In this document: piece after piece, positions 1 through 64,000 of the stretch
Position numbering within the stretch: the first letter of the stretch is position 1
Layout: the number at the start of each line of letters is the position of its first letter
Virus record (IMG/VR): IMGVR_UViG_3300029852_000006
Strand: one strand, 5' to 3'
Source: a virus
Lineage: Duplodnaviria; Heunggongvirae; Uroviricota; Caudoviricetes
Length of the DNA: 64,000 bases
Notes under the pieces: generated by a model
The model's database searches: none
What the model was told of the DNA's origin: nothing
What the model saw: only the letters and a program-made list of their open reading frames with translations
Position numbers and translations under genes: made by a program

Positions 1-100
1 TGACCCGCACGATTCTGTTATTTACGCAATCGGAAAAGCAGTTGAAAAAGAACTCAAACGCCCCAAAACTCTGATTGTAAATCCCGTTCAGCTGCAAAAA

Positions 101-361
101 ATGAATCAGCTGCAAAAAGCTATCACAAAATACATCGAGTACGCCAAAACCTATCCGCTGAATGATAAGGTAACTTTCAAGCTAATTCCCTATGTAAACC
201 AACATGACGTTGAACTTGTTTTGGTGCTTGATGAATTTTTGCATTTCAAAGATCTGATGCTGCTTGCATTTAATTTGGATATTGATGTTAGAATCGAAAC
301 TTCAAATGAAGATCGCGTCAGAGTCGGCTTTACGATTGAAAACCTTTACGTTGAACCGTAA
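101..361 (+). CDS. hypothetical small protein (86 aa)
   Basis: Clean ORF followed by a bidirectional hairpin terminator; no recognisable motif. Confidence 0.35.
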   Translation: MNQLQKAITKYIEYAKTYPLNDKVTFKLIPYVNQHDVELVLVLDEFLHFKDLMLLAFNLDIDVRIETSNEDRVRVGFTIENLYVEP

Positions 362-392
362 CCGTAACTAATTTCAAAATCGAATCCCAAAC

Positions 393-426
393 CGGAACCG
401 CTTTTCACAAGGCGGTTCCTTTTTTA
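393..426. terminator. Rho-independent terminator (bidirectional) between convergent ORFs
   Basis: ggaaccgc / gcggttcc 8-bp stem followed by TTTTTT on + strand and A-run on the other side. Confidence 0.5.
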
Positions 427-666
427 TTGCTTGTTTTCATCTCTAAGATGAATTTCATATTCCCCACTAATCAACCGCCGTATCATCTGCGGAAACGTGC
501 AATCAAGTTTTGCAAGTATAGCAGAAAGCGCTTCATCATCCTCTTTTACTAAAACAATTTTCCTTTCATTGCGATTTCCCGCAAGTTTTGCGCGCTTTAC
601 ACGATCTCTATTAAGCTGTCTGATATGTTCCAGCTGTTCCTCGGCTGTCTTAAATTGCTTTTCCAT
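424..666 (-). CDS. small ribbon-helix-helix / MobC-like DNA-binding protein (80 aa)
   Basis: Basic N-terminus plus segment 'RKIVLVKEDDEALSAILAKLDCTFPQMIRRLISGE' resembling MobC/CopG-type RHH accessory proteins; only minus-strand ORF here that does not overlap a + gene. Confidence 0.35.
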   Translation of the reverse strand: MEKQFKTAEEQLEHIRQLNRDRVKRAKLAGNRNERKIVLVKEDDEALSAILAKLDCTFPQMIRRLISGEYEIHLRDENKQ

Positions 667-762
667 TCTAAAACCTCTTTTACAACTTGATTTTTATTAC
701 ATTATACCAGAATAAAACTATTTTTACAAATCCAAACCATAAAACGAAAGGAAGCCCCCATC

Positions 763-999
763 ATGAAAAAGCTAACAAAACTTCTCGCCCGCTTCACCCT
801 GTTCAGCGCCGCCGAGTGCGCCATTCTCTTCGGCCTTCCCGCCCTGGCCACTCGCCACCCCTTCATTCTGTTGGCCGTTTCCCTGTCCGTTTTGTTCTGG
901 CCGTGTATGCCATTCACAAACCGGTGGCCAACCCCAAAGCGGCAAAGCACCGCACCGCCACCCACCGCAAAGCGGCCTGACCCCATCATCCCATCATGA
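763..999 (+). CDS. hypothetical small membrane-like protein
   Basis: Hydrophobic N-terminal half; followed by hairpin+T terminator at ~1028-1060; overlapping minus ORFs judged antisense. Confidence 0.25.
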   Translation: MKKLTKLLARFTLFSAAECAILFGLPALATRHPFILLAVSLSVLFWPCMPFTNRWPTPKRQSTAPPPTAKRPDPIIPS

Positions 1000-1027
1000 A
1001 TATCATGAATATTTTTGACCCAGAACA

Positions 1028-1060
1028 AACGCCTTAGCCATTCCGGTTAGGGCGTTTTCT
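1028..1060 (+). terminator. putative Rho-independent terminator
   Basis: aacgcc...ggcgtt stem followed by TTTCTT. Confidence 0.35.
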
Positions 1061-1129
1061 TGTGGGCCAAAACCACAAACAGCCCCCTCTTTGCACGCCT
1101 AAAGCAGTACATAGCAAAGGAGGGATATT

Positions 1130-1309
1130 TTGAAAGTTGTTTGTGAATTATGGACCGGTCTGCCAGGGGAACCCAAAGAACTTCTGACAAAGTACGAAGC
1201 TGAAAACCAAGAGCAAGCGGATGAGTATAAATCTCTGATGATTCAGACCTGTCTGCAAAGCTATAACCCCGCTCTTTGGGAATTCCGTTTCGTTTCGCAA
1301 CCGGTCTGA
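1130..1309 (+). CDS. hypothetical small protein (59 aa, TTG start)
   Basis: RBS AAGGAGGG 7 nt upstream of TTG; ORF ends at strong terminator. Confidence 0.25.
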   Translation: MKVVCELWTGLPGEPKELLTKYEAENQEQADEYKSLMIQTCLQSYNPALWEFRFVSQPV

Positions 1310-1317
1310 CCTGCACC

Positions 1318-1350
1318 ACGCCTTTGATTCAACCGTCAAGGGCGTTTTTT
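1318..1350 (+). terminator. Rho-independent terminator
   Basis: acgcctttgattcaaccgtcaagggcgt hairpin followed by TTTTTT. Confidence 0.55.
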
Positions 1351-1422
1351 CATACCTGCCGCGCTATCTTTGGCGTTACAGATAAATTGAATCGGCTTTG
1401 CCAATGAAAGGAAGTCTCCCAA

Positions 1423-1611
1423 ATGAAACCTCGCCGCATTTTCTCCGCCCTCCTCCTCTCCCTCGGCCTTATCCTCTTGACCTTCGCCGCCACCTGCCGC
1501 CTGGTTATGACCAACATCCAAATTGATTATGACCCGTCCAACCCTGTAACCGTCACCCTCACCGTCTTTGGCCAGTCGGATGAATACGCCCTGGCCATTG
1601 ATGCCGATTGA
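1423..1611 (+). CDS. small secreted/lipoprotein-like protein (62 aa)
   Basis: N-terminal signal-like hydrophobic segment with Cys (LTFAATC); RBS GAAAGGAAG upstream. Confidence 0.4.
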   Translation: MKPRRIFSALLLSLGLILLTFAATCRLVMTNIQIDYDPSNPVTVTLTVFGQSDEYALAIDAD

Positions 1612-1769
1612 ATCCCCTGCCAAAAACAGTTTGAAACCTTTGCCTATCACGCCGTCAACTCTCCCCTGCCCAATGAAAACTTCACAGACCTCAACGCGCT
1701 TGCCGATACCCTCCGCAAGGCCCTGGATGAAGGCACCCAGATTATTCTCTGATGGAAAGGAGTCCCGCA

Positions 1770-2126
1770 ATGAAACTGCAATACCACAAAATCCGCGGCG
1801 TGGATAAGTCCGTCTGCACCGCAGAGCAGAAAATCGCCTATAACATGGCCTCCCGCATCTATGGCGATATCCGTTTTGCCAAAGCCTGGCAGCAGTATGA
1901 TTCCGGCAAGGTCCCCGCCTTCCTCCAAAATGATTGGGAATCCAAAGCGATTCGGGCCTACTTTACCACCTGGCAGCGCGATTATAACAAAGCTTCCGCC
2001 CATTACAACGAAGACGCAATCTTCAGTGCCCTGCGTGCCGGCCTGCATGATTTTATCTGCTACCACGGCCCCATCTTCACCACCTATAAAGAAATCGGCC
2101 AGGCGTTTCCCGCCTACTACCTCTGA
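1770..2126 (+). CDS. hypothetical protein
   Basis: ORF with RBS GGAAAGGAG before ATG 1770 (six-frame ORF begins 1752). Confidence 0.45.
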   Translation: MKLQYHKIRGVDKSVCTAEQKIAYNMASRIYGDIRFAKAWQQYDSGKVPAFLQNDWESKAIRAYFTTWQRDYNKASAHYNEDAIFSALRAGLHDFICYHGPIFTTYKEIGQAFPAYYL

Positions 2127-2156
2127 ATAAATTGAATCATGAAAGGAAGCTGTAAA

Positions 2157-2663
2157 ATGAATACCCCCTACGCTCTCATTCTCACTGATTCCACCCACGC
2201 ACCTACCGTCATCGGCCATTATAACAGCCGCCAAACGACAGATGAAATCCGTTCCGCTATTCGCAGATACTTCACTGATGACGAACCGGTTCTCCCCAAT
2301 GTCCGCCACAGCCCCACCACCGTTTACTCTTACGGCTACAACTACAGCAACGAAGCCATTCACGAAAAAGCTTCTTATCCTTACACCATTGATGATTTCT
2401 TCGCTGACCCTCTTCGCAAGTCTCTGTTCGTCATCGGCTGCTATAACTACCTGCACGATGTTATTGACGGCAAAATCAAACCTACCAAGATGACGGAAGC
2501 CAAAGCCGAAACGAAACCTCTCACTCTCCAGTCCGCCACCACCCTTGCCGCTCCTCCTATCGCACCCACCATTCCCATCACCAAAACGAACACCGTTTCC
2601 TGTTCCGCCACCAAAACCTGCGCTGCCTACAAACCCGTGCCCCAGAGTCCCGCAAAACCGTAA
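2157..2663 (+). CDS. hypothetical protein
   Basis: RBS GAAAGGAAG before ATG 2157 (six-frame ORF begins 2139). Confidence 0.45.
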   Translation: MNTPYALILTDSTHAPTVIGHYNSRQTTDEIRSAIRRYFTDDEPVLPNVRHSPTTVYSYGYNYSNEAIHEKASYPYTIDDFFADPLRKSLFVIGCYNYLHDVIDGKIKPTKMTEAKAETKPLTLQSATTLAAPPIAPTIPITKTNTVSCSATKTCAAYKPVPQSPAKP

Positions 2664-3155
2664 CACAAGCGCAAAACCCGTGCCCATTCCAAACGCCGGA
2701 CGCACCGCCCTCTTATATATCTATCTTTATCTTTATATATAAACGCTATTGACGTGCTGTTTTCAGCCCGATTTTGAACCTTCCTAGTCGTATTGACACG
2801 CAATTTTTAGGCCGTTTTGGAACATTACTTTTACTAACCCACCACTTTACCGGGTTTGTACTGCTCAAAAACGAACATATCTTGTCATCGGCCATGCAAC
2901 ATTCTCACCGCATCAAGCAACATTTTTACGGCTTGAACATTTGCGAAAACTTGTATATAATCAAAATCACAAAGTCACCCGCCAGCATGAAACCGCATCC
3001 CTCTCAGCGCCCCACACAGCCCCTACAGGCCGTGTTTCCTTGTGGCTATGCAGTTTCTCGCCCGTTTTCTTCTCGTTTCTCACAGCGCATCCCAGCCTTA
3101 TTATAATTTGTTCCCCGCCCTGCCCCGTCTGGCAGGTTTTATTTCACCCTGTTAT

Positions 3156-3173
3156 TTACAAGTTTTCGCAAAC
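3156..3173 (+). promoter_or_regulatory. conserved near-palindromic motif TTACAAGTTTTCGCAAAC (copy 1 of 3)
   Basis: Same 18-mer recurs at 26407 and 34343, each ~20-30 nt upstream of an RBS/ATG; core GTTTTCGCAAAC is an imperfect dyad. Confidence 0.45.
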
Positions 3174-3190
3174 AAAAGGAGTTGACCCCC

Positions 3191-3316
3191 ATGTATATCA
3201 TCATCCCCACCCACGGCCATTACGAGATCCGTGACGGTCCCACCTTCATCCAGTCCGCCGATACTTACCGCGAAGCCTGGCATGAACTCGCTTCCCTCAC
3301 CAATTCCCCAACCTAG
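3191..3316 (+). CDS. hypothetical small protein (41 aa)
   Basis: RBS AAAGGAG + ATG just downstream of conserved operator-like motif. Confidence 0.2.
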   Translation: MYIIIPTHGHYEIRDGPTFIQSADTYREAWHELASLTNSPT

Positions 3317-3384
3317 GCAATCGTGCATTCCGCACTTGCAAATATTTTTTACATTGGCTACACGCCAAAGAAAGGACACACATT

Positions 3385-3831
3385 ATGTCTACTGTCAAAA
3401 TCAACGAAACCACCTTCTCCATCACCTCCACCCTGACCATGGCCCAGCTGAAGACCCTCCACACCAAGGCTCCCCAGGCCCTGCAGCTGACCAAGCCCGG
3501 CAAAAAGTCCGGCGATGACGATGAGATCATCTTTGCCATTGCCCCGTCCGCCAAGCAGAGCATGTCCACCTACGGCATCTGCTTCGCCAAGTCCGCCTTC
3601 GGCACCGACAATGCCATCTACGTTGAGGACCTGCCCGCCGACCTCGAAAACATCACCAAGGCCAAGGAGCATGTCGCCGAGCGCATCGGTTTCTCCAAGA
3701 AGCACCTGGATGAAATCGAAACCCAGGCCGCCGCAACCCTGGCTCAGCTCAAGGCCGACCACGATGCCATCATCGCCGGCATTGAAGTTTCCACTCCGGG
3801 CACCCCGGCAAACGACACCGCCGCTCAGTAA
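3385..3831 (+). CDS. hypothetical protein (148 aa)
   Basis: RBS AAAGGACA; codon usage consistent with neighbours. Confidence 0.5.
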   Translation: MSTVKINETTFSITSTLTMAQLKTLHTKAPQALQLTKPGKKSGDDDEIIFAIAPSAKQSMSTYGICFAKSAFGTDNAIYVEDLPADLENITKAKEHVAERIGFSKKHLDEIETQAAATLAQLKADHDAIIAGIEVSTPGTPANDTAAQ

Positions 3832-3937
3832 GCAAAACGGCCGGTGCTCACCCCCACAACAAGCAGCCCGGCCATGATTTTTCTTCCCCAATCCACAATC
3901 CAACACAAAAATATTTCATCATAAGGAGATTTTCACC

Positions 3938-4165
3938 ATGATTAACGTCACTATCGTCGATAACCTGCACCGCAACACCTACCCCGTTGACCCCAACACC
4001 ACCCTGCGCTCCGTCCTGGAAGCTCATGATGTCGATTACACCACCGGCCAGACCAAGCTGGATGGTTCCTCTCTGGCCGCAGGCGACCTGGATAAGACCT
4101 TCGCGGACTTCGGTATCGCGGAAAAGTGCTACATGGTCAACATTGCCAAGCAGGATAACGCCTGA
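3938..4165 (+). CDS. small protein, candidate ubiquitin-like protein (75 aa)
   Basis: 75-aa acidic protein directly upstream of a JAB + E1-like gene pair; does not end in Gly-Gly (ends ...KQDNA), so the Ubl call rests on context only. Confidence 0.35.
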   Translation: MINVTIVDNLHRNTYPVDPNTTLRSVLEAHDVDYTTGQTKLDGSSLAAGDLDKTFADFGIAEKCYMVNIAKQDNA

Positions 4166-4300
4166 TTGATTCCTCTCCGGTGGTGTCTCTTCCCCCACCG
4201 GGGTGCTGCCTTACAGGAACAGCCTCCACGCGGCAGGCAGCGGGCAACGCAAACGCGGCCAATCGTTCCAAATCTAATCAGAAAGGAAAAATGAATCACC

Positions 4301-5641
4301 ATGCCACTCCCCAATTACACCGATATTCTCAACACCATGTCGCCCACCATCACATGGCAGGACAACACCCCATGCCGCACCACTTTCAGAGTAATTTTCA
4401 CCAAGGCTCTGGCCTGCACGGTTTATCCCCGCCTCACCGCAGGCAAAACCCTTGCCATCCTTGGCGATGATTCCGGCCTCCAGCCTTCCACTAACCCGAA
4501 TGAATCCCTTCTGTTCTTTGTCACCGATAAAGCCGCCATCCCCGATTCCATCCAGGAAGTCAAGGATATTGGCGCTTATCTCTCTGATAAGTACAAAGTT
4601 TATCAGGATGCAGTCGCCCGTATCACCATCGTCCAGTTCCAGCGCGACGGCGACCTCTACAGCAGTGTTTTTTACCAGCGTGTTGCCTCAGCCATGCCCC
4701 GCCTGCTGCCCTGGCTCTTCAAGGATCACCCCCTCACCTCCGATGAGCTCGCTTACCTCCGCGCCCTCTCCACCCCGGATACTGGCTCGGAAACCCTCGC
4801 CCGGATGGCGGAGCCTCTTTATAACAAAACCGATCTGCCCTCCAGAGCCGTAGATAAAGCGATTGAATCCCTCTTCAAAGGTACCATTGACCGCCGTAAA
4901 GCGGATCTCAGGCGCTCTATTGAAAACCTTTACCGTCAGTTGAAAGAAACCCGCGCCCGTATCTCTGGAATTTTTACCAACATCACCAGCATCAACTGTG
5001 AGCTGACCGGCCTTGACTCCAAAGATGAATCTACCTTTATCACGGAACTCAAGGATTATCTCCACACCCAAAAAGGTATTTCCGTCGATACTGACGATGG
5101 AGCGCTTCTCCTCACCATCACCACATTCCTCTCCAACTATGACCCGGATGATGTCGAAACCTTTATCTTCAACAGTTACCACCCCTATGAGGATCTTACC
5201 GGCGAAGAAGAACACGATGTCCGCATCCTTTTCCGGGCTGTGTTCATTGACCATATCTTCAAAATCAAACTCGCTGCCACCTATAAGCTTAATTACGACT
5301 GCCATGTCACAGCCATGTCCGATGAAATCAATATGAACGTTGTTCAGGCTGTTCCCAACCCTCACATCAATCATCACTCCTGCCTCGGTAACTATGAACC
5401 CATGCTGGAGGATGCCGAGGATCGCCGAGATTTTATTGCCGCCATTGCCATCTGTCAGCAGAGCGCCAGCAGCATGAACCTCGTCGAAACTATCTCCACC
5501 AAATATTTCTTTAATGATTTTGCCACCGCCTATCACACGGATATCCCCGTCATCCTGACCGCCGCCGGTGAATCCATCACCCCCAAGCAGGCCATTGAAC
5601 AGCTCAAATCCGCAAATGATTCCGTTAAGGAAGGAGAATAA
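4301..5641 (+). CDS. hypothetical protein (446 aa); possible E2-like component
   Basis: Sits at the E2 position between candidate Ubl and JAB/E1. Segment 'PNPHINHHSCLGNYEP' loosely resembles the UBC HPN...C-L active-site region. Speculative. Confidence 0.5.
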   Translation: MPLPNYTDILNTMSPTITWQDNTPCRTTFRVIFTKALACTVYPRLTAGKTLAILGDDSGLQPSTNPNESLLFFVTDKAAIPDSIQEVKDIGAYLSDKYKVYQDAVARITIVQFQRDGDLYSSVFYQRVASAMPRLLPWLFKDHPLTSDELAYLRALSTPDTGSETLARMAEPLYNKTDLPSRAVDKAIESLFKGTIDRRKADLRRSIENLYRQLKETRARISGIFTNITSINCELTGLDSKDESTFITELKDYLHTQKGISVDTDDGALLLTITTFLSNYDPDDVETFIFNSYHPYEDLTGEEEHDVRILFRAVFIDHIFKIKLAATYKLNYDCHVTAMSDEINMNVVQAVPNPHINHHSCLGNYEPMLEDAEDRRDFIAAIAICQQSASSMNLVETISTKYFFNDFATAYHTDIPVILTAAGESITPKQAIEQLKSANDSVKEGE

Positions 5642-5643
5642 CC

Positions 5644-6408
5644 ATGCAAGTTATCCACATTGATCAGACCGCTCTGGATGCCGCCATCGAACTCTATCGC
5701 CAGCAGCTCCTCGCCGGCTCTGTTAAGCTCGCAAAAACCAAAGCAAAAGATAAAATCAACATCAATTTTACCGCCGATGCTTGGGCCAAACAGTCCCGCC
5801 TCATTGATGATTTCACTTCCGAAGTCGCCTGGCACGGCCTCATGCGCCAGCTTTCCCCCACCGAGTATGAAATCTATGATATCCTCGTCTACCCCCAGCA
5901 GGTTACTGGTGTCACCGTCGAAACCGACCAGGATAAATACAACGACTGGCTGCTCTCCCAGCCCGATGAAATCTTCAACAACATCCGCTACCAGGCCCAC
6001 AGCCACGTCAACATGTCCCCTTCCCCTTCCGGCGTTGATGACGAAAACGAGTCCAAAATTGTCAATAAGCTCAAGGGCAATGATTTCTACCTCTTCATGA
6101 TCTGGAACAAGCGCGGCGAGTTCACCGCCCGCCTGTATGACTACGCCGCCAACAAAATCTACGATAAAGATGATATCTCTGTCACCTACACCGATACCCT
6201 CTCCGATTTTGCCGCCACCGCTCAGTCCCTTGTCACCAAAGCTCTGCCCGTCTATTCCGCAGCGCACCCTCCCGTCAAGCCCACCGGCGGTACCGTGCCC
6301 CACGTCGTCTGGGATAACGCCGCCCGCTGCTGGATGGACGATGACGGCAATTATTACGACCACTACCCCACCTATTACGATTATCACACCAACGGAGGTG
6401 CCTTATGA
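5644..6408 (+). CDS. JAB/MPN (JAMM) metallopeptidase-like protein
   Basis: Exact JAMM signature H-S-H-x7-S-x2-D ('HSHVNMSPSPSGVDD') with upstream Glu. Confidence 0.7.
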   Translation: MQVIHIDQTALDAAIELYRQQLLAGSVKLAKTKAKDKININFTADAWAKQSRLIDDFTSEVAWHGLMRQLSPTEYEIYDILVYPQQVTGVTVETDQDKYNDWLLSQPDEIFNNIRYQAHSHVNMSPSPSGVDDENESKIVNKLKGNDFYLFMIWNKRGEFTARLYDYAANKIYDKDDISVTYTDTLSDFAATAQSLVTKALPVYSAAHPPVKPTGGTVPHVVWDNAARCWMDDDGNYYDHYPTYYDYHTNGGAL

Positions 6409-7088
6409 ATCTTGCCAAAAGCCTGGATGTCTTCTCCCCGCATGATGTCAAAGGCCGCATCCACATCATTGGCTGCGGTTCGGTCGGCTCCACCATCGCG
6501 GAGCTTCTTGCCCGCTATGGCCTGACCAACTTCACCCTCTACGATTTTGATACGGTGGAAAAGAAAAACATCGTCAACCAGATGTTTTTTGATCCTCAGG
6601 TCGGCCAGCCCAAAGTGGAAGCCCTCCGCGATATTCTCTGTGCCATCAACCCGGAGGCCAAAAATGATATCCGTTTGGAACCTTCCGGCTGGAACGGCCA
6701 GCCCCTCTCCGGTTACGTTTTTCTTGCCGTGGATAACATCGAGATCCGCCAGAAAATCGTGGATGCCAACCGCTTTAACACCTTCATTAAAGCCATGTTT
6801 GATGTCCGCACTGCCCTCTTTGACGCCCAGCTCTATGCCGCTGATTGGTCAGACCCCAAACAGGTCGCGGAATTTCGCGCCACAATGAACTTCACCCATG
6901 CCGAAGCCACCGCCCAGGTTCCCGTTTCGGCCTGCGGCACTACCCTCGGTGTTGCCCCCACGGTTCGCGTTGCCGCCTGTTATACCGTCACCAACTTCCA
7001 AAACTTCATCAAAAAAGGCGAGCTGATCCATACCGGTCTCTCCGCCCCCTTCAACCTCCAGGGTGAATCCGCTTTCCTCGGTCTGTAA
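6405..7088 (+). CDS. E1-like ThiF/MoeB-family adenylyltransferase
   Basis: Rossmann motif 'IIGCGSVGSTIA' (GxGxxG) followed by 'YDFDTVEKKNIVNQ' matching the ThiF/E1 D-x-D-x-V-x-x-S/K-N-x-x-R/N-Q block. Confidence 0.75.
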   Translation: MNLAKSLDVFSPHDVKGRIHIIGCGSVGSTIAELLARYGLTNFTLYDFDTVEKKNIVNQMFFDPQVGQPKVEALRDILCAINPEAKNDIRLEPSGWNGQPLSGYVFLAVDNIEIRQKIVDANRFNTFIKAMFDVRTALFDAQLYAADWSDPKQVAEFRATMNFTHAEATAQVPVSACGTTLGVAPTVRVAACYTVTNFQNFIKKGELIHTGLSAPFNLQGESAFLGL

Positions 7089-7478
7089 CCCTGTCGTCTT
7101 AGCGTTCCATTAAATTTCGTTTGTGTTGTATACTGTAAGCTTTTTCGCTTCAGGCTCTTCGGTCATATCCAAGAGTACGAATTTGTTACCCCGACCCACC
7201 CCTCCACCTGATCCTGGCCAGCGGATCTGACGGTGACGCCCGAACACATATCGCATCGTCCAAACCTTTTGACACACACCGACTGGTAGAAGAATACTAA
7301 GCCCAATCAATGAAAATTCGAAGATCAGGGTCTAATGGTAGCACAAAGTCCCATCAGAAATCAGTTCAAAAGCTCAACAGTTCAAGGGCATTCTCTTCGG
7401 AATCGGCGACGGAGTCGTTCCTGCAGCCACTATCTCCCATCAGAACACAAACATAACCCTCACATAAGGAGCACTCGT
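7089..7478 (+). ncRNA. candidate structured ncRNA upstream of the reverse transcriptase
   Basis: 390-nt ORF-free stretch in a tightly packed region. Contains the conserved hairpin motif (7155-7185) and a C-rich tract; 9-nt inverted match gtttgtgtt / aacacaaac near its two ends. Confidence 0.3.
7155..7185 (+). repeat. conserved hairpin motif copy 1 (stem ctctt/aagag, loop CGGTCATATCC, then tacGAATTTG)
   Basis: One of 7 copies sharing the loop CGGTYATAYCC closed by co-varying stems. Confidence 0.6.
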
Positions 7479-8669
7479 ATGGTTTACATCACTTATAACT
7501 GCCCGGAACGTTTCCGGGAAATGACGTTTGAAGAACTCCTCCGCGGGGATTTTAACCTCGCAAACCTTTCCACCGGCGGCCACGGTGCTACCCGTACCGT
7601 CATCTGCAACAAAGTTCCTCCCCGCATCATGCGCATCACCAAGGTGGAGCAAATGATCCTCCAGCTCCAGGCGTTCAACCAGCAGTATGAATCCCTTCGC
7701 CTCACCACTCCCCGTTCCAGCCTGTACAACCATTTCCCCATCCCCAAAGCCTCCGGCGGTCTCCGCTGGATCGATGCCCCCAATTCCGACTTAATGAAAG
7801 CCCTCAAGGAACTCAAAACCCTCTTTCAGTCCTGGATGTTTGCCGACCACCACACCTGCGCTTTCGCCTATGTCGAGGACCGCAGCGTCCTCTCCGCCGC
7901 CAAACGTCACCAAAAGTTCGGTGCCTGGTGGTTCGCCCACTTTGATTTCCATGGCTTCTTCCCCTCCACCACGCCGGAGTTTGTCCTCTCCCAGTTTGAA
8001 CTCATTTATCCTTTCAACCTCATCCTTGCCAGCCCCACCGGCCGCGCGGAACTGATCAAAGCCCTTGACCTCTGTTTCCTTAACGGAGCATTGCCGCAGG
8101 GCACCCCCATCTCCCCGCTCATCACCAACATCATGATGATCCCCTTTGACCACGCCTTCGCCAAGGCTGTCAACCATTTTGAATCCGGCAAGCATAACCC
8201 GGACGGAACCCCCATCACCGACCGCCTCTGCTACACCCGCTACGCCGATGATATCATCGTCTCCTGCAAAGTTATCTTCAATTTCCATGCTGTCGAGCGC
8301 CTTATTGTCCAGCTTCTCTCCCAAATGAACGCCCCCTTCACCCTCAATGAAAGCAAAACCCAGTTCCGCTCCCGCGCCGGCCGCAACTGGATTCTTGGCG
8401 TCATGCTCAATAAGGATAACCAAATTACAGTCGGCTACCGCAAAAATAAAATCTTCAAAGCCACCATTGATACCTACTTCCGCGATAAACAAAAGGGCAA
8501 AAAGTGGCCGGATGAAGACCTTCAGTCCTTCCAGGGCAACATTACCTGGTTCAAGGATGTCCAGCCCGATACCACCAAATACATTATCCAAAAGTATAAC
8601 GCCAAATATGGCCTTGACCTTGAATCCTGTATCAAGGCCGATCTCGCCCCGCCCAGCGTAACCGCATAA
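7479..8669 (+). CDS. reverse transcriptase (stand-alone; retron/DRT/Abi-like class undetermined)
   Basis: RT motifs 1 (IPKASGGLRWI), 2 (DFHGFFPS), 4 (LPQGTPISPLITNI), 5 (YTRYADDIIVS), 7 (LNESKT). RBS AAGGAG before ATG 7479 (six-frame ORF extends to 7335). No maturase or endonuclease domain. Confidence 0.85.
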   Translation: MVYITYNCPERFREMTFEELLRGDFNLANLSTGGHGATRTVICNKVPPRIMRITKVEQMILQLQAFNQQYESLRLTTPRSSLYNHFPIPKASGGLRWIDAPNSDLMKALKELKTLFQSWMFADHHTCAFAYVEDRSVLSAAKRHQKFGAWWFAHFDFHGFFPSTTPEFVLSQFELIYPFNLILASPTGRAELIKALDLCFLNGALPQGTPISPLITNIMMIPFDHAFAKAVNHFESGKHNPDGTPITDRLCYTRYADDIIVSCKVIFNFHAVERLIVQLLSQMNAPFTLNESKTQFRSRAGRNWILGVMLNKDNQITVGYRKNKIFKATIDTYFRDKQKGKKWPDEDLQSFQGNITWFKDVQPDTTKYIIQKYNAKYGLDLESCIKADLAPPSVTA

Positions 8670-8740
8670 TCCAAAAAAAAATCAATTTGTTTTCAAAGGT
8701 AAAGTTTCGTTTTGATTTTATTTCAAGTCAAAGCCAAACA

Positions 8741-8771
8741 CCCTCCGGTTATATCCGAGGGTTTGAATTTG
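8741..8771 (+). repeat. conserved hairpin motif copy 2 (stem ccctc/gaggg)
   Basis: Compensatory stem change relative to copy 1, identical loop family, followed by tttGAATTTG. Confidence 0.6.
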
Positions 8772-9231
8772 TCCCCCTGTCCCACCCCCTGGCCAGGACT
8801 CACTCACGTCGCAGCAGCGACTGCATCGAGTCATCGTACTCCCAGACACACGATGGGTCGCCCCACAGCGCATCAGAAAGGGCGGGCCAATGCCCCAGTC
8901 TTTAACAAAATAAGCGAGCAACATCGGAGGCCGCCCCAATCAAACTCAGAAGATCAGTCATCACCACCATCCGATTCCGGTGGCTGCCTCTCATCAGCTT
9001 TCACAAATTGATTTTTATTTTCTCCATTCCGCCCCATGGTTCCGGGGCATTCCCAGGCGCTTCAGTTGTTTCTTCTTTTCTTAGCAGCTCGTTGCGCCCC
9101 CTGTTCGTGCGCCTGGTAAACGCACGGTCATGGTTTTACTTTCCTTTCGCTGGGCCTCCGGCCATCCCAATGGTTGGAGCGCCTGGTAATACCCCGGAAC
9201 CCGCCCACAACAATGAATTCAGGTGATTTTT

Positions 9232-9522
9232 ATGAAACTTATCTCCCCCGGCTCACGGGTCAAATTCTTTACCGTAGGACCAGTTATCAGCCCGGATCAC
9301 AACCCCCTGAAAACTAAATTTCAAATCATCTATCTCTCCGGCACCGTCCAAGAAGATATCGGCAACTGCGTCATCGTCTGGACCGATGATTCCCGCACCT
9401 TCCACGTCCCTCATGGATACATCACCGAAATCCAGGACCCCAACGATCCTTTCACTTATAAGTCTCCCAATACCGTACCTTCCCCAACCGTTTCTTTTGA
9501 TGAAATTATTTCCGCCCTCTAA
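9232..9522 (+). CDS. SFD-L-tail family small protein, paralog 1/13
   Basis: RBS AGGTGA; C-terminus ...VSFDEIISAL. Confidence 0.55.
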   Translation: MKLISPGSRVKFFTVGPVISPDHNPLKTKFQIIYLSGTVQEDIGNCVIVWTDDSRTFHVPHGYITEIQDPNDPFTYKSPNTVPSPTVSFDEIISAL

Positions 9523-9540
9523 TTCATACAGGTGATTCTT

Positions 9541-9804
9541 ATGGACCCTTATTACATTCAACCCGGCACTCCCGTCTATTTTGAAATCAGAACGCTACAT
9601 GGCATAGCCCGTCGTACCCTCCACGGCTTTGTCCAATCTGATACTGGCGCTTATGTCACCGTTATTGTCCCCAGTATGAATAACAAAACATTTATCGCCA
9701 CCCATTCCGCCTTTACTTATGACGATACCCCCGAAGCCGTCACCCCCGCTCCTCTCCCCACTCCTTCCATCTCTTTTGATGAACTTATTTTTCAAGGCAG
9801 GTGA
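9541..9804 (+). CDS. SFD-L-tail family small protein, paralog 2/13
   Basis: RBS AGGTGA; C-terminus ...ISFDELIFQGR. Confidence 0.55.
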   Translation: MDPYYIQPGTPVYFEIRTLHGIARRTLHGFVQSDTGAYVTVIVPSMNNKTFIATHSAFTYDDTPEAVTPAPLPTPSISFDELIFQGR

Positions 9805-9810
9805 TTCCCC

Positions 9811-10107
9811 ATGACCCCCTTCCTCCCCGGCTATGAACCTGGCACCTGGGTCGAGATCGTCTCCGCTCCGGAAATGCTCTGCTCCCTCCAGTATGATTAC
9901 GGCACCACTTTCACCCTCACCGATTCTCTCCCCTATGATCCTATCCTCGGCAAGCAGGGCAAGATCGTTGCCATCCTCGGCAAATCCGGCCTTCTCCGCC
10001 TCTATTTTCCTCACAGCGATTCCTACCACATCATCCCGCCCAGCATGATCTCCCGCACTATCCCCGCTCCGTATCCCAGCTTTGATTCTCTTATCGCAAA
10101 CCTCTAA
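9811..10107 (+). CDS. SFD-L-tail family small protein, paralog 3/13
   Basis: RBS AGGTGA; C-terminus ...PSFDSLIANL. Confidence 0.55.
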   Translation: MTPFLPGYEPGTWVEIVSAPEMLCSLQYDYGTTFTLTDSLPYDPILGKQGKIVAILGKSGLLRLYFPHSDSYHIIPPSMISRTIPAPYPSFDSLIANL

Positions 10108-10133
10108 CCCCCATCACAGAAAGGAAGCCTACC

Positions 10134-10490
10134 ATGAATCCCACCTATAAAGTTGGTGATGTTGTCCAAATCATCTCCGAAGAAGAAGTTCGTTCCCATC
10201 CTACGGATGATTGCGGCAATTTTATTCTTATTCCTTCTATTTACGGCGCAAACGATTCTTTTCACAGAGATAAACTTCCTGTTTGCGGCTGTCCGGCTGT
10301 TATTACCCGCATTTCCAAAGGCAATGAAAGGAACCTATACGATCTCACCCCTCTCTTCGCTGAAGATAGAACCGTTTTTAACTGGAATGACTGGTTTTTC
10401 TCCGCCGCTGAATTTCACCCTCGTGTCGTTTCTCCGCCCCCGGTTCCTTCCATGTCCTTCGATGATCTTCTGAAAGGAGCTGCGCAATGA
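10134..10490 (+). CDS. SFDDLLKG-family small protein, paralog 4/13
   Basis: C-terminus ...MSFDDLLKGAAQ; stop overlaps next start (ATGA). Confidence 0.6.
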   Translation: MNPTYKVGDVVQIISEEEVRSHPTDDCGNFILIPSIYGANDSFHRDKLPVCGCPAVITRISKGNERNLYDLTPLFAEDRTVFNWNDWFFSAAEFHPRVVSPPPVPSMSFDDLLKGAAQ

Positions 10491-10855
10491 ATTTCCCCAC
10501 CTACCCCGTTGGCACCCTCGTTCAAATCATTTCTGACGCAGAGTTTGACGCTCTTCCCAAAAATGATGCTGGCTGTGCGCTGTTTCTCGATCCCCTTCCT
10601 AATGGTAACGCAGATTATATACCCCCTAAACGCCGTTCTCTTTGTGGCAGCATCATGCAAATTGATCGTAAACTTGACGCTTCTGGTTTTTACTTCTTAA
10701 AACCCTACGATCTCTCCACCGCTGTCGATCCCTCCGCAGCTGCCAAATTCTCTTGGAACTCCGCTCTTTTCTCCCCCAATGAATTCCACCCCTATGGTAC
10801 CCCGGTTCCCGTTTCCCCTGTTTCCTTTGACGATTTCCTGAAAGGAGGCATTTGA
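10487..10855 (+). CDS. SFDDLLKG-family small protein, paralog 5/13
   Basis: C-terminus ...VSFDDFLKGGI. Confidence 0.6.
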   Translation: MNFPTYPVGTLVQIISDAEFDALPKNDAGCALFLDPLPNGNADYIPPKRRSLCGSIMQIDRKLDASGFYFLKPYDLSTAVDPSAAAKFSWNSALFSPNEFHPYGTPVPVSPVSFDDFLKGGI

Positions 10856-11239
10856 ATGCCAGCCCCCTACCCCACCTACCACGTCGGTGATCGCGTCATC
10901 GTCCGCCAGTGGGATGATATGATGGAAGAATTCGGCTCCAATCCTTACGGTGATATCACTGTTCATCCCAATAAACTTTCTTTTATTCTTGACATGAAAC
11001 CTTACTGTGGCAAAGAGTTTATTGTTGTCAAAATCGTTCATGATAAAGATCTTCCTGATGAACCCATTTATTTTCTCAATTATTCACCGGATGTTTATGT
11101 AGACCTTAATGATGGTGATTCTCCTCGCGGTTGGTTTTTCACCTCTGCCATGCTTCTCCCCGCAACTCTCCCCAATGAACCCCAAAACCGTATTCCCACC
11201 CCTTCTCTCACCTTCGATGATTTACTTCAAGGAGTCTAA
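10856..11239 (+). CDS. SFDDLLKG-family small protein, paralog 6/13
   Basis: N-terminal 'YPTYHVGDRVIVRQWDDMMEEFG' module; C-terminus ...LTFDDLLQGV. Confidence 0.6.
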   Translation: MPAPYPTYHVGDRVIVRQWDDMMEEFGSNPYGDITVHPNKLSFILDMKPYCGKEFIVVKIVHDKDLPDEPIYFLNYSPDVYVDLNDGDSPRGWFFTSAMLLPATLPNEPQNRIPTPSLTFDDLLQGV

Positions 11240-11244
11240 TAACC

Positions 11245-11601
11245 ATGGATACTACCTTTAACCCCAATGACTATCCTACCTACCAAATTGGCGATCGAGT
11301 TACCATTCGCCAATGGGACGATATGAAGTCAGAATTTGGTTTGAACAGATTTGGTGACATTAAAGTCCCAAAAGCTTGTTTCACAGAGCCTATGAGAAAA
11401 TATTGCGGGAAGACACTCACCATTGTCCGTAAAAACCACCATCTATCTCCGAATTCTGATTGTTACTATTTCGACGGTAGCACAATGGTTTTTACTTCCC
11501 TCATGTTTGAACAATCTTATCCCACAGTTGTCTCCTCCACTCTCTCCTTTGATGATTTGTTGAAAGGAATTACCTCTCAACTGGCAAATCCCCAAGCATA
11601 A
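11245..11601 (+). CDS. SFDDLLKG-family small protein, paralog 7/13
   Basis: N-terminal 'YPTYQIGDRVTIRQWDDMKSEFG'; C-terminus ...LSFDDLLKGITSQLANPQA. Confidence 0.6.
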   Translation: MDTTFNPNDYPTYQIGDRVTIRQWDDMKSEFGLNRFGDIKVPKACFTEPMRKYCGKTLTIVRKNHHLSPNSDCYYFDGSTMVFTSLMFEQSYPTVVSSTLSFDDLLKGITSQLANPQA

Positions 11602-11730
11602 ATACCACGGCGCTTCCATGGCCGATTTTGCCAGCCACACCCCGCCGTGTCCCAACGATCAACCTCAAAAATAAAACAGCTTAACAAGGTAAAGAATCAT
11701 TTGCTGATTATATTTTCAGTTCATGCTTCA

Positions 11731-11762
11731 CTCTTCGGTTATATCCAAGAGTTCGAATTTGT
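11731..11762 (+). repeat. conserved hairpin motif copy 3 (stem ctctt/aagag)
   Basis: First 35 nt nearly identical to copy 1, then diverges into a C-rich tract. Confidence 0.6.
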
Positions 11763-11980
11763 TACCGCCTCCCCCTCCTGGATCGCAGGCGCCTGCTGCA
11801 GACTGAGCGCCTCATCGCGCGCTCGCGATGACACCAAAAGACCCACCACAGAGCCAAAATAAGCGATAACACGTCATGCGCAAGACAAACTTTTGATCCA
11901 CCCCAAAAAGACCGTTTCCCACCAGCTTGTTCCCTGTTTTATTTTGAATCTATTTTTACCATCAGAAAGGATCAACCATT

Positions 11981-12136
11981 ATGACCAAACTTACCTACAC
12001 CCTCGCTATCATCAACGGTACTGTCTGCTATGAATGTCAGCCCTCCACCCCGCACGCCTTCTATTCGGGCGGCGGCTGGTTCGCCCCGTTCTGTACCGTC
12101 CTCGAACTCACCCGCAAAAACACCGTCAAAGCATAA
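11981..12136 (+). CDS. hypothetical small Cys-containing protein (51 aa)
   Basis: RBS GAAAGGA; not in ORF table (<60 aa). Confidence 0.3.
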   Translation: MTKLTYTLAIINGTVCYECQPSTPHAFYSGGGWFAPFCTVLELTRKNTVKA

Positions 12137-12185
12137 CAAATATCCAATATCTATTTATCCCATATCACAGAAAGGAACTTTCAAA

Positions 12186-13622
12186 ATGACTCAAAATCTT
12201 ACCCTTGTTACCCAAAAGCCTTTTGGCTCCCTCACCTGCAACGTCTACCAGGACGAAAACAATAAAAACGAATTCTACATGACAAGGCGTCAAATTGGTG
12301 AAGCACTAGGCTATGTAAAAGCTGATGATGCTATTTGGCAAATTCATGAGCGAAATAAAGATCGCCTTGACTCTTTTTCAGAAACCTCCGTTCTGGGGGT
12401 CGCTGAAGGAAATCGCACGGTACGCCGTGAAATTTGTGTATATACTTTGAGGGGGGTTATGGAAATCTGCCGTTTCTCCCGCCAGCCCAATGCGGATAAA
12501 TTCATGGACTTCGTATGGGACGTTATGGAATCCCTTTACTATGGCCGCAGCGTCCTCGCCACCCCAGACCAAACCTCCGCCGTCGCCATGCAAACCATCC
12601 AGGCTCTTGTTGATTCCACCCTCAAAACCCAGGCCGAAACCACCCGCTGCATGGTCACAATGACCACCACCCTCGCTGCCCTCGCCAACCATTTCACCGG
12701 TGCCGTTCCCGCTCAGCAGCCTGCCCCGCAACCCGTCACCGTCACCCCCAAGGATTATGCCGTCCACGATGACCCCGCCCCCAGTTCCAAAAACGAATCC
12801 ACCCCGGTACCCGCCCCGCAAAAGTCAAGTGTCCCTGTTACTGTAACTCCAAAATCTGCATCCGCCCCCGTTACCTGGCGTGATGAAGTCTACCAAACCA
12901 TGGATAAAATCATCCGCAATGCCCCGGAGCTTTACCCCTCCCGCCGCGATATCCTCAACCAGATCTACGCCAAAATGAAACGGGATTACGGCTTTGTCCA
13001 GGAGCAGGAGCGCATCAACTACCGCAAAGCCCATGCCTGCACCTCCTACCTCTCCACCATCCAAATCATCGGGGCCTCCACCACCTACCGCGAAATCTTT
13101 GATTCCATTTTGAACGATATCTATAACGATGCCATCATCAAGCACGTCCGCAAAAACGATTCCAACCCCAATTCTCAGCTCCCCCTCGGCGTCCAGCGGG
13201 AACTTGGCCTGATTAAAGATGAACCCTGTATTATCAAGTCCCCCACCACCGACCTTGATTCTCAGCCCGTCCCTGCTCCCCTCCCGGACGAACCCAAAAA
13301 CTATAAGCCCATCCCTTCTCAGTCCCTTCTCGATGAACGCGCTGCCGCCATCAATGCCGCCATCGCCAAAGCCGCTGCCATCTACCATGATACCTCCTGC
13401 AACTTCTCCGTCACCTACCGCAACGTCTATAAAAATATGAATACCGATTGGGACGAAGTTCACACCCAGTTCCGTGCCCGCTATCATCGCGGTGCCCAGC
13501 AGCTCAAAACCCTTGTCATGTACAGCGACGTCCTGTTTGATCGCTTCAATGCCGCCGTCAACACTTATATTAACGCCGCATCCAAGCCGGAAGTCGAATC
13601 CGCATCCAAGAAGGAGGCTTAA
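12186..13622 (+). CDS. phage antirepressor-like protein (Bro-N/ORF6N-type N-terminal domain)
   Basis: N-terminal block 'FGSLTCNVYQDENNKNEFYMTRRQIGEALGY...IHERNKDRL' typical of ORF6N/Bro-N antirepressor domains; RBS GAAAGGAAC before ATG 12186. The six-frame ORF start at 12030 overlaps the previous gene. Confidence 0.6.
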   Translation: MTQNLTLVTQKPFGSLTCNVYQDENNKNEFYMTRRQIGEALGYVKADDAIWQIHERNKDRLDSFSETSVLGVAEGNRTVRREICVYTLRGVMEICRFSRQPNADKFMDFVWDVMESLYYGRSVLATPDQTSAVAMQTIQALVDSTLKTQAETTRCMVTMTTTLAALANHFTGAVPAQQPAPQPVTVTPKDYAVHDDPAPSSKNESTPVPAPQKSSVPVTVTPKSASAPVTWRDEVYQTMDKIIRNAPELYPSRRDILNQIYAKMKRDYGFVQEQERINYRKAHACTSYLSTIQIIGASTTYREIFDSILNDIYNDAIIKHVRKNDSNPNSQLPLGVQRELGLIKDEPCIIKSPTTDLDSQPVPAPLPDEPKNYKPIPSQSLLDERAAAINAAIAKAAAIYHDTSCNFSVTYRNVYKNMNTDWDEVHTQFRARYHRGAQQLKTLVMYSDVLFDRFNAAVNTYINAASKPEVESASKKEA

Positions 13623-13624
13623 AT

Positions 13625-14230
13625 ATGTCTACCCTCACCATCCCCGTTCAAACCAAACAAACCCTCACCGGCACCTACGCCAAATCCGGCAATGATCTTT
13701 ATTTTATCTCCGAAGAACCCGACCTCTTTCCTCCCAACCCCCGCACGGATTGGGATTGTTACTCCACATTCTATATCGCCCCCAACCGTTATTTCTCCGG
13801 TGATATACCTGTCAGCGCTTTTGTCCCTGATGTCAAAGCCGGCATCGAACCTGAATACGTCAAACTCCCTATCTATGCCTACGTTCACTCCGCCATCGCT
13901 CTCTCCACCACGCCGTTCCATGATGATTTTGATTCCGGCCTTGCCGGTTTCGCCGTCTGCACCCGCCAGGACGTGGCCGACCTCGGCTACTCCACCCCGG
14001 ACTGGCGCTCCCATGCGGAGAACGTGATCAAAAGTGAGCTTGAACTCTATCAGCAGTACCTCAACGGCGAAGCAAAAGCTCTCACCCTCTATCAATATAA
14101 CCCCGATTCCAATGAGTGGGAAGTAAACAATTCCTGCGGCGGCTGCTATAACATCGAATCCGATCAGGATATGGTTGATGTCTTCTTTTCCAACGCCACC
14201 GCCCTCGACCACCCCGATTTTGAATCCTGA
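13625..14230 (+). CDS. hypothetical protein (201 aa)
   Basis: ORF with coupled start (TAAATATG). Confidence 0.5.
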   Translation: MSTLTIPVQTKQTLTGTYAKSGNDLYFISEEPDLFPPNPRTDWDCYSTFYIAPNRYFSGDIPVSAFVPDVKAGIEPEYVKLPIYAYVHSAIALSTTPFHDDFDSGLAGFAVCTRQDVADLGYSTPDWRSHAENVIKSELELYQQYLNGEAKALTLYQYNPDSNEWEVNNSCGGCYNIESDQDMVDVFFSNATALDHPDFES

Positions 14231-14265
14231 CCCCCCTACATACAAAAAAAAAGGAAGTTGATCTT

Positions 14266-14958
14266 ATGCTTTACACCGTCAACGGTCATGAATATTCTTC
14301 CGATTCCACCCCCAACCAAAAAATTCTCGACCAGCTCATCAACCGTGAAGTCTTCTGCAATATGAACCAGGAAATGGATTTTATCCTCTCTGCCCTCGCT
14401 TATGACGCTAGTATCCCGGAAGATTCTCCTTTCGATGAATCCGATTACGAATCCGCTATCTGTGATGCTTCCTCCCAAACCTGCTCCGAGTGCGGTAATT
14501 CCAGCTATTTTGATGAAGTTGACGTCACGGACCTCGATGATTCCAAATTCCAAAACCCGGATTATGATTCTGACGTCCCGGACACCGTGGACCCCTATAT
14601 CTGCCCCGTCTGCGGCCTCACCTATCCTACTCTCGCCCAAGCCCGTGCCTGCTGCGAGTCCGAAACTGTTCATGTCTGCCAGTGTTGCGGTGCTGTCTAC
14701 AGTGACGATGAATACGATGACCTCGATACCACCCCGCCCGAAATCTTTGAATGGTGGGCGGTCTCCAACTGGTTCGGTGAAAAGCTCAAAGCCCGCGGTG
14801 AAGTCGTTCTTGATTGCTGGGGCAAGTCCTACTGGGGTCGCCAGACCACCGGTCAGCCCATCTCTCTTGATTTCGTTATCGCTTCCATCGCCAAGGAAAT
14901 GCAAATCCTGGATGGCCAGCCCCATTCCTGGGCACCCAAACCCCAGTCCAATCAATGA
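14266..14958 (+). CDS. hypothetical Cys-rich (zinc-ribbon-like) protein
   Basis: Multiple CxxC pairs (CSECG, CPVCG, CQCCG); RBS AAAGGAAG. Confidence 0.5.
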   Translation: MLYTVNGHEYSSDSTPNQKILDQLINREVFCNMNQEMDFILSALAYDASIPEDSPFDESDYESAICDASSQTCSECGNSSYFDEVDVTDLDDSKFQNPDYDSDVPDTVDPYICPVCGLTYPTLAQARACCESETVHVCQCCGAVYSDDEYDDLDTTPPEIFEWWAVSNWFGEKLKARGEVVLDCWGKSYWGRQTTGQPISLDFVIASIAKEMQILDGQPHSWAPKPQSNQ

Positions 14959-14969
14959 GGTGATTTTTT

Positions 14970-15362
14970 ATGACCTTCCAAGACCTCTACCTCGGCCAGC
15001 GCGTCCGCATCCTCTCCTGGGATGAACTCAATCACACCGGCTATCATGATAGTGCCTATGGTATTTACTTGCCGGACAACTCATTCTTTAATAACGGAAT
15101 GAAATACCTCTGCGGTGCCACTCTCACCATCGTAAAAGAACCTTCCTATTCTGACAGCGATGAAGATTATCTTTCTCCCGATATCTTCCAGTTCGATGAT
15201 CCTCTTCTCTCTTTCTCTCGTTCTTATGGCGCCGCCTTCCCTACAATCCGCCACTGGTCCCTATCACCCGCCATGCTCGCCCCTCTTAACGAATCCTCTC
15301 CCGTCATTCCTCCCGCCATCTCTTTTGACCAACTCCTTGCCGGAGGTGAACTCCCTCAATGA
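14970..15362 (+). CDS. SFDDLLKG-family small protein, paralog 8/13
   Basis: C-terminus ...ISFDQLLAGGELPQ; RBS GAGGTGA. Confidence 0.6.
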   Translation: MTFQDLYLGQRVRILSWDELNHTGYHDSAYGIYLPDNSFFNNGMKYLCGATLTIVKEPSYSDSDEDYLSPDIFQFDDPLLSFSRSYGAAFPTIRHWSLSPAMLAPLNESSPVIPPAISFDQLLAGGELPQ

Positions 15363-15694
15363 AACCTCTTAACCCTGCCGATTATCCTACCTACAACGTC
15401 GGAGATAAAGTTACCATCCGTCAGTGGGATGATATGGAATCCGAATTTGGTTTGGACGAATATGGTGGAATCAAAGTCCCAAAAACTTTCACAAAGTTTA
15501 TGAAAAAATATTGCGGACAAACACTTTCCATTGTTCATGTAAACCGCTATCCATCTCCAAAATTTGATTCTTATTTTTTCGACGGTACTTCCGTGGTTTT
15601 TTCTTCCCCTATGTTTGAACAATCCAAACTCCAATCCGTTCCGCCCTCTTCTCTCTCTTTTGATTCTCTTCTCCAAGGTGGTGACTTCTTTTGA
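15359..15694 (+). CDS. SFDDLLKG-family small protein, paralog 9/13
   Basis: 'YPTYNVGDKVTIRQWDDMESEFG'; C-terminus ...LSFDSLLQGGDFF. Confidence 0.6.
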   Translation: MKPLNPADYPTYNVGDKVTIRQWDDMESEFGLDEYGGIKVPKTFTKFMKKYCGQTLSIVHVNRYPSPKFDSYFFDGTSVVFSSPMFEQSKLQSVPPSSLSFDSLLQGGDFF

Positions 15695-16098
15695 TCCCCG
15701 AAACAACCGATCTTTTTTACCCCACCATCCTTCCTAACCAAGAAATTCTCTTTCCCTCCTTCGCTCAATGTAAAGCTCTCTATGATGATTTTCGCCAAAG
15801 CTCTGATCTACGTAAACAATCCGTCGCTCCCTATATGAACTTATCAGCTCGGTTTCATTTCGGTTTCTGTCCTGTTTCTGACGTTACTGCCGTTTCCCGC
15901 GGTGATTTTGATTCCCCTCAAATCGTTACCGCCACAGGTATCTGCAATCAAAATTTCTTTCAGTTCACCACCCAGGATGGCAAAATGTATTACGCTTCAA
16001 AAATTTATGCCGCCTACCAATCTCTTATGGAATCCTCCCCCGTGCCTACTCCTCCCCCTTCCGTTTCCTTTGATGATTTACTTCAAGGTGGTGCTTAA
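15691..16098 (+). CDS. SFDDLLKG-family small protein, paralog 10/13 (TTG start)
   Basis: C-terminus ...VSFDDLLQGGA. Confidence 0.5.
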   Translation: MIPETTDLFYPTILPNQEILFPSFAQCKALYDDFRQSSDLRKQSVAPYMNLSARFHFGFCPVSDVTAVSRGDFDSPQIVTATGICNQNFFQFTTQDGKMYYASKIYAAYQSLMESSPVPTPPPSVSFDDLLQGGA

Positions 16099-16101
16099 CC
16101 T

Positions 16102-16419
16102 ATGCCGTCTTACCCTCACAGATTTCAGCCTGGCGATACGGTCACAATCCGCGCCTGGGATGATATGCTCTCTCAATATGGCAGCTTCAGCGGTGAATTA
16201 GGAATTAAAACCCCTTATATAATCTTTAGCGATAGTATGAAACAGTATTGCGGTCGCTCTTTCAAAGTCAAACATGTCTGGCCATCCATTAACGATAAAT
16301 ATTGGATTTATAAATTGGACTGCTGCTATTTCCCTTTTACTGAAGACATGTTCGTTTTTGCCCCACCTGTTCCTGCTTCTACCATTTCTTTCGACGATCT
16401 TATGAAAGGAGCCACATAA
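16102..16419 (+). CDS. SFDDLLKG-family small protein, paralog 11/13
   Basis: 'GDTVTIRAWDDMLSQYG'; C-terminus ...ISFDDLMKGAT. Confidence 0.6.
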   Translation: MPSYPHRFQPGDTVTIRAWDDMLSQYGSFSGELGIKTPYIIFSDSMKQYCGRSFKVKHVWPSINDKYWIYKLDCCYFPFTEDMFVFAPPVPASTISFDDLMKGAT

Positions 16420-16715
16420 TGAGTTCGTATTTTCCTCAAGTCGGTGATTTTGTTATGATCCGCCCCTGGGATGATATGGTAAAAGAGTTTGGCACTGATT
16501 CCTATGGGGATATCCCAACGCTTCCTGCCGCCATCTTTCAAAGTATGAAACAATATTGCGGTCATTTCTACACTGTTGAACGTGTAACCACTACCGCTGT
16601 TGGCTCCTGGTGCTCTTTTGCGGATGTAAACTATGATTTTCCTGTCTGTTCTCTTGTGTTGCCCGTCTTTGAATCCTCTCTCACCTTTGATGATCTTATG
16701 AAAGGAGCTTCCTAA
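16419..16715 (+). CDS. SFDDLLKG-family small protein, paralog 12/13
   Basis: 'GDFVMIRPWDDMVKEFG'; C-terminus ...LTFDDLMKGAS. Confidence 0.6.
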   Translation: MSSYFPQVGDFVMIRPWDDMVKEFGTDSYGDIPTLPAAIFQSMKQYCGHFYTVERVTTTAVGSWCSFADVNYDFPVCSLVLPVFESSLTFDDLMKGAS

Positions 16716-17050
16716 TGAATTTTAACCCTCGGCCCGGTGATACCGTCACCATCCGTACATGGGATGACATGGCAGAAGAATACGGTTTGAATGAAAGTGG
16801 TGGAATTAAAACTCCGTATATCACCATTTTGCAAGGTATGAAACAATTCTGCGGCTACTCTTACATTGTGAAAGATGTTTACAATACATCTGATAGACGA
16901 ATGTATTCTTTTTACGGTTTCCATTATATCTTCCCTATCTGTGCTCTTGCCAGTTATTCTCCCTCCCTGCAGTCCATTCCCATCCCGCAGTCCATTCCCA
17001 TTTCCTCCATCTCTTTTGATTCCCTCATCCAGCCTCTCACCACCCCCTGA
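16715..17050 (+). CDS. SFDDLLKG-family small protein, paralog 13/13
   Basis: 'GDTVTIRTWDDMAEEYG'; C-terminus ...ISFDSLIQPLTTP. Confidence 0.6.
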   Translation: MNFNPRPGDTVTIRTWDDMAEEYGLNESGGIKTPYITILQGMKQFCGYSYIVKDVYNTSDRRMYSFYGFHYIFPICALASYSPSLQSIPIPQSIPISSISFDSLIQPLTTP

Positions 17051-17063
17051 AAGGACCGCCCCA

Positions 17064-17504
17064 ATGAAACAATTTTTCCAAACTGACCCGGACACCCGCC
17101 AGTTCTGCCGTGCGCTCTCTCCCACTACATACCAGTTCACTGATATCGTTCCTTTTCACTCCAAATCGGCTTCTCCTAACCGCAATTATTATGCCGTTGC
17201 CGCCGAAACGATCGACCTCTCTGCCTATACCATTCGCCAGCTGGAACAAGCCGTTGAACCTTATTACTGTTCTCTGCGCGGTCTTGTTGCCGCCTATGGT
17301 TCTGATACCACCTTGCCGGAAATTCTGCAAATCATCGCGGAATGTGTCTTTGAAAACATCGAAACCCCAAAACTTGTTTCCCCCGCTGCTGATTATCCCC
17401 GTGTTGTCTCCTACCAACGCCAGTGGATCTCCCGTCAGGAATCTACCCCCGGCCTTCCCAAAACGATGTTCAAATCCCTTACCGATTCCGCCGCCGCATC
17501 TTAA
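17064..17504 (+). CDS. hypothetical protein
   Basis: RBS GAAAGGAC before ATG 17064 (six-frame ORF extends upstream). Confidence 0.45.
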   Translation: MKQFFQTDPDTRQFCRALSPTTYQFTDIVPFHSKSASPNRNYYAVAAETIDLSAYTIRQLEQAVEPYYCSLRGLVAAYGSDTTLPEILQIIAECVFENIETPKLVSPAADYPRVVSYQRQWISRQESTPGLPKTMFKSLTDSAAAS

Positions 17505-17517
17505 AGGAGATGATTCC

Positions 17518-17919
17518 ATGTCCTACTTTACCCGCTACACTCTCGATGTCTTCCGCGATGATACCCCCGCTTTTATCCCGGAACCCACCCGCCGTGCCAT
17601 CCAGCATGAACTCCAAACCCTTTACGCCGATGCTTCCCCTTGCCTCAGACCCTTCGATCCTTCCGCCTATTTTTATGATGACGAGAACGATATCCTCACC
17701 TTCGACCCCGAAAACGAATGTCCGTTCGATGTCGCCAACGATATGATTAAACTCTCCCGCTCCTTCCCTTCCCTCACCTTCCGCATTACCTCCAAAGGCG
17801 AATGTGACGATGACTACTGGCGTCAGTATTTTGTCAATGGCAAAACCTGTACCTGCCCCGGCAAAATCGAAATCACTTACGCCCCCTATAATCCCCGCAA
17901 CCTCGAAGCCCCGTACTGA
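17518..17919 (+). CDS. hypothetical protein
   Basis: RBS AAAGGAGA before ATG 17518. Confidence 0.45.
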   Translation: MSYFTRYTLDVFRDDTPAFIPEPTRRAIQHELQTLYADASPCLRPFDPSAYFYDDENDILTFDPENECPFDVANDMIKLSRSFPSLTFRITSKGECDDDYWRQYFVNGKTCTCPGKIEITYAPYNPRNLEAPY

Positions 17920-18014
17920 TAACCGTACCACTTCCCATTTTTGTAATATTTTCCACCACCTCGTTTTACTTTTAACATTGTTCTATAACAAAAATCAAAA
18001 GGAGTTACATAATT

Positions 18015-19151
18015 ATGAAAATCGTCAACACCGGCATCAAGTACCAGATCTACAATGATTCCCTTCGCACCTTCGATTTCCTGCCCGCCGCCACCTACTG
18101 CGTCCGTTTCTCCAAGCTCAGCGGCTTCTACCTGGAATCCCGCCCCAATATGCAGGTCAACGAAACGGTCTATGGCCCGCATGAATCCAAGGTCGAAAAA
18201 GTTATAGCGTCCTACAACGCTTTCCCGCGTTCTCTTGGCGTCATCCTCAGCGGCGCAAAAGGTATCGGCAAGTCCATGTTTGCCCGCCTGCTCTCCACCC
18301 GCGCCATCTCTGCCGGCTTGCCCGTCCTCATTGTCGATGAAGCCATCCCCGGCATCGCCTCCTACCTCGAATCCATCGACCAGGAAGTCATGATCCTCTT
18401 TGATGAATTCGATAAAACCTTCGCTCACCCCTCCGATGATGATAAAACCGATCCTCAGTCCACCATGCTCTCCCTGTTCGATGGCACCTCCAACGGCAAG
18501 CGCCTCTTCGTTGTCACCTGCAATGATCTCAAAGGTCTCAATGATTTCCTTGTCAACCGTCCCGGCCGCTTCCACTACCACTTCCGCTTCGATTACCCCA
18601 CCGCCGATGAAATCCGCACCTACATGCAGGATAAGCTCAAGCCGGAATATTATGACCAGATCGATGCCGTCATCGGTTTTGCCGGTCGCGTTGACCTCAA
18701 TTATGACTGCCTGCGTTCCATCTCCTTTGAACTCAACACCGGCCTGCCTTTCACGGAAGCCATCAAGGATCTGAACATTGTCAACCTCAACGCTGAGCGC
18801 TATAACATCACCATGAAATTCGCAAACGGTATTGTCTATACCGCCAGCAATGTCCGCCGTGATCTCTTTGACCCCTCCTCGGAAGAATACGTTCGCTTCT
18901 TTAACAAAAACGGCGATTTTATCTTCGAAGTCACCTACAACAATGATTCCGTTCAGTTCGATAAAACCTCCGGTACTCCCTTTGTTGAAGGCAAGGACCT
19001 CACATTTGAATACCGCCACATCTCCGATGATGAACTCTCTGACCCGGATGAAAAGGCTTGCTATGACGCCATCACCCAGATCAAATCCACCACTCCCGCC
19101 GCTCTCGCCTTCCGCCGCACTCGCTCCCGCGATATCCACTACGCCGTCTAA
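18015..19151 (+). CDS. AAA+ family ATPase
   Basis: Walker A 'GAKGIGKS', Walker B 'ILFDEFD', sensor/arginine region 'VVTCNDL...NRPGRFH'. Confidence 0.7.
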   Translation: MKIVNTGIKYQIYNDSLRTFDFLPAATYCVRFSKLSGFYLESRPNMQVNETVYGPHESKVEKVIASYNAFPRSLGVILSGAKGIGKSMFARLLSTRAISAGLPVLIVDEAIPGIASYLESIDQEVMILFDEFDKTFAHPSDDDKTDPQSTMLSLFDGTSNGKRLFVVTCNDLKGLNDFLVNRPGRFHYHFRFDYPTADEIRTYMQDKLKPEYYDQIDAVIGFAGRVDLNYDCLRSISFELNTGLPFTEAIKDLNIVNLNAERYNITMKFANGIVYTASNVRRDLFDPSSEEYVRFFNKNGDFIFEVTYNNDSVQFDKTSGTPFVEGKDLTFEYRHISDDELSDPDEKACYDAITQIKSTTPAALAFRRTRSRDIHYAV

Positions 19152-19163
19152 GGGGGTTGTCCC

Positions 19164-20147
19164 ATGTCCGCCACAAATCCGCTTTACGATGAAGAGCTTC
19201 ACTGCCGTCACTGCGCTTATCATGGCATCAAATGTAAGCGTGCCAATAACATCACTGTCAATCTTGTTTCGAATTGCGCCCATCTTCACTACGGTTCCTA
19301 TCAGGGCATTTGTTCTGATTTTGCTCCCAATCCCAATTACCCGTTCTACTTCAAAAACTGGACAAGCTTCCAGGATTATTTTGATCACGCCGCCCCGGAT
19401 ATCCCCCGTCCCAACCTGGCCGACCAAACTGCCGCCGCTGTTTTCTGTTTCAATGGCGATCGCAGCATTCTTTACTTTGTCAGCCAGAACGATTTTATCT
19501 TCGGCAACCTCTATCAGGATGGTAAGCTCCGCACCGTCTATCGCCAGGTCAAAACCAAAAACATTCATTCTTCGTCCGGCTATTCCTATCCAACCGAAGC
19601 CTGTGATTTCATTCCTCTGCCCCAAGGTGCATCCGTTCCGCTGGAAGCTGTCTTCACCACCCAGCCCGCCTATCCGCCTTTAATCTACACCCCGCCTCTT
19701 ACCCCGGAACAGGATTGTCCTTACCCCTATGATGAAACTTTTACCCCAAAAGTATGGGAAGGCAATGATTTCATGCCGCCGCCCACCGTCTGCCCCTGGG
19801 GTTCCAACGTCCACCGCTGGCTCTCTTATTTTGGCGAAGGCTACACCTCAGCAAAGGATGATTCTCCCCTCGATCTCTACTGTTCTCCGTCCGCTGGCAT
19901 CCGCCTGCAAGTTACTGGTCCCTACTTCTACTTAACGGAAACTCACCCCGGTGCCGAGCTTCTTTTTACCAACAATGAATCCCATCGCAACTTTCTGGCT
20001 CAAGCCTGCACTCTTGCCCACCGCGATATGCCCAGGGACCGTGCCCTGCAACTCCTCTCCCGCACAAAACCGGATTGCAAACTCTGGCAGATTTTGCGTG
20101 CTCACTGCCTGCCCCTTGCCCAGTCCGCCTATGATTTCACCCAATAA
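19164..20147 (+). CDS. hypothetical Cys-rich protein
   Basis: N-terminal CxxC...C.C cluster; IS-like element inserted immediately downstream of its stop. Confidence 0.5.
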   Translation: MSATNPLYDEELHCRHCAYHGIKCKRANNITVNLVSNCAHLHYGSYQGICSDFAPNPNYPFYFKNWTSFQDYFDHAAPDIPRPNLADQTAAAVFCFNGDRSILYFVSQNDFIFGNLYQDGKLRTVYRQVKTKNIHSSSGYSYPTEACDFIPLPQGASVPLEAVFTTQPAYPPLIYTPPLTPEQDCPYPYDETFTPKVWEGNDFMPPPTVCPWGSNVHRWLSYFGEGYTSAKDDSPLDLYCSPSAGIRLQVTGPYFYLTETHPGAELLFTNNESHRNFLAQACTLAHRDMPRDRALQLLSRTKPDCKLWQILRAHCLPLAQSAYDFTQ

Positions 20148-20150
20148 ATC

Positions 20151-20367
20151 GGGTATTTGCAAAAATAGGTGGTTTGAATAAAACCATCTGTTTTTACAAA
20201 TACCACAGGCATTTGGATGTTTGTTGCGCCTATCGATTTTCCCAGTTGATAGCTCCGCACGAGTGGCATTGTCTCGTACAATACCGCTCACAGCAAACAC
20301 CCAGCCAAGGGAAACACAACCTCCTGTTTCAGCAGGAGAGACTTACAGTAAAAGGAGGGTAGCGTAT
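20151..20367 (+). ncRNA. candidate omega-RNA of IscB-1
   Basis: Conserved position of the guide/scaffold RNA immediately 5' of iscB; inferred from family knowledge, not folded here. Confidence 0.35.
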
Positions 20368-21906
20368 ATGCCTACTGTATATGTGTTAAACAAAGATGGT
20401 AAACCTTTGATGCCAACGACTCGCTGTATGCATGTGCGCCATCTCCTTAAGAATGGAAAAGCACGAGTCGTAAAATCAAAACCGTTTACTATCCAGTTGC
20501 TTTATGAAACTGATGATGTAGTTCAACCCCTATATTTGGGTATCGACCCTGGTAGGACCAACATCGGCGTTGCCGTTGTCAAAGCAGACGGGGCGGCGGT
20601 CTTTACTGCGCATCTTGAGACCCGCAATAAGGAAGTCCCTAAGCTGATGAAAAAGCGTAAGGAATCACGCTGCGCAAGACGCACCAACGGCAGACGCTGC
20701 CGCCGTCAGCGGAGAGCAAAAACCAACGGCACTATTTCTAAGAAGTGCGTAAAGCAAACCACTGCTCAAAATGGTAGTGTTAGTAAACGTGCAAAAGAAA
20801 TTGGCGTTATCAAGCGCCATCTTCCGGGTTGTGAGAAAGATGTACTTTGCATTGGTATCAAAAACAAAGAGGCAAAGTTCACCAATCGTGCAAGACCGGA
20901 AGGATGGCTTACGCCTACTGCAAATCAGTTGCTACAGACACACATCAACTTGGTGAAGAAAATTCAGAAGTTTCTTCCTATCAGTGATGTTGTGCTTGAA
21001 GTCAACAAATTTGCGTTCATGCAGCTTGACAACCCTAACATTCAGAAATGGCAGTATCAGCAAGGCCCACTCTACCAAAAAGGGAGCCTTGAAAATGCTG
21101 TTTCTGAAATGCAGGAACACCATTGCCTATTTTGTGAGAAGCCCATTGAACATTACCATCATGTAGTACCAAAATCCGAAAACGGTAGCAACACTATCGC
21201 CAATATTGTTGGTCTATGCACGGAGCATCACAATCTCGTTCATAAGGATGCTACCTGGCAAAAGAAACTCGCCAAAGAAAAAGTCGGACTCGTCAAAAAG
21301 TACAGTGCTTTGAGCGTATTGAATCAAATCATTCCGGCATTGACGAAAGAGATGAATTCTCTTTTTCCGAAGCATTTCTTTGTGACCAATGGTAAAAGTA
21401 CCTACGACTATCGTACAGCGCACGGTGTGAGTAAAGACCATTGGCTTGATGCTTATTGCATTGCCTGTTCTGTTTTACCCAACGATGTTTGTGATAGCAA
21501 TATAAACAGCCATGTGCCATACGAATTAAAGCAGTTCCGCCGCCATGATAGAAGAGTGCTACACAAAGCGAACATGAGCCGCGTGTACACACTCAATGGC
21601 AAAACAGTGGCAACGAATCGCCACAAGGCTATTAAACAGACTACCGACAGTTTGGAAGAGTTTCGTCAAAGCCATCCAGGTGATGTTTGCAAGCTCAAGG
21701 TGAAAGAGCATCATCCTGCATATAGAAACTTGAACCGTAACTATCCAGGAAGTGTATTTCTTGTTGACGGGCAAGTTCATGTGATGCAAGGAGTTAGCGG
21801 CTCACATAATGGCAAAGCAGATGGATATTACAATACGAATGGCAACGCATATCCATATTATAAATGTAAATTTGTTGTCAAAAACGAAGGAATTGTATTT
21901 GCATAA
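20368..21906 (+). CDS. iscB: IscB (OMEGA RNA-guided nuclease, Cas9 ancestor)
   Basis: N-terminal PLMP motif (GKPLMPT), RuvC-I 'LGIDPGRTNIGVAVV', HNH 'CLFCEKPIEHYHHVVPKSENGSNTIANIVGLCTEHH', RuvC-III 'HWLDAYCIA'. RBS AAAGGAGGG before ATG 20368. Confidence 0.8.
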   Translation: MPTVYVLNKDGKPLMPTTRCMHVRHLLKNGKARVVKSKPFTIQLLYETDDVVQPLYLGIDPGRTNIGVAVVKADGAAVFTAHLETRNKEVPKLMKKRKESRCARRTNGRRCRRQRRAKTNGTISKKCVKQTTAQNGSVSKRAKEIGVIKRHLPGCEKDVLCIGIKNKEAKFTNRARPEGWLTPTANQLLQTHINLVKKIQKFLPISDVVLEVNKFAFMQLDNPNIQKWQYQQGPLYQKGSLENAVSEMQEHHCLFCEKPIEHYHHVVPKSENGSNTIANIVGLCTEHHNLVHKDATWQKKLAKEKVGLVKKYSALSVLNQIIPALTKEMNSLFPKHFFVTNGKSTYDYRTAHGVSKDHWLDAYCIACSVLPNDVCDSNINSHVPYELKQFRRHDRRVLHKANMSRVYTLNGKTVATNRHKAIKQTTDSLEEFRQSHPGDVCKLKVKEHHPAYRNLNRNYPGSVFLVDGQVHVMQGVSGSHNGKADGYYNTNGNAYPYYKCKFVVKNEGIVFA

Positions 21907-21990
21907 ATTAGTAGACCACCTATTTTCAAATAGAAAATCACCTAATTTTGCAAATACCCAAATCCAACAAGGAGCTGACCCACTCCCTTC

Positions 21991-22197
21991 ATGTCTTCCC
22001 GTCTTGATCCTCTTGCCCGCAATTATTATCGCCGCAACAACTACCGGCAAACAGCCGGCTACCCCAAGCGTGAATGGACGACCGAGGAAATGAATCTTAT
22101 CCTCGTCCACTCCATCCCCGACCGTCAGCTTTCTGCCCGTCTTCAGCGCAGCGTCCAGTCCATCCAGGTCATGCGCTGCCGTCTTCGTTCCAAATAG
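21991..22197 (+). CDS. small putative DNA-binding protein (Myb/sigma-region-4-like helix pattern)
   Basis: 'WTTEEMNLIL...LSARLQRSVQSIQVMRCRL' helix-turn-helix-like pattern; weak. Confidence 0.3.
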   Translation: MSSRLDPLARNYYRRNNYRQTAGYPKREWTTEEMNLILVHSIPDRQLSARLQRSVQSIQVMRCRLRSK

Positions 22198-22231
22198 ATT
22201 TCAATTTTCAAAATCCAAGGAGGTAACAATT

Positions 22232-22615
22232 ATGTTAGGTGGTTTTGGTTTAATTCTCGGTATCGCTGGTTTGTTCGGTTCTGCCGCTGCAGCTGGTTAC
22301 ACATCCAATGATATTAAAGATTTTAATGCCCTCGGTGCCTATCAGCGCTCCATCTCAGAACCCACCCCGGAAGAAAAAGCCATCTATGAAAAATGGCGCG
22401 GCAAAACGTTTAATCAGCGGCATGAAGCTTTTTCAATGCTTGCAGGGGAACATCACGTTGATTGTGCCGATGCCAAACGTATCTGGTGGCAGCATATCTT
22501 CGAGGATGAAAAAGTTGAGGTCAATCCCAACTATCTCGACCGTATCAGCGGCGTGCATGATCGCGCTCTGACCTATAAGGCAGAACAAATCGGCAAAAAG
22601 CGCCGCGGCTGGTAA
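22232..22615 (+). CDS. small membrane-anchored protein
   Basis: N-terminal TM 'LGGFGLILGIAGLFGSAAAAG'; RBS AAGGAGG. Confidence 0.45.
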   Translation: MLGGFGLILGIAGLFGSAAAAGYTSNDIKDFNALGAYQRSISEPTPEEKAIYEKWRGKTFNQRHEAFSMLAGEHHVDCADAKRIWWQHIFEDEKVEVNPNYLDRISGVHDRALTYKAEQIGKKRRGW

Positions 22616-22630
22616 GGCAGGTGAATCCTT

Positions 22631-23041
22631 ATGCCCATCAAATTTCTTCTCCTCCTCTTTATGTTTTTCTCCCACCTCATTGCCGATTACAATCTTCAGG
22701 GCATCCTCGCCGATCTCAAGCAGCGTTTGTGGTGGGACCTCAAGTACTCCAAGGTGTTCGTTCAGGAACACTATCCTGTTGATTACATCACCGCCCTCAT
22801 CGAACATTCCTTCATGTGGTCAACCTGCATTACGATCCCGCTTCTGGTTTACTCTCTGTTCTTCCCCTATAACCCCCATGCAATCGCCTATTTCTGTTCC
22901 TCCATTCTTACTAATACCGGTTTTCATGCTATTATTGACCACCAAAAAGCAAACGAAGGTTCTATCTCTCTTACCACCGACCGGCTCCTTCATACCGGTC
23001 AAATCTTTTTTACCTGGCTGTTCTTCGTTTTGTCCTATTAA
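22631..23041 (+). CDS. integral membrane protein
   Basis: Three or more hydrophobic segments. Confidence 0.45.
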   Translation: MPIKFLLLLFMFFSHLIADYNLQGILADLKQRLWWDLKYSKVFVQEHYPVDYITALIEHSFMWSTCITIPLLVYSLFFPYNPHAIAYFCSSILTNTGFHAIIDHQKANEGSISLTTDRLLHTGQIFFTWLFFVLSY

Positions 23042-23105
23042 AAAAAATAAAAACCAGGGTCGCAAAACCCTGGCGTACATCCTCCCATTCAAAGGAGCGT
23101 TGCTT

Positions 23106-23672
23106 ATGAATTCTATCCCTCAGTCCTCCCAACAGCTTGTTGAACTGCTCAAATCCAAATCTCTTCACATCTCTGCTGCCGTAAGCTGCACCGCCGGCCT
23201 CTTCTCTTCCTCTCTCGCCAGCATCCCCGGCGCATCCAGCGTCATGGAGTATGGCTTTGTCACCTACTCTGCCGCTGCCAAAATGAACCTTGTCTCTGTC
23301 AAACCGGACACCATCAAGAATTACACTGTTTATTCCGGTCCTGTCGCCGCCCAAATGGCAATCGGCGCAGCTCAAAAATCTGGCGCAGAGCTTGGCGTTG
23401 GCATCACCGGCATTGCAGGTCCTCATGCAGAATCTCAGCCTGCCGGCACTGTCTATATCGCCGTGGCCAATTCGGAGATTCAAAATGTTTTCGTCCGCCG
23501 CTATCTTTTTCAGGATCACGACCGCAACATCATCCGCCAAAAAGCCGTCCTTGCTGCCATGGATCTTGTCACCGCCGTCATCACTTCCACCGGCCGCCAG
23601 CCCCACTTTGCCTGGTCTTGCAGCTCTGCTATCATCCATACCGTAACCGAATCCAAAACCCACTCATTCTAA
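23106..23672 (+). CDS. CinA C-terminal domain / PncC-like NMN deamidase
   Basis: 'ISAAVSCTAGL...SSVMEYGFVTYSAAAK...ELGVGITGIAGP...GTVYIA' matches the CinA-C/PncC family. RBS AAAGGAG before ATG 23106 (six-frame ORF extends upstream to 22680). Confidence 0.6.
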   Translation: MNSIPQSSQQLVELLKSKSLHISAAVSCTAGLFSSSLASIPGASSVMEYGFVTYSAAAKMNLVSVKPDTIKNYTVYSGPVAAQMAIGAAQKSGAELGVGITGIAGPHAESQPAGTVYIAVANSEIQNVFVRRYLFQDHDRNIIRQKAVLAAMDLVTAVITSTGRQPHFAWSCSSAIIHTVTESKTHSF

Positions 23673-23701
23673 TCACTATATAATAAGGTAGGTAATTTGC
23701 T

Positions 23702-23977
23702 ATGAATAGAGAACGCCGCTCCAGAATTCGCAGTCTTATCAAGGCTTTCAAGGATCTCTCCTCCACCATCCAGGACGATCTTTCCTCCCAGGTTCAAGAC
23801 CTGCATGATCTTGAGGAAGAAGCCTTCGATAATATGCCGGAGTCTATGCAGGATTCCGACCGCGGCATCGCCATGCAGGATGCCATGGATGAACTTCAGT
23901 CCGCTGTTGATCTCTGTTCCGAAGCCTCCGATGCCATTTATTCTATCGTGGATTCTTTACAGTCCGCTGCAGGATGA
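23702..23977 (+). CDS. small acidic hypothetical protein
   Basis: ORF with strongly acidic composition. Confidence 0.4.
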   Translation: MNRERRSRIRSLIKAFKDLSSTIQDDLSSQVQDLHDLEEEAFDNMPESMQDSDRGIAMQDAMDELQSAVDLCSEASDAIYSIVDSLQSAAG

Positions 23978-24195
23978 TTTTCCCTCCCCATCAGGTAGTC
24001 TACTGTGCAGTGCATCTCGTCCGCCAATACACCCAGCGCCCAAAACCCTGGGTAATTGATTCCGTTCTCCCACCCCATCACGGTGTGGGTTCCGCATCGC
24101 AGTCGCTCTGCCAGTTCCCGCTGGCTTATCCCGTTTGCCTTGCGCCACTCTCGTATAATTTGCCCAATCTCCATATTTTCGTGTCCTCTTTTCAA
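23938..24195 (-). CDS. XRE-family HTH transcriptional regulator (Cro/CI-like)
   Basis: 'IREWRKANGISQRELAERLRCGTHTVMGWENG' classic XRE HTH; divergent from + strand genes, sharing a promoter region (24196-24344) with an extended -10 TGTGCTATACT. Confidence 0.7.
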   Translation of the reverse strand: MKRGHENMEIGQIIREWRKANGISQRELAERLRCGTHTVMGWENGINYPGFWALGVLADEMHCTVDYLMGRENHPAADCKESTIE

Positions 24196-24344
24196 TGTTA
24201 GTACAGGTTTCCGTTCTAGTATCTTGAATTCCTTTGTGCTATACTCGCATTATACAACAAATGGTTGTCAATTACAACTATTGGGATTAAATTCTCACCA
24301 TTTTCCAGTCCATCTTTTCGGACGTCAATGAATAAGGAGGAGCC

Positions 24345-24680
24345 ATGAACACACAAACTATCACCCTTGCCCAGCTTGCCACCGCCTGCCAAAACGCAGC
24401 CTACATCAATGTCCACCTCTACACCCCGGCCATGTCTTCCCTCTCCACCTTCAAGCCAGATCAAATCCGCTTCATGTCCGCCTCCACCGGCGTCCCGCTG
24501 CTTCGCTTCCAAAGCAAAACCAGCACAATCGTCCTGCAGGCTCTCAGCATTCAGGCCGCCGTCACCCCCAGCACCCCCGGCAACGAGATCCCTTTTGGCC
24601 GTTGTACCTACTCCTACACCACTTATGATTTCGCCTTAGATGGTGTAAATTATTCCGTAAATATTTTTCAAAAATCTTGA
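24345..24680 (+). CDS. hypothetical protein (111 aa)
   Basis: RBS AAGGAGGAG. Confidence 0.45.
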   Translation: MNTQTITLAQLATACQNAAYINVHLYTPAMSSLSTFKPDQIRFMSASTGVPLLRFQSKTSTIVLQALSIQAAVTPSTPGNEIPFGRCTYSYTTYDFALDGVNYSVNIFQKS

Positions 24681-24764
24681 ATTTTACTGTTGACTTCTTG
24701 TAAGTAACGTGGTATGATAATATCACAAGGTAAGCAATAAATAAGTAAAGGAGGTTTCCCCGCT

Positions 24765-25184
24765 ATGTTCAAACCCAGTACCTCGGTTCCCAAATTTGGC
24801 GAAATCCGGCTGGGCTGTGCTCCGCAAGACCATGCCCTGCTCGGTACGCACAAGTACGTTGGTATTCATCCCTATCTGGTCGTCAGCAATGATGTTTATA
24901 ACAAATTCAGCGGCCAGTGTGATGTCATCCCCTTCACCACCAAGCGCTTTGCAAGTGCCAGTCCAACGCATGTTGATTACCCAGCCGGTTCCATCCGCGG
25001 CCTAACGCGGGATTCTACCCTCGTGGTCGAAGCGCGGGATACCCTCCTGAACTCTCAGCTTGGTGAACCGATTGCCCGCTTCTCGGATGAAAACTGGCAG
25101 CGGGCCAAAAAAGCTTTCCTCACTCAAAATCCATTCCTTACCCGCTGGATCATCCCGGAACCCCGCCCAACACCGGTTGCATAG
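24765..25184 (+). CDS. MazF/PemK/EndoA-family endoribonuclease toxin-like protein
   Basis: Aligns by eye to B. subtilis EndoA: 'GIHPYLVVSNDVYNKFSGQCDVIPFTT...SPTHVDYPAGSIRGLTRDSTLVVEARDT' vs 'RPVLVIQNDIGNRFSPTAIVAAIT...[27 protein letters not shown]'. Preceded by strong promoter TTGACT-17-TATGATAAT. Confidence 0.75.
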   Translation: MFKPSTSVPKFGEIRLGCAPQDHALLGTHKYVGIHPYLVVSNDVYNKFSGQCDVIPFTTKRFASASPTHVDYPAGSIRGLTRDSTLVVEARDTLLNSQLGEPIARFSDENWQRAKKAFLTQNPFLTRWIIPEPRPTPVA

Positions 25185-25247
25185 TTTTTCTTTGCATTTC
25201 CTGTCTACATACGTTATACTATAAATAACTAGAAAGGCAGGATCTGT

Positions 25248-26357
25248 ATGGGCAAAACTATTATCGATCGGTATAACAATGATTCTGTTCGTATTGATCG
25301 TTATCAGCAACTTATCTCTGATATTACCAATGCTTATATTACGGTCAATCACGGCAAAACCGTTCCGCAGTATATCCAAAAAATCATTCCCCGGCTTTCC
25401 TACACGCTCGAAACATATGAGCATCAGTACGGCACCCGGTTTGAATCCTTTTCCTATCAGCAGTACGCATCGTTTTATAAGCAGGCAATCATCGGCAACT
25501 CGGCAAGTGCAGTTATCAACCGCAACAAGCTGGTCCTTCTCTCCTGTTACCTGGATTACCTGGTTCTTCAAAACGTTATCACACTGGATCAGTCAACAGG
25601 TCATCCGTTCCGTCAGTTTCTTCAGATGTCACCGGCTGATAATGAGGACGATTCTCAAATTCCGTCCAAGCCATCCCTCACTACCGTTTCCAATCCCAGC
25701 AAACCCACTCTGCAGCAGTCCCTTGATTCCTATTCTCAGCAGATGCTCTTTTCTGATGAAGAATTTGAATCTCTGCTGGAAGCTATCTTTAATAACAGCG
25801 ATCTGGACTGTATGCCCCGTGCAATCTATACCCTTGCCTGGTGCGGTGTGGAGGTCAAAAACATTGCTCTTATCAAAAAAGCGGATGTCGATCTTACCCG
25901 TATGGTAATTTACGCCACCGAACAAAATCACCTCCCGCAGGATATTGTGATTTCTTCCTCTTTCTGCTGTATCAACCTTGAAAAAGCCATGCTTGCGCAA
26001 GGTATCCTGGTACCCAATCGTACCGGTATGCGTGAAGTATCGTTTTTTGGCCGCGATGATTATGTGATCCGCGGTGTAAAAGGCGCCAACAAGGCCGAAA
26101 CGCCGGACCCGGACGCCAGCGGTTTTTATATCGTCAATAACATCAACCGCGTCTATTCTCAGCGCCAAGAACAGCTCCCGGTGAACAATCCCTTCAAAAA
26201 CAAAAAAGTTCTCGTCAGCTCTTGTTATAAATCCGGCCGGTTCCTGCGGCTCTTCAAAACACAACAGCTGTCAGAAAAACTCTGGGGCGTTTATAGCAAT
26301 GATTTCGTTTACTCTTACAAAAAGTGGCTGTCTTACAAGCAGCTCAACTTAAAATAA
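25248..26357 (+). CDS. hypothetical protein; weak resemblance to tyrosine-recombinase N-terminal/core-binding region
   Basis: 'LAWCGVEVKNIALIKKADVDL' arm-like segment but no R..HxxR..Y catalytic motifs found. Confidence 0.4.
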   Translation: MGKTIIDRYNNDSVRIDRYQQLISDITNAYITVNHGKTVPQYIQKIIPRLSYTLETYEHQYGTRFESFSYQQYASFYKQAIIGNSASAVINRNKLVLLSCYLDYLVLQNVITLDQSTGHPFRQFLQMSPADNEDDSQIPSKPSLTTVSNPSKPTLQQSLDSYSQQMLFSDEEFESLLEAIFNNSDLDCMPRAIYTLAWCGVEVKNIALIKKADVDLTRMVIYATEQNHLPQDIVISSSFCCINLEKAMLAQGILVPNRTGMREVSFFGRDDYVIRGVKGANKAETPDPDASGFYIVNNINRVYSQRQEQLPVNNPFKNKKVLVSSCYKSGRFLRLFKTQQLSEKLWGVYSNDFVYSYKKWLSYKQLNLK

Positions 26358-26406
26358 TTTTTCTCATCGTGGGGCATCGTCGTCCCACATTTTTACGGGC
26401 GCTATA

Positions 26407-26424
26407 TTACAAGTTTTCGCAAAC
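26407..26424 (+). promoter_or_regulatory. conserved motif TTACAAGTTTTCGCAAAC (copy 2 of 3)
   Basis: Identical 18-mer to 3156-3173, 24 nt upstream of RBS of gene 26448. Confidence 0.45.
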
Positions 26425-26447
26425 ACTATTTTCAGGAGGTTTTTCCC

Positions 26448-27098
26448 ATGACTACCGAATCCATGTCCATTCACCGCGCTCTGGTGGAACTCAAAACTAT
26501 TGATTCCCGGATCATCAAAAAGATCGATTCCGCCAAGTTCTGTGTCGCCGCCAAAGCCAAAGCTACCAAGCTCGGTGCAATCACGGTGGATGAATTCAAA
26601 ACATCTGCTCAGGCCAGTTATGATTCCGCTATGGATCTCATCAATCGCCGCAACGCCATCAAGGCCGCTGTCTCAAAGTCCAACGCGGTCACAGAAATTT
26701 CAGTGAACAATAAAACTTATACCGTGGCCGAAGCCATCTCTCTCAAGCAGCACGGCATGGAATACCTGGACTACCTGCGCAGCCATATTCAGGCCCAGTA
26801 TTCAAACGAAACCTCTCAGATCACCTCCGCCAATCTCCGTGTGGAAGCCAAGGCCGATGATATGGTCAAATCGATCTGCGGCGGCGATTCCAAAACCAAG
26901 GATGCCGATCCTGAAACTGTCGCCAAGATCCGCAACACCTATCTTGAACAGAACTCCATGGAGCTGGTCGATGGCCTCACCAAAGGCTGTACTCAAATCA
27001 TTGAAGACCTGCAGTCCCAGATCAATTCCTTCAACAACGAAATTGATTCCGCCCTCTCTGTTTCCAACGCCATTACCCAGATCACATTCAGCTACTAA
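26448..27098 (+). CDS. hypothetical protein (216 aa)
   Basis: RBS AGGAGG. Confidence 0.5.
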   Translation: MTTESMSIHRALVELKTIDSRIIKKIDSAKFCVAAKAKATKLGAITVDEFKTSAQASYDSAMDLINRRNAIKAAVSKSNAVTEISVNNKTYTVAEAISLKQHGMEYLDYLRSHIQAQYSNETSQITSANLRVEAKADDMVKSICGGDSKTKDADPETVAKIRNTYLEQNSMELVDGLTKGCTQIIEDLQSQINSFNNEIDSALSVSNAITQITFSY

Positions 27099-27503
27099 GC
27101 TGTTTTGATACCATTTGCCTGTATACCGAAAGCGTCAAACCACAAGCCGCTTTGTCCGCTGTGGAATAATGACAAAGTTAAAACTATAAACACCTGTTCC
27201 ACGATCATTAGAATTATGATAAAAATATTGGTTCATTCTTTGTGGCTGCATTTTTGTATGCCCAGCCCATCAGAATGAATGTTTTGCCCGGAAAGTTTAA
27301 TGCTTAACGCTTAAACCTCAACGCTCAAATTTCAAACCTTATTTTTCATCAAAGTTTATTCTTCAACCCCCAAGGCTCAAGGCTCTATTAAATCCTTGGC
27401 GCAAGGTCATGTGCATGGCTGTGTCGGCACCTCGCTGTCCTCAAGGCTGGTACATGGGCAACGTGCGAAGGCGGTAGCACGTTAAAACAATCCGCCCTGG
27501 TAA

Positions 27504-27578
27504 GCGGCTGTCGTACAACGGCCAGTATACAAGCCTTCCAAGCTTGGGATGGGGGTTCGACACCCCTCAGCCGCTCCA
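27504..27578 (+). tRNA. tRNA-Gly (anticodon UCC)
   Basis: Hand-folded cloverleaf: acceptor gcggctg/cagccgc, D-stem gtac/gtat, anticodon stem caagc/gcttg with loop cuUCCaa, T-loop ttcgaca, encoded 3' CCA. Confidence 0.65.
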
Positions 27579-27670
27579 CAACAGAATAACTTCATTTTGG
27601 TTTCACACCGTAAAGTCCCGTCACACCGGCGCGGCCGTGGATTGGCGGCACCGGGTAGCAAACGGCTCCA

Positions 27671-27693
27671 CACCTCGGTCATATCCAGTGGTC
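27671..27693 (+). repeat. conserved hairpin motif, partial copy (loop CGGTCATATCC)
   Basis: Loop conserved; lacks the GAATTTG tail. Confidence 0.4.
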
Positions 27694-27857
27694 AGCGGCT
27701 TTTTCGAAGTTCTTGCTTCCATTCAGTTCAAACAGTTTGTCGAGCTGTCTGCGGCTGAAAATGTTCTGTTCGTATTTCCAAATGAACTGCGAAAAGCTTA
27801 TGCCCTCTTTGTTATCAAACGCAAGCCACTTGTCGTAAATGGCGTTGTTACAATTTT

Positions 27858-27890
27858 CCTGTGACTGCGTATATCCAGGTGTTTGAATTT
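27858..27890 (+). repeat. conserved hairpin motif copy 4 (...gcgTATATCCaggtgtttGAATTTG)
   Basis: Shares ATATCC loop core and GAATTTG tail; ~85 nt upstream of tRNA-Thr. Confidence 0.5.
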
Positions 27891-27973
27891 GAATCTATGT
27901 ACCCGTCACCAGTACAAATATATGTACCATATCGCGGGGTGTCGTCTCCATCATGAATTTATTCTGTTATTAT

Positions 27974-28050
27974 GCCAGGTTAGCTCAATTAGGTAGAGCA
28001 GCCGTTTTGTAAGCGGCAGGTTGTGGGTTCAAGTCCCCCACCTGGCTCCA
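27974..28050 (+). tRNA. tRNA-Thr (anticodon UGU)
   Basis: Acceptor gccaggt/acctggc, D-stem gctc/gagc, anticodon stem gccgt/gcggc with loop uuUGUaa, T-loop ttcaagt, encoded CCA; one T-stem mismatch. Confidence 0.65.
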
Positions 28051-28835
28051 CCGTTCCGGTTCATACCGGGGCGTCATGGCTCCCAGCGCCGGTCAAGTCT
28101 GGGGTACGCGGAGGGCAATCTCTCCGTCAAATCAGTGGGTGAAATAAACTCGCTGGACGCTTTATTCTGGTCTAACCCCCAGATGCTAAAGCAATGGCAG
28201 AGCAGCGGCACACTGCCTCAAAACTATTCCGTTGGCACCTTCGGGCAGGTAACAGTCCACCTTGCCGGGTTCAAAGCCGTCTTTACGGCAGTCTTAACAC
28301 GCAGCACCCAGCATGAAACCGATCGGCAGAACTTTTGGTCAGCTTCCAAACATCTTTCTGGCCAATGACAAGATGGGAAAGTCCTCCGGGCTGCGGCGAG
28401 TAATAAGCAGCGGTAAGTACCTATCGACATATGGTGAGACGGCTAAGCACGTCACTGGTACCTCAAGGGTGGGATGCCCTTTCACACGGAGCAATACTCA
28501 AGCTGGTTTAAGAGGCGTCCCTGCTAAGGACGTAGCCAACAACCCCGCCTAAACCGGTCCTCCGGTTATAGATGGGATTTACGGGGAAACTCGTAAGTCC
28601 GGTTGGTTAGCCTAAGTCTGCTGCTCCGGCAACAGGAAACTACGTTGTGTACCAATAATATAGGCACCTTACTCATGCTCCACAAGTGGTAAGCTCTGCG
28701 GACGGCTCGTTAAACATCTCTGAGGGTAGGAGAAGTGCGAACGTCATGTCGAAAGGCTAAAACGGTATAACAACATTGGCGATGTGGACCACAGGGCGCA
28801 AGCCCTGACTTATTGATTTATTATTTACGAAAGGG
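28051..28835 (+). ncRNA. long ORF-free structured region between tRNA-Thr and iscB; expected location of the IscB-2 omega-RNA
   Basis: 785 nt with only short ORFs, GC-rich with many local hairpins; IscB omega-RNAs are encoded immediately 5' of iscB (family knowledge). Confidence 0.35.
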
Positions 28836-30242
28836 GTGCCTTGCATGAGCACTTGTGCTTGTGTTTTCAGTAAAAGCGGCAAACGCCTGATGCCGACCAT
28901 CCGTCTTGGCAAGGTGCGCCATCTTCTGAAAGACGGAAAGGCAAAAATTATTAAGCATCATCCGTTTACCATCCAGTTGCTGTATGACAGCGAAACGAAT
29001 ATTCAACCCATCGAAATCTGCGAGGATGTGGGTTACAACTACATTGGCATCAGCGTGAAAAGCCAATCTCACGAATATGTGTCTGTACAATATGATACAT
29101 TGCAGGATGAGAAAGACTGCCACGATAGTTGTCGTAAGATGCGCCGCATCCGTAGAAACAGGTTACGTTACCGCAAGCCGCGTTTCGACAATCGTAAGCG
29201 TAATAAAGGTTGGCTTGCGCCCTCTCTTGAACATAAGAAAGAACTCAATGTTAATGTCATCAAGATGTATTGCAAGGTAGTTCCTATTACGCATGTAACT
29301 GTTGAAGTTGGTTCTTTCGACACAATGCTTGTAAAAGCCATCCAAGAGGGTAAAGCTATACCGGAAGGCGCAGATTATCAAAAAGGCCCTCGCTACAATT
29401 TGGCCACACTACGTGAAGCGGTTTTTTATCGCGATAAATATACCTGCCAAGTTTGCGGGCGCAAGGCTAATGAAGGTGCAATTCTGCATGTGCATCACAT
29501 GTTCTACTGGAAGGGTCGTCACGGCAATAGTCTCAGCGAACTTCTTACTGTGTGTGAAAAATGCCATACACCGGCTAACCACCAACAAGGCGGCAAGCTC
29601 TACAGATTTGGTGAAAATATAAAGTTCGCCAATCTTTCCGGTGCGGCATTTATGAATACTGTGCGCTGGCAAATCGTCAATGAACTTTACACTGCTTTTG
29701 GCAAGCTGTTCGTCACATTCACTTATGGTGCGATGACCAAGGAAAAGCGGATTGCCTTTCATCTTGAAAAGTGTCATAACAACGATGCGTATGCAATGGG
29801 GAACTTTCATCCAGTTGACCGCTGCGCGTTTGAACATTATAAAAAGGTGAAACGCAATAACCGCATTCTCGAAAAATTTCATGACTCCCAGTACATTGAC
29901 ATCCGCACCGGCAAAGTGGCTAACGGCAGAAGCCTCTTTAACGGTAGAATCAACCGCAGCCATAAAAAGAATTCCGAGAACCTGCACAAGTATCGTGGGA
30001 AAAGGACTCGTAAAGGCTACCGTGCTCTACGCCGCAAAAAGGTAGCCCTCAATCCCGGTGACTTGGTTTCTCTTAACGGAGAAATTCTTGTTGTCCATAG
30101 CACTCATGCCGGAAAGAATGGTTATGTAGGCGTAGAATTCAAAGCTCCATCAAAAAGCGGCAAAAAGTCTGCCAGTCTCAAAAAACTAAAAATTGTTAAA
30201 ACATCAAACTCCATGCGCTCTGCGTGGACTAAAGTATCTTAA
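28836..30242 (+). CDS. iscB: IscB (OMEGA RNA-guided nuclease), second copy
   Basis: PLMP-like 'GKRLMPT', RuvC-I-like 'DVGYNYIGISV', HNH 'CQVCGRK...HVHHMFYWKGRHGN...CEKCH', RuvC-III 'HNNDAYAMGNF'; basic C-terminus. Confidence 0.8.
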   Translation: MPCMSTCACVFSKSGKRLMPTIRLGKVRHLLKDGKAKIIKHHPFTIQLLYDSETNIQPIEICEDVGYNYIGISVKSQSHEYVSVQYDTLQDEKDCHDSCRKMRRIRRNRLRYRKPRFDNRKRNKGWLAPSLEHKKELNVNVIKMYCKVVPITHVTVEVGSFDTMLVKAIQEGKAIPEGADYQKGPRYNLATLREAVFYRDKYTCQVCGRKANEGAILHVHHMFYWKGRHGNSLSELLTVCEKCHTPANHQQGGKLYRFGENIKFANLSGAAFMNTVRWQIVNELYTAFGKLFVTFTYGAMTKEKRIAFHLEKCHNNDAYAMGNFHPVDRCAFEHYKKVKRNNRILEKFHDSQYIDIRTGKVANGRSLFNGRINRSHKKNSENLHKYRGKRTRKGYRALRRKKVALNPGDLVSLNGEILVVHSTHAGKNGYVGVEFKAPSKSGKKSASLKKLKIVKTSNSMRSAWTKVS

Positions 30243-30336
30243 AAACGTTTGTACTTACCAAGTATACCTCAAATATACTCTTGGCCAGCGCATTCCTCAC
30301 CGCCTAAGTCGCAGGTGACTATAGACGGTATAACAT

Positions 30337-30429
30337 GCTCCCATATCTCAATGGTAGAGAAGCGGCCTTATAGCCCGCCTAGCACCAGATTAGTGCGTAA
30401 TCCCTGTTCAAGTCAGGGTGGGGGTACCA
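30337..30429 (+). tRNA. type-II (long variable arm) tRNA with atypical anticodon arm; identity uncertain
   Basis: Acceptor gctccca/tgggggt (two G-U), D-stem tctc/gaga, variable arm gcac/gtgc, T-arm ccctg-ttcaagt-caggg, 3' CCA. Anticodon stem has only 4 clean pairs around the sequence ccttatagc. Confidence 0.45.
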
Positions 30430-30580
30430 GCCTTACGGACTTGCCGTAAGGGATTGAAACCGTTTTTTGACGGTTTATCGGTGATAACATAAAAACCACC
30501 GTTTCGGTATGGCAGCACCGATCAATGGCCAAACCTGCCACCCAATCATCCCGCTGGTAAAACCGTGCTCTAGCACCGCA

Positions 30581-30602
30581 CTCCGGTCATATCCGAGCGC
30601 TT
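30581..30602 (+). repeat. conserved hairpin motif, partial copy (stem ctc/gag, loop CGGTCATATCC)
   Basis: Loop identical to copies 1/5. Confidence 0.4.
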
Positions 30603-30755
30603 ATCCAAGTCGGCTGGGTTCTGTGATAGACAATCACTTCAACTGCGGTGGGATGATTTTTTTTCTTTGGTGTCTCGCCTTTCACGGCGTTTCATATTCC
30701 CGGCAAAGTCCCTGGTACCTACAGGCACCGCCTTCACGGCCTGCCCCGCATACCG

Positions 30756-30786
30756 CTTCCCGGTCATACCCGGAAGATTGAATTTC
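30756..30786 (+). repeat. conserved hairpin motif copy 5 (stem cttcc/ggaag, loop CGGTCATACCC, then attGAATTTc)
   Basis: Compensatory stem; sits 6 nt upstream of the start of gene 30792. Confidence 0.55.
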
Positions 30787-30791
30787 CTAAG

Positions 30792-31115
30792 ATGATGTCA
30801 TCATACAAGTTCTCGCTATGCCGGCTCGAACTTGTCGTTTGCCGGGATTTTATTTTTGATTCTATTCAGGGGGAATTTATCTTGTTATATACAAAACAGG
30901 AAATTCAATCTTTCTCTGATGAATTTATTTATTCTCGTATGAAAGAACTATTATCCTCTCCTCTTTGTCGTGACATTCCTGAATCTGAACAAGTGGACTG
31001 TTTGTTTTGTCTTGAACGTTATGACTGTGCAAATTCTATCCCGCCAGAATTTTTTCAGCTTAATGATGAATTTCAACGGAGAAGATATATAAATCGAAGG
31101 AGATCCGTCAAATGA
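30792..31115 (+). CDS. hypothetical protein (107 aa)
   Basis: ORF with Cys pairs. Confidence 0.4.
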   Translation: MMSSYKFSLCRLELVVCRDFIFDSIQGEFILLYTKQEIQSFSDEFIYSRMKELLSSPLCRDIPESEQVDCLFCLERYDCANSIPPEFFQLNDEFQRRRYINRRRSVK

Positions 31116-31651
31116 AATCCCGTCCCACTCCTGCCAACCTTTATACCACCCGCCGCACCGGCCTTTCCCATTATAAAGATCCTGAATCCAAAACCCTTTT
31201 CTCTCAGGGCAAATACCCCACTAAACTAACCTATCAGGATCTTCCCGGCTGTTTTCTTTCCGGCACTTACTATGGCGCAAGGGGTTATCTCCGCACGGAT
31301 TCAATCAAAGGTCTCTGGTATAAGCCCTGTTATCATACCAATCACATGTTTAAGGACGATTTCCTTTACATCTCTTATCAACATCCCACTTCATCTTTCC
31401 CTTTATTAGATATATACCTCTCCTCCCCTGATTCCAGGCTTTATGATGAAGTTATTTTCGGCGGCATCATCCCCCGTTTCCTCCGCTTCGCAGAGCAGTA
31501 TTCCCAGTATGATTGCACTTCCATCTGGTCACAGATCGAAGAAAAACGTGCCTGGTTCAAAGCCAATTATCCTACAGACTATCAGCATGAAGTTTTAATC
31601 CCCGATGCCGAAACGTTTTCCGGCCACTATCACAAAATTAAAATTCCCTGA
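31112..31651 (+). CDS. hypothetical protein (179 aa)
   Basis: Coupled start ATGA; RBS GGAG. Confidence 0.45.
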   Translation: MKSRPTPANLYTTRRTGLSHYKDPESKTLFSQGKYPTKLTYQDLPGCFLSGTYYGARGYLRTDSIKGLWYKPCYHTNHMFKDDFLYISYQHPTSSFPLLDIYLSSPDSRLYDEVIFGGIIPRFLRFAEQYSQYDCTSIWSQIEEKRAWFKANYPTDYQHEVLIPDAETFSGHYHKIKIP

Positions 31652-31663
31652 ATCCTCATTCAC

Positions 31664-32338
31664 TGAATTCTTATTCAGCAAAAAAGCCATAAAGCATCCT
31701 TCGAAGTCCCGTCCAATGATGGCAAAGGTCTCACGGTCGATATGACTTTTACCTACCGTTTTGATCCCGATCAGGTCGCTGATACCTTTACCCGTTTCAA
31801 GGGTCAGTCCGGCAAGGACGTCAAAGAGATTTTCATCAAGCCCAACATCATGTCCTGGACCAAAGAGGTCACGGCCAAGTATTCCGTTATTGATCTGCTT
31901 GGCGACCAGCGTGCTTCCCTCAACTCGGAACTCACCGCCTACCTCAAGGATAAATTCGAGCCTTACGGCATCATCATTGAATCCGTTTCTCTGATCAATA
32001 TCGACCCCGATGACGAAACCCGTGCAGCCGTTCAGAAAAAAGTCAACGCTCAGCAGGATCTGGAGCTGGCAAAGATCGAGCAGCAGACCGCCAATGTCAA
32101 TGCCGAAAAAGAAAAAGAAGTCGCTATCACGAAAGCCAACCAGGAAAAAGAAACCGCTCAGATCAACGCCGAAGCCAAACTGATCGAAGCCCAGGCTCAG
32201 GCCGATGCCAACCGTCTGATCTCTCAGTCCCTCACCCCGGAACTGATCCAGCAGCAGATGTATGAAAAATGGAATGGTCAGCTTCCCACTGTCCAGTCCG
32301 GCTCCGATACCCCCATTATTGTTGATACCACCAACTAA
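31664..32338 (+). pseudogene. 5'-truncated SPFH/band-7 (HflK/C-like) domain gene
   Basis: SPFH beta-strand region 'EVPSNDGKGLTVDMTFTYRFDPDQV' and coiled-coil tail present in frame. Frame opens only 12 nt after previous gene, with no TM/N-terminal part and no start codon before ATG 31742. Confidence 0.5.
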
Positions 32339-32366
32339 ATCCTGTTCCGCATTTGGAGGTGTTCTC

Positions 32367-32483
32367 ATGGTCATTCTTAATTCCGGTACCTTATTGTTTC
32401 TTGTCCTGCTTGCTTTTGCTGCCGGCTTCCTTGTTGATGCCGCCATCGGTGTCCGCGCCCATCTTCATGATAAGGAGGACTAG
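32367..32483 (+). CDS. small single-TM protein (38 aa)
   Basis: 'VILNSGTLLFLVLLAFAAGFLV' TM; position typical of small membrane partners following SPFH genes. Confidence 0.3.
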   Translation: MVILNSGTLLFLVLLAFAAGFLVDAAIGVRAHLHDKED

Positions 32484-32486
32484 ATC

Positions 32487-32855
32487 ATGAACACTTCCAA
32501 ACCTAACCCGCACACCATCACCCCCACCACCGTCATGGAATCTGAATTTGATGAACCCACGCCTCACCGCAAACCCGGTAAATCCACCGGTCGTCCCCGC
32601 TCTCGGCATAAGCACATGTATACCCCCGGCTGGGCCTCTTATACTTTCGCTTCTCATCTTACCGGCAAAACGTTCACCCGCTACCTGCCCGTCAATTATT
32701 GCACCATCTGCGGCCGTCTCGGTGGCGTGTCAGTTCCCCAATTTACCGGTAAAGAACCCAAAGTCCCTCCCATTGGCTCCAAGGTGTTTGTTGTGCCGTC
32801 TTTCGGCACCAACGCTTTAGATCTTAATAATTTTATCATTTTCAAAGGAGAATAA
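32487..32855 (+). CDS. hypothetical protein (122 aa)
   Basis: RBS AAGGAGGAC. Confidence 0.45.
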   Translation: MNTSKPNPHTITPTTVMESEFDEPTPHRKPGKSTGRPRSRHKHMYTPGWASYTFASHLTGKTFTRYLPVNYCTICGRLGGVSVPQFTGKEPKVPPIGSKVFVVPSFGTNALDLNNFIIFKGE

Positions 32856-32857
32856 TT

Positions 32858-33613
32858 ATGAAACCTAAGTTCCATCCTGGCGATCGTGTCACCGTCATCA
32901 AACCTTATGTTGCCCCCATCCCCGATTATGTCAAGGACAGCGAAATTTTCAACGATCTGTACAAGGTTTTTGGCTTGGATAAAGATATCCGTGGTGTCAA
33001 GCCCGGTGATACTTATACCATCATTGAAGCCGAATCCAAACCTCGCACCCGTTCCGACGGCAAAACTGTTTATGCCTATTCTTACCAGGGCAAAAGCGGC
33101 AAGCGTTCCGATTTTGTCTTGTGGGAAGATGAAATCAAGCTGATCGAAGCCACCAAGCCCGCCCCGGAAGACGATGACGAAGAGCCGGATACCGTCACCA
33201 TCGAGATCGAAGTCTCCCTGGACGACAAGGCCGAAGCTCACCGCATCGCTCACAAAGCTGTCGAGCTGGCTTTCAAGTCCTATGCCGCTATCACCAAGGC
33301 CACCAATGATCCCGCTTCCATCACCTGGACTGATGACGAAATCGCAGCAGCCCGCAAAAAGGTTGTTGAACTGTCCTCCCGCGTCACGGAACAGGGCGGC
33401 GATATGATCTTCCAGCGTTCCGGCAATACCGTATGCTGCATGGTTTACACCTCCAGCTTTGACGATGAATTCGCTTCCAAAGGTTTCGCCAAGCCCTTCG
33501 ATCACGACCCCTTCAATGAATGGATCGGCAAGTGTGTCGCCGCCTGCAAAGCTATGGGTGAACCCATCCCCGGCTTCATCGCCCACAAAAACACCAAACA
33601 GGATGCTGCGTGA
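32858..33613 (+). CDS. hypothetical protein (251 aa) with acidic linker
   Basis: RBS AAAGGAGAA. Confidence 0.5.
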   Translation: MKPKFHPGDRVTVIKPYVAPIPDYVKDSEIFNDLYKVFGLDKDIRGVKPGDTYTIIEAESKPRTRSDGKTVYAYSYQGKSGKRSDFVLWEDEIKLIEATKPAPEDDDEEPDTVTIEIEVSLDDKAEAHRIAHKAVELAFKSYAAITKATNDPASITWTDDEIAAARKKVVELSSRVTEQGGDMIFQRSGNTVCCMVYTSSFDDEFASKGFAKPFDHDPFNEWIGKCVAACKAMGEPIPGFIAHKNTKQDAA

Positions 33614-33849
33614 TGGGCACAGCACATGAATTTACCACCCGCATCCGCAGCTTTGCCGAGTGCCAGCGTCTTAACCAGGTCTCCAAAGAATGCGGCCAGG
33701 TCGTTGTCATCGACCGCAACGGCAACCAGGCCAACGCCAAAAGCCTGCTCTCCCTTATGAGCCTGGATTATTCCGCATCGGTTCGCATTGTTGCCTCCAC
33801 AGCGGAAGAACTCTTCGCCCTGCATACCGCCCTTCTCGCCTTGAAATGA
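33610..33849 (+). CDS. HPr-like (phosphocarrier-fold) small protein lacking the catalytic His
   Basis: 'VVVIDRNGNQANAKSLLSLMSLDYSASVRIVASTAEE' parallels HPr 'GKSVNLKSIMGVMSLGI.KGAEITISASG'; regulatory Ser46-like 'KS' present, His15 position not His. Confidence 0.4.
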   Translation: MMGTAHEFTTRIRSFAECQRLNQVSKECGQVVVIDRNGNQANAKSLLSLMSLDYSASVRIVASTAEELFALHTALLALK

Positions 33850-33956
33850 TTTGTCAGGAGGTGTCCGCCACGTTCATCCTACCGCGCTCCCCGCCCCCGT
33901 TTTTTCGTCAACCACCGCAATCATTTTTTCACTTATCTTAACGGGGGTGTTCTTAC

Positions 33957-34310
33957 ATGTTTATCTGCAATGTCTGCAAAAAGATTTTTCCTGATTTCAA
34001 AAGTTACGGTATGCGCATGAACTACCGCTTCGGCTATGGCTCCGAAAATGACGGCGATATCTTTGACCTCACCGTCTGCGATTCCTGTGCCGATACTGTT
34101 GCCAACGCCATTGAATCCGTCTGTGCCATCAACCCCCATCTCACCGTCGATGATGCCTTCTTCCCCTGCGATGAACCGTGTTCCGGCGATTGCTCTAACT
34201 GCTCCGGTGATTGTGCCGCCTCCCAGGACGATGAATCCTATGATTTCGAGGATGACGAGACCGATGAAGACGATGACGATGACGATTCCGACCTTGATTT
34301 TGGCGGCTGA
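33957..34310 (+). CDS. zinc-ribbon protein with poly-acidic C-terminal tail
   Basis: CNVC...CDSC plus 'DEDDDDDDSDLDFGG' tail. Confidence 0.45.
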   Translation: MFICNVCKKIFPDFKSYGMRMNYRFGYGSENDGDIFDLTVCDSCADTVANAIESVCAINPHLTVDDAFFPCDEPCSGDCSNCSGDCAASQDDESYDFEDDETDEDDDDDDSDLDFGG

Positions 34311-34342
34311 TTAACCCTGCCTTTTTATTTTTTCTTATCTAA

Positions 34343-34359
34343 TTACAAGTTTTCGTAAA
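34343..34359 (+). promoter_or_regulatory. conserved motif TTACAAGTTTTCGtAAAt (copy 3 of 3)
   Basis: 16/18 match to the 18-mer at 3156 and 26407; 24 nt upstream of gene 34383. Confidence 0.4.
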
Positions 34360-34382
34360 TATGCCATATTAAGGAGTCCTCT

Positions 34383-35507
34383 ATGCCTAAAAAAAACAAC
34401 ACCATCACCTTCAACTTTGTTGGTGATTTTACTCCTTCCACCAAAAATGATCTGTTTACCTCCACCCCGGCTACTTACGGCGGCATGTCTGATACCCGCC
34501 TCCAGCTCAGCTTTGGTGTCAAGGTCGGCAGCAGCGTTCAGTTCGTCTCTCTGCTGGATACTTCTCGCTCTGGCGATGTCATCAAAACTTACGACCGGGA
34601 TAATAACCCCATTGACGTCCGCTGGTCTGACCGCCTTGACCCCGATGTTATTTCCAAGGTTGCTCCCTACCGCACCTACCGCACCAACATCGGCTCGGAT
34701 GAAACAAAAACCTTCATCACCGGCTATGACCTGGCTGAATATCTGGCCGAAGCTCTCAAAAACTACACCGGCCGCATCACTGTCAATGGCCGTATGGTCC
34801 TCCGTTACGATTCCAAAGGCATCCTGCGTCGCAACTTCAACATTGATTCCGTTTGGAAACCCCTGCTCGATAAAGACGGCGAACCGGTCGAAAAACCCAA
34901 GCTGGCCATCATGGTCCCCTTCATCTTCAACAAGGATTGTATCGACAAAGCCGACCTCAAGGAAACCGGCAAGATCTACGTCAACGGCTATGTTGAATCC
35001 TACATCAACAAGGACGAAGGCGATAAGTATCTGCCCTTGCAGATGATTTTCAATACTGCCGTCTACAACATGGATGACCCTGGTGAAAAGTCCACTTATG
35101 AGTACCGCATGGGCGAGCTGGATACCAAAGCCAAAACGATGTTCTGCATGATGTGGGAAGGCCGTGTTGTCAACGGTGCTGAAGAAAAGCCGTTCGATGA
35201 ATCCTGCCTCACTCCCTTCCAGCTGCGTTCCATCAAGGCCGGCAACGCCACCCTCAATGATTTCCGTCCCCGCGGCTCCATCTACGGCAACCGTGTTCAG
35301 GAACTCCGCCTCATGCGTCCCATGCCCCGCGATGATTTCAAGGATGGCCCGATCGACCTCGGCCTCAAGAATTCCGAGTTTGTTGACCTGATCTACACTC
35401 CCACGAAGGATGAATCGGTTGCCGATATGGAAAAGTCCGCCAAAAAAGAGCCGGAAACTCCGCCCTTCACCGCCCCCACCTCGCGGGATGAAGACGAGCT
35501 GTTTTAA
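34383..35507 (+). CDS. hypothetical protein, possible ssDNA-binding protein (SSB-like acidic C-terminal tip ...DEDELF)
   Basis: Position directly upstream of Sak4-like ATPase and C-terminal acidic/aromatic tip reminiscent of SSB-Ct; fold not verified. Confidence 0.3.
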   Translation: MPKKNNTITFNFVGDFTPSTKNDLFTSTPATYGGMSDTRLQLSFGVKVGSSVQFVSLLDTSRSGDVIKTYDRDNNPIDVRWSDRLDPDVISKVAPYRTYRTNIGSDETKTFITGYDLAEYLAEALKNYTGRITVNGRMVLRYDSKGILRRNFNIDSVWKPLLDKDGEPVEKPKLAIMVPFIFNKDCIDKADLKETGKIYVNGYVESYINKDEGDKYLPLQMIFNTAVYNMDDPGEKSTYEYRMGELDTKAKTMFCMMWEGRVVNGAEEKPFDESCLTPFQLRSIKAGNATLNDFRPRGSIYGNRVQELRLMRPMPRDDFKDGPIDLGLKNSEFVDLIYTPTKDESVADMEKSAKKEPETPPFTAPTSRDEDELF

Positions 35508-35538
35508 TTAACTACCAACACAAAAGGAGCGTGAACCT

Positions 35539-36642
35539 ATGGCATTCAAAATGAATCAGATCAGCTGTGATCTTGCCAGCTACCCCTATTACATGCTGCT
35601 GTCCCCGCGTAAATTCGGCAAAACAACCTGGTGGCGCAACCTCGTTGTCGCCGCCTGGGGCAATGCCTCCAAGGGTCTGCTCATCTCCTGCGGCACCGAG
35701 TCCGGCTTCCACCACCTCGATAACCTCCAGGTCGAAGAAGCCCTCACCTGGGACGATGATTACGATGAAGAAACCGGCCACCGCGGCCTTGTCCAGATCG
35801 TCGATGATCTGATCGAAAACAATGCTGACTACGGCATCAAGGGCGTCTGCTTTGATACTTTTGATACCCTCTTTGATATCGCCACCGATGAAGTCATGAG
35901 GGAATCCCGTCGTGAAACCGGCAAGTCCTGCAAATCCATCAATGATGCTTTCGGCGGCTACAACCGCGGCTCTGACCGCCTGATTAAAATCATCAACGAT
36001 CAGCTCTCCCGCATCCGCAACGCCGGCATCGCCGTCTTCATCCTGTCCCATACCAAGTTTAAGGAGCGCACGGACCCCCTCACCGGCGAAAAGTATGAGC
36101 AGCTCACAAACCTCATGCAGGACCGTACATACAGCGCCATTGCCGATAACGCCCAGATGGTCATGGTTGGCACCATCGAGCGCGATATCGCATCTGGCAA
36201 AATCGAAAACGAAAAGCGCGTCATCCATCTGCGCGGCACCTCCACCATTGATGCCGGTTCCCGCTTCAATGACCTGCCCGAAACGATCACCCTTGATCCG
36301 CAGGATTTCCTCGCCGCCTTCAAACAGGGTGTCGCCGGTGCTCACACGGTTGCTCCGGTTACGGATAAGCAGATCGATGCTGCCGCCAAGGCCGAGCAGA
36401 AAGCCGCCGCCAAACAGGCAGCCGTAGCCCGCAAAAAGGAGGAAGCCGAAAAGCAGGCTGAACAGGACGAATCTCACCGTGATGAATATTACAACACCAT
36501 CGTCAATGGCTTCTCCAACGCCTCGGATGAAATCAAGGCCAAAGCCAAGGAATTGTTGGCCGCCACCGGTGAACCCAAGTTCTCCTCCCCCAACATCCCG
36601 GCTGCAACCCTGCGCCAGATCGCTGACCTCTTCGCAGCGTAA
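35539..36642 (+). CDS. Sak4-like / AAA_24-family RecA-like ATPase (phage recombination)
   Basis: P-loop 'SPRKFGKTT', overall RecA-like core, basic/alanine-rich C-terminal tail; typical neighbour of SSB and helicase in phage replication modules. Confidence 0.6.
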   Translation: MAFKMNQISCDLASYPYYMLLSPRKFGKTTWWRNLVVAAWGNASKGLLISCGTESGFHHLDNLQVEEALTWDDDYDEETGHRGLVQIVDDLIENNADYGIKGVCFDTFDTLFDIATDEVMRESRRETGKSCKSINDAFGGYNRGSDRLIKIINDQLSRIRNAGIAVFILSHTKFKERTDPLTGEKYEQLTNLMQDRTYSAIADNAQMVMVGTIERDIASGKIENEKRVIHLRGTSTIDAGSRFNDLPETITLDPQDFLAAFKQGVAGAHTVAPVTDKQIDAAAKAEQKAAAKQAAVARKKEEAEKQAEQDESHRDEYYNTIVNGFSNASDEIKAKAKELLAATGEPKFSSPNIPAATLRQIADLFAA

Positions 36643-36656
36643 AGGTGGTGTCAAAT

Positions 36657-37178
36657 ATGGCAGCACCCAAAGTCCGTAAAGGCCGCCGCGTCATCTGTCA
36701 CGCCACCGGCATCTATGGCAATTCGCTGGACTATTTCAAGGCCCCGGATGGTTTTTATTATCAAACCAAAGAGCTGTATGAGCAAAAAAAGCAGGAATCT
36801 GATTATTACCGTCAGGTCGTTACCCGCATGGCCTCCTATATGGGCTATGAGCCGGGCGATGTTTTCCCAACAGTCATCACCCGCGGCCTCATGCAATTCA
36901 AGCATTACGGCTATGCCGCTGTCCTTGCCACCATGGAGGAATGCCAGTCCAAAATTGAATACGCTCTGGCTTCCCGCTCTTTCGGTTCGGACTATCAAAA
37001 AGCCTCCTACCTCATGGCCATCCTTACCAACAATATCAACGATGTTGCCCGCCGCCTCAAATCTCAGCAGGAATTTGAATCCCGTCAGGCTGCACCCCAA
37101 CCGGCTCCGCCCCCACAGGATTTCACTTCCGCTGCTCAGCCCAAAGATATCACAGATTTTCTGGAAGGCGGTGACTAA
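36657..37178 (+). CDS. hypothetical replication-module protein
   Basis: RBS AAAGGTGG before ATG 36657. Confidence 0.45.
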   Translation: MAAPKVRKGRRVICHATGIYGNSLDYFKAPDGFYYQTKELYEQKKQESDYYRQVVTRMASYMGYEPGDVFPTVITRGLMQFKHYGYAAVLATMEECQSKIEYALASRSFGSDYQKASYLMAILTNNINDVARRLKSQQEFESRQAAPQPAPPPQDFTSAAQPKDITDFLEGGD

Positions 37179-37270
37179 ATATCGAACTCCAAACCTGTCT
37201 TGATAAAATCAATACCTCCCGCGCTCAAGACGAAGCCTCTTTTGTCTTCTGCCTCTGGAAAGAACCGGTT

Positions 37271-38662
37271 TTGTTTGGCGAGTACGATCAGGTCAACTTC
37301 GGAAATGATTTAACCATCAAAACCAAAGATGCCCTCTTCTACTACCAGCTTGGCCGCGGCATGTATGATTCTGGCTTCCGCAATTTCGACAGCATTTCGG
37401 TCGATACTTACCTTTCGGATAAAGCCGATACCCGCAAAGTCTTCTCGGCCTACGGCGGCTACCCGGAAGTCGAAAAGCTCAAATCCCTTGTGGATGTTGA
37501 TAACGTCGAAGCCTATTTTGACCGCATCTCCAAGCTCAACACCCTCTCCGATCTCTGCGAGCAGTTTTTCAAAACTTTCCAGGATACCTCCCGCTTTGAT
37601 TCCATGTCCAACTCCCAAGTCTACGATTTTTTCGACTATCAGCTTAACACCATCAGCATGAACTCCACACGCGATATAAAAGTCGAATCTGTCGCCTTTG
37701 ATGAATCGTATATCACAGAGCTGGATAAGGGCGAAACGGTCGGTCTGAATTACGGTAAAAACTGCCCCCGCCTCAACTGGGCTACTCTCGGCCTCCCCCT
37801 TGGTGATCTTTACATGCTGGGCGGTTTCTCCGGCACTGGCAAAACCTCTTTCGTGTTTGAAAATATGATCCTGCCTTTAACCGAATCCGGTGTCAAGTGC
37901 TGCATCATTTCAAACGAAATGCAGGTCCGTGCCTACAAACAGCTGCTCACCATCCATATCCTCACCAATGATCTCGGCTACTGGAAAATGACTCGCAAGC
38001 ATCTCAAGGTCGGTAAGTTCACGGATGAACAAAAAGAAATGCTGCTTAAAGCGGCAGCCATCAGCCAAAAGAAATACTCTTCCATCCGCTTCATCAAAAT
38101 GTTCGATAACGACACCTCCCGCGTCATCAAGTCGGTTCGCAAATATTCCAAACTCGGCTACCAGATGTTCCTGTGGGACACCATGAAGTCGGACGACGAC
38201 GGCGGCAATATGGAAATGTATCGCCAGCTCTTGCAGTCCTCGCGCAAAATTTTCCAGTGTGCCAGCCGGGAAAACGTCTCCATCGTCTGTACCTATCAGC
38301 TGGCCCTTTACATGAAAAACCAGCGCTTTCTCGATGCCTCCACCCTTTCCAACGGCAAGCAAATCAAAGAGGTCTTTTCCGAAATGATTTATATCCGGGA
38401 ACTTTGGCAGGATGAATACACCGGCGAAAAATGTGATTGTCACGCATACACCCGCACCCGCAAACCGGATGGCACCTGGGAAAAATTCACCACCCCCATC
38501 ACGCTGGATAAAACCAAAAAGTACATCGTCGCCTTTCTCGATAAAACCCGTAACGATGAAGACGGTCAGCAATTTTTGTATGAAGCAAACCTCAGCTGGA
38601 ACAACTGGAAAGAGGTCGGCTATTGTACCATCCGCAATGACCATGTAGCCATCGGCCGTTAA
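37271..38662 (+). CDS. DnaB-like replicative helicase (RecA-like C-terminal domain)
   Basis: Walker A 'GGFSGTGKTSF', DnaB C-domain layout; no in-frame ATG upstream, so TTG 37271 or translational coupling is assumed. Confidence 0.65.
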   Translation: MFGEYDQVNFGNDLTIKTKDALFYYQLGRGMYDSGFRNFDSISVDTYLSDKADTRKVFSAYGGYPEVEKLKSLVDVDNVEAYFDRISKLNTLSDLCEQFFKTFQDTSRFDSMSNSQVYDFFDYQLNTISMNSTRDIKVESVAFDESYITELDKGETVGLNYGKNCPRLNWATLGLPLGDLYMLGGFSGTGKTSFVFENMILPLTESGVKCCIISNEMQVRAYKQLLTIHILTNDLGYWKMTRKHLKVGKFTDEQKEMLLKAAAISQKKYSSIRFIKMFDNDTSRVIKSVRKYSKLGYQMFLWDTMKSDDDGGNMEMYRQLLQSSRKIFQCASRENVSIVCTYQLALYMKNQRFLDASTLSNGKQIKEVFSEMIYIRELWQDEYTGEKCDCHAYTRTRKPDGTWEKFTTPITLDKTKKYIVAFLDKTRNDEDGQQFLYEANLSWNNWKEVGYCTIRNDHVAIGR

Positions 38663-38675
38663 AGGGGGTGCGCCC

Positions 38676-39695
38676 ATGAATGCGGCACTCCTCTCCCAGC
38701 GCCTGATCGGCCACTCGGATGATATCTACGCCATCCTCGAAACCCTCGGCTATGAAAACATTACGTTTAATTCAGCCAAAGCCCAGTTCCGCTTTTCACG
38801 GGCGGACGGCACCAACCCTACCAGCATTGTTCTGGATGTTGATTCTTTACGGTTTTATTGCTTTTCCACCAACGGCAAAGGCAATCTTTTCACCCTCATC
38901 ATGTCGCGCCTGAACTGCACTTTCCCGGACAGCTTAACCTTTGTCACCACCGTTCTGGATCTCGACCAAAATGATTTCTCGGCCAAAGTTCACTACCCCT
39001 TCGGCGGCTTCTACCGCAAGCTTCTCCCTGATCAGCCGGAGGATTACTCCGTGCCTCCCATCCCAGAGGAAACTTTGCAGCCATACTTGGGCAAGTACAA
39101 CCAGATGTTCTTCCGTGATGGCATTGATTATGTAACGCAGGAAAAATTTCAGGTTGGTTATGATTTTCTTTCCAACCGTATCACCATCCCGGAGCGCAAT
39201 TTTGATGGCCAGCTCTGCGGTATCATGGGTCGTTCCAATGACCCCAACTGCCCCCATCAGGACCGCTGGTATCCCATCGTCAGCTGCCCGCGCAGCAAAA
39301 CCCTGTTCGCCCTGCAGCAAAACTACCAGCGCATCATCGAAACCCAGAACGTGGTCCTTTTTGAATCGGAAAAAGCCCCCATGCAGTGCGCATCATTCGG
39401 TGCCCATATCTCGCTCGGTCTCTGCGGCTGCCATGTCTCCCAGGCCCAGCGCAGCATGATTTTTTCTCTTCGCCCCAAAACTATCGTTCTCGCTCTCGAT
39501 GAAGGATTAGAAGAAGACGCTATCCGTGAAGAAGCCGCTAAGCTTGTCCAGAACAATTTAATCTTAACTACCAGGGTCGGCTATGTCTGGGACCCTGACC
39601 ACGATATTATCCCCGCAGGCAGCAAACAAAATCCCGCCGACCTTGGCCGCGATGCCTATGTCGCCTGCCTGCAAACGAAAGTGAGGTGGTTATAA
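38676..39695 (+). CDS. DnaG-like primase (TOPRIM domain)
   Basis: TOPRIM-like 'VVLFESEKA ... IVLALDEGLEED' (E...DxD). Confidence 0.5.
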   Translation: MNAALLSQRLIGHSDDIYAILETLGYENITFNSAKAQFRFSRADGTNPTSIVLDVDSLRFYCFSTNGKGNLFTLIMSRLNCTFPDSLTFVTTVLDLDQNDFSAKVHYPFGGFYRKLLPDQPEDYSVPPIPEETLQPYLGKYNQMFFRDGIDYVTQEKFQVGYDFLSNRITIPERNFDGQLCGIMGRSNDPNCPHQDRWYPIVSCPRSKTLFALQQNYQRIIETQNVVLFESEKAPMQCASFGAHISLGLCGCHVSQAQRSMIFSLRPKTIVLALDEGLEEDAIREEAAKLVQNNLILTTRVGYVWDPDHDIIPAGSKQNPADLGRDAYVACLQTKVRWL

Positions 39696-40789
39696 TCGAA
39701 CGCGCCAAAGACCCCCGCCTGCAAGAACTTTTCAATGCCGGCGTAAATGTATACAGTTTTTCCAAATTAGGAACCATTGAGCAGTGCCAACTCCAGGCGT
39801 GGTACTCCTACATCAAACATGAAGAAGGAATCGACGGTATTTATTCACGGTTAGGTGGCTCTATGCACGATGTTCTGGAACAGTTGATTCACCAGCGAGC
39901 AACCTGTGATGACCTTCTTCCAGCCCTACATAATGCCCTGGATGAATGTGAAACCCTCGGCCTTACCTTTCCTAAGGATTTTCGCGGCAATGACTCCATC
40001 AAAGAGAAATGGGTCAAGGATATGACCCACTTCTGCCAGAACTTTTACCCGCCTAGGGGCGAGTTCAAAACAGAACAGCTGCTTATCTACCGCGTCAGTC
40101 CTACCCGCGCCATTCAAGGTTACATTGACCTGATGAAATTGGAACCCGATGGCTCTGTGTCGGTTTACGACTGGAAAACGAGCACACGATTCGCCCCATC
40201 TACCCTATTAGAGCATGGTCGCCAGCTCGTGATCTACGCTATGGCATTGGAACAGGCCGGTTATACAGTCAAAAATCTCGCCTGGATCATGCTCAAGTAT
40301 GTCGAGATCCGTTACACCTGGTACGCTACATCCCGTTCGCGCAACAAAACCCAGTGTATCCGCATCGTCAACCGCTCTAAAATTTACGATACCATCGCCC
40401 CCGCGGTCGAATCCGCCTGCCGCGATGCCGGTATGGATGAAGCCGAGATTGAATTTGCCATGCTGGATTTCAAAGAAACAAATCTTCTCGGTCCCAGGTT
40501 CCCCATGTCGGTCGCCCAGCAGTTCATTATCAAACCTTTTGTAGAGCCTTACCCCTACACCCCGGAACTCAAGCAGGAAGCTCTTACTTACATCAACAAG
40601 GTCGCCGATGTCTATGAGTCTCTGCCCCAGGATGAAACCACTCCCTGGCCTGCCCGCAAGGTCGATAAGGAATGCGCTTTCTTCTGTAATAACCTCTGCA
40701 ATTACCGCAAAATCTGCCCCGCCATCCGGGATTATAACGCCCAGGCCCTTATCGCAGACCCGCCCAAAACCGAAGCTGATTTGTTCTAA
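39686..40789 (+). CDS. Cas4/RecB-family PD-(D/E)XK exonuclease with C-terminal Fe-S Cys cluster
   Basis: 'GYIDLMKLEPDGSVSVYDWKTS' (D...D-x-K), C-terminal 'CAFFCNNLCNYRKIC' four-Cys cluster; GTG start. Confidence 0.65.
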   Translation: MVIIERAKDPRLQELFNAGVNVYSFSKLGTIEQCQLQAWYSYIKHEEGIDGIYSRLGGSMHDVLEQLIHQRATCDDLLPALHNALDECETLGLTFPKDFRGNDSIKEKWVKDMTHFCQNFYPPRGEFKTEQLLIYRVSPTRAIQGYIDLMKLEPDGSVSVYDWKTSTRFAPSTLLEHGRQLVIYAMALEQAGYTVKNLAWIMLKYVEIRYTWYATSRSRNKTQCIRIVNRSKIYDTIAPAVESACRDAGMDEAEIEFAMLDFKETNLLGPRFPMSVAQQFIIKPFVEPYPYTPELKQEALTYINKVADVYESLPQDETTPWPARKVDKECAFFCNNLCNYRKICPAIRDYNAQALIADPPKTEADLF

Positions 40790-40859
40790 CCAAGGAGCCG
40801 CCCATGACAACCCGTTCCCCGCCCCCGCAGGGCTTTTGAAATAAATTACAGGAGGTGAA

Positions 40860-41473
40860 TAAAAACGCCATCAATTTATGATCATTCAAGAGATATAACT
40901 CATTTTAATACAAAAAGAAATTCATATGTCTTATCTGACGATGGAACATATTATATCGGTACAACCCGTGCTGGTTATGAATTTTATTTTTCCAAAGAAG
41001 ATTATTCCCTTATCTCTTCGTACTGTTGGCATAAACATCAAGATGGTTATTTACGAACTCTTTATACTTATTATCTTGACGAAAATAATATTCGGCATAA
41101 TCACTACGTCTTGATGCATCGGCTTTTATTTGGAGAGGAAAATATTCCGGCCAAAATGGAAATTGATCATATTAACGGCAAGCCATACGATAACCGACGT
41201 TCAAATTTGCGGTTAGTTACACATGCCGATAATATGAAAAACCAAGCAATGCGTGCGGACAATAAAAGCGGTTATGCCGACGTCTGGGAAAATAAAGGCT
41301 GGGGCAAACCGTGGACAGCACAAATTACCTGTAATGGCATTCGGCATTACCTTGGCCATTTTGATACTCCAGAAGAAGCTGCAAAAGCAGTGGCTGCAGA
41401 ACGAGAACAATCTTTTGCTGAGTTCTCACGAGCATCGGAGGATATGTTCAATGGTACACGGAGGCCATGCTAA
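40860..41473 (+). CDS. HNH (HNH_3) + AP2-domain homing endonuclease; start codon unclear, possibly decaying
   Basis: 'DGTYYIGTTRAGYEFYFSKEDYSLISSYCWHK ... MEIDHINGKPYDNRRSNLRLVTHADN' (HNH_3) followed by AP2 'SGYADVWENKGWGKPWTAQITCNGIRHYLGHFDTPEEAAKA'. Continuous frame from TGA at ~40857 has no ATG until TTG/ATG at 41111; the ATG at 40926 is in a different frame. Confidence 0.6.
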
Positions 41474-44400
41474 TGCAGAACTACCATAAGCACACCTGCT
41501 GCTCCAACATCTATACCCCCGATTCTCCCGCCACCTATGAACAATATGCTAAACGCGCTGTTGAACTCGGTCAGAACATCCTTTGCTCTTTGGAACACGG
41601 ATGGCAGGGTAAATATCATGAATGCCGTGAAATCGCTATCAAGTATGGCCTCAAGTTTATCTTTGGCACCGAAGCTTACTGGGTCAAAGACCGGCACGAA
41701 AAAGACCGTACCAACTGCCATATTGTTCTTCTCGCCAAAAACGAAAACGGTCGTCAGTGGATCAACGAAGTTCTATCTACCGCCAATGAGGACGGTTATT
41801 ACTATCGCCCACGTCTGGATGAAGAACTCCTGTTCCAACTGCCGCCCAACGATGTTTTTGTTACTTCTGCCTGCGTTGCATTCTGGCATTATGAACCTAA
41901 TTATGTTGAAAATCTTGTCCTTCGCCTACATAACCATTTTAAGGATAACTTCATGCTTGAAATTCAGGCTCATAATACCGATAAGCAAAAGCAGCTAAAC
42001 GCAAGAATCTTGGAGCTTTCCAAAAAGTACGGTATCCAGATGATTGTTGGCCTTGACAGCCACTATATCTACCCGGAACAATCTGTTGAACGTGATGCTC
42101 TTCTTGCCGCCAGTGATACCCACTATGACGACGAGGATGGCTGGTATATGGACTATCCAAATGAAGCTACCGTTCGCCAGCGTTTTGCCGAACAGGGCGT
42201 CGTCCCGCCAGAATCAGTTGACCAGGCCATTCGCAACACAGATCTGATTTGTGATTTTGAAGATTATGATAGCGAGGTTTTTCAAACCAACCGCAAACTT
42301 CCCACCCTGTACCCGGATAAAACCCCAGAGGAAAAATATCAAATCTACAATCGCTTAATCAGTTCCAAATTCCGCGAGTACATGAAACACGTTCCGCTAG
42401 AGGATTATCAGCGTTACTTTGATGGCGTCAAGATGGAAGTTCATACTTACCGCGATACCGGCATGGTGGATTATCCACTAATTGACTATCAAATCGTCAA
42501 ACGCGGCATTAAATATGGTGGCATCATCACAAACACTGGCCGTGGTTCTGCTGTCAGCTACTTTACCAATACCCTCTGTGGTTTCAGTAAAGTTGACCGT
42601 TTCAAATCTCCCATTCGTCTGTACCCAGAACGATTCCTCTCTACTACTCGTATTATTCAGACGAACAGCCTGCCCGATATCGACCAGAATATCAGTGCGC
42701 AGGAACCATTCGAGCGTGCCCAGCGCGAAATCCTCGGTGCAGACCATGCTTACCCCATGATTGCCTTTGGCACCATGAAAAAGAAAGCTGCATTTAAGAT
42801 GTACGCCCGTGCTCAAAGGCTGGACTTTGAAACTGCCAATAAAATCAGCGACCAGCTTGAAAAGTACGAAGTTGCTCTCAAATATGCCGATGATGACAAT
42901 AAAGCCGATATCAGTATCTACGATTACGTTGACCCAGAATATCAGGATCTTGTCAAACGCAGCGAGGTTTACTGGGGCTTAATTGTATCCAAATCAAAAG
43001 CTCCCTGTGCCTATCTTCTTTATCAGGGCAGCATCCGCCGCCAGATTGGTCTTATCAAATGTAAAAGTGAAACAACCAAAAAGGAATATATTACCACTGT
43101 CATTGATGGCGCTGTGGCTGAAAAATATAAGTTCCTTAAAAATGACTGGCTGATTGTTGATACCGTAGCTCTTACCGCAGCAGTATTCAAGCGTATCGGC
43201 ATGGAACCTCTGACCGTTGATGAACTATCAGAAAAAGTCAAGGATAATCCAGCCGTCTGGAATATCTATGCCAGCGGTCTCACCTGCGGTGTCAACCAGT
43301 GCGAAAAAGCTTCCACCACTCAAAAACTCATGCGTTACAAACCACAAAACGTTTCTGAGCTGTCCGCTTTTGTTGCTGCCATCCGCCCCGGTTTCAAGTC
43401 CATGTATCCCACATTTGAGCGCCGCGTTCCGTTTGATTACGGCGTTCCTGTCATTGACAACCTGATTCAAACAAAAGAGTTCCCATACTCCTTTATTCTG
43501 TATCAGGAAAATTTGATGACGATTCTGAACTTTGCCGGCTTCCCCATGGACCAGTGTTACGGCATCATCAAGGATATTGCCAAAAAGCATCCTGAAAAGG
43601 TTAAGCCGTTAAAGGCACAGTTTATCTCCGGCCTCTGTGATAAGCTTCAAGGCCAATGTCCACCGGGCAAAGAGCCGGTTGAAATCGCAAATCAGATTTG
43701 GCAGATTATTAACGACGCTACAGCGTACAGTTTCAACTCATCGCATTCAGCCTGTATGGCCTATGATTCCCTCTATAATGCCTGGCAGAAAGCCACATAT
43801 CCCTATGAGTTTTACGAGGTCTGCCTGCAGCACTTCTCCAATAAAGGCAAAAAGGAAAAAGTAGCTGCTCTCAAAGCTGAAATGCTCCGCGGTTTTGGTA
43901 TTCATGAAGGCCCTATCCTGTGGGGGCATGATAACCGCAAGTTTACCGCTGATAAAGAAAACCACGCCATTGACCCTTCGCTTCTTTCCATCAAAGGTTT
44001 AAGCCAAGGTTGTGCCAATGACCTCTGGAAAATGTATCAGTCCGGTAAATTCACCGATTTTTACTCTCTCTGGAAAGAAATGTCCCATACCCGCAGCTTA
44101 AACTCCGCCAAGATCGAAACGCTTGTCCTGCTGGATTATTTTAAGCCATTCGCTGGCGGCAATAAGATTCTCAAGTTTATCAGTGCGTGTAATGACCTCT
44201 ATGGCCGTTCTCAATTTCCAAAGGACACTAAGTCTTCGTACAAACCTTATATTGAAGCTTATTCCACCACATCTGACCAGCTTAAAACCTATAAAGATTT
44301 CCAGTATGATTCTGCTCTTCAAGCCATCTGGAATGATCTGCCGGATGAACCGCTGCATGTTAAGCAGGTCTTAGATGCCCAGAGCGAGTACCTTGGCTGC

Positions 44401-44685
44401 CTCCAATACCAAAACCCTTCTCTCGCTTCCACCTACCACTACATTCTCTCTATTGACGGCAAATATAAAAACAAGACCATCGCACTGTACCAGCTTGCAA
44501 CCGGTCAAACCGTTAATTTCAAAATCCGTCCCTCCACCATGGATCAAAACCCCATCGCCAAAGGCGATATCATCAAGGTTCTTGGCACCAAGCAGGAGGG
44601 CAAGTGGTCCCGCACCGATGCCGGTTGGGTCCAGTCCACAACGGATTTCAACACCTTCCTTTATAAATACAGCCATGTACGTTAA
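41467..44685 (+). CDS. DNA polymerase III alpha-like (DnaE/PolC family) replicative polymerase
   Basis: N-terminal PHP domain 'YHKHTCCSNIYTPDS', >1000 aa, polymerase core composition; overlaps stop of HNH gene. Confidence 0.8.
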   Translation: MLMQNYHKHTCCSNIYTPDSPATYEQYAKRAVELGQNILCSLEHGWQGKYHECREIAIKYGLKFIFGTEAYWVKDRHEKDRTNCHIVLLAKNENGRQWINEVLSTANEDGYYYRPRLDEELLFQLPPNDVFVTSACVAFWHYEPNYVENLVLRLHNHFKDNFMLEIQAHNTDKQKQLNARILELSKKYGIQMIVGLDSHYIYPEQSVERDALLAASDTHYDDEDGWYMDYPNEATVRQRFAEQGVVPPESVDQAIRNTDLICDFEDYDSEVFQTNRKLPTLYPDKTPEEKYQIYNRLISSKFREYMKHVPLEDYQRYFDGVKMEVHTYRDTGMVDYPLIDYQIVKRGIKYGGIITNTGRGSAVSYFTNTLCGFSKVDRFKSPIRLYPERFLSTTRIIQTNSLPDIDQNISAQEPFERAQREILGADHAYPMIAFGTMKKKAAFKMYARAQRLDFETANKISDQLEKYEVALKYADDDNKADISIYDYVDPEYQDLVKRSEVYWGLIVSKSKAPCAYLLYQGSIRRQIGLIKCKSETTKKEYITTVIDGAVAEKYKFLKNDWLIVDTVALTAAVFKRIGMEPLTVDELSEKVKDNPAVWNIYASGLTCGVNQCEKASTTQKLMRYKPQNVSELSAFVAAIRPGFKSMYPTFERRVPFDYGVPVIDNLIQTKEFPYSFILYQENLMTILNFAGFPMDQCYGIIKDIAKKHPEKVKPLKAQFISGLCDKLQGQCPPGKEPVEIANQIWQIINDATAYSFNSSHSACMAYDSLYNAWQKATYPYEFYEVCLQHFSNKGKKEKVAALKAEMLRGFGIHEGPILWGHDNRKFTADKENHAIDPSLLSIKGLSQGCANDLWKMYQSGKFTDFYSLWKEMSHTRSLNSAKIETLVLLDYFKPFAGGNKILKFISACNDLYGRSQFPKDTKSSYKPYIEAYSTTSDQLKTYKDFQYDSALQAIWNDLPDEPLHVKQVLDAQSEYLGCLQYQNPSLASTYHYILSIDGKYKNKTIALYQLATGQTVNFKIRPSTMDQNPIAKGDIIKVLGTKQEGKWSRTDAGWVQSTTDFNTFLYKYSHVR

Positions 44686-44744
44686 TTTTTTTCTGGTTAT
44701 GGCGGTTCTCAATACTGCCATCAGTGTTATTGCCACTATTTTCG

Positions 44745-44880
44745 GTAACGTCACCAAAAGTTCGATGTTTGGTGATACGCCCATTTTGATTTCCACGGCT
44801 TCTTCCCCTCCCAGTTTGAACTCATCTATCCCTTCAACCTCATTCTCGCCTGGCCGGTGGAACGGTTCAAAGCCCTCAAC
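44745..44880 (+). pseudogene. degenerate fragment homologous to an internal part of the RT gene (RT 7903-8070)
   Basis: ~85% nt identity incl. 'aacgtcaccaaaagttcg' and 'ttgatttccacggcttcttcccctcc...cagtttgaactcat.tatcc.ttcaacctcat'. In-frame 24-nt deletion relative to RT gives HFDFHGFFPS-QFELIYPFNLILA; no complete ORF. Confidence 0.5.
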
Positions 44881-45085
44881 CAATGACAATCGGTTTTTTT
44901 TATCTCGTGATGCCTTGTACAAACTCTATCTCACAGCCATCGTTTTCAGCTTGTTTTGGTGGTTCCTCTCCTAAGGGGGTGATGTTATCGAACCAGTCTT
45001 TGTTAAATCCGCCCTTGAAACTTTTACTATCCTGATTGATACCCGTGAGCACGAAACCTCGGCGCTCACTCAACGCATTCAGCAA

Positions 45086-45505
45086 ATGGGCTGCCCAGTC
45101 GAACGGCAAAAGCTCAATTTTGGCGATTATTCTGCCAAGGTCATCTTGCCCACCAGCGTTCCCTACAGCCTGGAAAATATCGTCGTGATCGAACGGAAGA
45201 TGTCCAGCGACGAAATCGCAAATTGCTTCACCTCCCAGCGTGCTCGCTTTACCCGTGAATTTGAACGCGCCAAAGCAGCCGGTGCCCGTACCTATCTGCT
45301 TGTTGAGCGCACTACCTGGGAAATGCTTTACGCCGGTACATACCGCAGCAAAATGTCCCCTGTCGCCATGGTGGCCAGCCTCACAACCTGGCTTGCCCGC
45401 TATGACTGCAAGCTCATTTTCTGCGAACCTCAAACCTCCGGCAAGCTCATCCATGATATCCTCTACCGCGAAATGAAACAGCACCTGGAGGGGGTTCAGC
45501 CATGA
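45086..45505 (+). CDS. ERCC4-type (XPF/Mus81-like) nuclease, putative junction resolvase
   Basis: 'GDYSAKVI ... VVIERKMSSDEIANCFTS' matches ERCC4 GDx(n)ERKxxxD motif. Confidence 0.55.
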   Translation: MGCPVERQKLNFGDYSAKVILPTSVPYSLENIVVIERKMSSDEIANCFTSQRARFTREFERAKAAGARTYLLVERTTWEMLYAGTYRSKMSPVAMVASLTTWLARYDCKLIFCEPQTSGKLIHDILYREMKQHLEGVQP

Positions 45506-45696
45506 TGCAAGCCGTCCTATTTTCCAATTATCCATCCGTTTCTCCCCTGCTCCGTGCCCGCCGCAGCTACCAGGTCGTCACCCGCCTTCAAATCGGTTGC
45601 TTCGTCCTCGCTGCCGGCCGCCTGGTCTTTCTTCCGGCCGCCCTCCAGGGCAAAACCTACCTTCTCGTTAAAGGAGTTGATCCACCGCCCCCATGA
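45502..45696 (+). CDS. hypothetical small protein
   Basis: Coupled ATGA start. Confidence 0.3.
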   Translation: MMQAVLFSNYPSVSPLLRARRSYQVVTRLQIGCFVLAAGRLVFLPAALQGKTYLLVKGVDPPPP

Positions 45697-45875
45697 ATAC
45701 TACCCGTGAACTCCACCGCAAAGAGCGCGCCAAGGCAGAGCTTGAATCTATCTGCCGCAGTTATGCTTCCAAATGTTCCGCTCTCATCATTACCTATAAC
45801 ATCAATGATCTAACACCCGCCCAGCGTGCAGCGTTCAATGCCCGCCAACCTTTTCACTCTTACCAAAGCAGGTGA
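45693..45875 (+). CDS. hypothetical small protein
   Basis: Coupled start. Confidence 0.3.
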   Translation: MNTTRELHRKERAKAELESICRSYASKCSALIITYNINDLTPAQRAAFNARQPFHSYQSR

Positions 45876-46230
45876 TCTTATCAAAAACAAAGCAATCGCA
45901 AACGCCGTCAATATCAAACGTAACGGCAAAGCCATCGCCTGGCTCTATCAGAACACCGGCAATATCCTGGATTACAAAGATGGCGATAAAGTCAAGTTCG
46001 ATCTCACCGCTATCCAAAACGATCCCGATTGGCCTATCCTTCGCCAGGACTATAAAGACTTCATTCTCTCCAATGCGGATACCGTTTTTACTCTGGAGTT
46101 TGAACCTCGTTTCCGCAAAAACCACACTCTTGCCTGCCTGAAAGAAGATCCCGTCACCCCTAAGCGCCTGTTCTGGATCGGCCATCTTATCAAGCAGCGC
46201 GAACCCGAACAGGAGGCCGCCCATGACTGA
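45826..46230 (+). CDS. hypothetical protein (134 aa)
   Basis: ORF; start uncertain. Confidence 0.4.
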   Translation: MQRSMPANLFTLTKAGDLIKNKAIANAVNIKRNGKAIAWLYQNTGNILDYKDGDKVKFDLTAIQNDPDWPILRQDYKDFILSNADTVFTLEFEPRFRKNHTLACLKEDPVTPKRLFWIGHLIKQREPEQEAAHD

Positions 46231-46459
46231 ACCTATTACCGATGCCATTGGCCGCGAAATCCATGTCGGCGATACCGTTGCCTATGCGCAGACGGATAAA
46301 AACAGCGGCATCAACTGGAACACTTATGTTGTAATCGGTTTCACTTCTTACCGCGTCAAAGTTTCCAACCCTACCTACCGCGGTTATGCCTGGAAGAAAG
46401 ATTATATCCTTCTCTACCCATCCAACTGCGTCATCTTACAGGAGGCACCCACAGAATGA
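46223..46459 (+). CDS. hypothetical small protein
   Basis: Coupled start. Confidence 0.4.
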   Translation: MTEPITDAIGREIHVGDTVAYAQTDKNSGINWNTYVVIGFTSYRVKVSNPTYRGYAWKKDYILLYPSNCVILQEAPTE

Positions 46460-47076
46460 AAATTATCCCTCAATCCCACGAATGGATCACCCCGCTCAAC
46501 CGTGATGTCACCATGCAGCGTATCGAGCGCATCGCCCGCACCTGCTATCAAAGCGAGGATGCTATCAAGCCCGGCAGTGATTCCAAAATGGTCGCCATGC
46601 TCTGCAAAAATCATCATTACGCCATGATCGAGCATATCAGCCTGACCATTAAATTCATCACCGACCGCGGCGTTGCCAACGAGATCGTCCGTCACCGTAT
46701 CGGCTCCTATGCCCAGGAATCCACCCGCTACTGCAATTACAACAAAGATAAGTTCGGCAATGAAATCACAGTCATTGACCATGGCTATACCGGCAGGAAA
46801 CGCATTTCCTGGAAAAACTATTGTGGCTTTGCTGAAACAGGCTATCGTGACATGTTGAATGCTGGTGCCACCCCAGAAGAAGCCCGCGATGTCCTGCCTC
46901 TTTGCCTTAAAACCGAGATCGTCTGCACCTGGAACCTGCGCGAATGGCATGAAGTCCTCCGCCTTCGTACCGCTAAGGATGCCCACCCCGCTATCCGCGC
47001 CCTCATGATTCCTGTCCTCAAGGAGCTGCAGACTGTCTACCCTGAAATTTTCAATGATATCGAGGCGTCCGAATGA
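46456..47076 (+). CDS. thyX: flavin-dependent thymidylate synthase ThyX
   Basis: Exact ThyX signature RHRxxSxxxxSxRY: 'RHRIGSYAQESTRY'. Confidence 0.85.
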   Translation: MKIIPQSHEWITPLNRDVTMQRIERIARTCYQSEDAIKPGSDSKMVAMLCKNHHYAMIEHISLTIKFITDRGVANEIVRHRIGSYAQESTRYCNYNKDKFGNEITVIDHGYTGRKRISWKNYCGFAETGYRDMLNAGATPEEARDVLPLCLKTEIVCTWNLREWHEVLRLRTAKDAHPAIRALMIPVLKELQTVYPEIFNDIEASE

Positions 47077-47564
47077 CCCAAGAAGAAATCCGCAAGCTCC
47101 TCAAAACTTACGAGTTACATATCAACCAGGTGGAAGACGATGAAACTGCTCTTCGGGACTTGTCCGAAGTTGTCCATAAAGTCCTCACTGATTCCACCCG
47201 CACTGTAAAGCTTAACGCCTGCGCCGTTGCTGCCTGGGCTTTGCACATCCCCGTCTGGGGGTTCGCCGCATCCAAACTTTGGAACTGGTTTTTAGCCATT
47301 GGCCCTATCCCCACCATCGGCGTCTTTCATGCAGCCGGTATCGGCCTGGCTCTTGAATTTATCGTTGATACCACCGGCATCCCCCACAAAATCCCCCTGC
47401 AGAATGATGTTCAAAACGTCATTGACGGCAAATCCAGCTGCTTTGATTCCTGGTCTTTGCCGGATGGTTTGTGTGTTTTCCTCGGCACTTTTGCCGGTCT
47501 CTGCCCGCCCGCGTTGGTCGCCCTCTTTGCCGGCTGGCTAATTAAATTTTTTATGTATCTATAA
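47073..47564 (+). CDS. membrane protein (163 aa)
   Basis: Multiple hydrophobic helices. Confidence 0.45.
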   Translation: MTQEEIRKLLKTYELHINQVEDDETALRDLSEVVHKVLTDSTRTVKLNACAVAAWALHIPVWGFAASKLWNWFLAIGPIPTIGVFHAAGIGLALEFIVDTTGIPHKIPLQNDVQNVIDGKSSCFDSWSLPDGLCVFLGTFAGLCPPALVALFAGWLIKFFMYL

Positions 47565-47576
47565 GGAGGTTACTTC

Positions 47577-48014
47577 ATGAATGATGTTCAGCGCTTTGGT
47601 CGCATCCAGGTTGAAATGTGCGATACCTTCAAATCCAAAAACGCAGATTACGGCAATTCCTTCTCCCAGCTCTATCAGGAGTTTGGCGATAACGGCATCA
47701 TCACCGCCGCCGTCCAGATCTCCCATAAGTACCACCGCTTCATGAATCTTATCAAGGGCACCCCCGCCAAGGTCAATGAATCTCTGCGCGATACTCTGTT
47801 GGATCTCGCCAACTACTGCGTCCTCACCGTCATGGAGCTGGATAAGGCCAAAGAAAAAGCAAACGCTTCAAGCTCCTCTGCCTTCGCTCAGGCTGCTTCT
47901 GCCGTTACATATCGTACAACTCCGCAGTTTGATTACAGCAAGTATATCTCTGACGACACCCTCCTCACCTCTCGTGATGCTCCCGCCGCCACATTGAAGG
48001 GAGATGCCGAATGA
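47577..48014 (+). CDS. nucleotide-metabolism-associated protein (MazG-like/DUF1599-like pattern)
   Basis: 'KNADYGNSF...HKYHRFMNLIKG...NESLRDTLLDLANYCVL' pattern recalled from phage nucleotide-modification-associated domains next to thyX; not verified. Confidence 0.35.
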   Translation: MNDVQRFGRIQVEMCDTFKSKNADYGNSFSQLYQEFGDNGIITAAVQISHKYHRFMNLIKGTPAKVNESLRDTLLDLANYCVLTVMELDKAKEKANASSSSAFAQAASAVTYRTTPQFDYSKYISDDTLLTSRDAPAATLKGDAE

Positions 48015-48118
48015 ACATCATTATGTATACAACCCATTGCCCGCGCTGTCACAGTCACACTCGATAAGAACAGCCGCCAAGCAGCAACAGAAAAATTGTT
48101 TATTTACAAGGAGGGTTT

Positions 48119-48322
48119 ATGGAAAATGTAATTCTCTACACCACGCATTGTCCGCGCTGTCTGATTCTGGCAAACAAACTGCAGGAAAAAGGCATCCACT
48201 ATACAGAGTTTACCGATGTACAGAAAATGCTTGAAATGGGCATGGATATGATGCCTGTTCTGCAGGTGGGCGAACAGCAGTATGGATTCAAAGAAGCAAT
48301 CAAAATCGTAGGAGGTATGTAA
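48119..48322 (+). CDS. nrdH: NrdH/glutaredoxin-like redoxin
   Basis: 'LYTTHCPRCLILANKL' CxxC thioredoxin-fold motif, 67 aa, immediately upstream of nrdD. Confidence 0.65.
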   Translation: MENVILYTTHCPRCLILANKLQEKGIHYTEFTDVQKMLEMGMDMMPVLQVGEQQYGFKEAIKIVGGM

Positions 48323-50157
48323 TGGCTATCGAACAATATGAAAAATATCAGCCGTATCTTGACTTTATCAAGGAGTATGCCGCATCCAGCAACGCAGCCA
48401 CTGGCAGTAAGGTTGATGCGAACGCGAATGTGGAATGCAAGAATGTCACCACTTTGACTGGTGAACTTTATAAAAAAGATGGTATCGGCATCAACCGTCT
48501 GCGTATGTGGCAAAAAATCAAAGAGCTGTACGGTCAGGAGTATGCCGACAAGTACATTTACCAGCTTGACCATCATTTTATTTACCGCCATGACGAAACA
48601 AATCCGTGCCTGCCGTACTGCGTCTCCATTACCATGTATCCGTTTCTGTTCAATGGTCTGGAAAGCATCGGCGGCGGCTCATCTGCTCCTCACAACCTTG
48701 ATTCCTTCTGCGGTGAATTTATCAACCTGTGCTTTGCCATTGCATCTCAGTTTGCCGGTGCAGTTGCCACCCCTGAGTTTATCCCCTATCTTGATTACTT
48801 TATCCGCAAGGACTATGGCGACGATTATTACCTGCACGCTGATAAGGTAGTTGATCTTTCCAGCCGTCATCGCACCATCGACAAGGTTATTACTGACCAG
48901 TTTGAGCAGGTCGTCTATTCCCTGAATCAGCCTGCCGCTGCCCGTAATTTCCAGTCCATCTTCTGGAACTGCGCATACTTCGATAAGCCGTATTTTGAGG
49001 GCATGTTCTCTGATTTTGTATTCCCTGATGGCACAGAAATGCAGTGGGAGTCCGTGTCCTGGCTGCAAAAGCGCTTTATGGAATGGCTGAATCAGGAGCG
49101 TCTGAAGAAGATTCTTACCTTCCCTGTCGAGACTCTGAACCTGCTGGATGATGGCACTGATTATGTCGATAAGGAATGGGCTGACAATGCTGCCGAAATG
49201 CTTTCTAAAGGCCATAGCTTCTTTATCTATCGTTCCAATAGTGTGGACTCTCTGGCATCCTGCTGCCGTTTGCGCAATGAAATGAGCGACAATACCTTTA
49301 GTTATACTCTTGGTGCTGGCGGCGTGGCTACTGGGTCTAAGGGTGTTATCACCATCAATATGAATCGCCTAATCCAGACTGCTGTTGCCAATGGCCGTGA
49401 TATTTGCGAGGCCGTTCGTGAACAAGTCAAAGATATCCATGTTTACCTCAAGGCATGGAACGCAATTTTGAAAGACGAATTCAATGCAAAGCTGCTCCCT
49501 ATCTACGATGCCGGATATATCTCTTTGGATAAGCAGTTCCTGACCATTGGCATTAACGGCTTTGTTGAGGGCTGTGAATTTCTTGGCTACACCATCTCCC
49601 CGGACGATCAAAACTATGTTGATTTTACGAACAAAGTGCTCAAGGTCATCTATGACGAGAACAAGGCAGATCGCTCTGACGGCATTATGTTTAACACAGA
49701 ATATGTCCCCGCTGAAAACCTTGGTGTCAAGAACGCAAAGTGGGATAAGCAGGATGGCTTCGTAGTTCCGCGTGACTGCTACAACAGTTACTTCTATGTT
49801 GTCGAAGATCCTACCAAGCCGCTTGATAAATTCATGCTTCACGGCTCCAAAATGACGCAGTATCTGGACGGCGGCAGCGCTCTGCATTTGAATCTGGAGG
49901 AACATCTGGATAAGGAGCAGTACCGCAAACTGATGGATGTGGCCATCAAGACTGGGTGCCCCTACTGGACGGTGAATGTGCCGAATACCATCTGCAATGA
50001 CTGCGGACACATTTCTAAACACCACCTGCATAAATGCCCTAAGTGCGGCAGTGAAAACCTGGACTATGCAACCCGTGTCATTGGTTATCTCAAGCGCGTA
50101 TCCAGCTTCTCCGAAGCCCGTCAAAAGGAGGCAGCGAAGCGCTATTATGCAGACTGA
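48322..50157 (+). CDS. nrdD: anaerobic ribonucleoside-triphosphate reductase NrdD
   Basis: C-terminal Zn ribbon 'CNDCGH...CPKCGS' and glycyl-radical motif 'RVIGYLKR'. Confidence 0.85.
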   Translation: MAIEQYEKYQPYLDFIKEYAASSNAATGSKVDANANVECKNVTTLTGELYKKDGIGINRLRMWQKIKELYGQEYADKYIYQLDHHFIYRHDETNPCLPYCVSITMYPFLFNGLESIGGGSSAPHNLDSFCGEFINLCFAIASQFAGAVATPEFIPYLDYFIRKDYGDDYYLHADKVVDLSSRHRTIDKVITDQFEQVVYSLNQPAAARNFQSIFWNCAYFDKPYFEGMFSDFVFPDGTEMQWESVSWLQKRFMEWLNQERLKKILTFPVETLNLLDDGTDYVDKEWADNAAEMLSKGHSFFIYRSNSVDSLASCCRLRNEMSDNTFSYTLGAGGVATGSKGVITINMNRLIQTAVANGRDICEAVREQVKDIHVYLKAWNAILKDEFNAKLLPIYDAGYISLDKQFLTIGINGFVEGCEFLGYTISPDDQNYVDFTNKVLKVIYDENKADRSDGIMFNTEYVPAENLGVKNAKWDKQDGFVVPRDCYNSYFYVVEDPTKPLDKFMLHGSKMTQYLDGGSALHLNLEEHLDKEQYRKLMDVAIKTGCPYWTVNVPNTICNDCGHISKHHLHKCPKCGSENLDYATRVIGYLKRVSSFSEARQKEAAKRYYAD

Positions 50158-50653
50158 TTGCAAACCGCTTCTGTATAGCCACTATGATGTAACATTCCAA
50201 GAGGTCCCCGGCGAAATAAGCCTTGTGTTTGATATTACAGGCTGTCCGCATCACTGCCCTGATTGCCACTCCAAATTCTTATGGGAGTATAGCGGCAACC
50301 CATTGCTGGAGAATCTTCCATCGGTTATCAATAAATACCGGTCCATGATTACCTGCGTGTGTTTTATGGGCGGCGACCAGAACAAAATCGAACTGCTGAA
50401 AGCATGCGAAATCGCACATCGGTACAACTTGAAAACATGCCTCTACACAGGTCTTGACTACCCAAGTTTTGTTCACCTGATGTATGACAATGAACCGCGC
50501 GATTACGGCGCATACTTCAATTTTATCAAGGTTGGCCCGTATGTCTCTGAATTCGGCGGCCTTGACAATCCAAAAACGAATCAACGTTTTTATGAACTCA
50601 AAGGAAATGTACCGATTGATAAAACAATCCTGTTTCAAAAGGAGTACAAATGA
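50147..50653 (+). CDS. nrdG: anaerobic RNR activating protein NrdG (radical SAM)
   Basis: 'ITGCPHHCPDCHS' CxxxCxxC radical-SAM cluster; ATG 50147 overlaps nrdD stop. Confidence 0.8.
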   Translation: MQTDCKPLLYSHYDVTFQEVPGEISLVFDITGCPHHCPDCHSKFLWEYSGNPLLENLPSVINKYRSMITCVCFMGGDQNKIELLKACEIAHRYNLKTCLYTGLDYPSFVHLMYDNEPRDYGAYFNFIKVGPYVSEFGGLDNPKTNQRFYELKGNVPIDKTILFQKEYK

Positions 50654-50838
50654 AAATTATTACAAACCCCAGCTGGACAAAAGAAGAGGTCGAAGAATTC
50701 CGCGCCTCCATCAAATCCAATAACGGCTATTGTCCCTGTCGCATTGAGCATATCCCGGCCAACAAATGTATGTGTCAGGAATTTCGTTCTCAGGTTTCCG
50801 GCCAGTGCCATTGCGGCCTCTACCTCAAGGAGGATTAA
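50650..50838 (+). CDS. ferredoxin-thioredoxin reductase catalytic-subunit-like small Cys protein
   Basis: 'CPCR...CMC...CHCGLY' spacing matches the FTR-beta CPC/CxC/CHC pattern. Confidence 0.45.
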   Translation: MKIITNPSWTKEEVEEFRASIKSNNGYCPCRIEHIPANKCMCQEFRSQVSGQCHCGLYLKED

Positions 50839-50840
50839 CT

Positions 50841-51449
50841 ATGAATCTTAATAAATGCAACAAACTTTTTCGCTTTGGCGTGCTCTTCTCAGCGTTCTTC
50901 ACGGCGCTTGTTCTGATTGTTTTCTGCCCTCGGCTCAGCGCCACCGCCTATGCTGAGTCTTCCACGCCCGAAACCGCCGTCACTACTTACACCGTTACCT
51001 ATCACGCCAATGGCGGCTGCTGGTGGAGCAACTGGTCCCGCCCGACTTATTCTTTCGCCACTAAAAAGTATGAGCAGGAGGAAGGCAAAACCTATCAGAT
51101 CATTGATTCCAAGCCCACCTACGGTGCCAACACCTTCAACGGCTGGAACACAGAGTCCGACGGCTCCGGCACCTGGTATTCCCCCCATCAGGAATATGTC
51201 TGTACCGGTAATATGGACCTCTACGCTCAGTGGCTCGGCCCCGTTCCTGCGCCCACCGCTGAACCTACTGCCACACCGGAACCTACCCCGGAACCAACTG
51301 TTGCGCCCACAGCGACTCCGGCACCGACCGCAACTCCCGAACCCGTGACCACTCCGGCACCCGTTCCCTCGGCCAAGCCCAATTACCGCGCCATGTGCCG
51401 CGCCTGGTTCCGCTATCTTCGCCGCCAGATGATTGGTCTGTATAAGTAA
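50841..51449 (+). CDS. secreted/cell-surface protein with Listeria-Bacteroides (Flg_new) repeat and Pro/Thr-rich linker
   Basis: Signal peptide 'LFRFGVLFSAFFTALVLIVF', 'YTVTYHANGG...GWNTESDGSG...LYAQW' repeat, then (PT)-rich tract and basic C-terminus. Confidence 0.6.
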   Translation: MNLNKCNKLFRFGVLFSAFFTALVLIVFCPRLSATAYAESSTPETAVTTYTVTYHANGGCWWSNWSRPTYSFATKKYEQEEGKTYQIIDSKPTYGANTFNGWNTESDGSGTWYSPHQEYVCTGNMDLYAQWLGPVPAPTAEPTATPEPTPEPTVAPTATPAPTATPEPVTTPAPVPSAKPNYRAMCRAWFRYLRRQMIGLYK

Positions 51450-51461
51450 AGGAGGTACTTT

Positions 51462-52043
51462 ATGCACTATGAAACTCCGTATGTAAACTATACCTACCCC
51501 ATCTATGATACAAAAGTCGACCATCTCGGTGAAATCGTGTCTACTGGTACAGTCCTGGATGAAGGCGATGTCGTTTTTAAGGATGAACTTTCCGTCAAAC
51601 CTCTTGCCCCCGACATCCCCCTCCCTTCCTATGCTCACCCCACGGACGCCGGCCTGGATCTGCACGCCATCAGTGTGGAAGCACCCGGTACCGTTATCGT
51701 TGCCACCTGTATTATTCAGCCTGGCATGACCGCCAAAGTACATACCGGCATCGCCATCAAGCTGCCCCACGGCACATTCGGCGCTGTCTATCCCCGCAGC
51801 GGCCTTGCCACCAAAACCGGCCTCGCCCCCGCCAATATGGTTGGTGTTATTGATGAAAACTATACTGGCGAAATCATTGTGGCCTTACATAACTACAGCA
51901 ATGAACCTCAGGCGTTCGCTATCGGGGATCGTATCGCCCAGCTGGTCATCCAACCCGTTGTCCACTGCACCGTCACCCAGGTCACAGAACTCCCTGATAC
52001 CGACCGCGGCAGCGGCGGATTTGGCAGCACAGGAGAACAGTGA
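51462..52043 (+). CDS. dut: dUTPase
   Basis: dUTPase motifs 'AGLDL', 'YPRSGLA', 'GVIDENYTGE', 'GDRIAQLV', 'RGSGGFGSTG'. Confidence 0.85.
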   Translation: MHYETPYVNYTYPIYDTKVDHLGEIVSTGTVLDEGDVVFKDELSVKPLAPDIPLPSYAHPTDAGLDLHAISVEAPGTVIVATCIIQPGMTAKVHTGIAIKLPHGTFGAVYPRSGLATKTGLAPANMVGVIDENYTGEIIVALHNYSNEPQAFAIGDRIAQLVIQPVVHCTVTQVTELPDTDRGSGGFGSTGEQ

Positions 52044-52435
52044 TGCACAAGTTTTATCATATGAATTGCTTCTTGGATTTAGGTAGTAGCAACCGTTCTA
52101 TTTACAACAACTATATTTTCAAAGAAGGTGCGCCGCCTCCCTATTTCAAAAGTTTTCATACTTTTGAAGAACTTTATGATTTTGCTTCTTCTTCTGATTG
52201 TTCATTTTGCAGCACTGGCAACTCCTTGCTTTATGATAAATTTGTTACGTTTCATTGTACTGAAGATAATCTAACAATCACAGCCAAAACCTTCAAAGCT
52301 CCTGTTATCATCCGGGCGCAATACAAAGAATGTTCCACCAAGGATTATAACTTTGATTTCTTCAAAGAAAACTTATCCATGGACGACTTTATCATCTTTC
52401 TGCAAGAGCACGGTCTTATCGGAGGCAACACTTAA
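52040..52435 (+). CDS. hypothetical protein
   Basis: Lower-GC ORF, coupled start. Confidence 0.4.
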   Translation: MMHKFYHMNCFLDLGSSNRSIYNNYIFKEGAPPPYFKSFHTFEELYDFASSSDCSFCSTGNSLLYDKFVTFHCTEDNLTITAKTFKAPVIIRAQYKECSTKDYNFDFFKENLSMDDFIIFLQEHGLIGGNT

Positions 52436-52818
52436 TGAATCTTACTTTTGTTCCAAACGCCCTTGAAAAAATCTCTCCCACCTGGGTTATGTCAGACATT
52501 ACATACCCCGATGGTATCATAACCCGCACCGAGGACGATTACCTTCACCGCATCGGCAGCACCTTCAAGGGTATTTCTTTCCTTGGCCCCGGCTATCCTG
52601 CCTGGTTTGAATACTCCAAAGATAACCTCGGCGCTTCCAAGTCTGGCTTCTTACATACCAGCCTTGTTAAAGAGCTTGAAATTATCCTAGATATAGGTTA
52701 TGCCAAGCTTGCCATCACAACCGAACATAGCATTTTCTTTCTGGAATCCGCAGAACCCGTTCAGGAAACCGCTGAAATTCGTGAGCTGATGGATCAAATC
52801 AACGCTCTAAATAAGTAA
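52435..52818 (+). CDS. hypothetical protein
   Basis: Coupled start. Confidence 0.4.
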   Translation: MNLTFVPNALEKISPTWVMSDITYPDGIITRTEDDYLHRIGSTFKGISFLGPGYPAWFEYSKDNLGASKSGFLHTSLVKELEIILDIGYAKLAITTEHSIFFLESAEPVQETAEIRELMDQINALNK

Positions 52819-52874
52819 CAAAAACATTAAAGGTTGCGCTCTTAACGCGCGGGTGGGTATGGGGTTTACTATTT

Positions 52875-53114
52875 ATGACATTATCAGAAAAATCAGAACT
52901 GCTACGCCTATTACAGCTCTATCAGGACGATCTTTTGCGTAAAAACCGTGAGAATATTCAAACAGCTGATGCTGTTGCCAAAGATAACCTGTCCTTTATG
53001 GATGCTTCTTATTTTTACGGTATTAAGGCTCAGTACAACCACGCCCGCCTGATTGCTCGTAAGTTATCAGTTGAAATCAGTAAAGATGTCAAATCTTACT
53101 GGGAGCTGTCCTGA
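52875..53114 (+). CDS. hypothetical small protein
   Basis: ORF. Confidence 0.35.
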   Translation: MTLSEKSELLRLLQLYQDDLLRKNRENIQTADAVAKDNLSFMDASYFYGIKAQYNHARLIARKLSVEISKDVKSYWELS

Positions 53115-53162
53115 TTCACAAAAAAAACCGTGCAGGCACAACCACCCACACGGTCCATCCTA

Positions 53163-53513
53163 TTACTTTAATTTTTCCAAAATCTCATCAGCACTCATGC
53201 CGTTCGCCAGCAGCTGGTTGATCATTTCCTGCGCCTGAATTTTCTTCGCTTCCGCCTCAGCAGCAATGTCCGCCTTGGCCTTTTTCTCTTCCAGCTTGGT
53301 CAGCTTTTTCTCCGCGGCCTTCACATCCGCCTTCTGCATTTTCAAGGTTTCTTTCATGGATTGCAGGTCAGTTTTCAGCTCCTCAATGCTGGCATTGGTC
53401 TTGGCAACTTCGGCTTCCGCCTCTTCCTTTTCTTTCTGAGCAGCAGCAATCAGGTTTTCGTAATCAACACCGGCAGCTTTTACTTTATTCTTGCTTCCCT
53501 TGGTTCTCGGCAT
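53163..53513 (-). CDS. Lys/Ala/Glu-rich coiled-coil, histone-H1-like small protein
   Basis: 'MPRTKGSKNK' basic N-terminus followed by KAE-rich coiled coil; minus strand with RBS GGAGG. Confidence 0.5.
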   Translation of the reverse strand: MPRTKGSKNKVKAAGVDYENLIAAAQKEKEEAEAEVAKTNASIEELKTDLQSMKETLKMQKADVKAAEKKLTKLEEKKAKADIAAEAEAKKIQAQEMINQLLANGMSADEILEKLK

Positions 53514-54852
53514 AGTGCTAACCTCCTACAAAATATTTTATGCGCTTAGTATATCACAGCGGTTTTCAAACTGCAATAGACGTTCAAAGGGGGAATTCTC
53601 TCTGCTTATTTTTTATGATACCTGCGCCCTGCTCAATATGGGCGCACATGTTGTCGATCGTCCATTTATTATCTCCGTCCAAACCCTACTGGAGCTGGAA
53701 TCCATCAAAACCAGCCGCACCAAAGATGAATCCGTTCGTTATCGTGCCCGCCAAATGGCTCACTATCTCGATAGCGCCCACGATTCCGACCTTTATCATG
53801 TCTCCAATGCTACCGATTATCTGAACGATGATACCTGCCCGTTTCGCAGCACACTGCCCAACACCCCGGATTCCATCATCATTTATGCGGCCTGGAAAAC
53901 ATACAGCCAAAACCAGGATATGATCTTCTGCACGGACGATCTTTGCTGTAAACACCTGGCCTCTTCCCTCGCCCACCTGCCCGTCTGTTCTTCCAAGGAT
54001 CTTCTCCCCCGCCAAAGCTATACCGGCTTCCTGGAAGTCACTCCAACCGATGAGCAATACGCTGCCCTCTATGAACAGCCGGAACGAAATACCTTTGGCC
54101 TTATCCCCAATCAATATCTTATCGCTCACAGCCCCGCAGACAGCTCCGTACAGGCGTTTAAGTGGGTAGACGGTAAACATGTCGCGGTGGATTATAAGCC
54201 CTTCAAAACGCAGGCATTTGGCGCTGTCAGGGCCAAAGAGAAAGATATCTACCAGATGCTCGCCTTTGACAGCCTCTTACATAACCAAATCACCATGCTG
54301 TGCGGTCCTGCCGGTACTGGCAAAAGCTATCTGGCTCTGGCTCATATGTTCAAGCTGCTGGAAACCCACAAGATTGATAAAATTATCGTGTTCACCAACC
54401 CCTGTGCCACATCCGGCGCTGCCCGCCTTGGCTTTTACCCCGGCACCCGCGATGAAAAGCTGCTTGACAGCCAAATCGGCAACATGCTCGGCGCTAAACT
54501 CGGCGATACCATGGAACTCCAGCGCTATATTGACGCCAACAAAATCCAGCTTCTCCCCTTCTCAGACCTGCGCGGCTTTGATACCACCGGCATGAACTGC
54601 GCCGTCTATATTACCGAGGCCCAGAACCTTGATATTGAAATGATGCGGCTTGCTCTTCAGCGTATCGGCGAAGATTCCATCTGTATCATTGATGGTGATT
54701 ATGACGCCCAGGTCGATCTCGATATCTACTCTGGCGATAACAACGGCATGCGCCGCCTCTCCCAGGTCTTCCGCGGTCAGGATTTCTATGGCGAGGTCAA
54801 GCTCCAAAAAATCTACCGTTCCCGTATCGCCGCACTTGCACAGGAGATGTAA
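53491..54852 (+). CDS. PhoH-like ATPase with N-terminal PIN domain
   Basis: PIN 'LLIFYDTCALLNM', Walker A 'LCGPAGTGKSYLA', PhoH core; true start uncertain because the ATG at 53491 overlaps the convergent gene by 23 nt. Confidence 0.7.
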   Translation: MLPLVLGIVLTSYKIFYALSISQRFSNCNRRSKGEFSLLIFYDTCALLNMGAHVVDRPFIISVQTLLELESIKTSRTKDESVRYRARQMAHYLDSAHDSDLYHVSNATDYLNDDTCPFRSTLPNTPDSIIIYAAWKTYSQNQDMIFCTDDLCCKHLASSLAHLPVCSSKDLLPRQSYTGFLEVTPTDEQYAALYEQPERNTFGLIPNQYLIAHSPADSSVQAFKWVDGKHVAVDYKPFKTQAFGAVRAKEKDIYQMLAFDSLLHNQITMLCGPAGTGKSYLALAHMFKLLETHKIDKIIVFTNPCATSGAARLGFYPGTRDEKLLDSQIGNMLGAKLGDTMELQRYIDANKIQLLPFSDLRGFDTTGMNCAVYITEAQNLDIEMMRLALQRIGEDSICIIDGDYDAQVDLDIYSGDNNGMRRLSQVFRGQDFYGEVKLQKIYRSRIAALAQEM

Positions 54853-54855
54853 TCA

Positions 54856-55119
54856 ATGACAGCTAATACAGATAAACTTCTTTCAATTCTTACCGGCATT
54901 CTTATTACCGTTCTGGTTTATTTTTTGGTCTTTTGGTTTCACCTGGCTCTCGCCAAGTTTATTTTGGTGCCTATGTTTGGCACCGCCATCTGCTCCACAT
55001 TGAACCAATTATTCAACACCGCATCCTTCACCCCGCAAATGCTGCCCTCTACATATGCCTGGGCCTGCCTGATCGGCGGCATCTTCTTCTGGCCTCATAT
55101 CAGCAGCAGTAAACATTAA
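54856..55119 (+). CDS. small membrane protein
   Basis: Two TM helices. Confidence 0.4.
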   Translation: MTANTDKLLSILTGILITVLVYFLVFWFHLALAKFILVPMFGTAICSTLNQLFNTASFTPQMLPSTYAWACLIGGIFFWPHISSSKH

Positions 55120-55131
55120 GGAGTACACGCC

Positions 55132-55584
55132 ATGAAAAAATATACCGCACAAACGCTCACTGATGAAGGCTACACCATTGAGAACGCTCAGATTACAAAC
55201 GTATCTCTTTCAACCACAAATTATTGCTGTCTCTCTCTTGATCTTACTCTCAAAGCTGCCAGTTGGGATGTTGTTTACGGCGGTTACTGCCTTGGCAAAG
55301 TCTACCCCGACAGCTATGAAAAAGATTCTTACGAGGGTTCTGCCATCGGTATGGAGGCTATCATGCGCATCATGGATGTCGTCGGTGTTTCCCGTCTGGA
55401 AGACATGAAAGGTAAATACATTCGTGTCGCTACCAAGGGCTGGGGCAGCACCGTTAAAATTATCGGCAATATCATCAACAACCGCTGGTTCGATTATGAC
55501 TCTTTCTTCAAAGATAAGGAATCAGCCTCTGTTCAAGACGCAATCGCAAAACTCGTTACCGTTTCAGCCGACCTGGCGGATTGA
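55132..55584 (+). CDS. hypothetical protein (150 aa)
   Basis: RBS AAGGAG. Confidence 0.45.
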   Translation: MKKYTAQTLTDEGYTIENAQITNVSLSTTNYCCLSLDLTLKAASWDVVYGGYCLGKVYPDSYEKDSYEGSAIGMEAIMRIMDVVGVSRLEDMKGKYIRVATKGWGSTVKIIGNIINNRWFDYDSFFKDKESASVQDAIAKLVTVSADLAD

Positions 55585-55881
55585 TTACTTTCTTCGTCTT
55601 ACCACCACTCGCGGCTGTGCATGTTCAAACAAACTCCGCTTCGGCACTTCAAACGCTGTTTCAAACTCCTCGTCAAATTTGGCCCGCACCTTAAAATAGT
55701 CTGTGATTTTTGCCTGGATCTCCCGCAGCGCCTGCTGTTCCTTTTCAATCTGGATGTATTGTTCTTTTGTGCAGCTGTCCCCTTCCTGTATCCGCTGTTT
55801 CCATTCGTTCAGGGTATCCTCCTGGTAGCCGCACAGCTCCAGCATCTCATTGCAAAATCTTACGCTTGTCGGTCCTGCCAT
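55585..55881 (-). CDS. hypothetical small protein (minus strand)
   Basis: RBS AAGGAGTGG on minus strand; no + gene overlaps. Confidence 0.4.
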   Translation of the reverse strand: MAGPTSVRFCNEMLELCGYQEDTLNEWKQRIQEGDSCTKEQYIQIEKEQQALREIQAKITDYFKVRAKFDEEFETAFEVPKRSLFEHAQPRVVVRRRK

Positions 55882-55937
55882 TCATAACCACTCCTTGCCT
55901 TTTTCTTTTATCTTACCATATCAGAGGTGATTTCACT

Positions 55938-56510
55938 ATGAATTTCTTTACTGCTGACCTTCATTTTTCTCACCGTAACATTATCCGCTTCGATGACCGT
56001 CCGTTTCCTGACCTGCCCTCTATGCACGCGGAGCTTATCAAGCGCTGGAACAGCGTTGTCTCTCCGGATGATAATGTTTATGTCATTGGCGATATGTTCT
56101 GGGACCCGTCCGAAGCTCCTATGATCCTTGAACAGCTCAATGGCCATATCCATCTCATCAAGGGCAACCACGATAAAATCTCACCGGAAATGATGCGCTA
56201 CTTTTCTTCCATCAAGGGCTATGATGAACTCACAGCCGGCAAATACAAACTTATTCTCTGCCACTACCCTATCATGTTCTACAACCACTCCTATTCGCCG
56301 GAGTGCTACATGCTCTGCGGCCACGTCCATAACACCCGTGAGAACGCCTATCTCGCCAAGTGGAAAGCAGAACTGCGCGATAATGCGGTCGGTATCGCCA
56401 GTAACAAGGGCAACATCATCAACGTTGGCTGTATGCTGCATGATTATACCCCCAAAACCCTTAACCAGCTCATTACCTGGGATAAGGAAGGAGGCTGGAA
56501 AGTTGAGTAA
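55938..56510 (+). CDS. calcineurin-like metallophosphoesterase
   Basis: 'FFTADLHFSH', 'VYVIGDMFWD', 'IKGNHD', 'CGHVH' phosphoesterase motifs. Confidence 0.7.
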   Translation: MNFFTADLHFSHRNIIRFDDRPFPDLPSMHAELIKRWNSVVSPDDNVYVIGDMFWDPSEAPMILEQLNGHIHLIKGNHDKISPEMMRYFSSIKGYDELTAGKYKLILCHYPIMFYNHSYSPECYMLCGHVHNTRENAYLAKWKAELRDNAVGIASNKGNIINVGCMLHDYTPKTLNQLITWDKEGGWKVE

Positions 56511-56707
56511 AACAATCTTTACCTTTACAGAAGAATTTGATGATGCCGGCCATCTCATCAAACGCACCATCACAACCGAACAGGGCGAAACAATTTTGCC
56601 GGTAACGCCAAACACCAAGCCGATTGATAACATGCCGTTTATCCCCACTCCAACCCCCTGGATAGCGCCGCCTGATATGACTTGTAATTCTACTGGAGGT
56701 ATCGTCC

Positions 56708-56974
56708 ATGAATCCTAAAGAATTTGAACTGGCTGCCTGCACCGCCATCTCCCGCTACTTCAATGATAACGCTGATGTAACTGGTGTCTATCTGTCACCG
56801 GATGATATCTACACCGTCTGGTCGTGCAAAACTCTTCAAAACAATAAAGGTCTTTTCACCACCCCTGTCAAAGACGGCCTGTATTACGAAGTTATCTATA
56901 ACGGCGATAAACAGGAACTCTACATTGACTGTTATCAAAAGCTTAAAAACTTTGCAGTAAAAATCAGCGAATAA
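56708..56974 (+). CDS. hypothetical small protein
   Basis: ORF. Confidence 0.4.
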   Translation: MNPKEFELAACTAISRYFNDNADVTGVYLSPDDIYTVWSCKTLQNNKGLFTTPVKDGLYYEVIYNGDKQELYIDCYQKLKNFAVKISE

Positions 56975-57023
56975 AACAACAAAGCCCCTATCCACTGTCA
57001 CCCAGTGGACGGGGGCTATCTTT

Positions 57024-57476
57024 TTAGTTCAGGCCAAAATCAGCGAACAACGGGTTCTTCAACAGCATCCCCACAATCACATACCGGTAAGATTTCACAC
57101 TGCCGTCATAGTAAAGGGTTCCTCGTATCCTCTGCTTTTTCACCAGTCCGGCCATGAACTCTGCCTGCTCTTTTGTAAAGTACAAAGAAACCTGCGGGTA
57201 GTTCTTGTCATCCAGCCGCGTTGTAATGTGCCGGTTGATTTCCAGTTCTGTCGGTAGCACATAGCTTCCTTCCAGGTGCGGCATCAAAGCCCGGTATTCT
57301 TTGGTATCTTTCATCACGCAGCGGTCGGCACCCACCGCCATCATCCTGCCAAGCTCTTCCTGCAATAGCCGGTTTGTCACGGTTCCAATGCGGGTATCTT
57401 CAACCTCGGCCTCATCGTTCAGCACCTCGCGTACACGCATACTCAGCCGCAGGTTGATTTTCACTTCCTTTGCCAT
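57024..57476 (-). CDS. hypothetical protein (minus strand, co-oriented with parAB)
   Basis: ORF downstream of parB in same orientation. Confidence 0.45.
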   Translation of the reverse strand: MAKEVKINLRLSMRVREVLNDEAEVEDTRIGTVTNRLLQEELGRMMAVGADRCVMKDTKEYRALMPHLEGSYVLPTELEINRHITTRLDDKNYPQVSLYFTKEQAEFMAGLVKKQRIRGTLYYDGSVKSYRYVIVGMLLKNPLFADFGLN

Positions 57477-58669
57477 TACTTAACCGTCTCCAGCAGCTCT
57501 TTCAGCTTCGCAGCTTTTTCAATCAGCTCTGTCAGCGTCTTAATGTCTTCTGCCCGCTGTTCCTGGCTCATCTTTTTCAGTCCTCTCTTATATGCCGGCG
57601 TTGCAATCTTCTTACCAATCTTACCGGCCAGCGGCTGTAAAGTTTTCTGAACAAATGTTTTGGTTTCGGCTTTCTTTTCAGCTACCTCCACCTCGCGTTC
57701 AAGTGCAGCCTGTTTTTCAGTTTCCTCAGTTGCGTTTTCCGTTTCTTTTTCAACCAGTGTTTTAATTCCGTTTTTCAGCTCTGTCAGTACATCTTCAAAA
57801 AGTTGGTCGCGCTCTTCCGTTGAGCCGCCTTTCCAAACGTTTTTCAACCCTGCCATAACTTCATTCTTAATCTCGTCTTGTAGATCTTTTACCTCTGGGT
57901 TTTCAATGGCAAAAAGTTCCTCAAACAAAGAACCAATTCTCTGTTGCTGTTCCTGGTTGAGCCTTGTTAATTCTTCGCCTTCATTTCGTGTCAGATACTT
58001 TTCATCTAACATTTGCAGCAGCTGCTTATTTAACGTATGTTCAATTCGTATGTCTTTATCAATCGTCCGCCCAACTGCACCACTGATTTCCTTCAGGGCT
58101 TTCTTGGCCTCGGCCTGGTTCATGTTATATGGCTCTTTTTGCAGACACTCAATAAATTCAACTGTTGCCTTGCGCCGGATCATTTCATCACCAAAACCAC
58201 CACGCACCTGCAGGTTCGCGCTGTACAAAATAACTTTCTTTTCATTGGGGGATAGGGGAGTGGTAACTACATTACAGTTCTTGGCCGCATTCCAGGTCGC
58301 ATCCTGTTCCTGCAACAGCATCAATGCCCGGTATCTCCGCTCGCCAGAAAGCAAAACATATACCGTCTTACCATCTTCCTGCTCCGGGAACATGACCAGG
58401 TTGTGCAGCAGGCCATTGCGCTTAATGTCTTCGGCTAATATTTCAATATCTTCTCCATTGTCATTCTGGCGAAAAATCTCGTTGTCTGGGTTCAGCCGGA
58501 TATCTGCCAGGCTGATATCCTTATTTTCAAACTCAATGGTCTTATTACCAACGATCTTTCCAACCAGGGCACGGCCGGCATCGTTATCGTTCACTTCTTT
58601 TGCTGCACTGCTGGTAGGAATGTTCAGTTTCTTTTCATTGCCTTTCTTCGGCTTCGATTTCAAACCCAT
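57476..58669 (-). CDS. parB: ParB-like partition protein (ParB/Srx N-terminal domain)
   Basis: 'GLLHNLVMFPE...VYVLLSGERRYRALMLL' ParB box; start placed at MGLKSK after RBS AAGGAGG. Confidence 0.7.
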   Translation of the reverse strand: MGLKSKPKKGNEKKLNIPTSSAAKEVNDNDAGRALVGKIVGNKTIEFENKDISLADIRLNPDNEIFRQNDNGEDIEILAEDIKRNGLLHNLVMFPEQEDGKTVYVLLSGERRYRALMLLQEQDATWNAAKNCNVVTTPLSPNEKKVILYSANLQVRGGFGDEMIRRKATVEFIECLQKEPYNMNQAEAKKALKEISGAVGRTIDKDIRIEHTLNKQLLQMLDEKYLTRNEGEELTRLNQEQQQRIGSLFEELFAIENPEVKDLQDEIKNEVMAGLKNVWKGGSTEERDQLFEDVLTELKNGIKTLVEKETENATEETEKQAALEREVEVAEKKAETKTFVQKTLQPLAGKIGKKIATPAYKRGLKKMSQEQRAEDIKTLTELIEKAAKLKELLETVK

Positions 58670-58670
58670 C

Positions 58671-59525
58671 TCACTTTTCCTCCTTGTCCAGTTTTTCAAG
58701 CCTCTGTTTTAGCTCTTTATAAGCCGCCACATAGCTCCTGCCAATCGGCTGGGTCTTAGCAGAATAACATACCGGTACACATCTTCTTACCGATGTTTTC
58801 ACAGCCAAAGCGCTGGGTATTTCAGTCTTGAACAGGGTAGAGCCAAGCACTCTCTGGCATTCTTCCCGCGTCTCTCTCGTGGCCGCGCCCTTGTCCACCA
58901 TGGTCAAAATCACGCCGATTCCTTTCAGGTTCGTCTTTGGGTTCTTGCGCAGCTCATTGCAGATGGAATAAGTTCTAAATGCCGAATCCTCAGAGAACGA
59001 ATCACACATCATTGGGATCAATACATAATCCGCTGCCACCAATGCGTTTGAAAGGATCATACTGTCACGGGTTGGCTGGGTATCCACAATGATATAATCA
59101 TAGTTTTCCCGCACCTGGTTCAAAAAGTATAGCAAAAAGTCGGCCGTAGATTCCAACCGTCTTGGGTCGCCCACATCATACTGCTGCGCATCAGCCAATA
59201 GGTCCGGCAGCCGCTTGTTGATCCGCGGTGTCTGGCTGCTTGCCGGGATCATATCAACATTCTCATACTCTGTCCCCACAATATATTCCTTCGTGGAGGT
59301 ATACTTGAACCCGTCAAACATATCATACAGTGCTTTGCGGGAATAGGCATTGCTCGTGATTGTATTGCCGCCGCTCAACGCAAAGGTCAGGTTGCCCTGT
59401 GGGTCAGTGTCCACACACAAAACCTTTTTTCCTTCATCTCCCATTAAGTAAGCAAGGTTAGAAGCAGTAACTGTTTTACCAGAGCCGCCCTTTTCAATCG
59501 CAATCGTAATAATTTTTGCAGCCAT
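58671..59525 (-). CDS. parA: ParA-family partition ATPase
   Basis: Deviant Walker A 'KGGSGKT'; start at MAAKIITIA after RBS GGAGGG. Confidence 0.8.
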   Translation of the reverse strand: MAAKIITIAIEKGGSGKTVTASNLAYLMGDEGKKVLCVDTDPQGNLTFALSGGNTITSNAYSRKALYDMFDGFKYTSTKEYIVGTEYENVDMIPASSQTPRINKRLPDLLADAQQYDVGDPRRLESTADFLLYFLNQVRENYDYIIVDTQPTRDSMILSNALVAADYVLIPMMCDSFSEDSAFRTYSICNELRKNPKTNLKGIGVILTMVDKGAATRETREECQRVLGSTLFKTEIPSALAVKTSVRRCVPVCYSAKTQPIGRSYVAAYKELKQRLEKLDKEEK

Positions 59526-59680
59526 ATACAGCCCTCCATGTAAAAGAACCAATTCTTTGTTGCTATTTTAATTTCATTATAACACATCAACACTCAAAGT
59601 CAACAAGCAAAAGAATCAGTTCTTTGTTGCTGTAATAAAGTTAAAAATAGGGGAGCCACCTCGTCAGCAGCTCCCCCTGG

Positions 59681-61234
59681 TTATTCTTCAAATGTTGTTT
59701 CATCCAGCCGGAACATCGGCTCTTTGCCGTCCTGTCCCATCCGCCGTTTTCCGCTTTCAATGATCGTGGCGGAATTTTCTACAATGTCGCTGTACACCAC
59801 CGTGCGGTAATACTGCGCAGATTTCTTTTCCACATCCTGCCTCAGCATCACGCTAAACTTTTCCAGTTCACCCAACGCCCAGCTTTTCAACCCGTGGTTA
59901 TTCTGGATGATTCCATTCAGCGCTTCCAGTGTTTCTTCAGCCTGGTCTTGTTTGTTCTGGTTAGTCAATATCTTGGCCGCATAAGTAAACACATTTGCCA
60001 AAACATTCCGCTCTTCTACGGTCAGCTCCTTCTTGTAGCCCGCATATCCAGCCCGGTCTTCTATCTCGCCCCGCGCCTTGCGGAACGTCATTCTCATCAC
60101 AGCCGGGGGCAGGGGAGAGACCTCTCCGGTTTCAGCCGCCAACACAGCTTGTTTCTTCGCCTTTTGTTGGCGTGCCACCTCCTGGTCATTGCGCTGGTTC
60201 GCGCTCAAAAACGCCCGCACCTTCTCCATCTCTTTGCGTGATTTGTACTTGATAAAAATATACAGATGGGTGTATTTCCGCACGCCTTTGGTTCGCACCG
60301 GCTCATAGTCAAACCACAGGTCTGTCATCTCGTTGATTTCATTTTTTACCAGCTTCAAAACATTGCGTTCAAAGTCTGAAAAATTCGGGTACTTTTCTGT
60401 CAACGGTTTTTCGCGGTCATACTTGTTATCCACATCGGACTTTTTGCGGTTCATACCGCGCTCTTCTTTGGTCGGTACAGACAGCAGGTTTTTGAAATCA
60501 TCAATGCCAAACTTTTTGTACTTGTATCCGCGCAGCTGGCTCCGCTTGGCGGGGAACATCCCCAGCACCTCGTCCGTCACCGGCTCAAACACCAGCCCAT
60601 TGGCGTATTCGTAGTCCCGGTTGCCGTTATCATAAGATAAGATAATTTCATACACACGCATAGAATAGGTGCTCTGCATCATCAGCAAGTATTCAATACT
60701 GTAAGATGTGTAGTTGCTTGTCAGCTGGGCAATGTCTTTCCAAATGTCCTCATTAAACCGCATACTGATGGTTTTGCCCTCAGTATCAATAATCGAACCT
60801 TTGCGTACCCAGCTCATGCTCTTGTACTTGGTCGGGGCAATCGGCACCCAAAATGTCCGGTTCTCCAAATTTTCAATCGTGTGCTGCAAATATGCCACAT
60901 AGGCCGGCTTTTCCGCGTTCACACCAGTCAGTTTTGAAAAGTCGCTGAACGTAATCGTGTAATACTTCGAAGCATCCGTGTCATTTTTCTGGTCAATTTT
61001 GGAAAGCAGCATGAACAAAATTTTCTGCTCGTTGCGCGGCAGGGAATACTTGGTCTTCTGGATCAGGTCATTGCTCTTGGTGATGTAAGAGCCAACGGCA
61101 AAAGGGGAGCCGGTCTTCTTTTCCTGCTCCTTTTTCGCCTTAACCTCTTCGTCCGTCATCACCTCTCCGGTAATCGCCGTTCCTGTGCCTGCACGGTTTA
61201 CTTTTTGGTCTTTCATCATTCTGTTCGCCCGCAT
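59681..61234 (-). CDS. plasmid-type replication initiator (Rep_3/RepB-like)
   Basis: 'YSLPRNEQKILFMLLSKIDQKN...YTITFSDFSKLTG...YLQHTIENLENRTFWV' matches Rep_3 initiator pattern; adjacent iteron array. Confidence 0.55.
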   Translation of the reverse strand: MRANRMMKDQKVNRAGTGTAITGEVMTDEEVKAKKEQEKKTGSPFAVGSYITKSNDLIQKTKYSLPRNEQKILFMLLSKIDQKNDTDASKYYTITFSDFSKLTGVNAEKPAYVAYLQHTIENLENRTFWVPIAPTKYKSMSWVRKGSIIDTEGKTISMRFNEDIWKDIAQLTSNYTSYSIEYLLMMQSTYSMRVYEIILSYDNGNRDYEYANGLVFEPVTDEVLGMFPAKRSQLRGYKYKKFGIDDFKNLLSVPTKEERGMNRKKSDVDNKYDREKPLTEKYPNFSDFERNVLKLVKNEINEMTDLWFDYEPVRTKGVRKYTHLYIFIKYKSRKEMEKVRAFLSANQRNDQEVARQQKAKKQAVLAAETGEVSPLPPAVMRMTFRKARGEIEDRAGYAGYKKELTVEERNVLANVFTYAAKILTNQNKQDQAEETLEALNGIIQNNHGLKSWALGELEKFSVMLRQDVEKKSAQYYRTVVYSDIVENSATIIESGKRRMGQDGKEPMFRLDETTFEE

Positions 61235-61374
61235 AGCCTGTCCGCCATGTCAAGCTCAACCTCCAAATCACAGTGTATGTATCGCATCGCACAGGTGGGT
61301 ATACCTAACGCATTATATCTTTATCTTACCCTATTTTTATCCGCTCGTCAAGCCTGATTTTTTTGCGCTTTTCT

Positions 61375-62062
61375 TCAAAACAAAACTCGTAGTAAAATTT
61401 TTTGCGCTTATTATTATTTATTATTTATATTTTATATTTATATTATATAAGGTATATTGCGAGTTTCTTTTACACAAGCTGCGAGGTTCTTTTATTCTAC
61501 ATACGAGTTTCTTTTATACGGGCTACGAGTTTCTTTTATTCTTGCTACGAGTTTCTTTTACGCAAAATCCTGCCTTTCGCTGTCAAACAACCTCGTAATT
61601 GCCATCAAAAAATCTCGCAGTTCGCATCAAACAATCTCGTAATTCACGTTAAATTTTTTATTTCCTGCGCTTTTCGTCAAACAAACTCGTAGTTTTAAGC
61701 CAAACGGATAGGGTAGGGGAGTGGTCCCGCCCCTGGTTTTTTACGCCTTTTCAAATCAAAAAAACTCGTAGTTAATTCCGCTGCATCAACCATCCATATC
61801 TGGCCGTCTGAACCATATTTTTTCAATCTTTTGGTCAAACAAACTCGTAATTCTGGCTATGGGTGGTCATAAATCAACTTCAAGTCCTGCCATGCGCCGC
61901 CCGTCCATACCATCCTGGCTTTATTACAATCGGTATTTTTTGCACTTTTTCACCGTAAAAGAAACTCGTAGTTCAGCTCTAAATGCTCTGCTCATCAATC
62001 GGCAGCAGGGGAGAGGGGGCTGATTTTTTTGCAGTTTTCGGCGTAAAACAAACTCGTAATAG
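61375..62062. repeat. iteron array / putative origin
   Basis: ~9 dispersed direct copies of (C)AAACAAACTCGTA(G/A)T on the top strand. Five 21-22-nt tandem copies of its reverse complement (CGAGTTTCTTTTA) at 61459-61560, preceded by a 60-nt AT-rich tract (61400-61460). Confidence 0.7.
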
Positions 62063-62242
62063 CTGCAGCAGCCAGCGCCGGTCGGATTCAATCTTGTCGC
62101 ATGTATCATCTATCAATTCATAAACCGTTCATATTGGCCGTTTTCCCAGTTTCACACCCCATAAACCCATATACCAAAAAGTATACACCCCACATGCCGG
62201 CAGTTCAACAAAAATCAATCCCGTCAACCAAATAATAACCGC

Positions 62243-62318
62243 GTACACATTCTTGGGTATAACTTTGTACAACCTGCCTATTGTATTCGTACCCATAAAT
62301 GTGTACAATAAGGTCAAT
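62243..62318. promoter_or_regulatory. cluster of TGTACA palindromes upstream of the HTH gene
   Basis: gcGTACAca, ttGTACAac, gtGTACAat within 75 nt; candidate operator. Confidence 0.3.
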
Positions 62319-62346
62319 CTAAAAAGCAAATCAGGAGGGAACAAAC

Positions 62347-63036
62347 ATGGAAATCAAACCTATGGGTAATACAGAACAGGAAAAAATGTCCAGCTTGTGG
62401 GGTTATTTCATCGCGTGCTGCAAAATTCTTGATGATGTTACAATCGAGTATCAAGAACCCTGTGTGTCGGATTACTACCTCAATCACATTAGCGTCATGC
62501 AAAGCAAAACAATCCTTTCCGGCATGGAAAAATTTCATACCCTTGCTAATGAGCGTGTGGTTAAAATGCCCTCTAAACTCTATCCTCAAGGCAAAGCCGT
62601 TCTGGATGTAATGACTGCTATTGTTGCCGCCAGCGGAAAATACCCGATTGCCAAAACCAGAATCGCAGATCTGCATGAATTTGAGCTTCTGGCTCGTGCG
62701 ACAATCGGTACCTGCTGGAGAGAGGGTAATATGCTCAAGGTTGTCCGCAATCTGGAGGGTATCTCCCTACAAAAACTGGCGGAAAAAAGCGGCGTCAGCA
62801 AAAACACAATTTTCCGCATTGAGAACAACCAGTCTATCCCGCGCATTGATGTTCTGCGTAAGCTTGCTGATGCTCTGGAAGCCCCTCTGGAACTTGTAGC
62901 CATTGGCATTGGTAAAACCGAACCGGAAACAGCCCCTGAAGAAGAAGTTCCTAACCCCCATGCCCCTAAATTGCCAAGCGTTTACGATAGCCAGGATCGT
63001 AGCGCCGACGATGAAATCAAAGCTTTTCAAGAATAA
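62347..63036 (+). CDS. XRE-family HTH regulator (C-terminal HTH)
   Basis: 'ISLQKLAEKSGVSKNTIFRIENNQSIPRIDVLRKLADAL' HTH_XRE. Confidence 0.65.
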   Translation: MEIKPMGNTEQEKMSSLWGYFIACCKILDDVTIEYQEPCVSDYYLNHISVMQSKTILSGMEKFHTLANERVVKMPSKLYPQGKAVLDVMTAIVAASGKYPIAKTRIADLHEFELLARATIGTCWREGNMLKVVRNLEGISLQKLAEKSGVSKNTIFRIENNQSIPRIDVLRKLADALEAPLELVAIGIGKTEPETAPEEEVPNPHAPKLPSVYDSQDRSADDEIKAFQE

Positions 63037-63051
63037 AAAAGGTAAATCACA

Positions 63052-63792
63052 ATGCCTCAAAAATTAGAAATTGCACCCAACACTGTTTTTGATCAGTGGA
63101 CCGTCATCGGCCGTTCTAAAGACCCGGCAAAAGCGAAAAAGGGATATCTTGAATGCCGTTGTTCTTGCGGAACTGTTTCTGATGTTTCCGGGCACTCACT
63201 CATTAGCGGGAAAAGTAAATCATGCAAAAAATGCGGGTATGCAAGATCGGCGCTTACTAAATTAGAAGCAAACACTAAAAATTCAAAAAAAAAATATGAA
63301 GGCAAAACAATCAACGGTTTTTTTATAAAAAAGATTGTTGATAAAGAAAAAAGCGGCACCTGTACCAGATGTATTGCAATTTGTCCCAAGTGTGGGCGCG
63401 AATTCACAACGCGGTTGTCAAGCATAAAGAATTTACAATTCTGTGGTCATTGCGAACGAGACAAAAAAGAACTATTGGAAATAACCAGAAAAGTCGTAAA
63501 CGTGGATGGAACCGACTTGTCAAAAATTCGTTCGCGCATAAACGGAACAGTAAATAAAAACTCTAAAACCGGAGTAAACGGTGTTGCACTTACCCAAAAA
63601 GGAACCTACAAAGCATATATTAACTTTAAGCATAAACGCATTCACCTTGGCTTCTTCACCAATCTAAAAGACGCAGCCGCTGCCAGAAAAGAAGCCGAAG
63701 AAATTCTTTACAATAAATTTTTAGACGATAACGCCGGTTGGGAACAGCGCCTGGCAGACGCAATGGCCGAATACAAAAAGAATAAGAAATAA
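63052..63792 (+). CDS. zinc-finger + AP2-domain protein (homing-endonuclease-associated DNA-binding module)
   Basis: Several CxxC pairs and C-terminal AP2 'TGVNGVALTQKGTYKAYINFKHKRIHLGFFTNLKDAAAARKEAEE'. Confidence 0.55.
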   Translation: MPQKLEIAPNTVFDQWTVIGRSKDPAKAKKGYLECRCSCGTVSDVSGHSLISGKSKSCKKCGYARSALTKLEANTKNSKKKYEGKTINGFFIKKIVDKEKSGTCTRCIAICPKCGREFTTRLSSIKNLQFCGHCERDKKELLEITRKVVNVDGTDLSKIRSRINGTVNKNSKTGVNGVALTQKGTYKAYINFKHKRIHLGFFTNLKDAAAARKEAEEILYNKFLDDNAGWEQRLADAMAEYKKNKK

Positions 63793-64000
63793 CCGCCAAC
63801 TTCGCTAAAGCTTAATTTAGCGAAATATAGGTGACCCAATAAAATTTTCAAAACCTCCTTGACATATGACACAAAATGTCGTGTCCTATAACCAAAGGAA
63901 CGACATAAAACGTCATGTGAACAGGAGGCTTTCTTATGGCTCTTACTACGGAACAGGTTTTTGCACTGGGTATTCTTTATAACAAGCTCGCCACGATTGT

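Follow-up and report, generated by a model that had tools for sequence, protein, structure and literature searches.

A shared C-terminal peptide, probably a docking or sorting tag, on tandem arrays of small phage proteins

BilA-type ubiquitin-like (Ubl) precursors of the Bil/Bub operons end in a conserved residue followed by at most about nine variable residues, and their genes adjoin those of a JAB peptidase and an E1 protein (PMC10557695). The T4 proteins gp43, gp33 and gp55 carry interchangeable hydrophobic/acidic C-terminal epitopes on divergent linkers, which bind the sliding clamp and are still functional when internal (PMC2988020). The two arrays of small phage genes described here are compared with these and related systems. 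The fast-evolving ip loci of T4 encode varied small proteins with a common short terminal sorting peptide. In T4 the peptide is an N-terminal capsid-targeting sequence, which the prohead protease cleaves. Encapsulin cargo-loading peptides are C-terminal and sit on a flexible linker; ssrA-type degrons are C-terminal as well. The bacterial clamp-binding consensus QL[SD]LF needs Gln at position 1. The REP domains of Mind bomb (MIB) bind peptides.

The analysed stretch of DNA (64,000 nucleotides, referred to as the window) is from an uncultured gut phage of ~145 kb. Two arrays contain 13 small ORFs, all on the plus strand (Table 1), and the tandem arrangement described in a first-pass annotation is real. 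The encoded proteins have 87–135 residues (n = 13). ATG starts were confirmed for p1 and p2. Overlapping stop and start codons had been proposed throughout; they are present at about half of the junctions (ATGA at p4/p5), whereas the remaining junctions are spaced by 0–26 nt. Together, the 13 genes make up one multigene family with coupled translation, whose small products are mostly SH3-like barrels. Recombinant paralogues are present, p9 is 60% identical to p7, and direct repeats of 23–54 nt at the gene ends take in the Shine-Dalgarno sequence (SD) and the start codon. Median identity of the array genes among relatives is 70–97%, compared with 95–100% for E1, reverse transcriptase (RT) and AAA ATPase of the same relatives. 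The array proteins are fast-evolving.

Table 1. Array genes and neighbouring features of the window, with the SD of each gene where assigned.
Feature	Position	Strand	Length (aa)	Description	C-terminal end	SD of the gene
Ubl	3938–4165		75	β-grasp Ubl of the cassette
JAB	5644–6408			HxH...S..D motif
E1	6405–7088			ThiF-type
Array 1	9232–11601	+		p1–p7
p1	9232–9522	+	96		...SPTVSFDEIISAL	AGGTGA, 5 nt before ATG
p2	9541–9804	+	87		...SISFDELIFQGR
p3	9811–10107	+	98	weak, diverged SH3-like	...PYPSFDSLIANL, without Gly	in p2 tail codons CAAGGCAGGTGA
p4	10134–10490	+	118	SH3-like	...SMSFDDLLKGAAQ	in 26-nt spacer 3' of p3 stop
p5	10487–10855	+	122	SH3-like	...PVSFDDFLKGGI	AAAGGAG in p4 tail
p6	10856–11239	+	127	SH3-like (WDDM..EFG)	...SLTFDDLLQGV	AAAGGAGG in p5 tail
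p7	11245–11601	+	118	SH3-like; modelled; final gene of array 1	...TLSFDDLLKGITSQLANPQA	CAAGGAG in p6 tail
Array 2	14970–17050	+		p8–p13
p8	14970–15362	+	130	SH3-like	...AISFDQLLAGGELPQ
p9	15359–15694	+	111	SH3-like	...SLSFDSLLQGGDFF	GGAGGTGA in p8 tail
p10	15691–16098	+	135	body without detectable SH3-like similarity	...SVSFDDLLQGGA	AAGGTGGTGA in p9 tail
p11	16102–16419	+	105	SH3-like	...TISFDDLMKGAT	AAGGTGGTG in p10 tail
p12	16419–16715	+	98	SH3-like	...SLTFDDLMKGAS	AAAGGAG in p11 tail
p13	16715–17050	+	111	SH3-like	...SISFDSLIQPLTTP, without Gly	AAAGGAG in p12 tail
Next gene	17064					GAAAGGA just 3' of p13 TGA
AAA ATPase	18015–19151

The motif [ST]F[DE][DESQ][LIF][LIM] lies at most 14 residues from the stop codon in all 13 array ORFs, and F and D are invariant. 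Six-frame translation gave 557 stop-to-stop ORFs with 50 aa or more, of which 14 have the strict motif, namely the 13 array ORFs, all near the C-terminus, and one other; no ORF outside the arrays has it near its C-terminus. The codons of the invariant F and D columns differ in 30 pairs each, all synonymous (0 non-synonymous). Ser of the motif is encoded by TCT, TCC and AGC and Leu by four codons. Synonymous variation with invariant amino acids shows that selection acts on the protein; thus, the tag is conserved at the protein level. The proposed common ending, SFDDLLKG(G) followed by 0–8 residues, holds in part. The F-D-x-[LIF]-[LIM] core is found in 13/13 members, but KG(G) in only ten, with Gly missing in p1, p3 and p13, and the p7 tail extends to 12 residues after LL.

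The sequence K/Q-G-(G) with its short variable tail is the translated SD and spacer of the next operon gene and lies outside the functional peptide. In nine of the ten Gly tails the Gly codon is within AAGGAG, GGAGGTGA or AAGGTGGTGA, 6–11 nt upstream of the next start codon. Gly is missing from the tails of the three genes for which the SD of the following gene comes only after the stop codon (Fisher p = 0.014). Furthermore, the first Gly of the tail is encoded by GGA in 7/10 cases, compared with 8/71 elsewhere in the same genes (p = 1.6e-4). The p7 tail retains AAAGGA with no gene following. The same rule for Gly and SD holds in a related lineage (L007). Since Gly-Gly and the tail are the ribosome-binding site of the next gene, the tag is more likely a shared docking or sorting peptide than a Ubl processing site.

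A typical member consists of an SH3-like β-barrel of ~85 residues (Mind bomb REP/SH3_15 type), a flexible Pro/Ser-rich linker and the tag [ST]-F-D-x-L-L, a short amphipathic peptide whose hydrophobic face is 'FxxLL'. The first-pass annotation was correct in that most members share an N-terminal module, for which it had suggested an SH3-like fold. An HMM built solely from distant relatives detected 8/13 members, and p5 was detected with a wider profile. For p3 a weak full-length alignment was obtained, p2 had no match in the HMM searches and no SH3-like similarity was detected for the body of p1. p1 and p10 share only the tail with the other members. AF2 modelled residues 11–90 of p7 with confidence (pLDDT above 90), predicting an SH3-like barrel that most resembles the Mind bomb REP repeats, and not a β-grasp. 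pLDDT is low in the p7 tail, where FDDLLK is predicted as a short helix; at this low confidence the tail is not docked on the barrel. Pfam SH3_15 is matched by 23 of 132 longer relatives (best E = 2.5e-9), while Pfam thresholds are reached by 0/13 window proteins. The family comprises 2054 cluster representatives at E <= 1e-3, often with 2–5 tandem repeats per protein. It differs from Mind bomb REP and SH3_15 by its own signature, VGDxVxIRxWDDMxxEFG...CG...W.F..eM.E, and the phage proteins lack the RING or E3 context of Mind bomb.

Inspection of other phage lineages showed that the tag is the same throughout a genome but varies from lineage to lineage (FDxLL, FxSLL, CxCESLL, xDF[VL] and LFxFLL). 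In the window clade it is FD[DS]LL followed by a tail and hence internal by 2–12 residues. A sister clade with the same synteny has up to ~11 paralogues per genome that end in ...SLL-COOH without Gly (F.SLL*, C.C[DE]SLL* or.C[KR]SLL*, with the asterisk marking the stop); ~94% stop exactly there, so that the tag forms the very C-terminus. The internal tag of the window clade would fit either a free carboxylate that does not matter or trimming of the tails. The tag is FD.LL* in L007 (Gly missing in 6/10 members), ..[DA]F[VLI]* in L089, LF.FLL in L091 and [DN]FL..[FIM] in L092. In L089 the tag is also borne by about 14 array genes without a match to the SH3-like HMM. It is therefore modular, placed on bodies without detectable SH3-like similarity in L089 as well as in p1 and p10, and it is lineage-specific. 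Tagged small proteins, paralogous or unrelated, number 5–20 per genome.

As noted previously, JAB and E1 genes lie ~2 kb upstream of the arrays. JAB has weak Pfam and PADLOC matches and E1 a strong one (Pfam E = 2e-22). The cassette has its own conserved β-grasp Ubl of 75 residues, for which Foldseek retrieved SUMO, ubiquitin and BilA (probability 1.0, TM 0.6–0.72). Its C-terminus is invariant in the family, K[AQ]DNA plus 0–1 residue, and not Gly. The cassette also encodes a 446-aa protein, which may be read as E2-like from a PNPHINHHSCLG motif only; no sequence match supports this. Window clade and sister clade, whose AAA ATPases are ~51% identical, share the order Ubl-446aa-JAB-E1-RT-arrays. 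Up to five lineages have the block of Ubl-446aa-JAB-E1, retron-type RT, arrays and AAA ATPase, either complete or partial. In L092 a ThiF gene lies upstream of the RT gene, giving the order ThiF-RT-tagged genes. Tagged SH3-like genes of L005, L090 and L091 have no E1, JAB or RT gene within 7–10 kb. Thus, the association with JAB and E1 stands as conserved synteny, shown for the sister clade and suggested for L092, but not as evidence that the array proteins are Ubl. A functional link of another kind is compatible with it, and shared ancestry, not function, may account for the conserved neighbourhood.

The lead reading of the first-pass annotation was that the array proteins are Ubl-like precursors, which JAB would trim after Gly or Gly-Gly and the ThiF-type E1 would adenylate at Gly for conjugation. 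The synteny and the Gly after the motif in ten members agree with this. However, the fold is SH3-like, Gly is missing in three window members and most L007 members, the sister clade ends in SLL-COOH although JAB and E1 are kept, SD sequences account for the Gly codons and the cassette already has a Ubl with an invariant C-terminus. The model is already contradicted at the family level and is hardly tenable. The likeness to BilA-type precursors, a conserved residue with a variable tail beside JAB and E1, is superficial: the arrays differ from them in fold, in the unconserved Gly and in tails that are SD and spacer, and it is the 75-aa protein that is the genuine Bil-like Ubl in this phage. The cassette could instead be served by a panel of E3-like adaptors, whose bodies bind targets and whose tag docks on the 446-aa protein, E1 or JAB; the target held by each array protein would then receive the 75-aa Ubl. 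Besides the synteny, including the gene order of L092, the body is structurally most similar to the REP domain by which the E3 ligase Mind bomb 1 binds its substrates, and a lineage-specific tag suggests a phage-encoded partner. Yet cassette and arrays have an RT gene and 550 nt of non-coding DNA between them, the synteny may be inherited, three lineages have tagged genes without these neighbours and the E2-like protein is a motif reading. We regard an adaptor panel as doubtful.

Packaging into the virion is unlikely, if less so: the peptide would bind the procapsid interior, portal or scaffold, and the small proteins would be injected with the DNA. That unrelated bodies end alike, in a flexible Pro-rich linker with a short peptide, would suit this, and the variation of the peptide between lineages is expected under co-evolution with a phage structural protein. 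The fast-evolving, varied array proteins with their common terminal peptide resemble T4 ip proteins and encapsulin cargo. But the T4 targeting sequence is N-terminal and cleaved, whereas the array tag is C-terminal; the arrays lie among RT, Bro-N, AAA and replication/nucleotide-metabolism genes rather than structural genes, and thirteen or more packaged species would be unusual. It is improbable that the hydrophobic ...LL is a degron, read by host ClpXP/ClpCP or by the phage AAA ATPase, that limits the lifetime of early proteins. The exact SLL-COOH ends of the sister clade recall ssrA-type degrons, and the classic-clade AAA ATPase is syntenic in four lineages; conserved host proteases, on the other hand, would not fit such differences in the tag, and the window-clade tag is internal. 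Moreover, the AAA ATPase is common in Herelleviridae (~49% identity in Enterococcus phages), and no such array adjoins it in phage ECP3, the one context examined, so that it is not an array-specific partner. Very improbable, finally, are a nucleotide-level 3' element to which the peptide is incidental (a coupling signal or a cassette boundary or recombination site) and hetero-oligomers in which the tail occupies the SH3 groove of a neighbouring paralogue. The direct repeats and recombinant paralogues would fit the former and the peptide binding of MIB REP domains the latter. Against the element, the amino acids are invariant despite synonymous variation, and the peptide is kept in other lineages with different codons and junction architectures. 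A general SH3-tail interaction is unlikely because most tagged bodies of L089 are not detected as SH3-like, and AF2 left the p7 tail undocked.

The comparative data favour the docking and packaging ideas that the first-pass annotation held as fallback over its Ubl reading. Most likely, the tag is a modular C-terminal docking or sorting peptide on fast-evolving small proteins, which are probably early, as assumed from gene position only. This recalls gp43, gp33 and gp55 of T4, otherwise unrelated proteins that reach one hub by a common C-terminal peptide on an unstructured linker. T4 differs in that three replication/transcription factors are involved instead of 5–20 small proteins per genome. 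The Gln at position 1 of the clamp consensus is missing from the array tags, and a Pfam scan of window ORFs revealed neither a gp45-like or DnaN-like sliding clamp nor a PDZ or other peptide-binding protein. With a docking tag, all array members would reach the same putative receptor irrespective of their bodies, and the variable bodies would supply different specificities, as in a set of adaptors for early host takeover or anti-defence. The putative receptor probably co-evolves with the phage lineage, which would suggest that it is encoded by the phage or is a host protein that evolves fast.

The two array blocks together hold 13 plus-strand ORFs of 87–135 aa (p1–p7 in array 1 and p8–p13 in array 2). 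Between the two blocks are a Bro-N protein, an ORF of 201 aa and a Zn-finger-like ORF of 230 aa. All 13 ORFs carry [ST]-F-[DE]-x-[LIF]-[LIM] at their end, after a stretch rich in Pro and Ser, and the F and D of this peptide (the tag) are invariant. Of the 557 six-frame ORFs of the window that reach 50 aa, 14 contain the strict motif. Thirteen of these are the array ORFs, in which it is always located at most 14 residues from the stop codon. The shared C-terminal motif claimed in the first-pass annotation is thus real and far beyond chance.

The gene ends carry direct DNA repeats of 23–54 nt. At the invariant F and D, the codon differences among the 13 array genes are exclusively synonymous (30 of 30 differing pairs per column). 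The Ser preceding F is encoded by TCT, TCC and AGC, and the first Leu of the tag by CTT, CTC, TTA and TTG. Therefore the tag peptide itself is selected. It is not merely a side product of the gene-end repeats, and selection acts on the protein.

Positions of the features in the window
Feature	Position	Remarks
Ubl, 75 aa	3938–4165	beta-grasp
446-aa ORF	4301–5641	PNPHINHHSCLG stretch
JAB peptidase	5644–6408	
ThiF-type E1	6405–7088	minimal, 227 aa
49-nt direct repeat	7155–7203	upstream of the RT gene
Retron-type reverse transcriptase (RT)	7479–8669	PADLOC RT_II-A, 148 bits; NCBIfam retron St85, 169 bits (below cut-off)
Long-range stem	8677–8690 with 9003–9016	non-coding stretch after RT
49-nt direct repeat	8741–8789	upstream of array 1
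Hairpin, 27-nt arms	9038–9064 with 9175–9201	non-coding stretch after RT
Array 1 (p1–p7)	9232–11601	plus strand
49-nt direct repeat	11731–11779	upstream of the Bro-N gene
Array 2 (p8–p13)	14970–17050	plus strand
Spurious ORF, 579 aa	17886–19625	minus strand
Classic-clade AAA ATPase	18015–19151	closest PDB relatives by sequence are Afg2/Drg1-type
First IscB-like ORF	20221–21906	RRXRR + HNH
HEARO/omega-type RNA	28535–28794	Rfam 83.4 bits, just over gathering score
Second IscB-like ORF, with the RNA before it	28535–30242	RRXRR + HNH
374-aa ORF	34383–35507	only unannotated relatives

The codons following the motif read AAAGGAG, AAAGGAGG, CAAGGAG, GGAGGTGA, AAGGTGGTGA or AGGCAGGTGA and are positioned 6–11 nt before the start of the next gene. 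This Shine-Dalgarno rule fits nine of the ten tails (the residues after the tag) that contain Gly. Only p7, which closes array 1, deviates; here AAAGGA is kept as a relic. The members without Gly, p1, p3 and p13, are exactly those whose downstream Shine-Dalgarno sequence follows their own stop codon (Fisher p = 0.014). Furthermore, the first Gly of the tail is encoded by GGA in 7/10 cases, compared with 8/71 Gly codons elsewhere in the array genes (p = 1.6e-4). The ATG starts of p1 (9232) and p2 (9541) are each located 5 nt downstream of AGGTGA. Neighbouring array genes are translationally coupled, and the "Gly-Gly plus disposable tail" of the array proteins is the ribosome-binding site of the next gene. 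In tight operons, a conserved Gly-Gly with a disposable tail may be just a translated Shine-Dalgarno sequence, which is a practical warning for annotation.

In the first-pass annotation the array proteins were read as precursors of ubiquitin-like proteins (Ubls) that are trimmed at Gly by the JAB peptidase and act together with the E1. This model is rejected on the grounds of fold, Gly conservation and overlap with the Shine-Dalgarno sequence. In the Ubls of Bil systems, one Gly is universally conserved, and up to nine variable residues after it are trimmed off by JAB (PMC10557695). This hallmark, recognised as such in the first-pass annotation, does not hold for the array proteins. In addition to p1, p3 and p13, Gly is missing in 6/10 paralogues of a related metagenomic locus (L007) and in about 94% of the members in a sister clade of related phages with the same synteny. 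Where Gly is present in the window, it is coded within the Shine-Dalgarno sequence of the next gene, p7 excepted. The beta-grasp fold expected for precursors of the BilA/ThiS/MoaD type is not found in the array proteins.

The association of the arrays with JAB and E1 genes is confirmed. The window clade and the sister clade share this synteny, and in another related locus (L092) the RT has a ThiF gene upstream of it. Despite this association, the cassette has a beta-grasp Ubl of its own. The model of this 75-aa protein shows a beta-beta-alpha-beta-beta arrangement (pLDDT 90) and has matches of probability 1.0 to SUMO, ubiquitin and BilA, a bacterial Ubl (8tyz, 26% identity). Its family is highly conserved, with an invariant C-terminal K[AQ]DNA plus 0–1 residue and no terminal Gly. 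The gene order of 75-aa Ubl, 446-aa ORF, JAB and E1 is that of Bil operons, and the cassette represents a phage-borne, Bil-like set of four genes. The 446-aa protein has no match in Pfam, NCBIfam or PDB; its PNPHINHHSCLG stretch suggests that it is possibly E2-like. Assignment to the PRTRC system is rejected: the E1 matches PRTRC_ThiF only weakly (E = 4e-5, far below cut-off) and the other cassette genes have no such match. A true Ubl-(446 aa)-JAB-E1 cassette beside a retron-type RT on a phage genome merits a study of its own.

The AlphaFold2 model of p7, calculated with a 60-sequence alignment, has a well-defined core (residues 11–90, pLDDT above 90). The tail is of low confidence and contains a short helix over FDDLLK. 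The domain has the signature VGDxVxIRxWDDMxxEFG...CG...W.F..eM.E, and its family comprises 2054 cluster representatives at E ≤ 1e-3, often with 2–5 tandem copies. SH3_15 is the sole recurrent Pfam match among relatives. It is found in 23 of 132 longer relatives at E ≤ 1e-3 (best 2.5e-9), while p1–p10 do not match at E ≤ 1 and p11–p13 do not match at E ≤ 0.1. Sporadic fusions to DUF3310, DUF4406/Nuc_deoxyrib_tr, dGTP_diPhyd_N, Amidoligase_2 and GNAT are present among the relatives. None of the 13 array proteins reaches the thresholds of Pfam, PHROG, NCBIfam or PADLOC; the only weak match is phrog_7488, of unknown function. The family profile has no match in PDB sequences, and neither the DNA of the region nor tblastn with two distant family members gave a match in GenBank phages. 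Family members with an entry in NCBI or JGI are called just "hypothetical protein". With an HMM made solely from distant relatives, 8/13 array proteins of the window are detected. A member consists of a small body, in most cases with a probable SH3-like fold, then a flexible linker and, at the C-terminus, a conserved amphipathic peptide.

The same arrays and synteny are present on many metagenomic phage contigs of 140–150 kb. The genes are arranged in the order 75-aa ORF, 446-aa ORF, JAB, ThiF-type E1, retron-type RT and array 1, followed by Bro-N, 201 aa, 230 aa, array 2, 146 aa, 133 aa and the AAA ATPase. Loci of the sister clade, whose AAA ATPase is about 51% identical to that of the window, contain more or less of the series Ubl, 446 aa, JAB, E1, RT, arrays and AAA, depending on how far they reach upstream. 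Each has 4–12 paralogues, which end exactly in ...F.SLL, ...C.C[DE]SLL or ....C[KR]SLL, in most cases without any tail. L007 has the order RT, 10 paralogues, Metallophos and AAA. Six of its members end in ...FDxLL-COOH, and the others are extended only where the Shine-Dalgarno sequence or start of the next gene overlaps. In more distant phages the tag takes a different form each time: ..[IVA]L.. (L090), LF.FLL (L091) and [DN]FL..[FIM] (L092). In L089, likewise more distant and a contig of 101 kb (regions 1950–8323 and 8561–9673), about 17 small genes follow the RT. About 14 of these carry the version ..[DA]F[VLI]-COOH although they are undetected by the SH3-like HMM. A "MFHEKMTIHCSTEEEA..." family, likewise undetected, is among the tagged genes of L089, and the array of this contig is interrupted by a TnpB/Cas12f-like IS605 OrfB gene.

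Judged from sequence, the tag is modular, uniform within one genome and different between lineages. It is modular because p1 and p10 have only the tail region in common with the family and because of the tagged L089 genes without a detectable SH3-like body. Uniformity within a genome combined with differences between lineages is the pattern expected for a peptide co-evolving with one common receptor. The docking or targeting tag, proposed as a fallback in the first-pass annotation, is accordingly supported and sharpened, and the tag is not tied to Gly.

The arrays evolve fast and are shuffled. Array genes have a median identity of 70–97% where the flanking genes are 95–100% identical, and the copy number is 10–14 in loci of the window clade. 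Chimeric paralogues of p6, p7, p9 and p12 are found in related phages (P0011, P0034 and P0095), for instance one that joins a p9-like N-terminus to a p12-like C-terminus, and one whose N-terminus is p6-like and whose tail is p7-like. These chimeras and the varying copy number point to recombination within the arrays. The RT is located directly upstream of arrays of tagged genes in up to five lineages. Diversification of the array genes as DGR targets by this RT is rejected, since the RT is retron-like and the mismatches of the repeats are not adenine-specific: in p7/p9, the longest repeat pair, the mismatches involve all four bases, and most are transitions. The 550-nt non-coding stretch following the RT folds unusually well (z = -4.7) and could be the ncRNA of the RT. 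Rfam returned nothing credible for the non-coding stretches around the RT. A 49-nt direct repeat with 76–86% identity is present in three intergenic copies, each with a small hairpin (CTCTTCGG...CCAAGAG) and, after it, TTCGAATTTGT. A promoter or regulatory function is possible for this repeat. Counts from promoter and terminator scans are not above those of shuffled sequence.

Further genes of the window code for a DnaE-type polymerase, a DnaB-like helicase, NrdD, ThyX, dUTPase, PhoH and two tRNAs. The closest cultured relatives of the polymerase are found in large Bacillus and Geobacillus phages. Two IscB-like ORFs are present, the second of which is preceded by the HEARO/omega-type RNA. GC skew is strongly and uniformly negative over 1–62000 (-0.1 to -0.35) and nearly all genes are on the plus strand. 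As a result, long spurious ORFs abound in the other frames and on the minus strand. One such ORF is listed in the table. The contig L110 (CAKRPJ010000001.1, 141,618 bp), which was binned with a MAG from uncultured Lachnospiraceae, has two matches to the IRQWDDM pattern. They are separated by about 4.2 kb, much as p7 and p9 are in the window. L110 possibly represents a genome from the same phage clade, and its binning is a weak pointer to a Lachnospiraceae host.

The tag would dock all array members on one receptor, which is probably phage-encoded or quickly evolving. The nearest functional precedent is provided by gp43, gp33 and gp55 of T4, which have interchangeable hydrophobic/acidic C-terminal clamp-binding epitopes on divergent linkers, and these epitopes tolerate an internal position (PMC2988020). 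Capsid-targeting and cargo-loading peptides are an alternative precedent; capsid-targeted internal proteins and encapsulin cargo are alike only in format, a short terminal peptide on a flexible linker. Of the window ORFs that were scanned, none was recognised as a clamp, a phage sliding clamp included, or as a peptide-binding module; the 374-aa ORF has only unannotated relatives. The bacterial beta-clamp-binding consensus is QL[SD]LF, with Gln at position 1. The [SD]-L-L part of the tag resembles this consensus, but position 1 is F in the window clade and F or C in the sister clade, never Q. The SLL-COOH of the sister clade does fit the format of a class I PDZ ligand ([ST]-x-hydrophobic-COOH), whereas 13/13 window members have 2–12 residues after the motif.

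The AAA ATPase is kept downstream of the arrays in four lineages. As a specific partner of the tag it is down-weighted, since it is a widespread gene of the Herelleviridae type: its closest cultured relatives are Enterococcus Herelleviridae "ATPase" proteins (~49% identity), and in the one context examined, phage ECP3, the relative has no array beside it. A membrane-targeting amphipathic helix is rejected by reasoning, as the tag is acidic/hydrophobic and not basic. Mimicry of the SSB tail is rejected because the tags of the sister clade are not acidic. It is rather improbable that the tagged proteins are diversified substrate receptors which, as a panel, serve a ubiquitin-like conjugation system encoded by the phage. 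In such a system the variable bodies, mostly putative SH3-like barrels resembling the Mind bomb REP domain, would capture differing host or defence proteins. The lineage-specific tag would plug the body into the machinery of Ubl, 446-aa protein (possibly E2-like), JAB and E1, and by this machinery the captured protein would be marked, inactivated or moved elsewhere.

The tag may represent a C-terminal "address label", comparable to a sorting signal, that is common to unrelated early proteins across a large lineage of gut phages. It is easily searched for and, being lineage-specific and transferable between bodies, is a possible handle for pull-downs. If it serves as a signal for docking or sorting, a single short peptide marks out a whole class of small phage proteins that otherwise defy annotation, with dozens per genome in an abundant phage lineage of the human and animal gut. 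The receptor of the tag would then show how these phages deploy their diversified early proteins.

Follow-up and report, generated by a model that had tools for sequence, protein, structure and literature searches.

A compact putative RNA-guided nuclease element interrupts a phage locus at a precisely defined point. In the window, the 64-kb stretch of phage DNA analysed here, positions 20151–21959 form a discrete insertion of 1,809 bp. Its boundaries are exact, set by related phages in which the site is empty: at 11 related IMG/VR phage loci the flanks are joined with nothing between them, and the empty-site allele reads CCCAATAAATCCAACAAGG. These 11 loci bear out the first-pass annotation, which had placed the element exactly between two phage genes, 19164–20147 and the next small gene, and supply the empty-site alleles it anticipated. 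The element is also a compositional island, with a GC skew of about 0 inside versus −0.2 to −0.4 outside. A phage or phage-plasmid host, as first suggested, agrees with the ParA, ParB and Rep3 genes present in the window and with the IMG/VR viral contigs, and element copies were seen in viral contigs only.

The protein encoded by the element is an IscB closely related to a structurally solved enzyme. The iscB gene (20368–21906, + strand) starts with MPTVYVLNKDGKPLMP and specifies 512 amino acids with intact RuvC and HNH catalytic motifs, as judged from Pfam matches (RRXRR PF14239, E=1.7e-50; HNH PF01844) and from alignment to OgeuIscB (PDB 7XHT, 7UTN; Kato 2022, PMC9640706). The two proteins align end to end at 57% identity (E=1.3e-175), and the RuvC-I aspartate, RuvC-II glutamate, HNH histidine and RuvC-III motifs are all conserved, in keeping with the IscB motifs originally read from the ORF. 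They differ in the TAM-contact loop, which is GSH or GSK in the window family versus EGR in OgeuIscB; divergence between families is greatest in the C-terminal TAM-interacting region. Across relatives, dN/dS is 0.06–0.08 at a synonymous divergence of 1.0–1.4. Public assemblies contain an identical IscB protein in 1,248 blocks. Among GenBank phages, megablast found no match and tblastn found relatives only at ≤34% identity; close relatives were absent from 185,579 bacterial species genomes. Searching IMG/VR with the OgeuIscB protein returned no locus, and the relatives of OgeuIscB were reached through the protein database.

Upstream of iscB lies a structured leader with the hallmarks of an omega-RNA. 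The leader (20151–20367, + strand) contains no convincing ORF and is 217 nt long, close to the roughly 215 nt first attributed to an omega-RNA. It opens with a guide-adaptor hairpin (20152–20204) whose 24-bp stem has a predicted folding energy of −28.2 kcal/mol (z=−8.5) and whose 5' arm is the left terminal inverted repeat (TIR) of the element. A nexus stem follows, pairing 20208–20210 with 20304–20306, together with a central stem and a variable hairpin (20261–20289). The loop of a further hairpin (20230–20252) holds the 5' strand of a predicted pseudoknot, UUUCCC (20238–20243), and the matching 3' strand, GGGAAA (20309–20314), sits directly 3' of the nexus stem. The scaffold also holds a terminal hairpin, CCUCCUG-UUUC-AGCAGGAGG (20321–20338), and the IscB ribosome-binding site, AAAGGAGG.

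Comparison among relatives supports this fold. Across 68 pairs, 98.7% of cells are paired, versus 35–51% when the partners are slid, and double-change (compensatory) cells number 39 versus 13 in shuffles (0/500). Helix 1, the guide-adaptor, comprises 21 pairs, of which four show compensatory changes, and G:U pairs are frequent in it when read in the + sense; the terminal hairpin is helix 8 of the same set. The pseudoknot covaries in loci L075–L079, where it becomes UUAACCC:GGGUUA. MAFFT misaligned the central RNA region across end families, and comparison between families therefore relied on motifs and nhmmer. Searches from the leader reached family 2 (E=1e-27), locus L142 (E=2e-9) and the Ogeu-type locus L139 (E=1e-3). 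The guide-adaptor hairpin recurs with other sequence in family 2 and at Ogeu-type loci, and Ogeu-type leaders carry the same terminal hairpin followed by ACUUA. Mean column identity of the leader is 92%, against the synonymous divergence of iscB given above.

The RNA resembles that of OgeuIscB rather than the HEARO model with which the first-pass annotation had proposed to align it. Scans of the leader against Rfam HEARO (RF02033) were negative at E≤1 (3.1 kb) and at E≤10 (281 nt), and the positive control, the RNA of a second IscB in the same window, scored 83.4 bits at 28535–28794. The solved OgeuIscB RNA shares with the leader the guide-adaptor hairpin right after the guide, the nexus stem, the terminal hairpin and a pseudoknot joining a C-rich hairpin loop to a run of G residues 3' of the nexus stem (C93–96:G155–158 in OgeuIscB). 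It differs in having a 14-bp rather than a 24-bp guide-adaptor hairpin and in the order of the inner hairpins. Judged from its sequence and covariation, the leader is a real omega-RNA, built like the solved OgeuIscB RNA and divergent from HEARO.

The ends of the element are long inverted repeats that reach its very tips. The left TIR, GGGTATTTGCAAAAATAGGTGGTTT (20151–20175), pairs with the right TIR, AAATCACCTAATTTTGCAAATACCC (21935–21959), over 25 nt with 92% complementarity; both outer limits are given by the empty sites. The repeats begin GGGTATTT, and their 13-mer core occurs nowhere else in the window. Both ends can fold. On the left, the fold is the guide-adaptor hairpin itself; on the right, a palindrome (21895–21957) that overlaps the final iscB codons has predicted folding energies of −17.4 (+ strand) and −23.4 kcal/mol (− strand), with z=−6 to −7. 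The inverted, foldable ends described in the first-pass annotation are thus real, but they are terminal repeats accompanied by a target-site duplication (TSD), not the subterminal hairpins of IS200/IS605.

Comparison of alleles reveals an 8-bp TSD. Empty sites contain a single AAATCCAA. Filled loci of one type, allele B, carry it on both sides of the element and read AATAAATCCAA up to the left junction, with GGGTATT beyond it. In the window copy, allele A, the right duplication is complete (21960–21967) and the left has lost 3 bp, leaving 5/8 as AAATC (20146–20150). Allele A is about as frequent as allele B.

Related elements repeat this pattern at many sites. Perfect 8/8 duplications of unrelated sequence flank elements at 11 further sites of families 1 and 2, and the Ogeu-clade loci L136, L140, L142, L178 and L179 likewise have 8-bp duplications. 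In all, at least 17 independent insertions of related elements, the closest relatives of OgeuIscB among them, show perfect 8-bp TSDs, with TIRs of 22–25 bp and TSD sequences that are unrelated between sites. Single-copy empty sites were confirmed at two independent loci. The empty site predicted for the L015 insertion was matched exactly in 19 contigs; that predicted for L033 was not found as an exact 25-mer. A search for abutted ends, as in circle junctions or tandems, with the pattern AAATACCC-N(0-12)-GGGTATTT recovered chance terminator-like palindromes only. Circle junctions of published ISL3 elements have 5 bp between the two inverted repeats. A 253-aa ORF lying between element ends at L026 and L150–153 was rejected as a candidate transposase: it is an ordinary phage gene captured by recombination, and most of its 27 loci have no element end.

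These repeats and duplications contradict the IS200/IS605-like assignment made in the first-pass annotation. IscB genes are usually placed in the IS200/IS605 superfamily (PMC4810608; PMC10691335), and a non-autonomous element of that type (ISC), moved as single-stranded DNA by a Y1 TnpA acting in trans, would be consistent with ends that fold into hairpins and with an element that encodes no transposase. That family, however, has neither TIRs nor target duplication (PMC4810608; PMC13565253). Here the 25-bp repeats extend to the tips, L136 has a perfect 22-bp TIR, the roughly 17 independent insertions carry duplications of unrelated sequence at sites that are single-copy when empty, and no fixed 4–5-nt target motif lies next to one end. 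We regard IS200/IS605-type movement as exceedingly improbable.

The ends instead look most like those of ISL3. Inverted repeats of 24–25 bp that begin GGCTCTTCG or GGGTAT are described for ISL3 elements, as are AT-rich 8-bp duplications; these elements can also carry passenger genes and mobilise MITEs (PMC6305408, PMC11448079, PMC7643977, PMC5559704). The elements described here have AT-rich 8-bp TSDs too, and their TIRs match ISL3 in length and first bases (window, GGGTATTT; Ogeu-type loci, GGCTCTTCC). The similarity is moderate: ungapped identity to four published ISL3 repeats is 12–17/24, and gapped shuffle fractions range from 0.001 to 0.6. The element is, as first described, a compact unit of omega-RNA and IscB: no transposase, whether ISL3 or Y1/HUH TnpA, was found in it or in 30 scanned ORFs of the window, DDE_Tnp_ISL3 was absent from the element and all ORFs scanned, and over 10 further contigs showed no transposase within 10 kb. 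Two 385-aa ORFs near the IscB of L140 were rejected as candidates; they are multi-HTH proteins, not DDE enzymes, and their HTH_Tnp_ISL3 match is sub-threshold (26.3 bits, cut-off 27.4). A plasmid BLAST with the left end gave chance matches only.

The same architecture and homing role could also be built on the ends of another family. Several families make 8-bp duplications, and the ends could belong to one of them (such as IS1595, IS256, IS6/IS26 or IS1); a phage-borne enzyme not yet described could also be responsible. No ISL3 transposase was found near these elements and TIR similarity to ISL3 is just 50–70%, as this alternative would have it, but the terminal GGCTCTTC and GGGTAT, the inner TTAATGGTTG motif, the 24–25-bp inverted repeats and the AT-rich 8-bp TSDs jointly match ISL3. 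We consider a different family possible though doubtful. The element is probably a non-autonomous cut- or copy-and-paste transposon of the inverted-repeat and 8-bp-duplication kind, with ends most like ISL3, an OMEGA module as its sole cargo, and IscB-guided homing among co-infecting phages as its means of spread. Members of the ISL3 group (ISArsp7, the CLJ-ISL3/ISPpu12 group, the enterococcal fosB transposon and a Microcystis MITE) likewise have 24–25-bp repeats, with GGCTCTTC or GGGTAT at the tips, and 8-bp duplications rich in A and T; they carry cargo genes and include derivatives mobilised in trans. The window element differs in its left repeat, which also forms the opening strand of the first guide-RNA helix, in that no DDE_Tnp_ISL3 transposase was found in or near it, and in the confinement of the copies seen to viral contigs.

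The element is polymorphic among phages and its copies are far more alike than their surroundings. At the window site, 13 IMG/VR loci are filled versus 11 empty, with filled and empty alleles intermixed among flank haplotypes. Element copies diverge by 0.22%, versus 3.4–3.9% in the adjacent 250 nt of flank. No co-conversion tract is visible: flanks are still diverged within 20–40 nt of the junctions, and divergence is not reduced over the first 250 nt, so that homing is not separable from frequent general recombination or repeated site-specific insertion.

An element that no longer moves would also fit part of this picture. It would be a cassette fixed in the lineage, encoding a free-standing RNA-guided nuclease used against co-infecting phages for homing or competition, and its TIRs and duplication would be left over from a single old insertion. 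Within this phage lineage the element occupies one site in 13/13 filled IMG/VR loci and in 10/10 places in other assemblies, the duplication of the window copy is damaged, and remnant and chimeric copies exist. Close copies with 82–87% IscB identity nevertheless occupy over 12 separate sites, each flanked by a perfect duplication particular to that site, and up to three share a contig (IMGVR_UViG_3300045988_183639 has three). Left and right TIRs are moreover intact and co-vary across three end families, which argues for continuing selection on the ends. Immobility is unlikely, and we retain the mobile, homing transposon as the preferred reading.

The left flank is predicted to supply the guide, as the first-pass annotation expected. 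The guide of the OgeuIscB RNA immediately precedes the guide-adaptor hairpin (PMC9640706). Here the scaffold begins at the insertion boundary; with base 1 of the left TIR as the first base of the omega-RNA, the guide would be drawn from the left flank, duplication included. The predicted 16-nt guide segment of allele A, TTTCACCCAATAAATC (20135–20150, + strand), is flank DNA that overlaps the 3' end of gene 19164–20147; the predicted guide of allele B is CACCCAATAAATCCAA. The left end has no promoter-like site, and the upstream gene is co-directional with the element at every locus seen.

Empty sites pair the predicted guide with a TAM-like motif. Directly 3' of the allele B guide match in the empty site lies CAAGGA (21968–21973, + strand), which overlaps the ribosome-binding site of gene 21991–22197 and fits NWRRNA, the TAM of OgeuIscB (PMC12660989). 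A one-sided, family-specific motif stands immediately 3' of the duplication elsewhere as well: AAARG in family 1, where the consensus counts at the TAM position are A12 A15 A13 R14 G13 of 16 sites, and RCA in family 2. At Ogeu-type loci, 4/5 sites (L136, L140, L178 and L179) fit NWRRNA at offset 0. Against the homing reading, the predicted guide of allele A is shifted by 3 nt relative to the TAM-like motif, and empty sites then offer it CAACAA; allele A is nonetheless as common as allele B.

These features suggest a route by which the element could home. Read-through from the upstream phage gene would yield transcripts in which ~16 nt from the end of the left flank precede the scaffold as guide, with the duplicated 8 bp as its seed. 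An element-free phage would present the 16-mer followed by the TAM-like motif (CAAGGA here, AAARG in the sub-family) and could be cleaved during co-infection. The element's own locus would be spared by the IscB ribonucleoprotein, as GGGTAT replaces the TAM-like motif 3' of the guide match. Repair of the break from the occupied genome would copy the element in, and such homing would explain near-identical copies in diverged flanks. New sites would arise by transposition, with a transposase supplied in trans, probably an ISL3-family DDE enzyme. Seed-guided off-target homing was rejected as the origin of new sites, the duplicated 8-mers being unrelated between sites.

A more radical alternative would give IscB and its RNA a part in integration itself. 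The junction of the allele A element tip falls 3 bp 5' of the TAM-like motif, the expected cleavage position of IscB, as though the nuclease had chosen and cut the target beside a TAM with no need for a separate transposase. The motif abuts the duplication at nearly all sites, no transposase was found, and the 8-bp duplication has the length of an 8-nt guide seed. Yet the 8-mers are unrelated between sites, and an existing guide therefore cannot have specified them; the TAM pattern is equally explained if only home-capable insertions survive; the motif is missing 3' of a composite element that shares these ends and has a perfect duplication; and such integration is without precedent. We judge it highly improbable. 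A combined proposal, in which the OgeuIscB lineage resides in phage-borne ISL3-like transposons rather than IS200/IS605 and the nuclease may help to create or select a TAM-adjacent integration site, we rate as very unlikely. The 5-bp allele of the window might record the capture of an element at a break made by IscB. If true, this would be a natural coupling of an RNA-guided nuclease to a DDE-type transposon. We return to IscB-guided homing of a trans-mobilised transposon as the probable account.

Known systems share parts of this arrangement. ISC elements are likewise short (~1.3–1.8 kb), encode IscB only, lack a transposase and take their guide from the flank (Kapitonov 2016, PMC4810608), but they are moved by Y1 enzymes into fixed 4-bp insertion motifs without TIRs or duplication, whereas the window element has TIRs and variable 8-bp TSDs and no fixed motif. 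OMEGA nucleases also occur outside IS200/IS605 as TnpB in IS630-type DDE transposons and as Fanzor in eukaryotic TIR/TSD transposons (PMC10691335; PMC13565253); in those cases, unlike here, the guide is at the 3' end. No example of IscB in inverted-repeat transposons is given in PMC10691335 or PMC13565253. The free-standing homing endonucleases of phages (T4 Seg and Mob; PMC13565253) likewise place a nuclease gene between conserved genes with presence/absence polymorphism, and they spread by cleavage of the empty allele in co-infection followed by repair, as is predicted for the window element. It differs from them in recognising its target by RNA guide and TAM and in having transposon ends that would allow new sites, and hence new guides.

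The closest relatives of OgeuIscB extend the pattern. Loci L136 and L138, whose proteins are 89% identical to OgeuIscB, have a 22-bp TIR, an 8-bp duplication and then NWRRNA; their TIRs are of the Ogeu type, as opposed to the type seen in the window. All known OMEGA systems have been said to belong to the IS200/IS605 superfamily (PMC10691335), and TnpA lies near only ~1.5% of iscB genes, an observation left unexplained where it was reported (PMC10055086). Our analysis places an entire IscB clade in inverted-repeat elements with 8-bp duplications; the nearest relatives of OgeuIscB, a genome-editing enzyme, belong to this clade. Parts of these elements would serve twice: the left repeat as a strand of a guide-RNA helix, and the target duplication as the guide seed. 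The insertions also supply natural candidate guide/TAM pairs for many orthologues, with AAARG and RCA useful for TAM prediction.

A second member of the same gene family lies nearby. At 28535–30242 in the same window, a HEARO RNA (RF02033) precedes an IscB gene in the same upstream-RNA arrangement. This second IscB is also polymorphic among sister phages.

The window carries a real, well-bounded mobile element, consisting of IscB and its omega-RNA, in a phage or phage-plasmid. The first-pass description of an iscB ORF, a leader, inverted ends and a discrete segment is confirmed for this element (20151-21959, 1,809 bp). Its iscB ORF (20368-21906, +) encodes a 512-aa protein with the N-terminus MPTVYVLNKDGKPLMP, and the RuvC and HNH motifs proposed for it are borne out by Pfam matches to RRXRR (PF14239, E=1.7e-50, residues 4-233) and HNH (PF01844) and by alignment to OgeuIscB, the genome-editing IscB of PDB 7XHT and 7UTN. 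A search of solved structures aligned the two proteins end to end (E=1.3e-175), with 57% identity overall and retention of the RuvC-I Asp (LGIDPG), RuvC-II Glu (VVLEVN), HNH His (HYHHVVP) and RuvC-III (KDHWLDAY) motifs. The inverted ends that had been said to bound the unit are 25-nt tips, 92% complementary (20151-20175 and 21935-21959). The left end can by itself form a hairpin with a 24-bp stem (-28.2 kcal/mol, z=-8.5); the palindrome within the right end is weaker, and its minus strand folds better. The element is also a compositional island, with a GC skew near 0 inside versus -0.2 to -0.4 in the flanks.

Empty sites define the insertion to the base. Our IMG/VR sample comprised 158 stretches encoding protein relatives (71-100% identity) and 29 loci carrying the upstream flank gene (19164-20147). 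Comparison with empty-site homologues had been proposed earlier, and 11 flank-gene loci without the element, reading CCCAATAAATCCAACAAGG across the site, fix its exact ends. Sister loci carry a junction that we call allele B (L082, L089, L105, L106, L108, L127, L129, L130 and L132 were compared with the window), ...AATAAATCCAA/GGGTATT...ATACCC/AAATCCAACAAGG, in which a perfect 8-bp duplication, AAATCCAA, flanks the element. In allele A, the window form, the left CAA is missing (...AATAAATC/GGGTATT), leaving a 5-bp repeat (20146-20150). Each allele is common across independent samples (one set had 6 A and 4 B, another 8 A and 5 B), and one locus, L102, holds a 30-nt leftover of both tips between AAATCCAA and AAATCTAA. 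The exact window IscB was found in 1,248 blocks of public assemblies, and all 10 places read have its gene at the site seen in the window; close IscB relatives numbered 0 in 185,579 bacterial species genomes.

Related elements carry duplications of the same length. At other sites of family 1, the sub-family of the window element, and of family 2, the elements lie between perfect 8-mers of unrelated sequence (AAATGTTG, ATTATCAC, CAAATAAG, AATAACAG, TCTAAACC, AAAATCTA, TTTATATG, ATTAAAAG, GCCGAAAT, ATGAGGTG, GCGTGAAC). The predicted empty site of one such insertion (L015), a single AAATGTTG, is matched exactly in 19 viral stretches. Single-copy empty sites thus show target duplication at two independent loci, the window site and L015, and we infer it at about 15 more. 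Loci without matching 8-mers are explained by chimeric flanks, as in L071, whose left flank is that of L043 and whose right flank is that of L024. The repeats at the two ends vary together, which defines the end families GGGTATTTGCAAAA.../...TTTTGCAAATACCC, GGGTATTTACGAAA.../...AATAATAAATACCC and GGGTATTGAAGAAT.../...CTTCAATAACC. The elements seem to serve as sites of crossover at which phage genomes are reshuffled. Four IMG/VR loci (L071, L072, L039 and L040) take their left flank from one insertion site and their right flank from another; in L040 a family 1 left end is joined to a family 2 right end. IscB-less composites with the same ends also exist (L026 6856-7765, likewise L150-L153). In the L026 type, a gene for an ordinary 253-aa phage protein stands between the right end and the left repeat, the latter with some of its hairpin; the perfect 8-bp duplication around this composite, AATAATTT, is not followed by a TAM-like motif. 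The same gene occurs in L168-L170 within an IscB element that has been gutted.

Elements of the OgeuIscB clade are built like the window element. We read the contigs of protein-database matches to OgeuIscB at 59-92% identity. L136 (89% to OgeuIscB) has a perfect 22-bp TIR, GGCTCTTCCAACTTTATGGTTG, and an 8-bp duplication, TTTTTGAG, followed by GAGGTA. The other four loci likewise combine a TIR with an 8-bp duplication: L140 (70%; GGCTCTTCC type; ACCTACCG, then CAGGAA), L142 (71%; GGGTATTTGCGAAAATAGGTGG; GTTTAATA, then AAAGGG), L178 (59%; GGGCTATTTAAG type; TGCGCTCA, then AAGGAA) and L179 (72%; GGGTATTTGTG type; AGCGTTAA, then AAAGGA). No duplication was seen at the element ends of L177. With the first G of GGCTCTTCC taken as the start, our own count reproduces the published OgeuIscB scaffold numbering (A43, A45 and a G-run at ~155-158), so the published scaffold begins at the inverted-repeat tip. 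In the 313-kb contig of L140, two paralogues of ~385 aa (13226-14383 and 16640-17794) with many HTH repeats (HTH_23, Myb, HTH_38 and others) adjoin the Ogeu-type element; being composed of HTH repeats, they were rejected as transposases.

These features contradict the IS200/IS605-like assignment made in the first-pass annotation. The IS200/IS605 superfamily, including the IscB-defined ISC elements, has no terminal inverted repeats, uses a Y1 transposase and targets fixed 4-5-nt motifs, making no duplication on insertion (PMC4810608, PMC13565253). The window element differs on all three counts, having TIRs and 8-bp duplications and lacking a Y1 transposase. That it lacks TnpA, as also proposed, holds: no transposase was found in the element, among the 30 window ORFs scanned, or within 10 kb of the element in the other contigs read. 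Its ends probably belong to the ISL3 family, for which reports describe 24-25-bp repeats starting GGCTCTTC or GGGTAT and AT-rich 8-bp duplications. Examples are ISArsp7 (GGCTCTTCGCGGTTGGTGGTGAAT repeat, 8-bp direct repeat; PMC6305408), Microcystis ISL3 elements and their MITE (GGCTCTTCG ends, 8-nt repeats; PMC11448079), CLJ-ISL3 (repeats GGGTATCCGGAATTTCTGGTTGAT and GGGTATACGGATTTAATGGTTGAT; PMC7643977) and the enterococcal fosB ISL3-like transposon (25-bp inverted repeats, AT-rich 8-bp duplications, circular intermediates; PMC5559704). Repeats of our element families match published ISL3 repeats at 12-17 of 24 positions, sharing inner TTAATGGTTG (Ogeu type) and GGTGGTTTGAAT (window type); because this identity is moderate and gapped shuffle controls were mixed, we rate ISL3 as probable only. 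A description of IscB in a transposon of the TIR and duplication type was not found in the searchable literature, and recent reviews give inverted-repeat, duplication-making cases for TnpB and Fanzor only.

On structure and homology, the leader is assigned as an omega-RNA outside the curated HEARO family (RF02033). It measures 217 nt (20151-20367), in keeping with the ~215 nt first estimated, and contains no convincing ORF. Family 1 iscB genes differ by 1.0-1.4 synonymous substitutions per site (dN/dS 0.06-0.08), and 20 non-identical family 1 leaders are nonetheless 92% identical in mean column identity, indicating strong constraint on non-coding sequence. RNAalifold predicted 64 pairs in these leaders, with compensatory changes in 7. 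In a 68-pair structure including a pseudoknot, 98.7% of cells are paired versus 35-51% with partners slid, and 39 cells carry double changes versus 13 in shuffles (observed value reached in 0/500). Many pairs are G:U only in the + sense, favouring RNA over double-stranded DNA. The pseudoknot joins loop UUUUCCC to GGGAAA, and both change together, to UUAACCC and GGGUUA, in L075-L079. The layout matches that of the OgeuIscB RNA, with its guide-adaptor hairpin, nexus stem, pseudoknot hairpin, post-nexus G-run and terminal hairpin (PMC9640706), including the C-rich pseudoknot-hairpin loop and the G-run just after the nexus stem. A family 1 leader profile found family 2 (E=1e-20 to 1e-27), L142 (E=2e-9) and, weakly, Ogeu-type leaders (E=1e-3 to 0.15), every match lying just upstream of iscB. 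The earlier omega-RNA reading thus stands on covariation and homology, but the HEARO-model match it had looked to is absent from 20151-20367; the model does hit 28535-28794, in front of the window's second IscB gene. Family 3 (L075-L079; IscB 515 aa, 71-72% identity) has retained the omega-RNA 3' half and the compensated pseudoknot, and neither inverted repeats at its ends nor a guide-adaptor hairpin were found; it may be an immobilised copy. An upstream ORF there apparently extends into the RNA.

Insertion sites suggest how the RNA could be guided. The scaffold starts at element base 1, so the 16 nt to its left, ending in the duplicated 8-mer, occupy the guide position; the seed of the OgeuIscB RNA spans guide nt -8 to -1 (PMC9640706). 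In the empty site this 16-mer runs into the sequence that lies 3' of the right-hand duplication in the filled site, where a one-sided, family-specific motif occurs: AAARG in family 1 (A12, A15, A13, R14, G13 of 16 distinct sites), often overlapping the Shine-Dalgarno sequence of the next gene, and RCA in family 2 (R15, C14, A15 of 15 sites). No motif was seen on the left side of family 1 or family 2 sites. The OgeuIscB TAM, the motif adjoining the guide match, is NWRRNA (PMC12660989). It fits family 1 best at offset 0 (7/16 sites, the maximum over offsets tested) and fits 4/5 Ogeu-type loci exactly. Between families, IscB divergence peaks in the C-terminal TAM-interacting part (55-69% identity versus 80-96% elsewhere), and the equivalent of the OgeuIscB TAM-contacting loop falls inside this most divergent region. 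In filled loci the sequence after the guide match is GGGTAT, unlike the TAM-like motif, so the IscB ribonucleoprotein is predicted to cut empty genomes and spare occupied ones. Allele A is common even though its guide is shifted by 3 nt relative to the TAM-like motif. The CAA missing from it corresponds to the 3 bp that presumably separate the IscB cut from the empty-site TAM-like motif; this loss could be accidental or a by-product of repair.

Population data fit recent copying by break-induced gene conversion. Among 13 filled loci the element diverges by 0.22%, whereas the adjacent 250 nt on each side diverge by 3.4-3.9%, equal to empty loci. One element would have been copied recently into diverged genomes, and the conversion tracts would have been very short. 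The flanks of filled loci show no co-conversion gradient, and filled and empty alleles interleave in the flank haplotype tree, as do alleles A and B; frequent general recombination may instead have produced this population pattern.

The rest of the window includes another IscB unit and plasmid-type genes. The second IscB gene (28836-30242) encodes 468 aa that match HNH and RRXRR (E=6.9e-45), and a genuine HEARO RNA (83.4 bits) lies upstream of it. This unit (28535-30242) has tRNA-Thr on one side and a tRNA-Ile-like gene on the other. In sister phages ~28536 to ~30332/30425 is missing, the left breakpoint coinciding with the HEARO 5' end. ARAGORN calls the tRNA-Ile at 30337-30429 (93 nt, anticodon tat), which the Rfam tRNA model does not report at its gathering threshold; tRNAs at 27504 and 27974 are detected by both. 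A 444-aa ORF (7335-8669) has a reverse-transcriptase domain (RVT_1, E=9.5e-15) and may belong to a retron, a DGR or some other system; across the whole window, Rfam at gathering threshold gave neither a group II intron nor another RNA family to go with it. Plasmid-type maintenance genes, ParB_N (57476-58699, -), ParA/AAA_31 (58671-59552, -) and a Rep3 initiator (59681-61234, -), together with a phage-type replication block (DnaB-like, PD-(D/E)XK, DNA pol III alpha, NrdD, ThyX and PhoH), suggest a phage-plasmid. Strand bias is strong and uniform across 17000-25000 and beyond (GC skew -0.2 to -0.4, coding strand) and produces long spurious antisense ORFs such as 17886-19625 (-, 579 aa).

Follow-up and report, generated by a model that had tools for sequence, protein, structure and literature searches.

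Does the 3.7-kb, mostly noncoding island at positions 27,099 to 30,791 of the 64,000-nucleotide stretch of phage DNA analyzed here (the window) represent the insertion of an IscB element beside a tRNA cluster, or a larger RNA-centred module? Both had been offered as alternatives in a preliminary description of the sequence. The island is an ordinary tRNA gene cluster of a human-gut phage of ~145 kb, in which a transposon encoding IscB and its guide RNA lies inside a serine tRNA gene and has destroyed this tRNA. The order of the cluster is promoter, structured leader, tRNA-Gly(UCC), tRNA-Thr(UGU), tRNA-Ser(GCU) and a fourth tRNA, which has the anticodon UAU here and CAU in some relatives (Table 1). 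Noncoding spacers of ~400 nt precede and separate the tRNA genes; the interval lengths given before (405, 395, 785 and 362 nt) were correct, and tRNA-Gly, tRNA-Thr and the 93-nt tRNA were recovered at their described places by ARAGORN and by the Rfam tRNA model (gathering score 29 bits).

Table 1. Features of the tRNA gene cluster and of the IscB element within it (positions in the window).
Feature	Position	Strand	Evidence
Sigma-70-like promoter TAAACA-16-TAGAAT	27187..27214	+	Promoter scan
Conserved structured leader RNA, ending just 5' of the first tRNA	27390..27502	+	Conservation and covariation
tRNA-Gly(UCC)	27504..27578	+	ARAGORN; Rfam tRNA 57.4 bits
Phage hairpin motif, one split copy	27671..27891	+	Motif contexts; relatives
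tRNA-Thr(UGU)	27974..28050	+	ARAGORN; Rfam tRNA 63.3 bits
Phage-native noncoding spacer, 437 nt	28051..28487	+	Kept in all relatives, with or without IscB
tRNA-Ser(GCU) 5' fragment, 47 nt	28488..28534	+	Comparison with IscB-less relatives
Omega-RNA (HEARO) scaffold	28535..28807	+	Rfam RF02033; terminator-like hairpin end 28792-28807
iscB, 465 aa, intact	28845..30242	+	Pfam, structures, PHROG; ORF start 28836/28845
Far-end subterminal hairpin CGCCTAAG..TATAGACGG and truncated terminus ..GGTATA	30301..30332	+	Comparison with canonical copies
Phage-native 93-nt tRNA, anticodon UAU	30337..30429	+	ARAGORN; Rfam tRNA 43.1 bits
Noncoding spacer	30430..30791	+	Two hairpins and two motif copies
Hairpin motif copies	30579-30597, 30756-30785	+	Within spacer 30430..30791

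The promoter probably drives the tRNA operon, as its -35/-10 pattern is retained in distant relatives in which the neighboring protein is only ~44% identical. Across phages with this degree of protein divergence, the leader RNA is still ~77% identical. In its proposed structure, two hairpins, one of which encloses a further small hairpin, precede an H-type pseudoknot (S1 27463-27468/27478-27483; loop GGCGG pairing with CCGCC at 27493-27497). Over 10 distinct sequences, 98.8% of the positions concerned are paired, and four pairs are altered on both sides. The Rfam search gave no match for the leader, and only four lineages of it were encountered in the viral and metagenome scans. Phage tRNA clusters may contain co-transcribed small stable RNAs, e.g. 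the species 1 and 2 RNAs of T4. The leader shares with them that a conserved structured RNA (~110 nt here) is encoded together with phage tRNAs; it differs in its position 5' of the first tRNA and in its pseudoknot, and no sequence or Rfam relationship to the T4 RNAs was found.

The spacer downstream of tRNA-Thr is native to the phage. Within it, a hairpin (28335-28342/28358-28365) has undergone compensatory changes: its 8-bp stem exists in two haplotypes, TTGGTCAG/CTGGCCAA and CCAGTTGG/CCAACTGG, which differ at five pairs and are both complementary. The spacer 30430..30791 forms two hairpins directly 3' of the tRNA (30430-30452 and 30457-30476). The motif CGGTCATAYCC occurs at 27676, 30584 and 30761 and, with at most one mismatch, seven times in the whole window (1.5 expected). 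It is part of a hairpin with a 5-bp stem and the loop CGGTYATAYCC, followed by TTTGAATTTG. Two copies had been reported between tRNA-Gly and tRNA-Thr (27579-27973); the motif is indeed present there, but as the two halves of a single copy interrupted by a 183-nt insertion (27688-27870). Two relatives (L022 and L027) lack this insertion and possess an intact motif. The inserted sequence is single-copy and has no protein-family match.

The 93-nt tRNA had been described as type II. Its long variable arm (23 nt with a 4-bp stem and a 7-nt loop) agrees with this, whereas its anticodon is that of Ile (AUA) instead of Leu, Ser or Tyr, and the D arm, with a 4-bp stem and a 7-nt loop, has class I and not class II geometry. 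This tRNA is real. Among its variants, pair 3:70 is U.G, C-G or U-A, and the anticodon stem reads GCGGC/CCCGC or ACGGU/ACCGU. It belongs to the phage and is not cargo of the element, since it is also present in IscB-less relatives. Six relatives hold a tRNA(CAU) of 76-77 nt in the same slot, so that a class-I tRNA with a long arm alternates with tRNA(CAU).

As stated before, iscB is the sole protein gene of the island; no other was supported by Pfam or PHROGs. That the spacers conceal a gene, for instance one read in a non-standard code, is hardly credible. Stop-free stretches do exist (28021-28368, 115 aa; a 62-codon reverse frame in 27688-27870), but the spacer ORFs tested gave no convincing Pfam or PHROG match: none passed the curated cut-offs, the best hit (E = 0.0046) was to a PHROG of unknown function, and a 90-aa ORF (30509-30781) had no convincing family match either. 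Moreover, relatives show 1-nt indels within 28021-28552, including the ORFs of 28051-28535; the reverse frame lacks a start codon and is entirely absent from some relatives, and the adjoining genes conform to the standard code.

The 785-nt region directly upstream of iscB had been described as two to three times as long as typical omega-RNAs. It is not one long omega-RNA, since the HEARO match is normal-sized and starts only at 28535 (28535-28794, over the full model; E = 2.5e-15; 83.4 bits, gathering score 83). The region is composed of unrelated pieces lying side by side and is not one structured unit: the spacer 28051-28487, a tRNA-Ser fragment at 28488-28534, the omega-RNA from 28535 and the iscB leader. 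The fragment contains the acceptor strand, the D arm, the anticodon arm and the first two bases of the variable region; it had been overlooked because only the first 47 nt of this gene remain. In IscB-less relatives the intact tRNA-Ser(GCU) continues with GGGTGGTTTATCCCGCC...CTTGCTCCGCCA. Scoring of 27 genomes, the window and 26 relatives, gave 12 with IscB and 15 with the intact allele. In the 15 IscB-less relatives, the match to the window breaks off at 28535, which is also the start of the HEARO match, and resumes at 30333, 30426 or 30530. ARAGORN detected an intact tRNA-Ser(GCU) in all seven IscB-less relatives scanned vs. none of the six scanned relatives with IscB, and the junction is identical in all IscB carriers at this site. 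Thus, the element resides in the variable arm of tRNA-Ser and not beside the cluster. The proposed insertion largely holds and, by the suggested comparison with relatives lacking iscB, was delimited to 28535-30332; its supposed position next to the cluster has to be corrected, as the element lies within a fourth tRNA gene, tRNA-Ser(GCU).

The same comparison bears on two notions, a single extended omega-RNA spanning the region and a single RNA-centred mobile module spanning the island. The parts adjoin one another, all on one strand, and 28051-28487 folds slightly better than shuffled sequences (z = -1.7). On the other hand, all IscB-less relatives keep 28051-28534 unchanged and run straight into the remainder of tRNA-Ser, canonical copies of the family have unrelated flanks immediately 5' of GTCAAC, and variation in the tRNAs and spacers shows no dependence on IscB. 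Both versions were rejected by the empty-site comparison, and their probability is negligible.

The element (28535-30332; 1,798 bp) consists of the omega-RNA and iscB. The iscB product contains the RRXRR domain (Pfam, 6.9e-45) and an HNH domain and belongs to phrog_119 (6.7e-54). It retains RuvC Asp61, HVHH...CEKCH as HNH motif and HNNDAY as RuvC-III motif, and in its matches to solved IscB structures (2e-33 to 6e-32) the DxG, HNH and H..D motifs line up. The element family is multicopy, with 80 loci at ~16 distinct sites and two copies on several contigs. Across these ~16 independent sites the boundaries are flank|GTCAAC...AAATTTT|ATGRA, the insertions ending with TATAGACGGTGTACCCTGCGCACAAATTTT|ATGRA. 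Copies at the tRNA site agree in having a precise left end, and their truncated right junction is one and the same: the far-end hairpin (30301-30328) is retained, the last ~17 nt of the family and the ATGRA motif are missing, and the flank is ACATGC instead of ATGRA. The element replaced 143 bp of phage DNA, namely the 3' half of tRNA-Ser plus spacer. Of the characteristics of IS200/IS605-type elements, the IscB protein, the omega-RNA at the boundary and the multicopy family were found, whereas two complete ends and a far-end target motif without target duplication or deletion were not. A crude motif search detected no HUH...YxxxQ signature of TnpA in any frame of the 64-kb window. Judged by its sequence, the element is a non-autonomous IscB element of the IS200/IS605 type. 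GC skew is ~0 in both IscB elements of the window, compared with about -0.2 in the phage backbone; the element around the first IscB is of another type, having inverted repeats and 8-bp duplications.

For the omega-RNA a guide can be predicted from the family element boundary together with established IscB biology. It corresponds to the last 16 nt of the tRNA-Ser fragment (28519-28534, CCCTGCTAAGGACGTA), i.e. to the anticodon arm. For GstIscB, the motif TTCAT was demonstrated experimentally, the omega-RNA side is bounded by the transposon end, and the cleavage motif equals the native flank (PMC10055086). The flanking motif ATGRA of the family is the reverse complement of this motif (TYCAT). 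In the intact allele, the guide match is followed by GGGTGG where the family has ATGRA.

The whole locus is very probably explained by insertion of an element into tRNA-Ser of the phage tRNA cluster, which thereafter has been carried as a passenger with a broken end. This history builds on the anatomy of the locus, the presence/absence polymorphism, the canonical ends and flanking motif of the family, and the intact nuclease and omega-RNA. The element would have entered the variable arm with a precise joint at the omega-RNA end, while the far end broke and lost its terminal ~17 nt and the target-adjacent motif together with 143 bp of phage DNA. Transcripts of the tRNA operon would read through into the omega-RNA, the 16 nt of the anticodon arm adjoining the scaffold serving as guide. 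A TnpA transposase could presumably no longer move this copy. It may persist as a passenger: ordinary recombination would shuffle it from phage to phage, and gene conversion would renew its sequence from related copies. Loss of tRNA-Ser(GCU) was probably cheap, as only 20% of the serine codons of the phage are AGY. Some observations do not fit easily. An insertion of the TnpA type should adjoin ATGRA, yet the tRNA has GGGTG, and a precise joint on the omega-RNA side coexists with a deleted far side. For a nuclease without a target, strong purifying selection is unexpected, as is the compensatory change in the first omega-RNA stem, which was seen only in phage copies (GCCAAC/GUUGGU vs. GUCAAC/GUUGAU in the family). 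Gene conversion from unsampled copies could account for both.

By its low dN/dS (0.07-0.15 within the monophyletic clade of tRNA-site copies) IscB looks functional. The copies are, however, mosaic. IscB of the window and of L074 are 100% identical over nt 526-1398 and 79-91% over nt 1-525, and some blocks are closer to copies elsewhere. Given this mosaicism, the purifying signal may have been imported from other copies.

It is conceivable, though rather unlikely, that this IscB, having lost its transposon end, survives by virtue of a guide fixed to the anticodon arm and is an RNA-guided homing or competition nuclease that tolerates a non-family adjacent motif: guided by the anticodon arm, it would cut tRNA-Ser of co-infecting IscB-less phages, and repair from the IscB-carrying genome would copy the element in. 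The guide matches the intact allele at 16/16 positions, and the element-bearing allele would be self-protected because scaffold DNA follows the guide match there. Presence/absence polymorphism at a single locus, an identical junction on many flank backgrounds and the absence of a usable transposase end from the element would fit homing as well, and SegB provides a precedent in the T4 tRNA cluster (PMC2330249). Neither a haplotype marker ~170 nt upstream nor the variants adjoining the leader are linked to the presence of IscB, and the UAU tRNA, 4 nt from the junction, is present in 12/12 IscB carriers, as co-conversion would give; ordinary recombination, however, yields the same picture of a linked tRNA and markers unlinked from ~170 nt. 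The intact ORF, the dN/dS of ~0.1 and the maintained omega-RNA stem would likewise suit homing; for the low dN/dS, however, mosaic copies can account even if IscB has no role in the phage. The intact allele presents GGGTG instead of the ATGRA found at ~16 family insertions, which speaks against its recognition, given that the cleavage motif of GstIscB is the same as its native flank. RNA-guided homing is therefore doubtful. Only three residues are specific to the tRNA-site clade, none of them within the C-terminal motif-reading domain, and sequence conservation in parts of the element (79%) is far below that of the flanks (95-98%), so that a recent sweep did not occur.

Recruitment of IscB by the phage, either against tRNA-Ser(GCU) of hosts or competing phages or as an RNA-guided DNA binder, is much less probable still. 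The exact 16-mer exists in tRNA-Ser(GCU) genes of many bacteria, among them the Erysipelotrichaceae and Bacilli MAGs whose tRNA-Ser is most like that of the phage, and the copy is immobilized yet conserved. In those bacterial genes, however, the 16-mer is followed by TAGGAC, GATCGG or GGTCGG, never by ATGRA; about half of the closely related phages do without the element, and intact catalytic residues argue against a role restricted to binding.

The element shares with ISC/ISGst5 type elements an IscB with RRXRR, split RuvC and HNH, an upstream HEARO (RF02033) at the transposon end with a flank-derived guide, subterminal hairpins at both ends, the motif ATGRA = TYCAT as for GstIscB, and the absence of tnpA in cis (by the crude motif search of the window). 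Unlike them, the tRNA-site copy has lost the far terminus and the motif, has replaced 143 bp of its target, and occupies a phage tRNA gene where the adjoining sequence does not conform to the family motif. SegB of T4 is a free-standing homing endonuclease inside a tRNA gene cluster, for which homing was demonstrated (PMC2330249). Similar to SegB, a nuclease gene in a phage tRNA cluster is polymorphic among related phages, and its (predicted) recognition sequence lies in the tRNA region of genomes without the nuclease. By contrast, SegB is a protein-only GIY-YIG enzyme, whereas an RNA guide is predicted here and the required adjacent motif is absent. IscB-like genes termed HNH endonucleases, of the same protein family (phrog_119), are carried by cultured phages (Clostridium phage c-st, Ralstonia and Staphylococcus phages); these are only 29-39% identical to IscB.

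With the apparent giant omega-RNA or RNA module resolved into known parts, a false lead was prevented. Small side leads open to testing come from the pseudoknot of the leader, from the long-armed class-I tRNA and from the IscB flanked by inverted repeats and 8-bp duplications. The locus offers a clean natural case of IscB in a phage genome: matching empty sites exist, the predicted guide derives from the anticodon arm of a tRNA, and one transposon end is broken. This system suits two questions, whether IscB can home between co-infecting phages without transposase and how strict the limit set by the adjacent motif is; if IscB does act in homing or competition, it would constitute the first RNA-guided analogue of T4 SegB from nature. 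The mosaicism suggests that sequence passes between IscB copies that occupy different genomic sites, host copies possibly among them.

The sequence analyzed encodes a DNA polymerase, a helicase and NrdD and is a portion of a phage genome of approximately 145 kb. Dozens of near-identical contigs occur in IMG/VR and in human-gut metagenomes. The + strand of the window has a strongly negative GC skew (about -0.2 to -0.35), except in the two IscB elements and the nrdD region at 48-50 kb, where values are near zero; C-ending codons are heavily favoured. All features listed in the preliminary description for 27099-30791 (three tRNAs, an iscB gene, four noncoding intervals of 405, 395, 785 and 362 nt, and the motif copies) were recovered by ARAGORN, Rfam, RRXRR and HNH domain matches and a motif scan. 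A permissive Rfam search of 19000-31500 and of one IscB-less relative revealed only tRNAs and the HEARO (omega-RNA) family, other matches being weak and at chance level; RAGATH-27 was rejected for the spacers (27 bits compared to a gathering score of 76). A search of cultured-phage DNA with 26000-32000 yielded matches to the tRNA genes alone.

The 785-nt interval upstream of iscB had been regarded as an over-long omega-RNA, which did not hold. Rfam detected a complete HEARO match at 28535-28794 (83.4 bits, E = 2.5e-15), and the region was compared with 29 related loci. In fifteen IscB-less genomes, the match to the window breaks off exactly at 28535 and begins again at 30333, 30426 or 30530, the empty site reading ...GGAGCAATACTCAAGCTGGTTTAAGAGGCGTCCCTGCTAAGGACGTA followed directly by GGGTGGTTTATCCCGCCGCGTGGGTTCGAATCCCACTTGCTCCGCCA across the break point. 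Of the loci scanned with ARAGORN, the seven without IscB all gave a tRNA-Ser(GCU) call, and the six with IscB gave none. Because of this break, the HEARO start and the continuation into tRNA-Ser(GCU), the interval has to be divided into four separate pieces, a spacer, a tRNA fragment, an omega-RNA of ordinary size and the leader of iscB (Table). For the T-arm, acceptor and CCA end in the empty-site relatives, a tmRNA 3' end was also considered and rejected, since ARAGORN and hand folding gave a plain tRNA-Ser(GCU). The spacer piece is noncoding, with 1-nt indels among relatives and no protein-family match; its folding is only slightly better than that of shuffled sequence (z = -1.7). Within it, a hairpin at 28335-28365 occurs as two haplotypes; five of its eight stem pairs differ between them, each with compensation (TTGGTCAG/CTGGCCAA and CCAGTTGG/CCAACTGG), and the difference is not an inversion.

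Table. Features of the tRNA cluster and its surroundings
Feature	Position	Remarks
First IscB element	20151-21959	unlike the IscB-2 element in kind
Tail fibre	26448-27098	phrog_1491
Predicted sigma-70-like promoter	27187-27214	in the first spacer
Leader RNA, 113 nt	27390-27502	just upstream of the first tRNA
tRNA-Gly(UCC)	27504-27578	ARAGORN; Rfam 57 bits
tRNA-Thr(UGU)	27974-28050	ARAGORN; Rfam 63 bits
Phage spacer	28051-28487	first piece of the 785 nt
tRNA-Ser(GCU), first 47 nt	28488-28534	second piece
omega-RNA, ordinary size	28535 to about 28807	third piece; hairpin at end
iscB ribosome-binding site and leader		fourth piece
IscB element (IscB-2)	28535-30332
iscB	28845-30242	RRXRR + HNH
tRNA(UAU), 93 nt	30337-30429	long variable arm; ARAGORN; Rfam 43 bits

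A protein search with this second IscB (IscB-2) retrieved 80 loci of 70-100% identity, many of them on other, larger contigs and some with two copies. From aligned ends, the canonical element begins directly after the flank with GTCAACAACCCCGC and terminates in GCCTAAG..TATAGACGGTGTACCCTGCGCACAAATTTT, followed by ATGRA, an arrangement which holds at about 16 unrelated sites. It equals the IS200/IS605 layout of the Geobacillus stearothermophilus element, whose transposon end bounds the omega-RNA while the guide is taken from the flank (PMC10055086). That IscB cleaves at TTCAT (reverse complement of ATGAA), a motif identical to the one flanking the native copy (PMC10055086). Copies inserted at tRNA-Ser, present in the window and in at least ten relatives, have a precise left end with GGACGTA joined to G(T/C)CAAC. 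Their right junction, TATAGACGGT(A/G)TA joined to ACATGC, is truncated and identical throughout, and these copies therefore lack the final ~17 nt of the family end and ATGRA. ACAT (30333-30336) and the tRNA after it are phage sequence, and the loss of phage DNA amounts to 143 bp, made up of a 97-nt spacer and the 3' half of tRNA-Ser. A canonical insertion followed by a deletion was rejected: with the candidate sites tried, ATGAA in the lost spacer and ATGGAAC after CCCCAC before tRNA(CAU), the observed junctions could not be derived without an implausible deletion stopping exactly at the first base of the element. Since the copies at tRNA-Ser form a monophyletic clade in the IscB tree, this insertion was a single event. 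Complete copies of the family, with canonical ends followed by ATGGAC and ATAAAT, lie elsewhere in the same phage in the related loci L025 (3727-5631, equivalent to about 22072 of the window) and L010 (503-2320, about 22193); the family has thus entered the phage lineage at least three times. Of the two proposals in the preliminary description, an IscB insertion next to a phage tRNA cluster is close to right, the element lying inside one of the tRNA genes, while a larger RNA-centred module is not supported: the locus is an IscB/omega-RNA insertion sequence of known kind within a phage tRNA cluster, inserted at an unusual point and broken at one end.

The first IscB element carries 14-bp terminal inverted repeats (GGGTATTTGCAAAA / TTTTGCAAATACCC) and, at four independent sites, A/T-rich 8-bp target duplications (AAATCCAA, ATTATCAC, TTTATATG and ATTAAAAG), the left copy in the window being 3 nt short. 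Such a combination points to a DDE-type transposase as the mobilising enzyme, something that would be uncommon for IscB. No HEARO match was found upstream of this gene. The element is missing from at least nine relatives, and its protein is ~100% identical among 13 phage contigs. In both IscB elements the GC skew is near 0, compared to about -0.2 in the backbone, which is consistent with a foreign origin.

The first spacer is the sole one conserved in distant relatives; for spacers 2-4 and tRNA(UAU), the homologue search gave nothing beyond the close group. Its leader RNA shows ~77% nucleotide identity in phages where the neighbouring protein has an amino-acid identity of only ~44%. The fold proposed for it would comprise two hairpins, one of them enclosing a smaller hairpin, and an H-type pseudoknot (ACGUGC-GAA-GGCGG-UA-GCACGU-N9-CCGCC). 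Pairing in this fold reaches 98.8% across 10 distinct sequences, which represent only four lineages so that the statistics are thin. Four pairs are altered on both sides, and the presence of several G.U pairs ties the fold to the + strand. The leader has no Rfam match, and these four lineages were all that scans of viral and metagenome collections yielded. Between promoter and leader, A/C-rich 14-nt periodic repeats (AACGCTYAAAYYTC) are present at 27292-27340, with iteron-like repeats of a similar kind retained in distant relatives.

The motif CGGTCATAYCC at 27676, 30584 and 30761 belongs to an intergenic repeated hairpin on the + strand (7160, 8746, 11736, 27676(+27871), 30584, 30761). Its loop CGGTYATAYCC is conserved, while its 5-bp stems differ between copies yet are complementary (CTCTT/AAGAG, CCCTC/GAGGG, CTTCC/GGAAG, CACCT/AGGTG). 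The hairpin is usually followed by TTYGAATTTG and might act as a promoter, processing site or regulator site. One copy is split in the loop by a 183-nt single-copy insertion (27688-27870), which is flanked by the repeat ATATCCAG and missing from the relatives L022 and L027. Its reverse frame is stop-free for 62 codons and has no start codon; neither a second copy nor a protein-family match was detected.

The 93-nt tRNA(UAU) occurs in relatives without IscB and, by this comparison, is phage-native. Its pair 3:70 varies (U.G, C-G, U-A), and its anticodon stem is either perfect (ACGGU/ACCGU) or, as in the window, has a C.C mismatch at 31:39 (GCGGC/CCCGC). Its class-I-like D arm speaks for an AUA-reading tRNA whose variable loop carries an insertion, and against a Leu/Ser/Tyr-type tRNA. 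In six close relatives, the slot is filled by a conventional tRNA(CAU) (e.g. L002:12236-12312). The codons read by the phage tRNAs are rare in its own genes (AUA 2% of Ile, GGA 6% of Gly, ACA 10% of Thr, AGY 20% of Ser), a pattern at odds with simple codon supplementation. The tRNA-Ser(GCU) is nearest to tRNA-Ser genes of Erysipelotrichaceae/Bacilli MAGs (L218, L238 and others), sharing the acceptor GGAGCAA and the anticodon arm, a likeness that hints at the host group.

Solved IscB structures match IscB-2 at 2e-33, and the alignment shows its RuvC and HNH catalytic motifs to be present. Members of the tRNA-site clade differ with a dN/dS of 0.07-0.15 (dS up to 0.56), and the first stem of the omega-RNA shows a compensatory change (GCCAAC/GUUGGU vs GUCAAC/GUUGAU). 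The predicted guide CCCTGCTAAGGACGTA perfectly matches the intact tRNA-Ser allele, as would be expected of natural RNA-guided homing at this site, comparable to SegB, a homing nuclease within the tRNA cluster of T4 (PMC2330249). However, the match in the intact allele is followed by GGGTGG and not by ATGRA. The guide 16-mer is also present in many bacterial tRNA-Ser(GCU) genes, never with ATGRA after it, and no exact 16-mer followed by this motif was found in the viral and genome collections. A shifted motif specificity was rejected, as only three residues are specific for the phage clade and none of them lies in the C-terminal motif-reading domain. The mosaic structure of the copies also weakens purifying selection as proof of a function in the phage, for such a signal can be brought in by gene conversion from other copies. 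Between the window and L074, nt 526-1398 are 100% identical and nt 1-525 only 79-91%, and some blocks are nearer to copies at other sites. IscB status shows no linkage to more distant flank variants or to a marker situated about 170 nt upstream, while the UAU tRNA, 4 nt from the junction, is present in all 12 IscB-carrying genomes, a pattern for which ordinary phage recombination accounts equally well. On account of the motif mismatch, the bacterial 16-mers, the distribution of residues, the mosaic copies and recombination, homing is considered improbable. The IscB-2 copy is most likely a passenger, a broken copy shuffled by recombination and refreshed by gene conversion.
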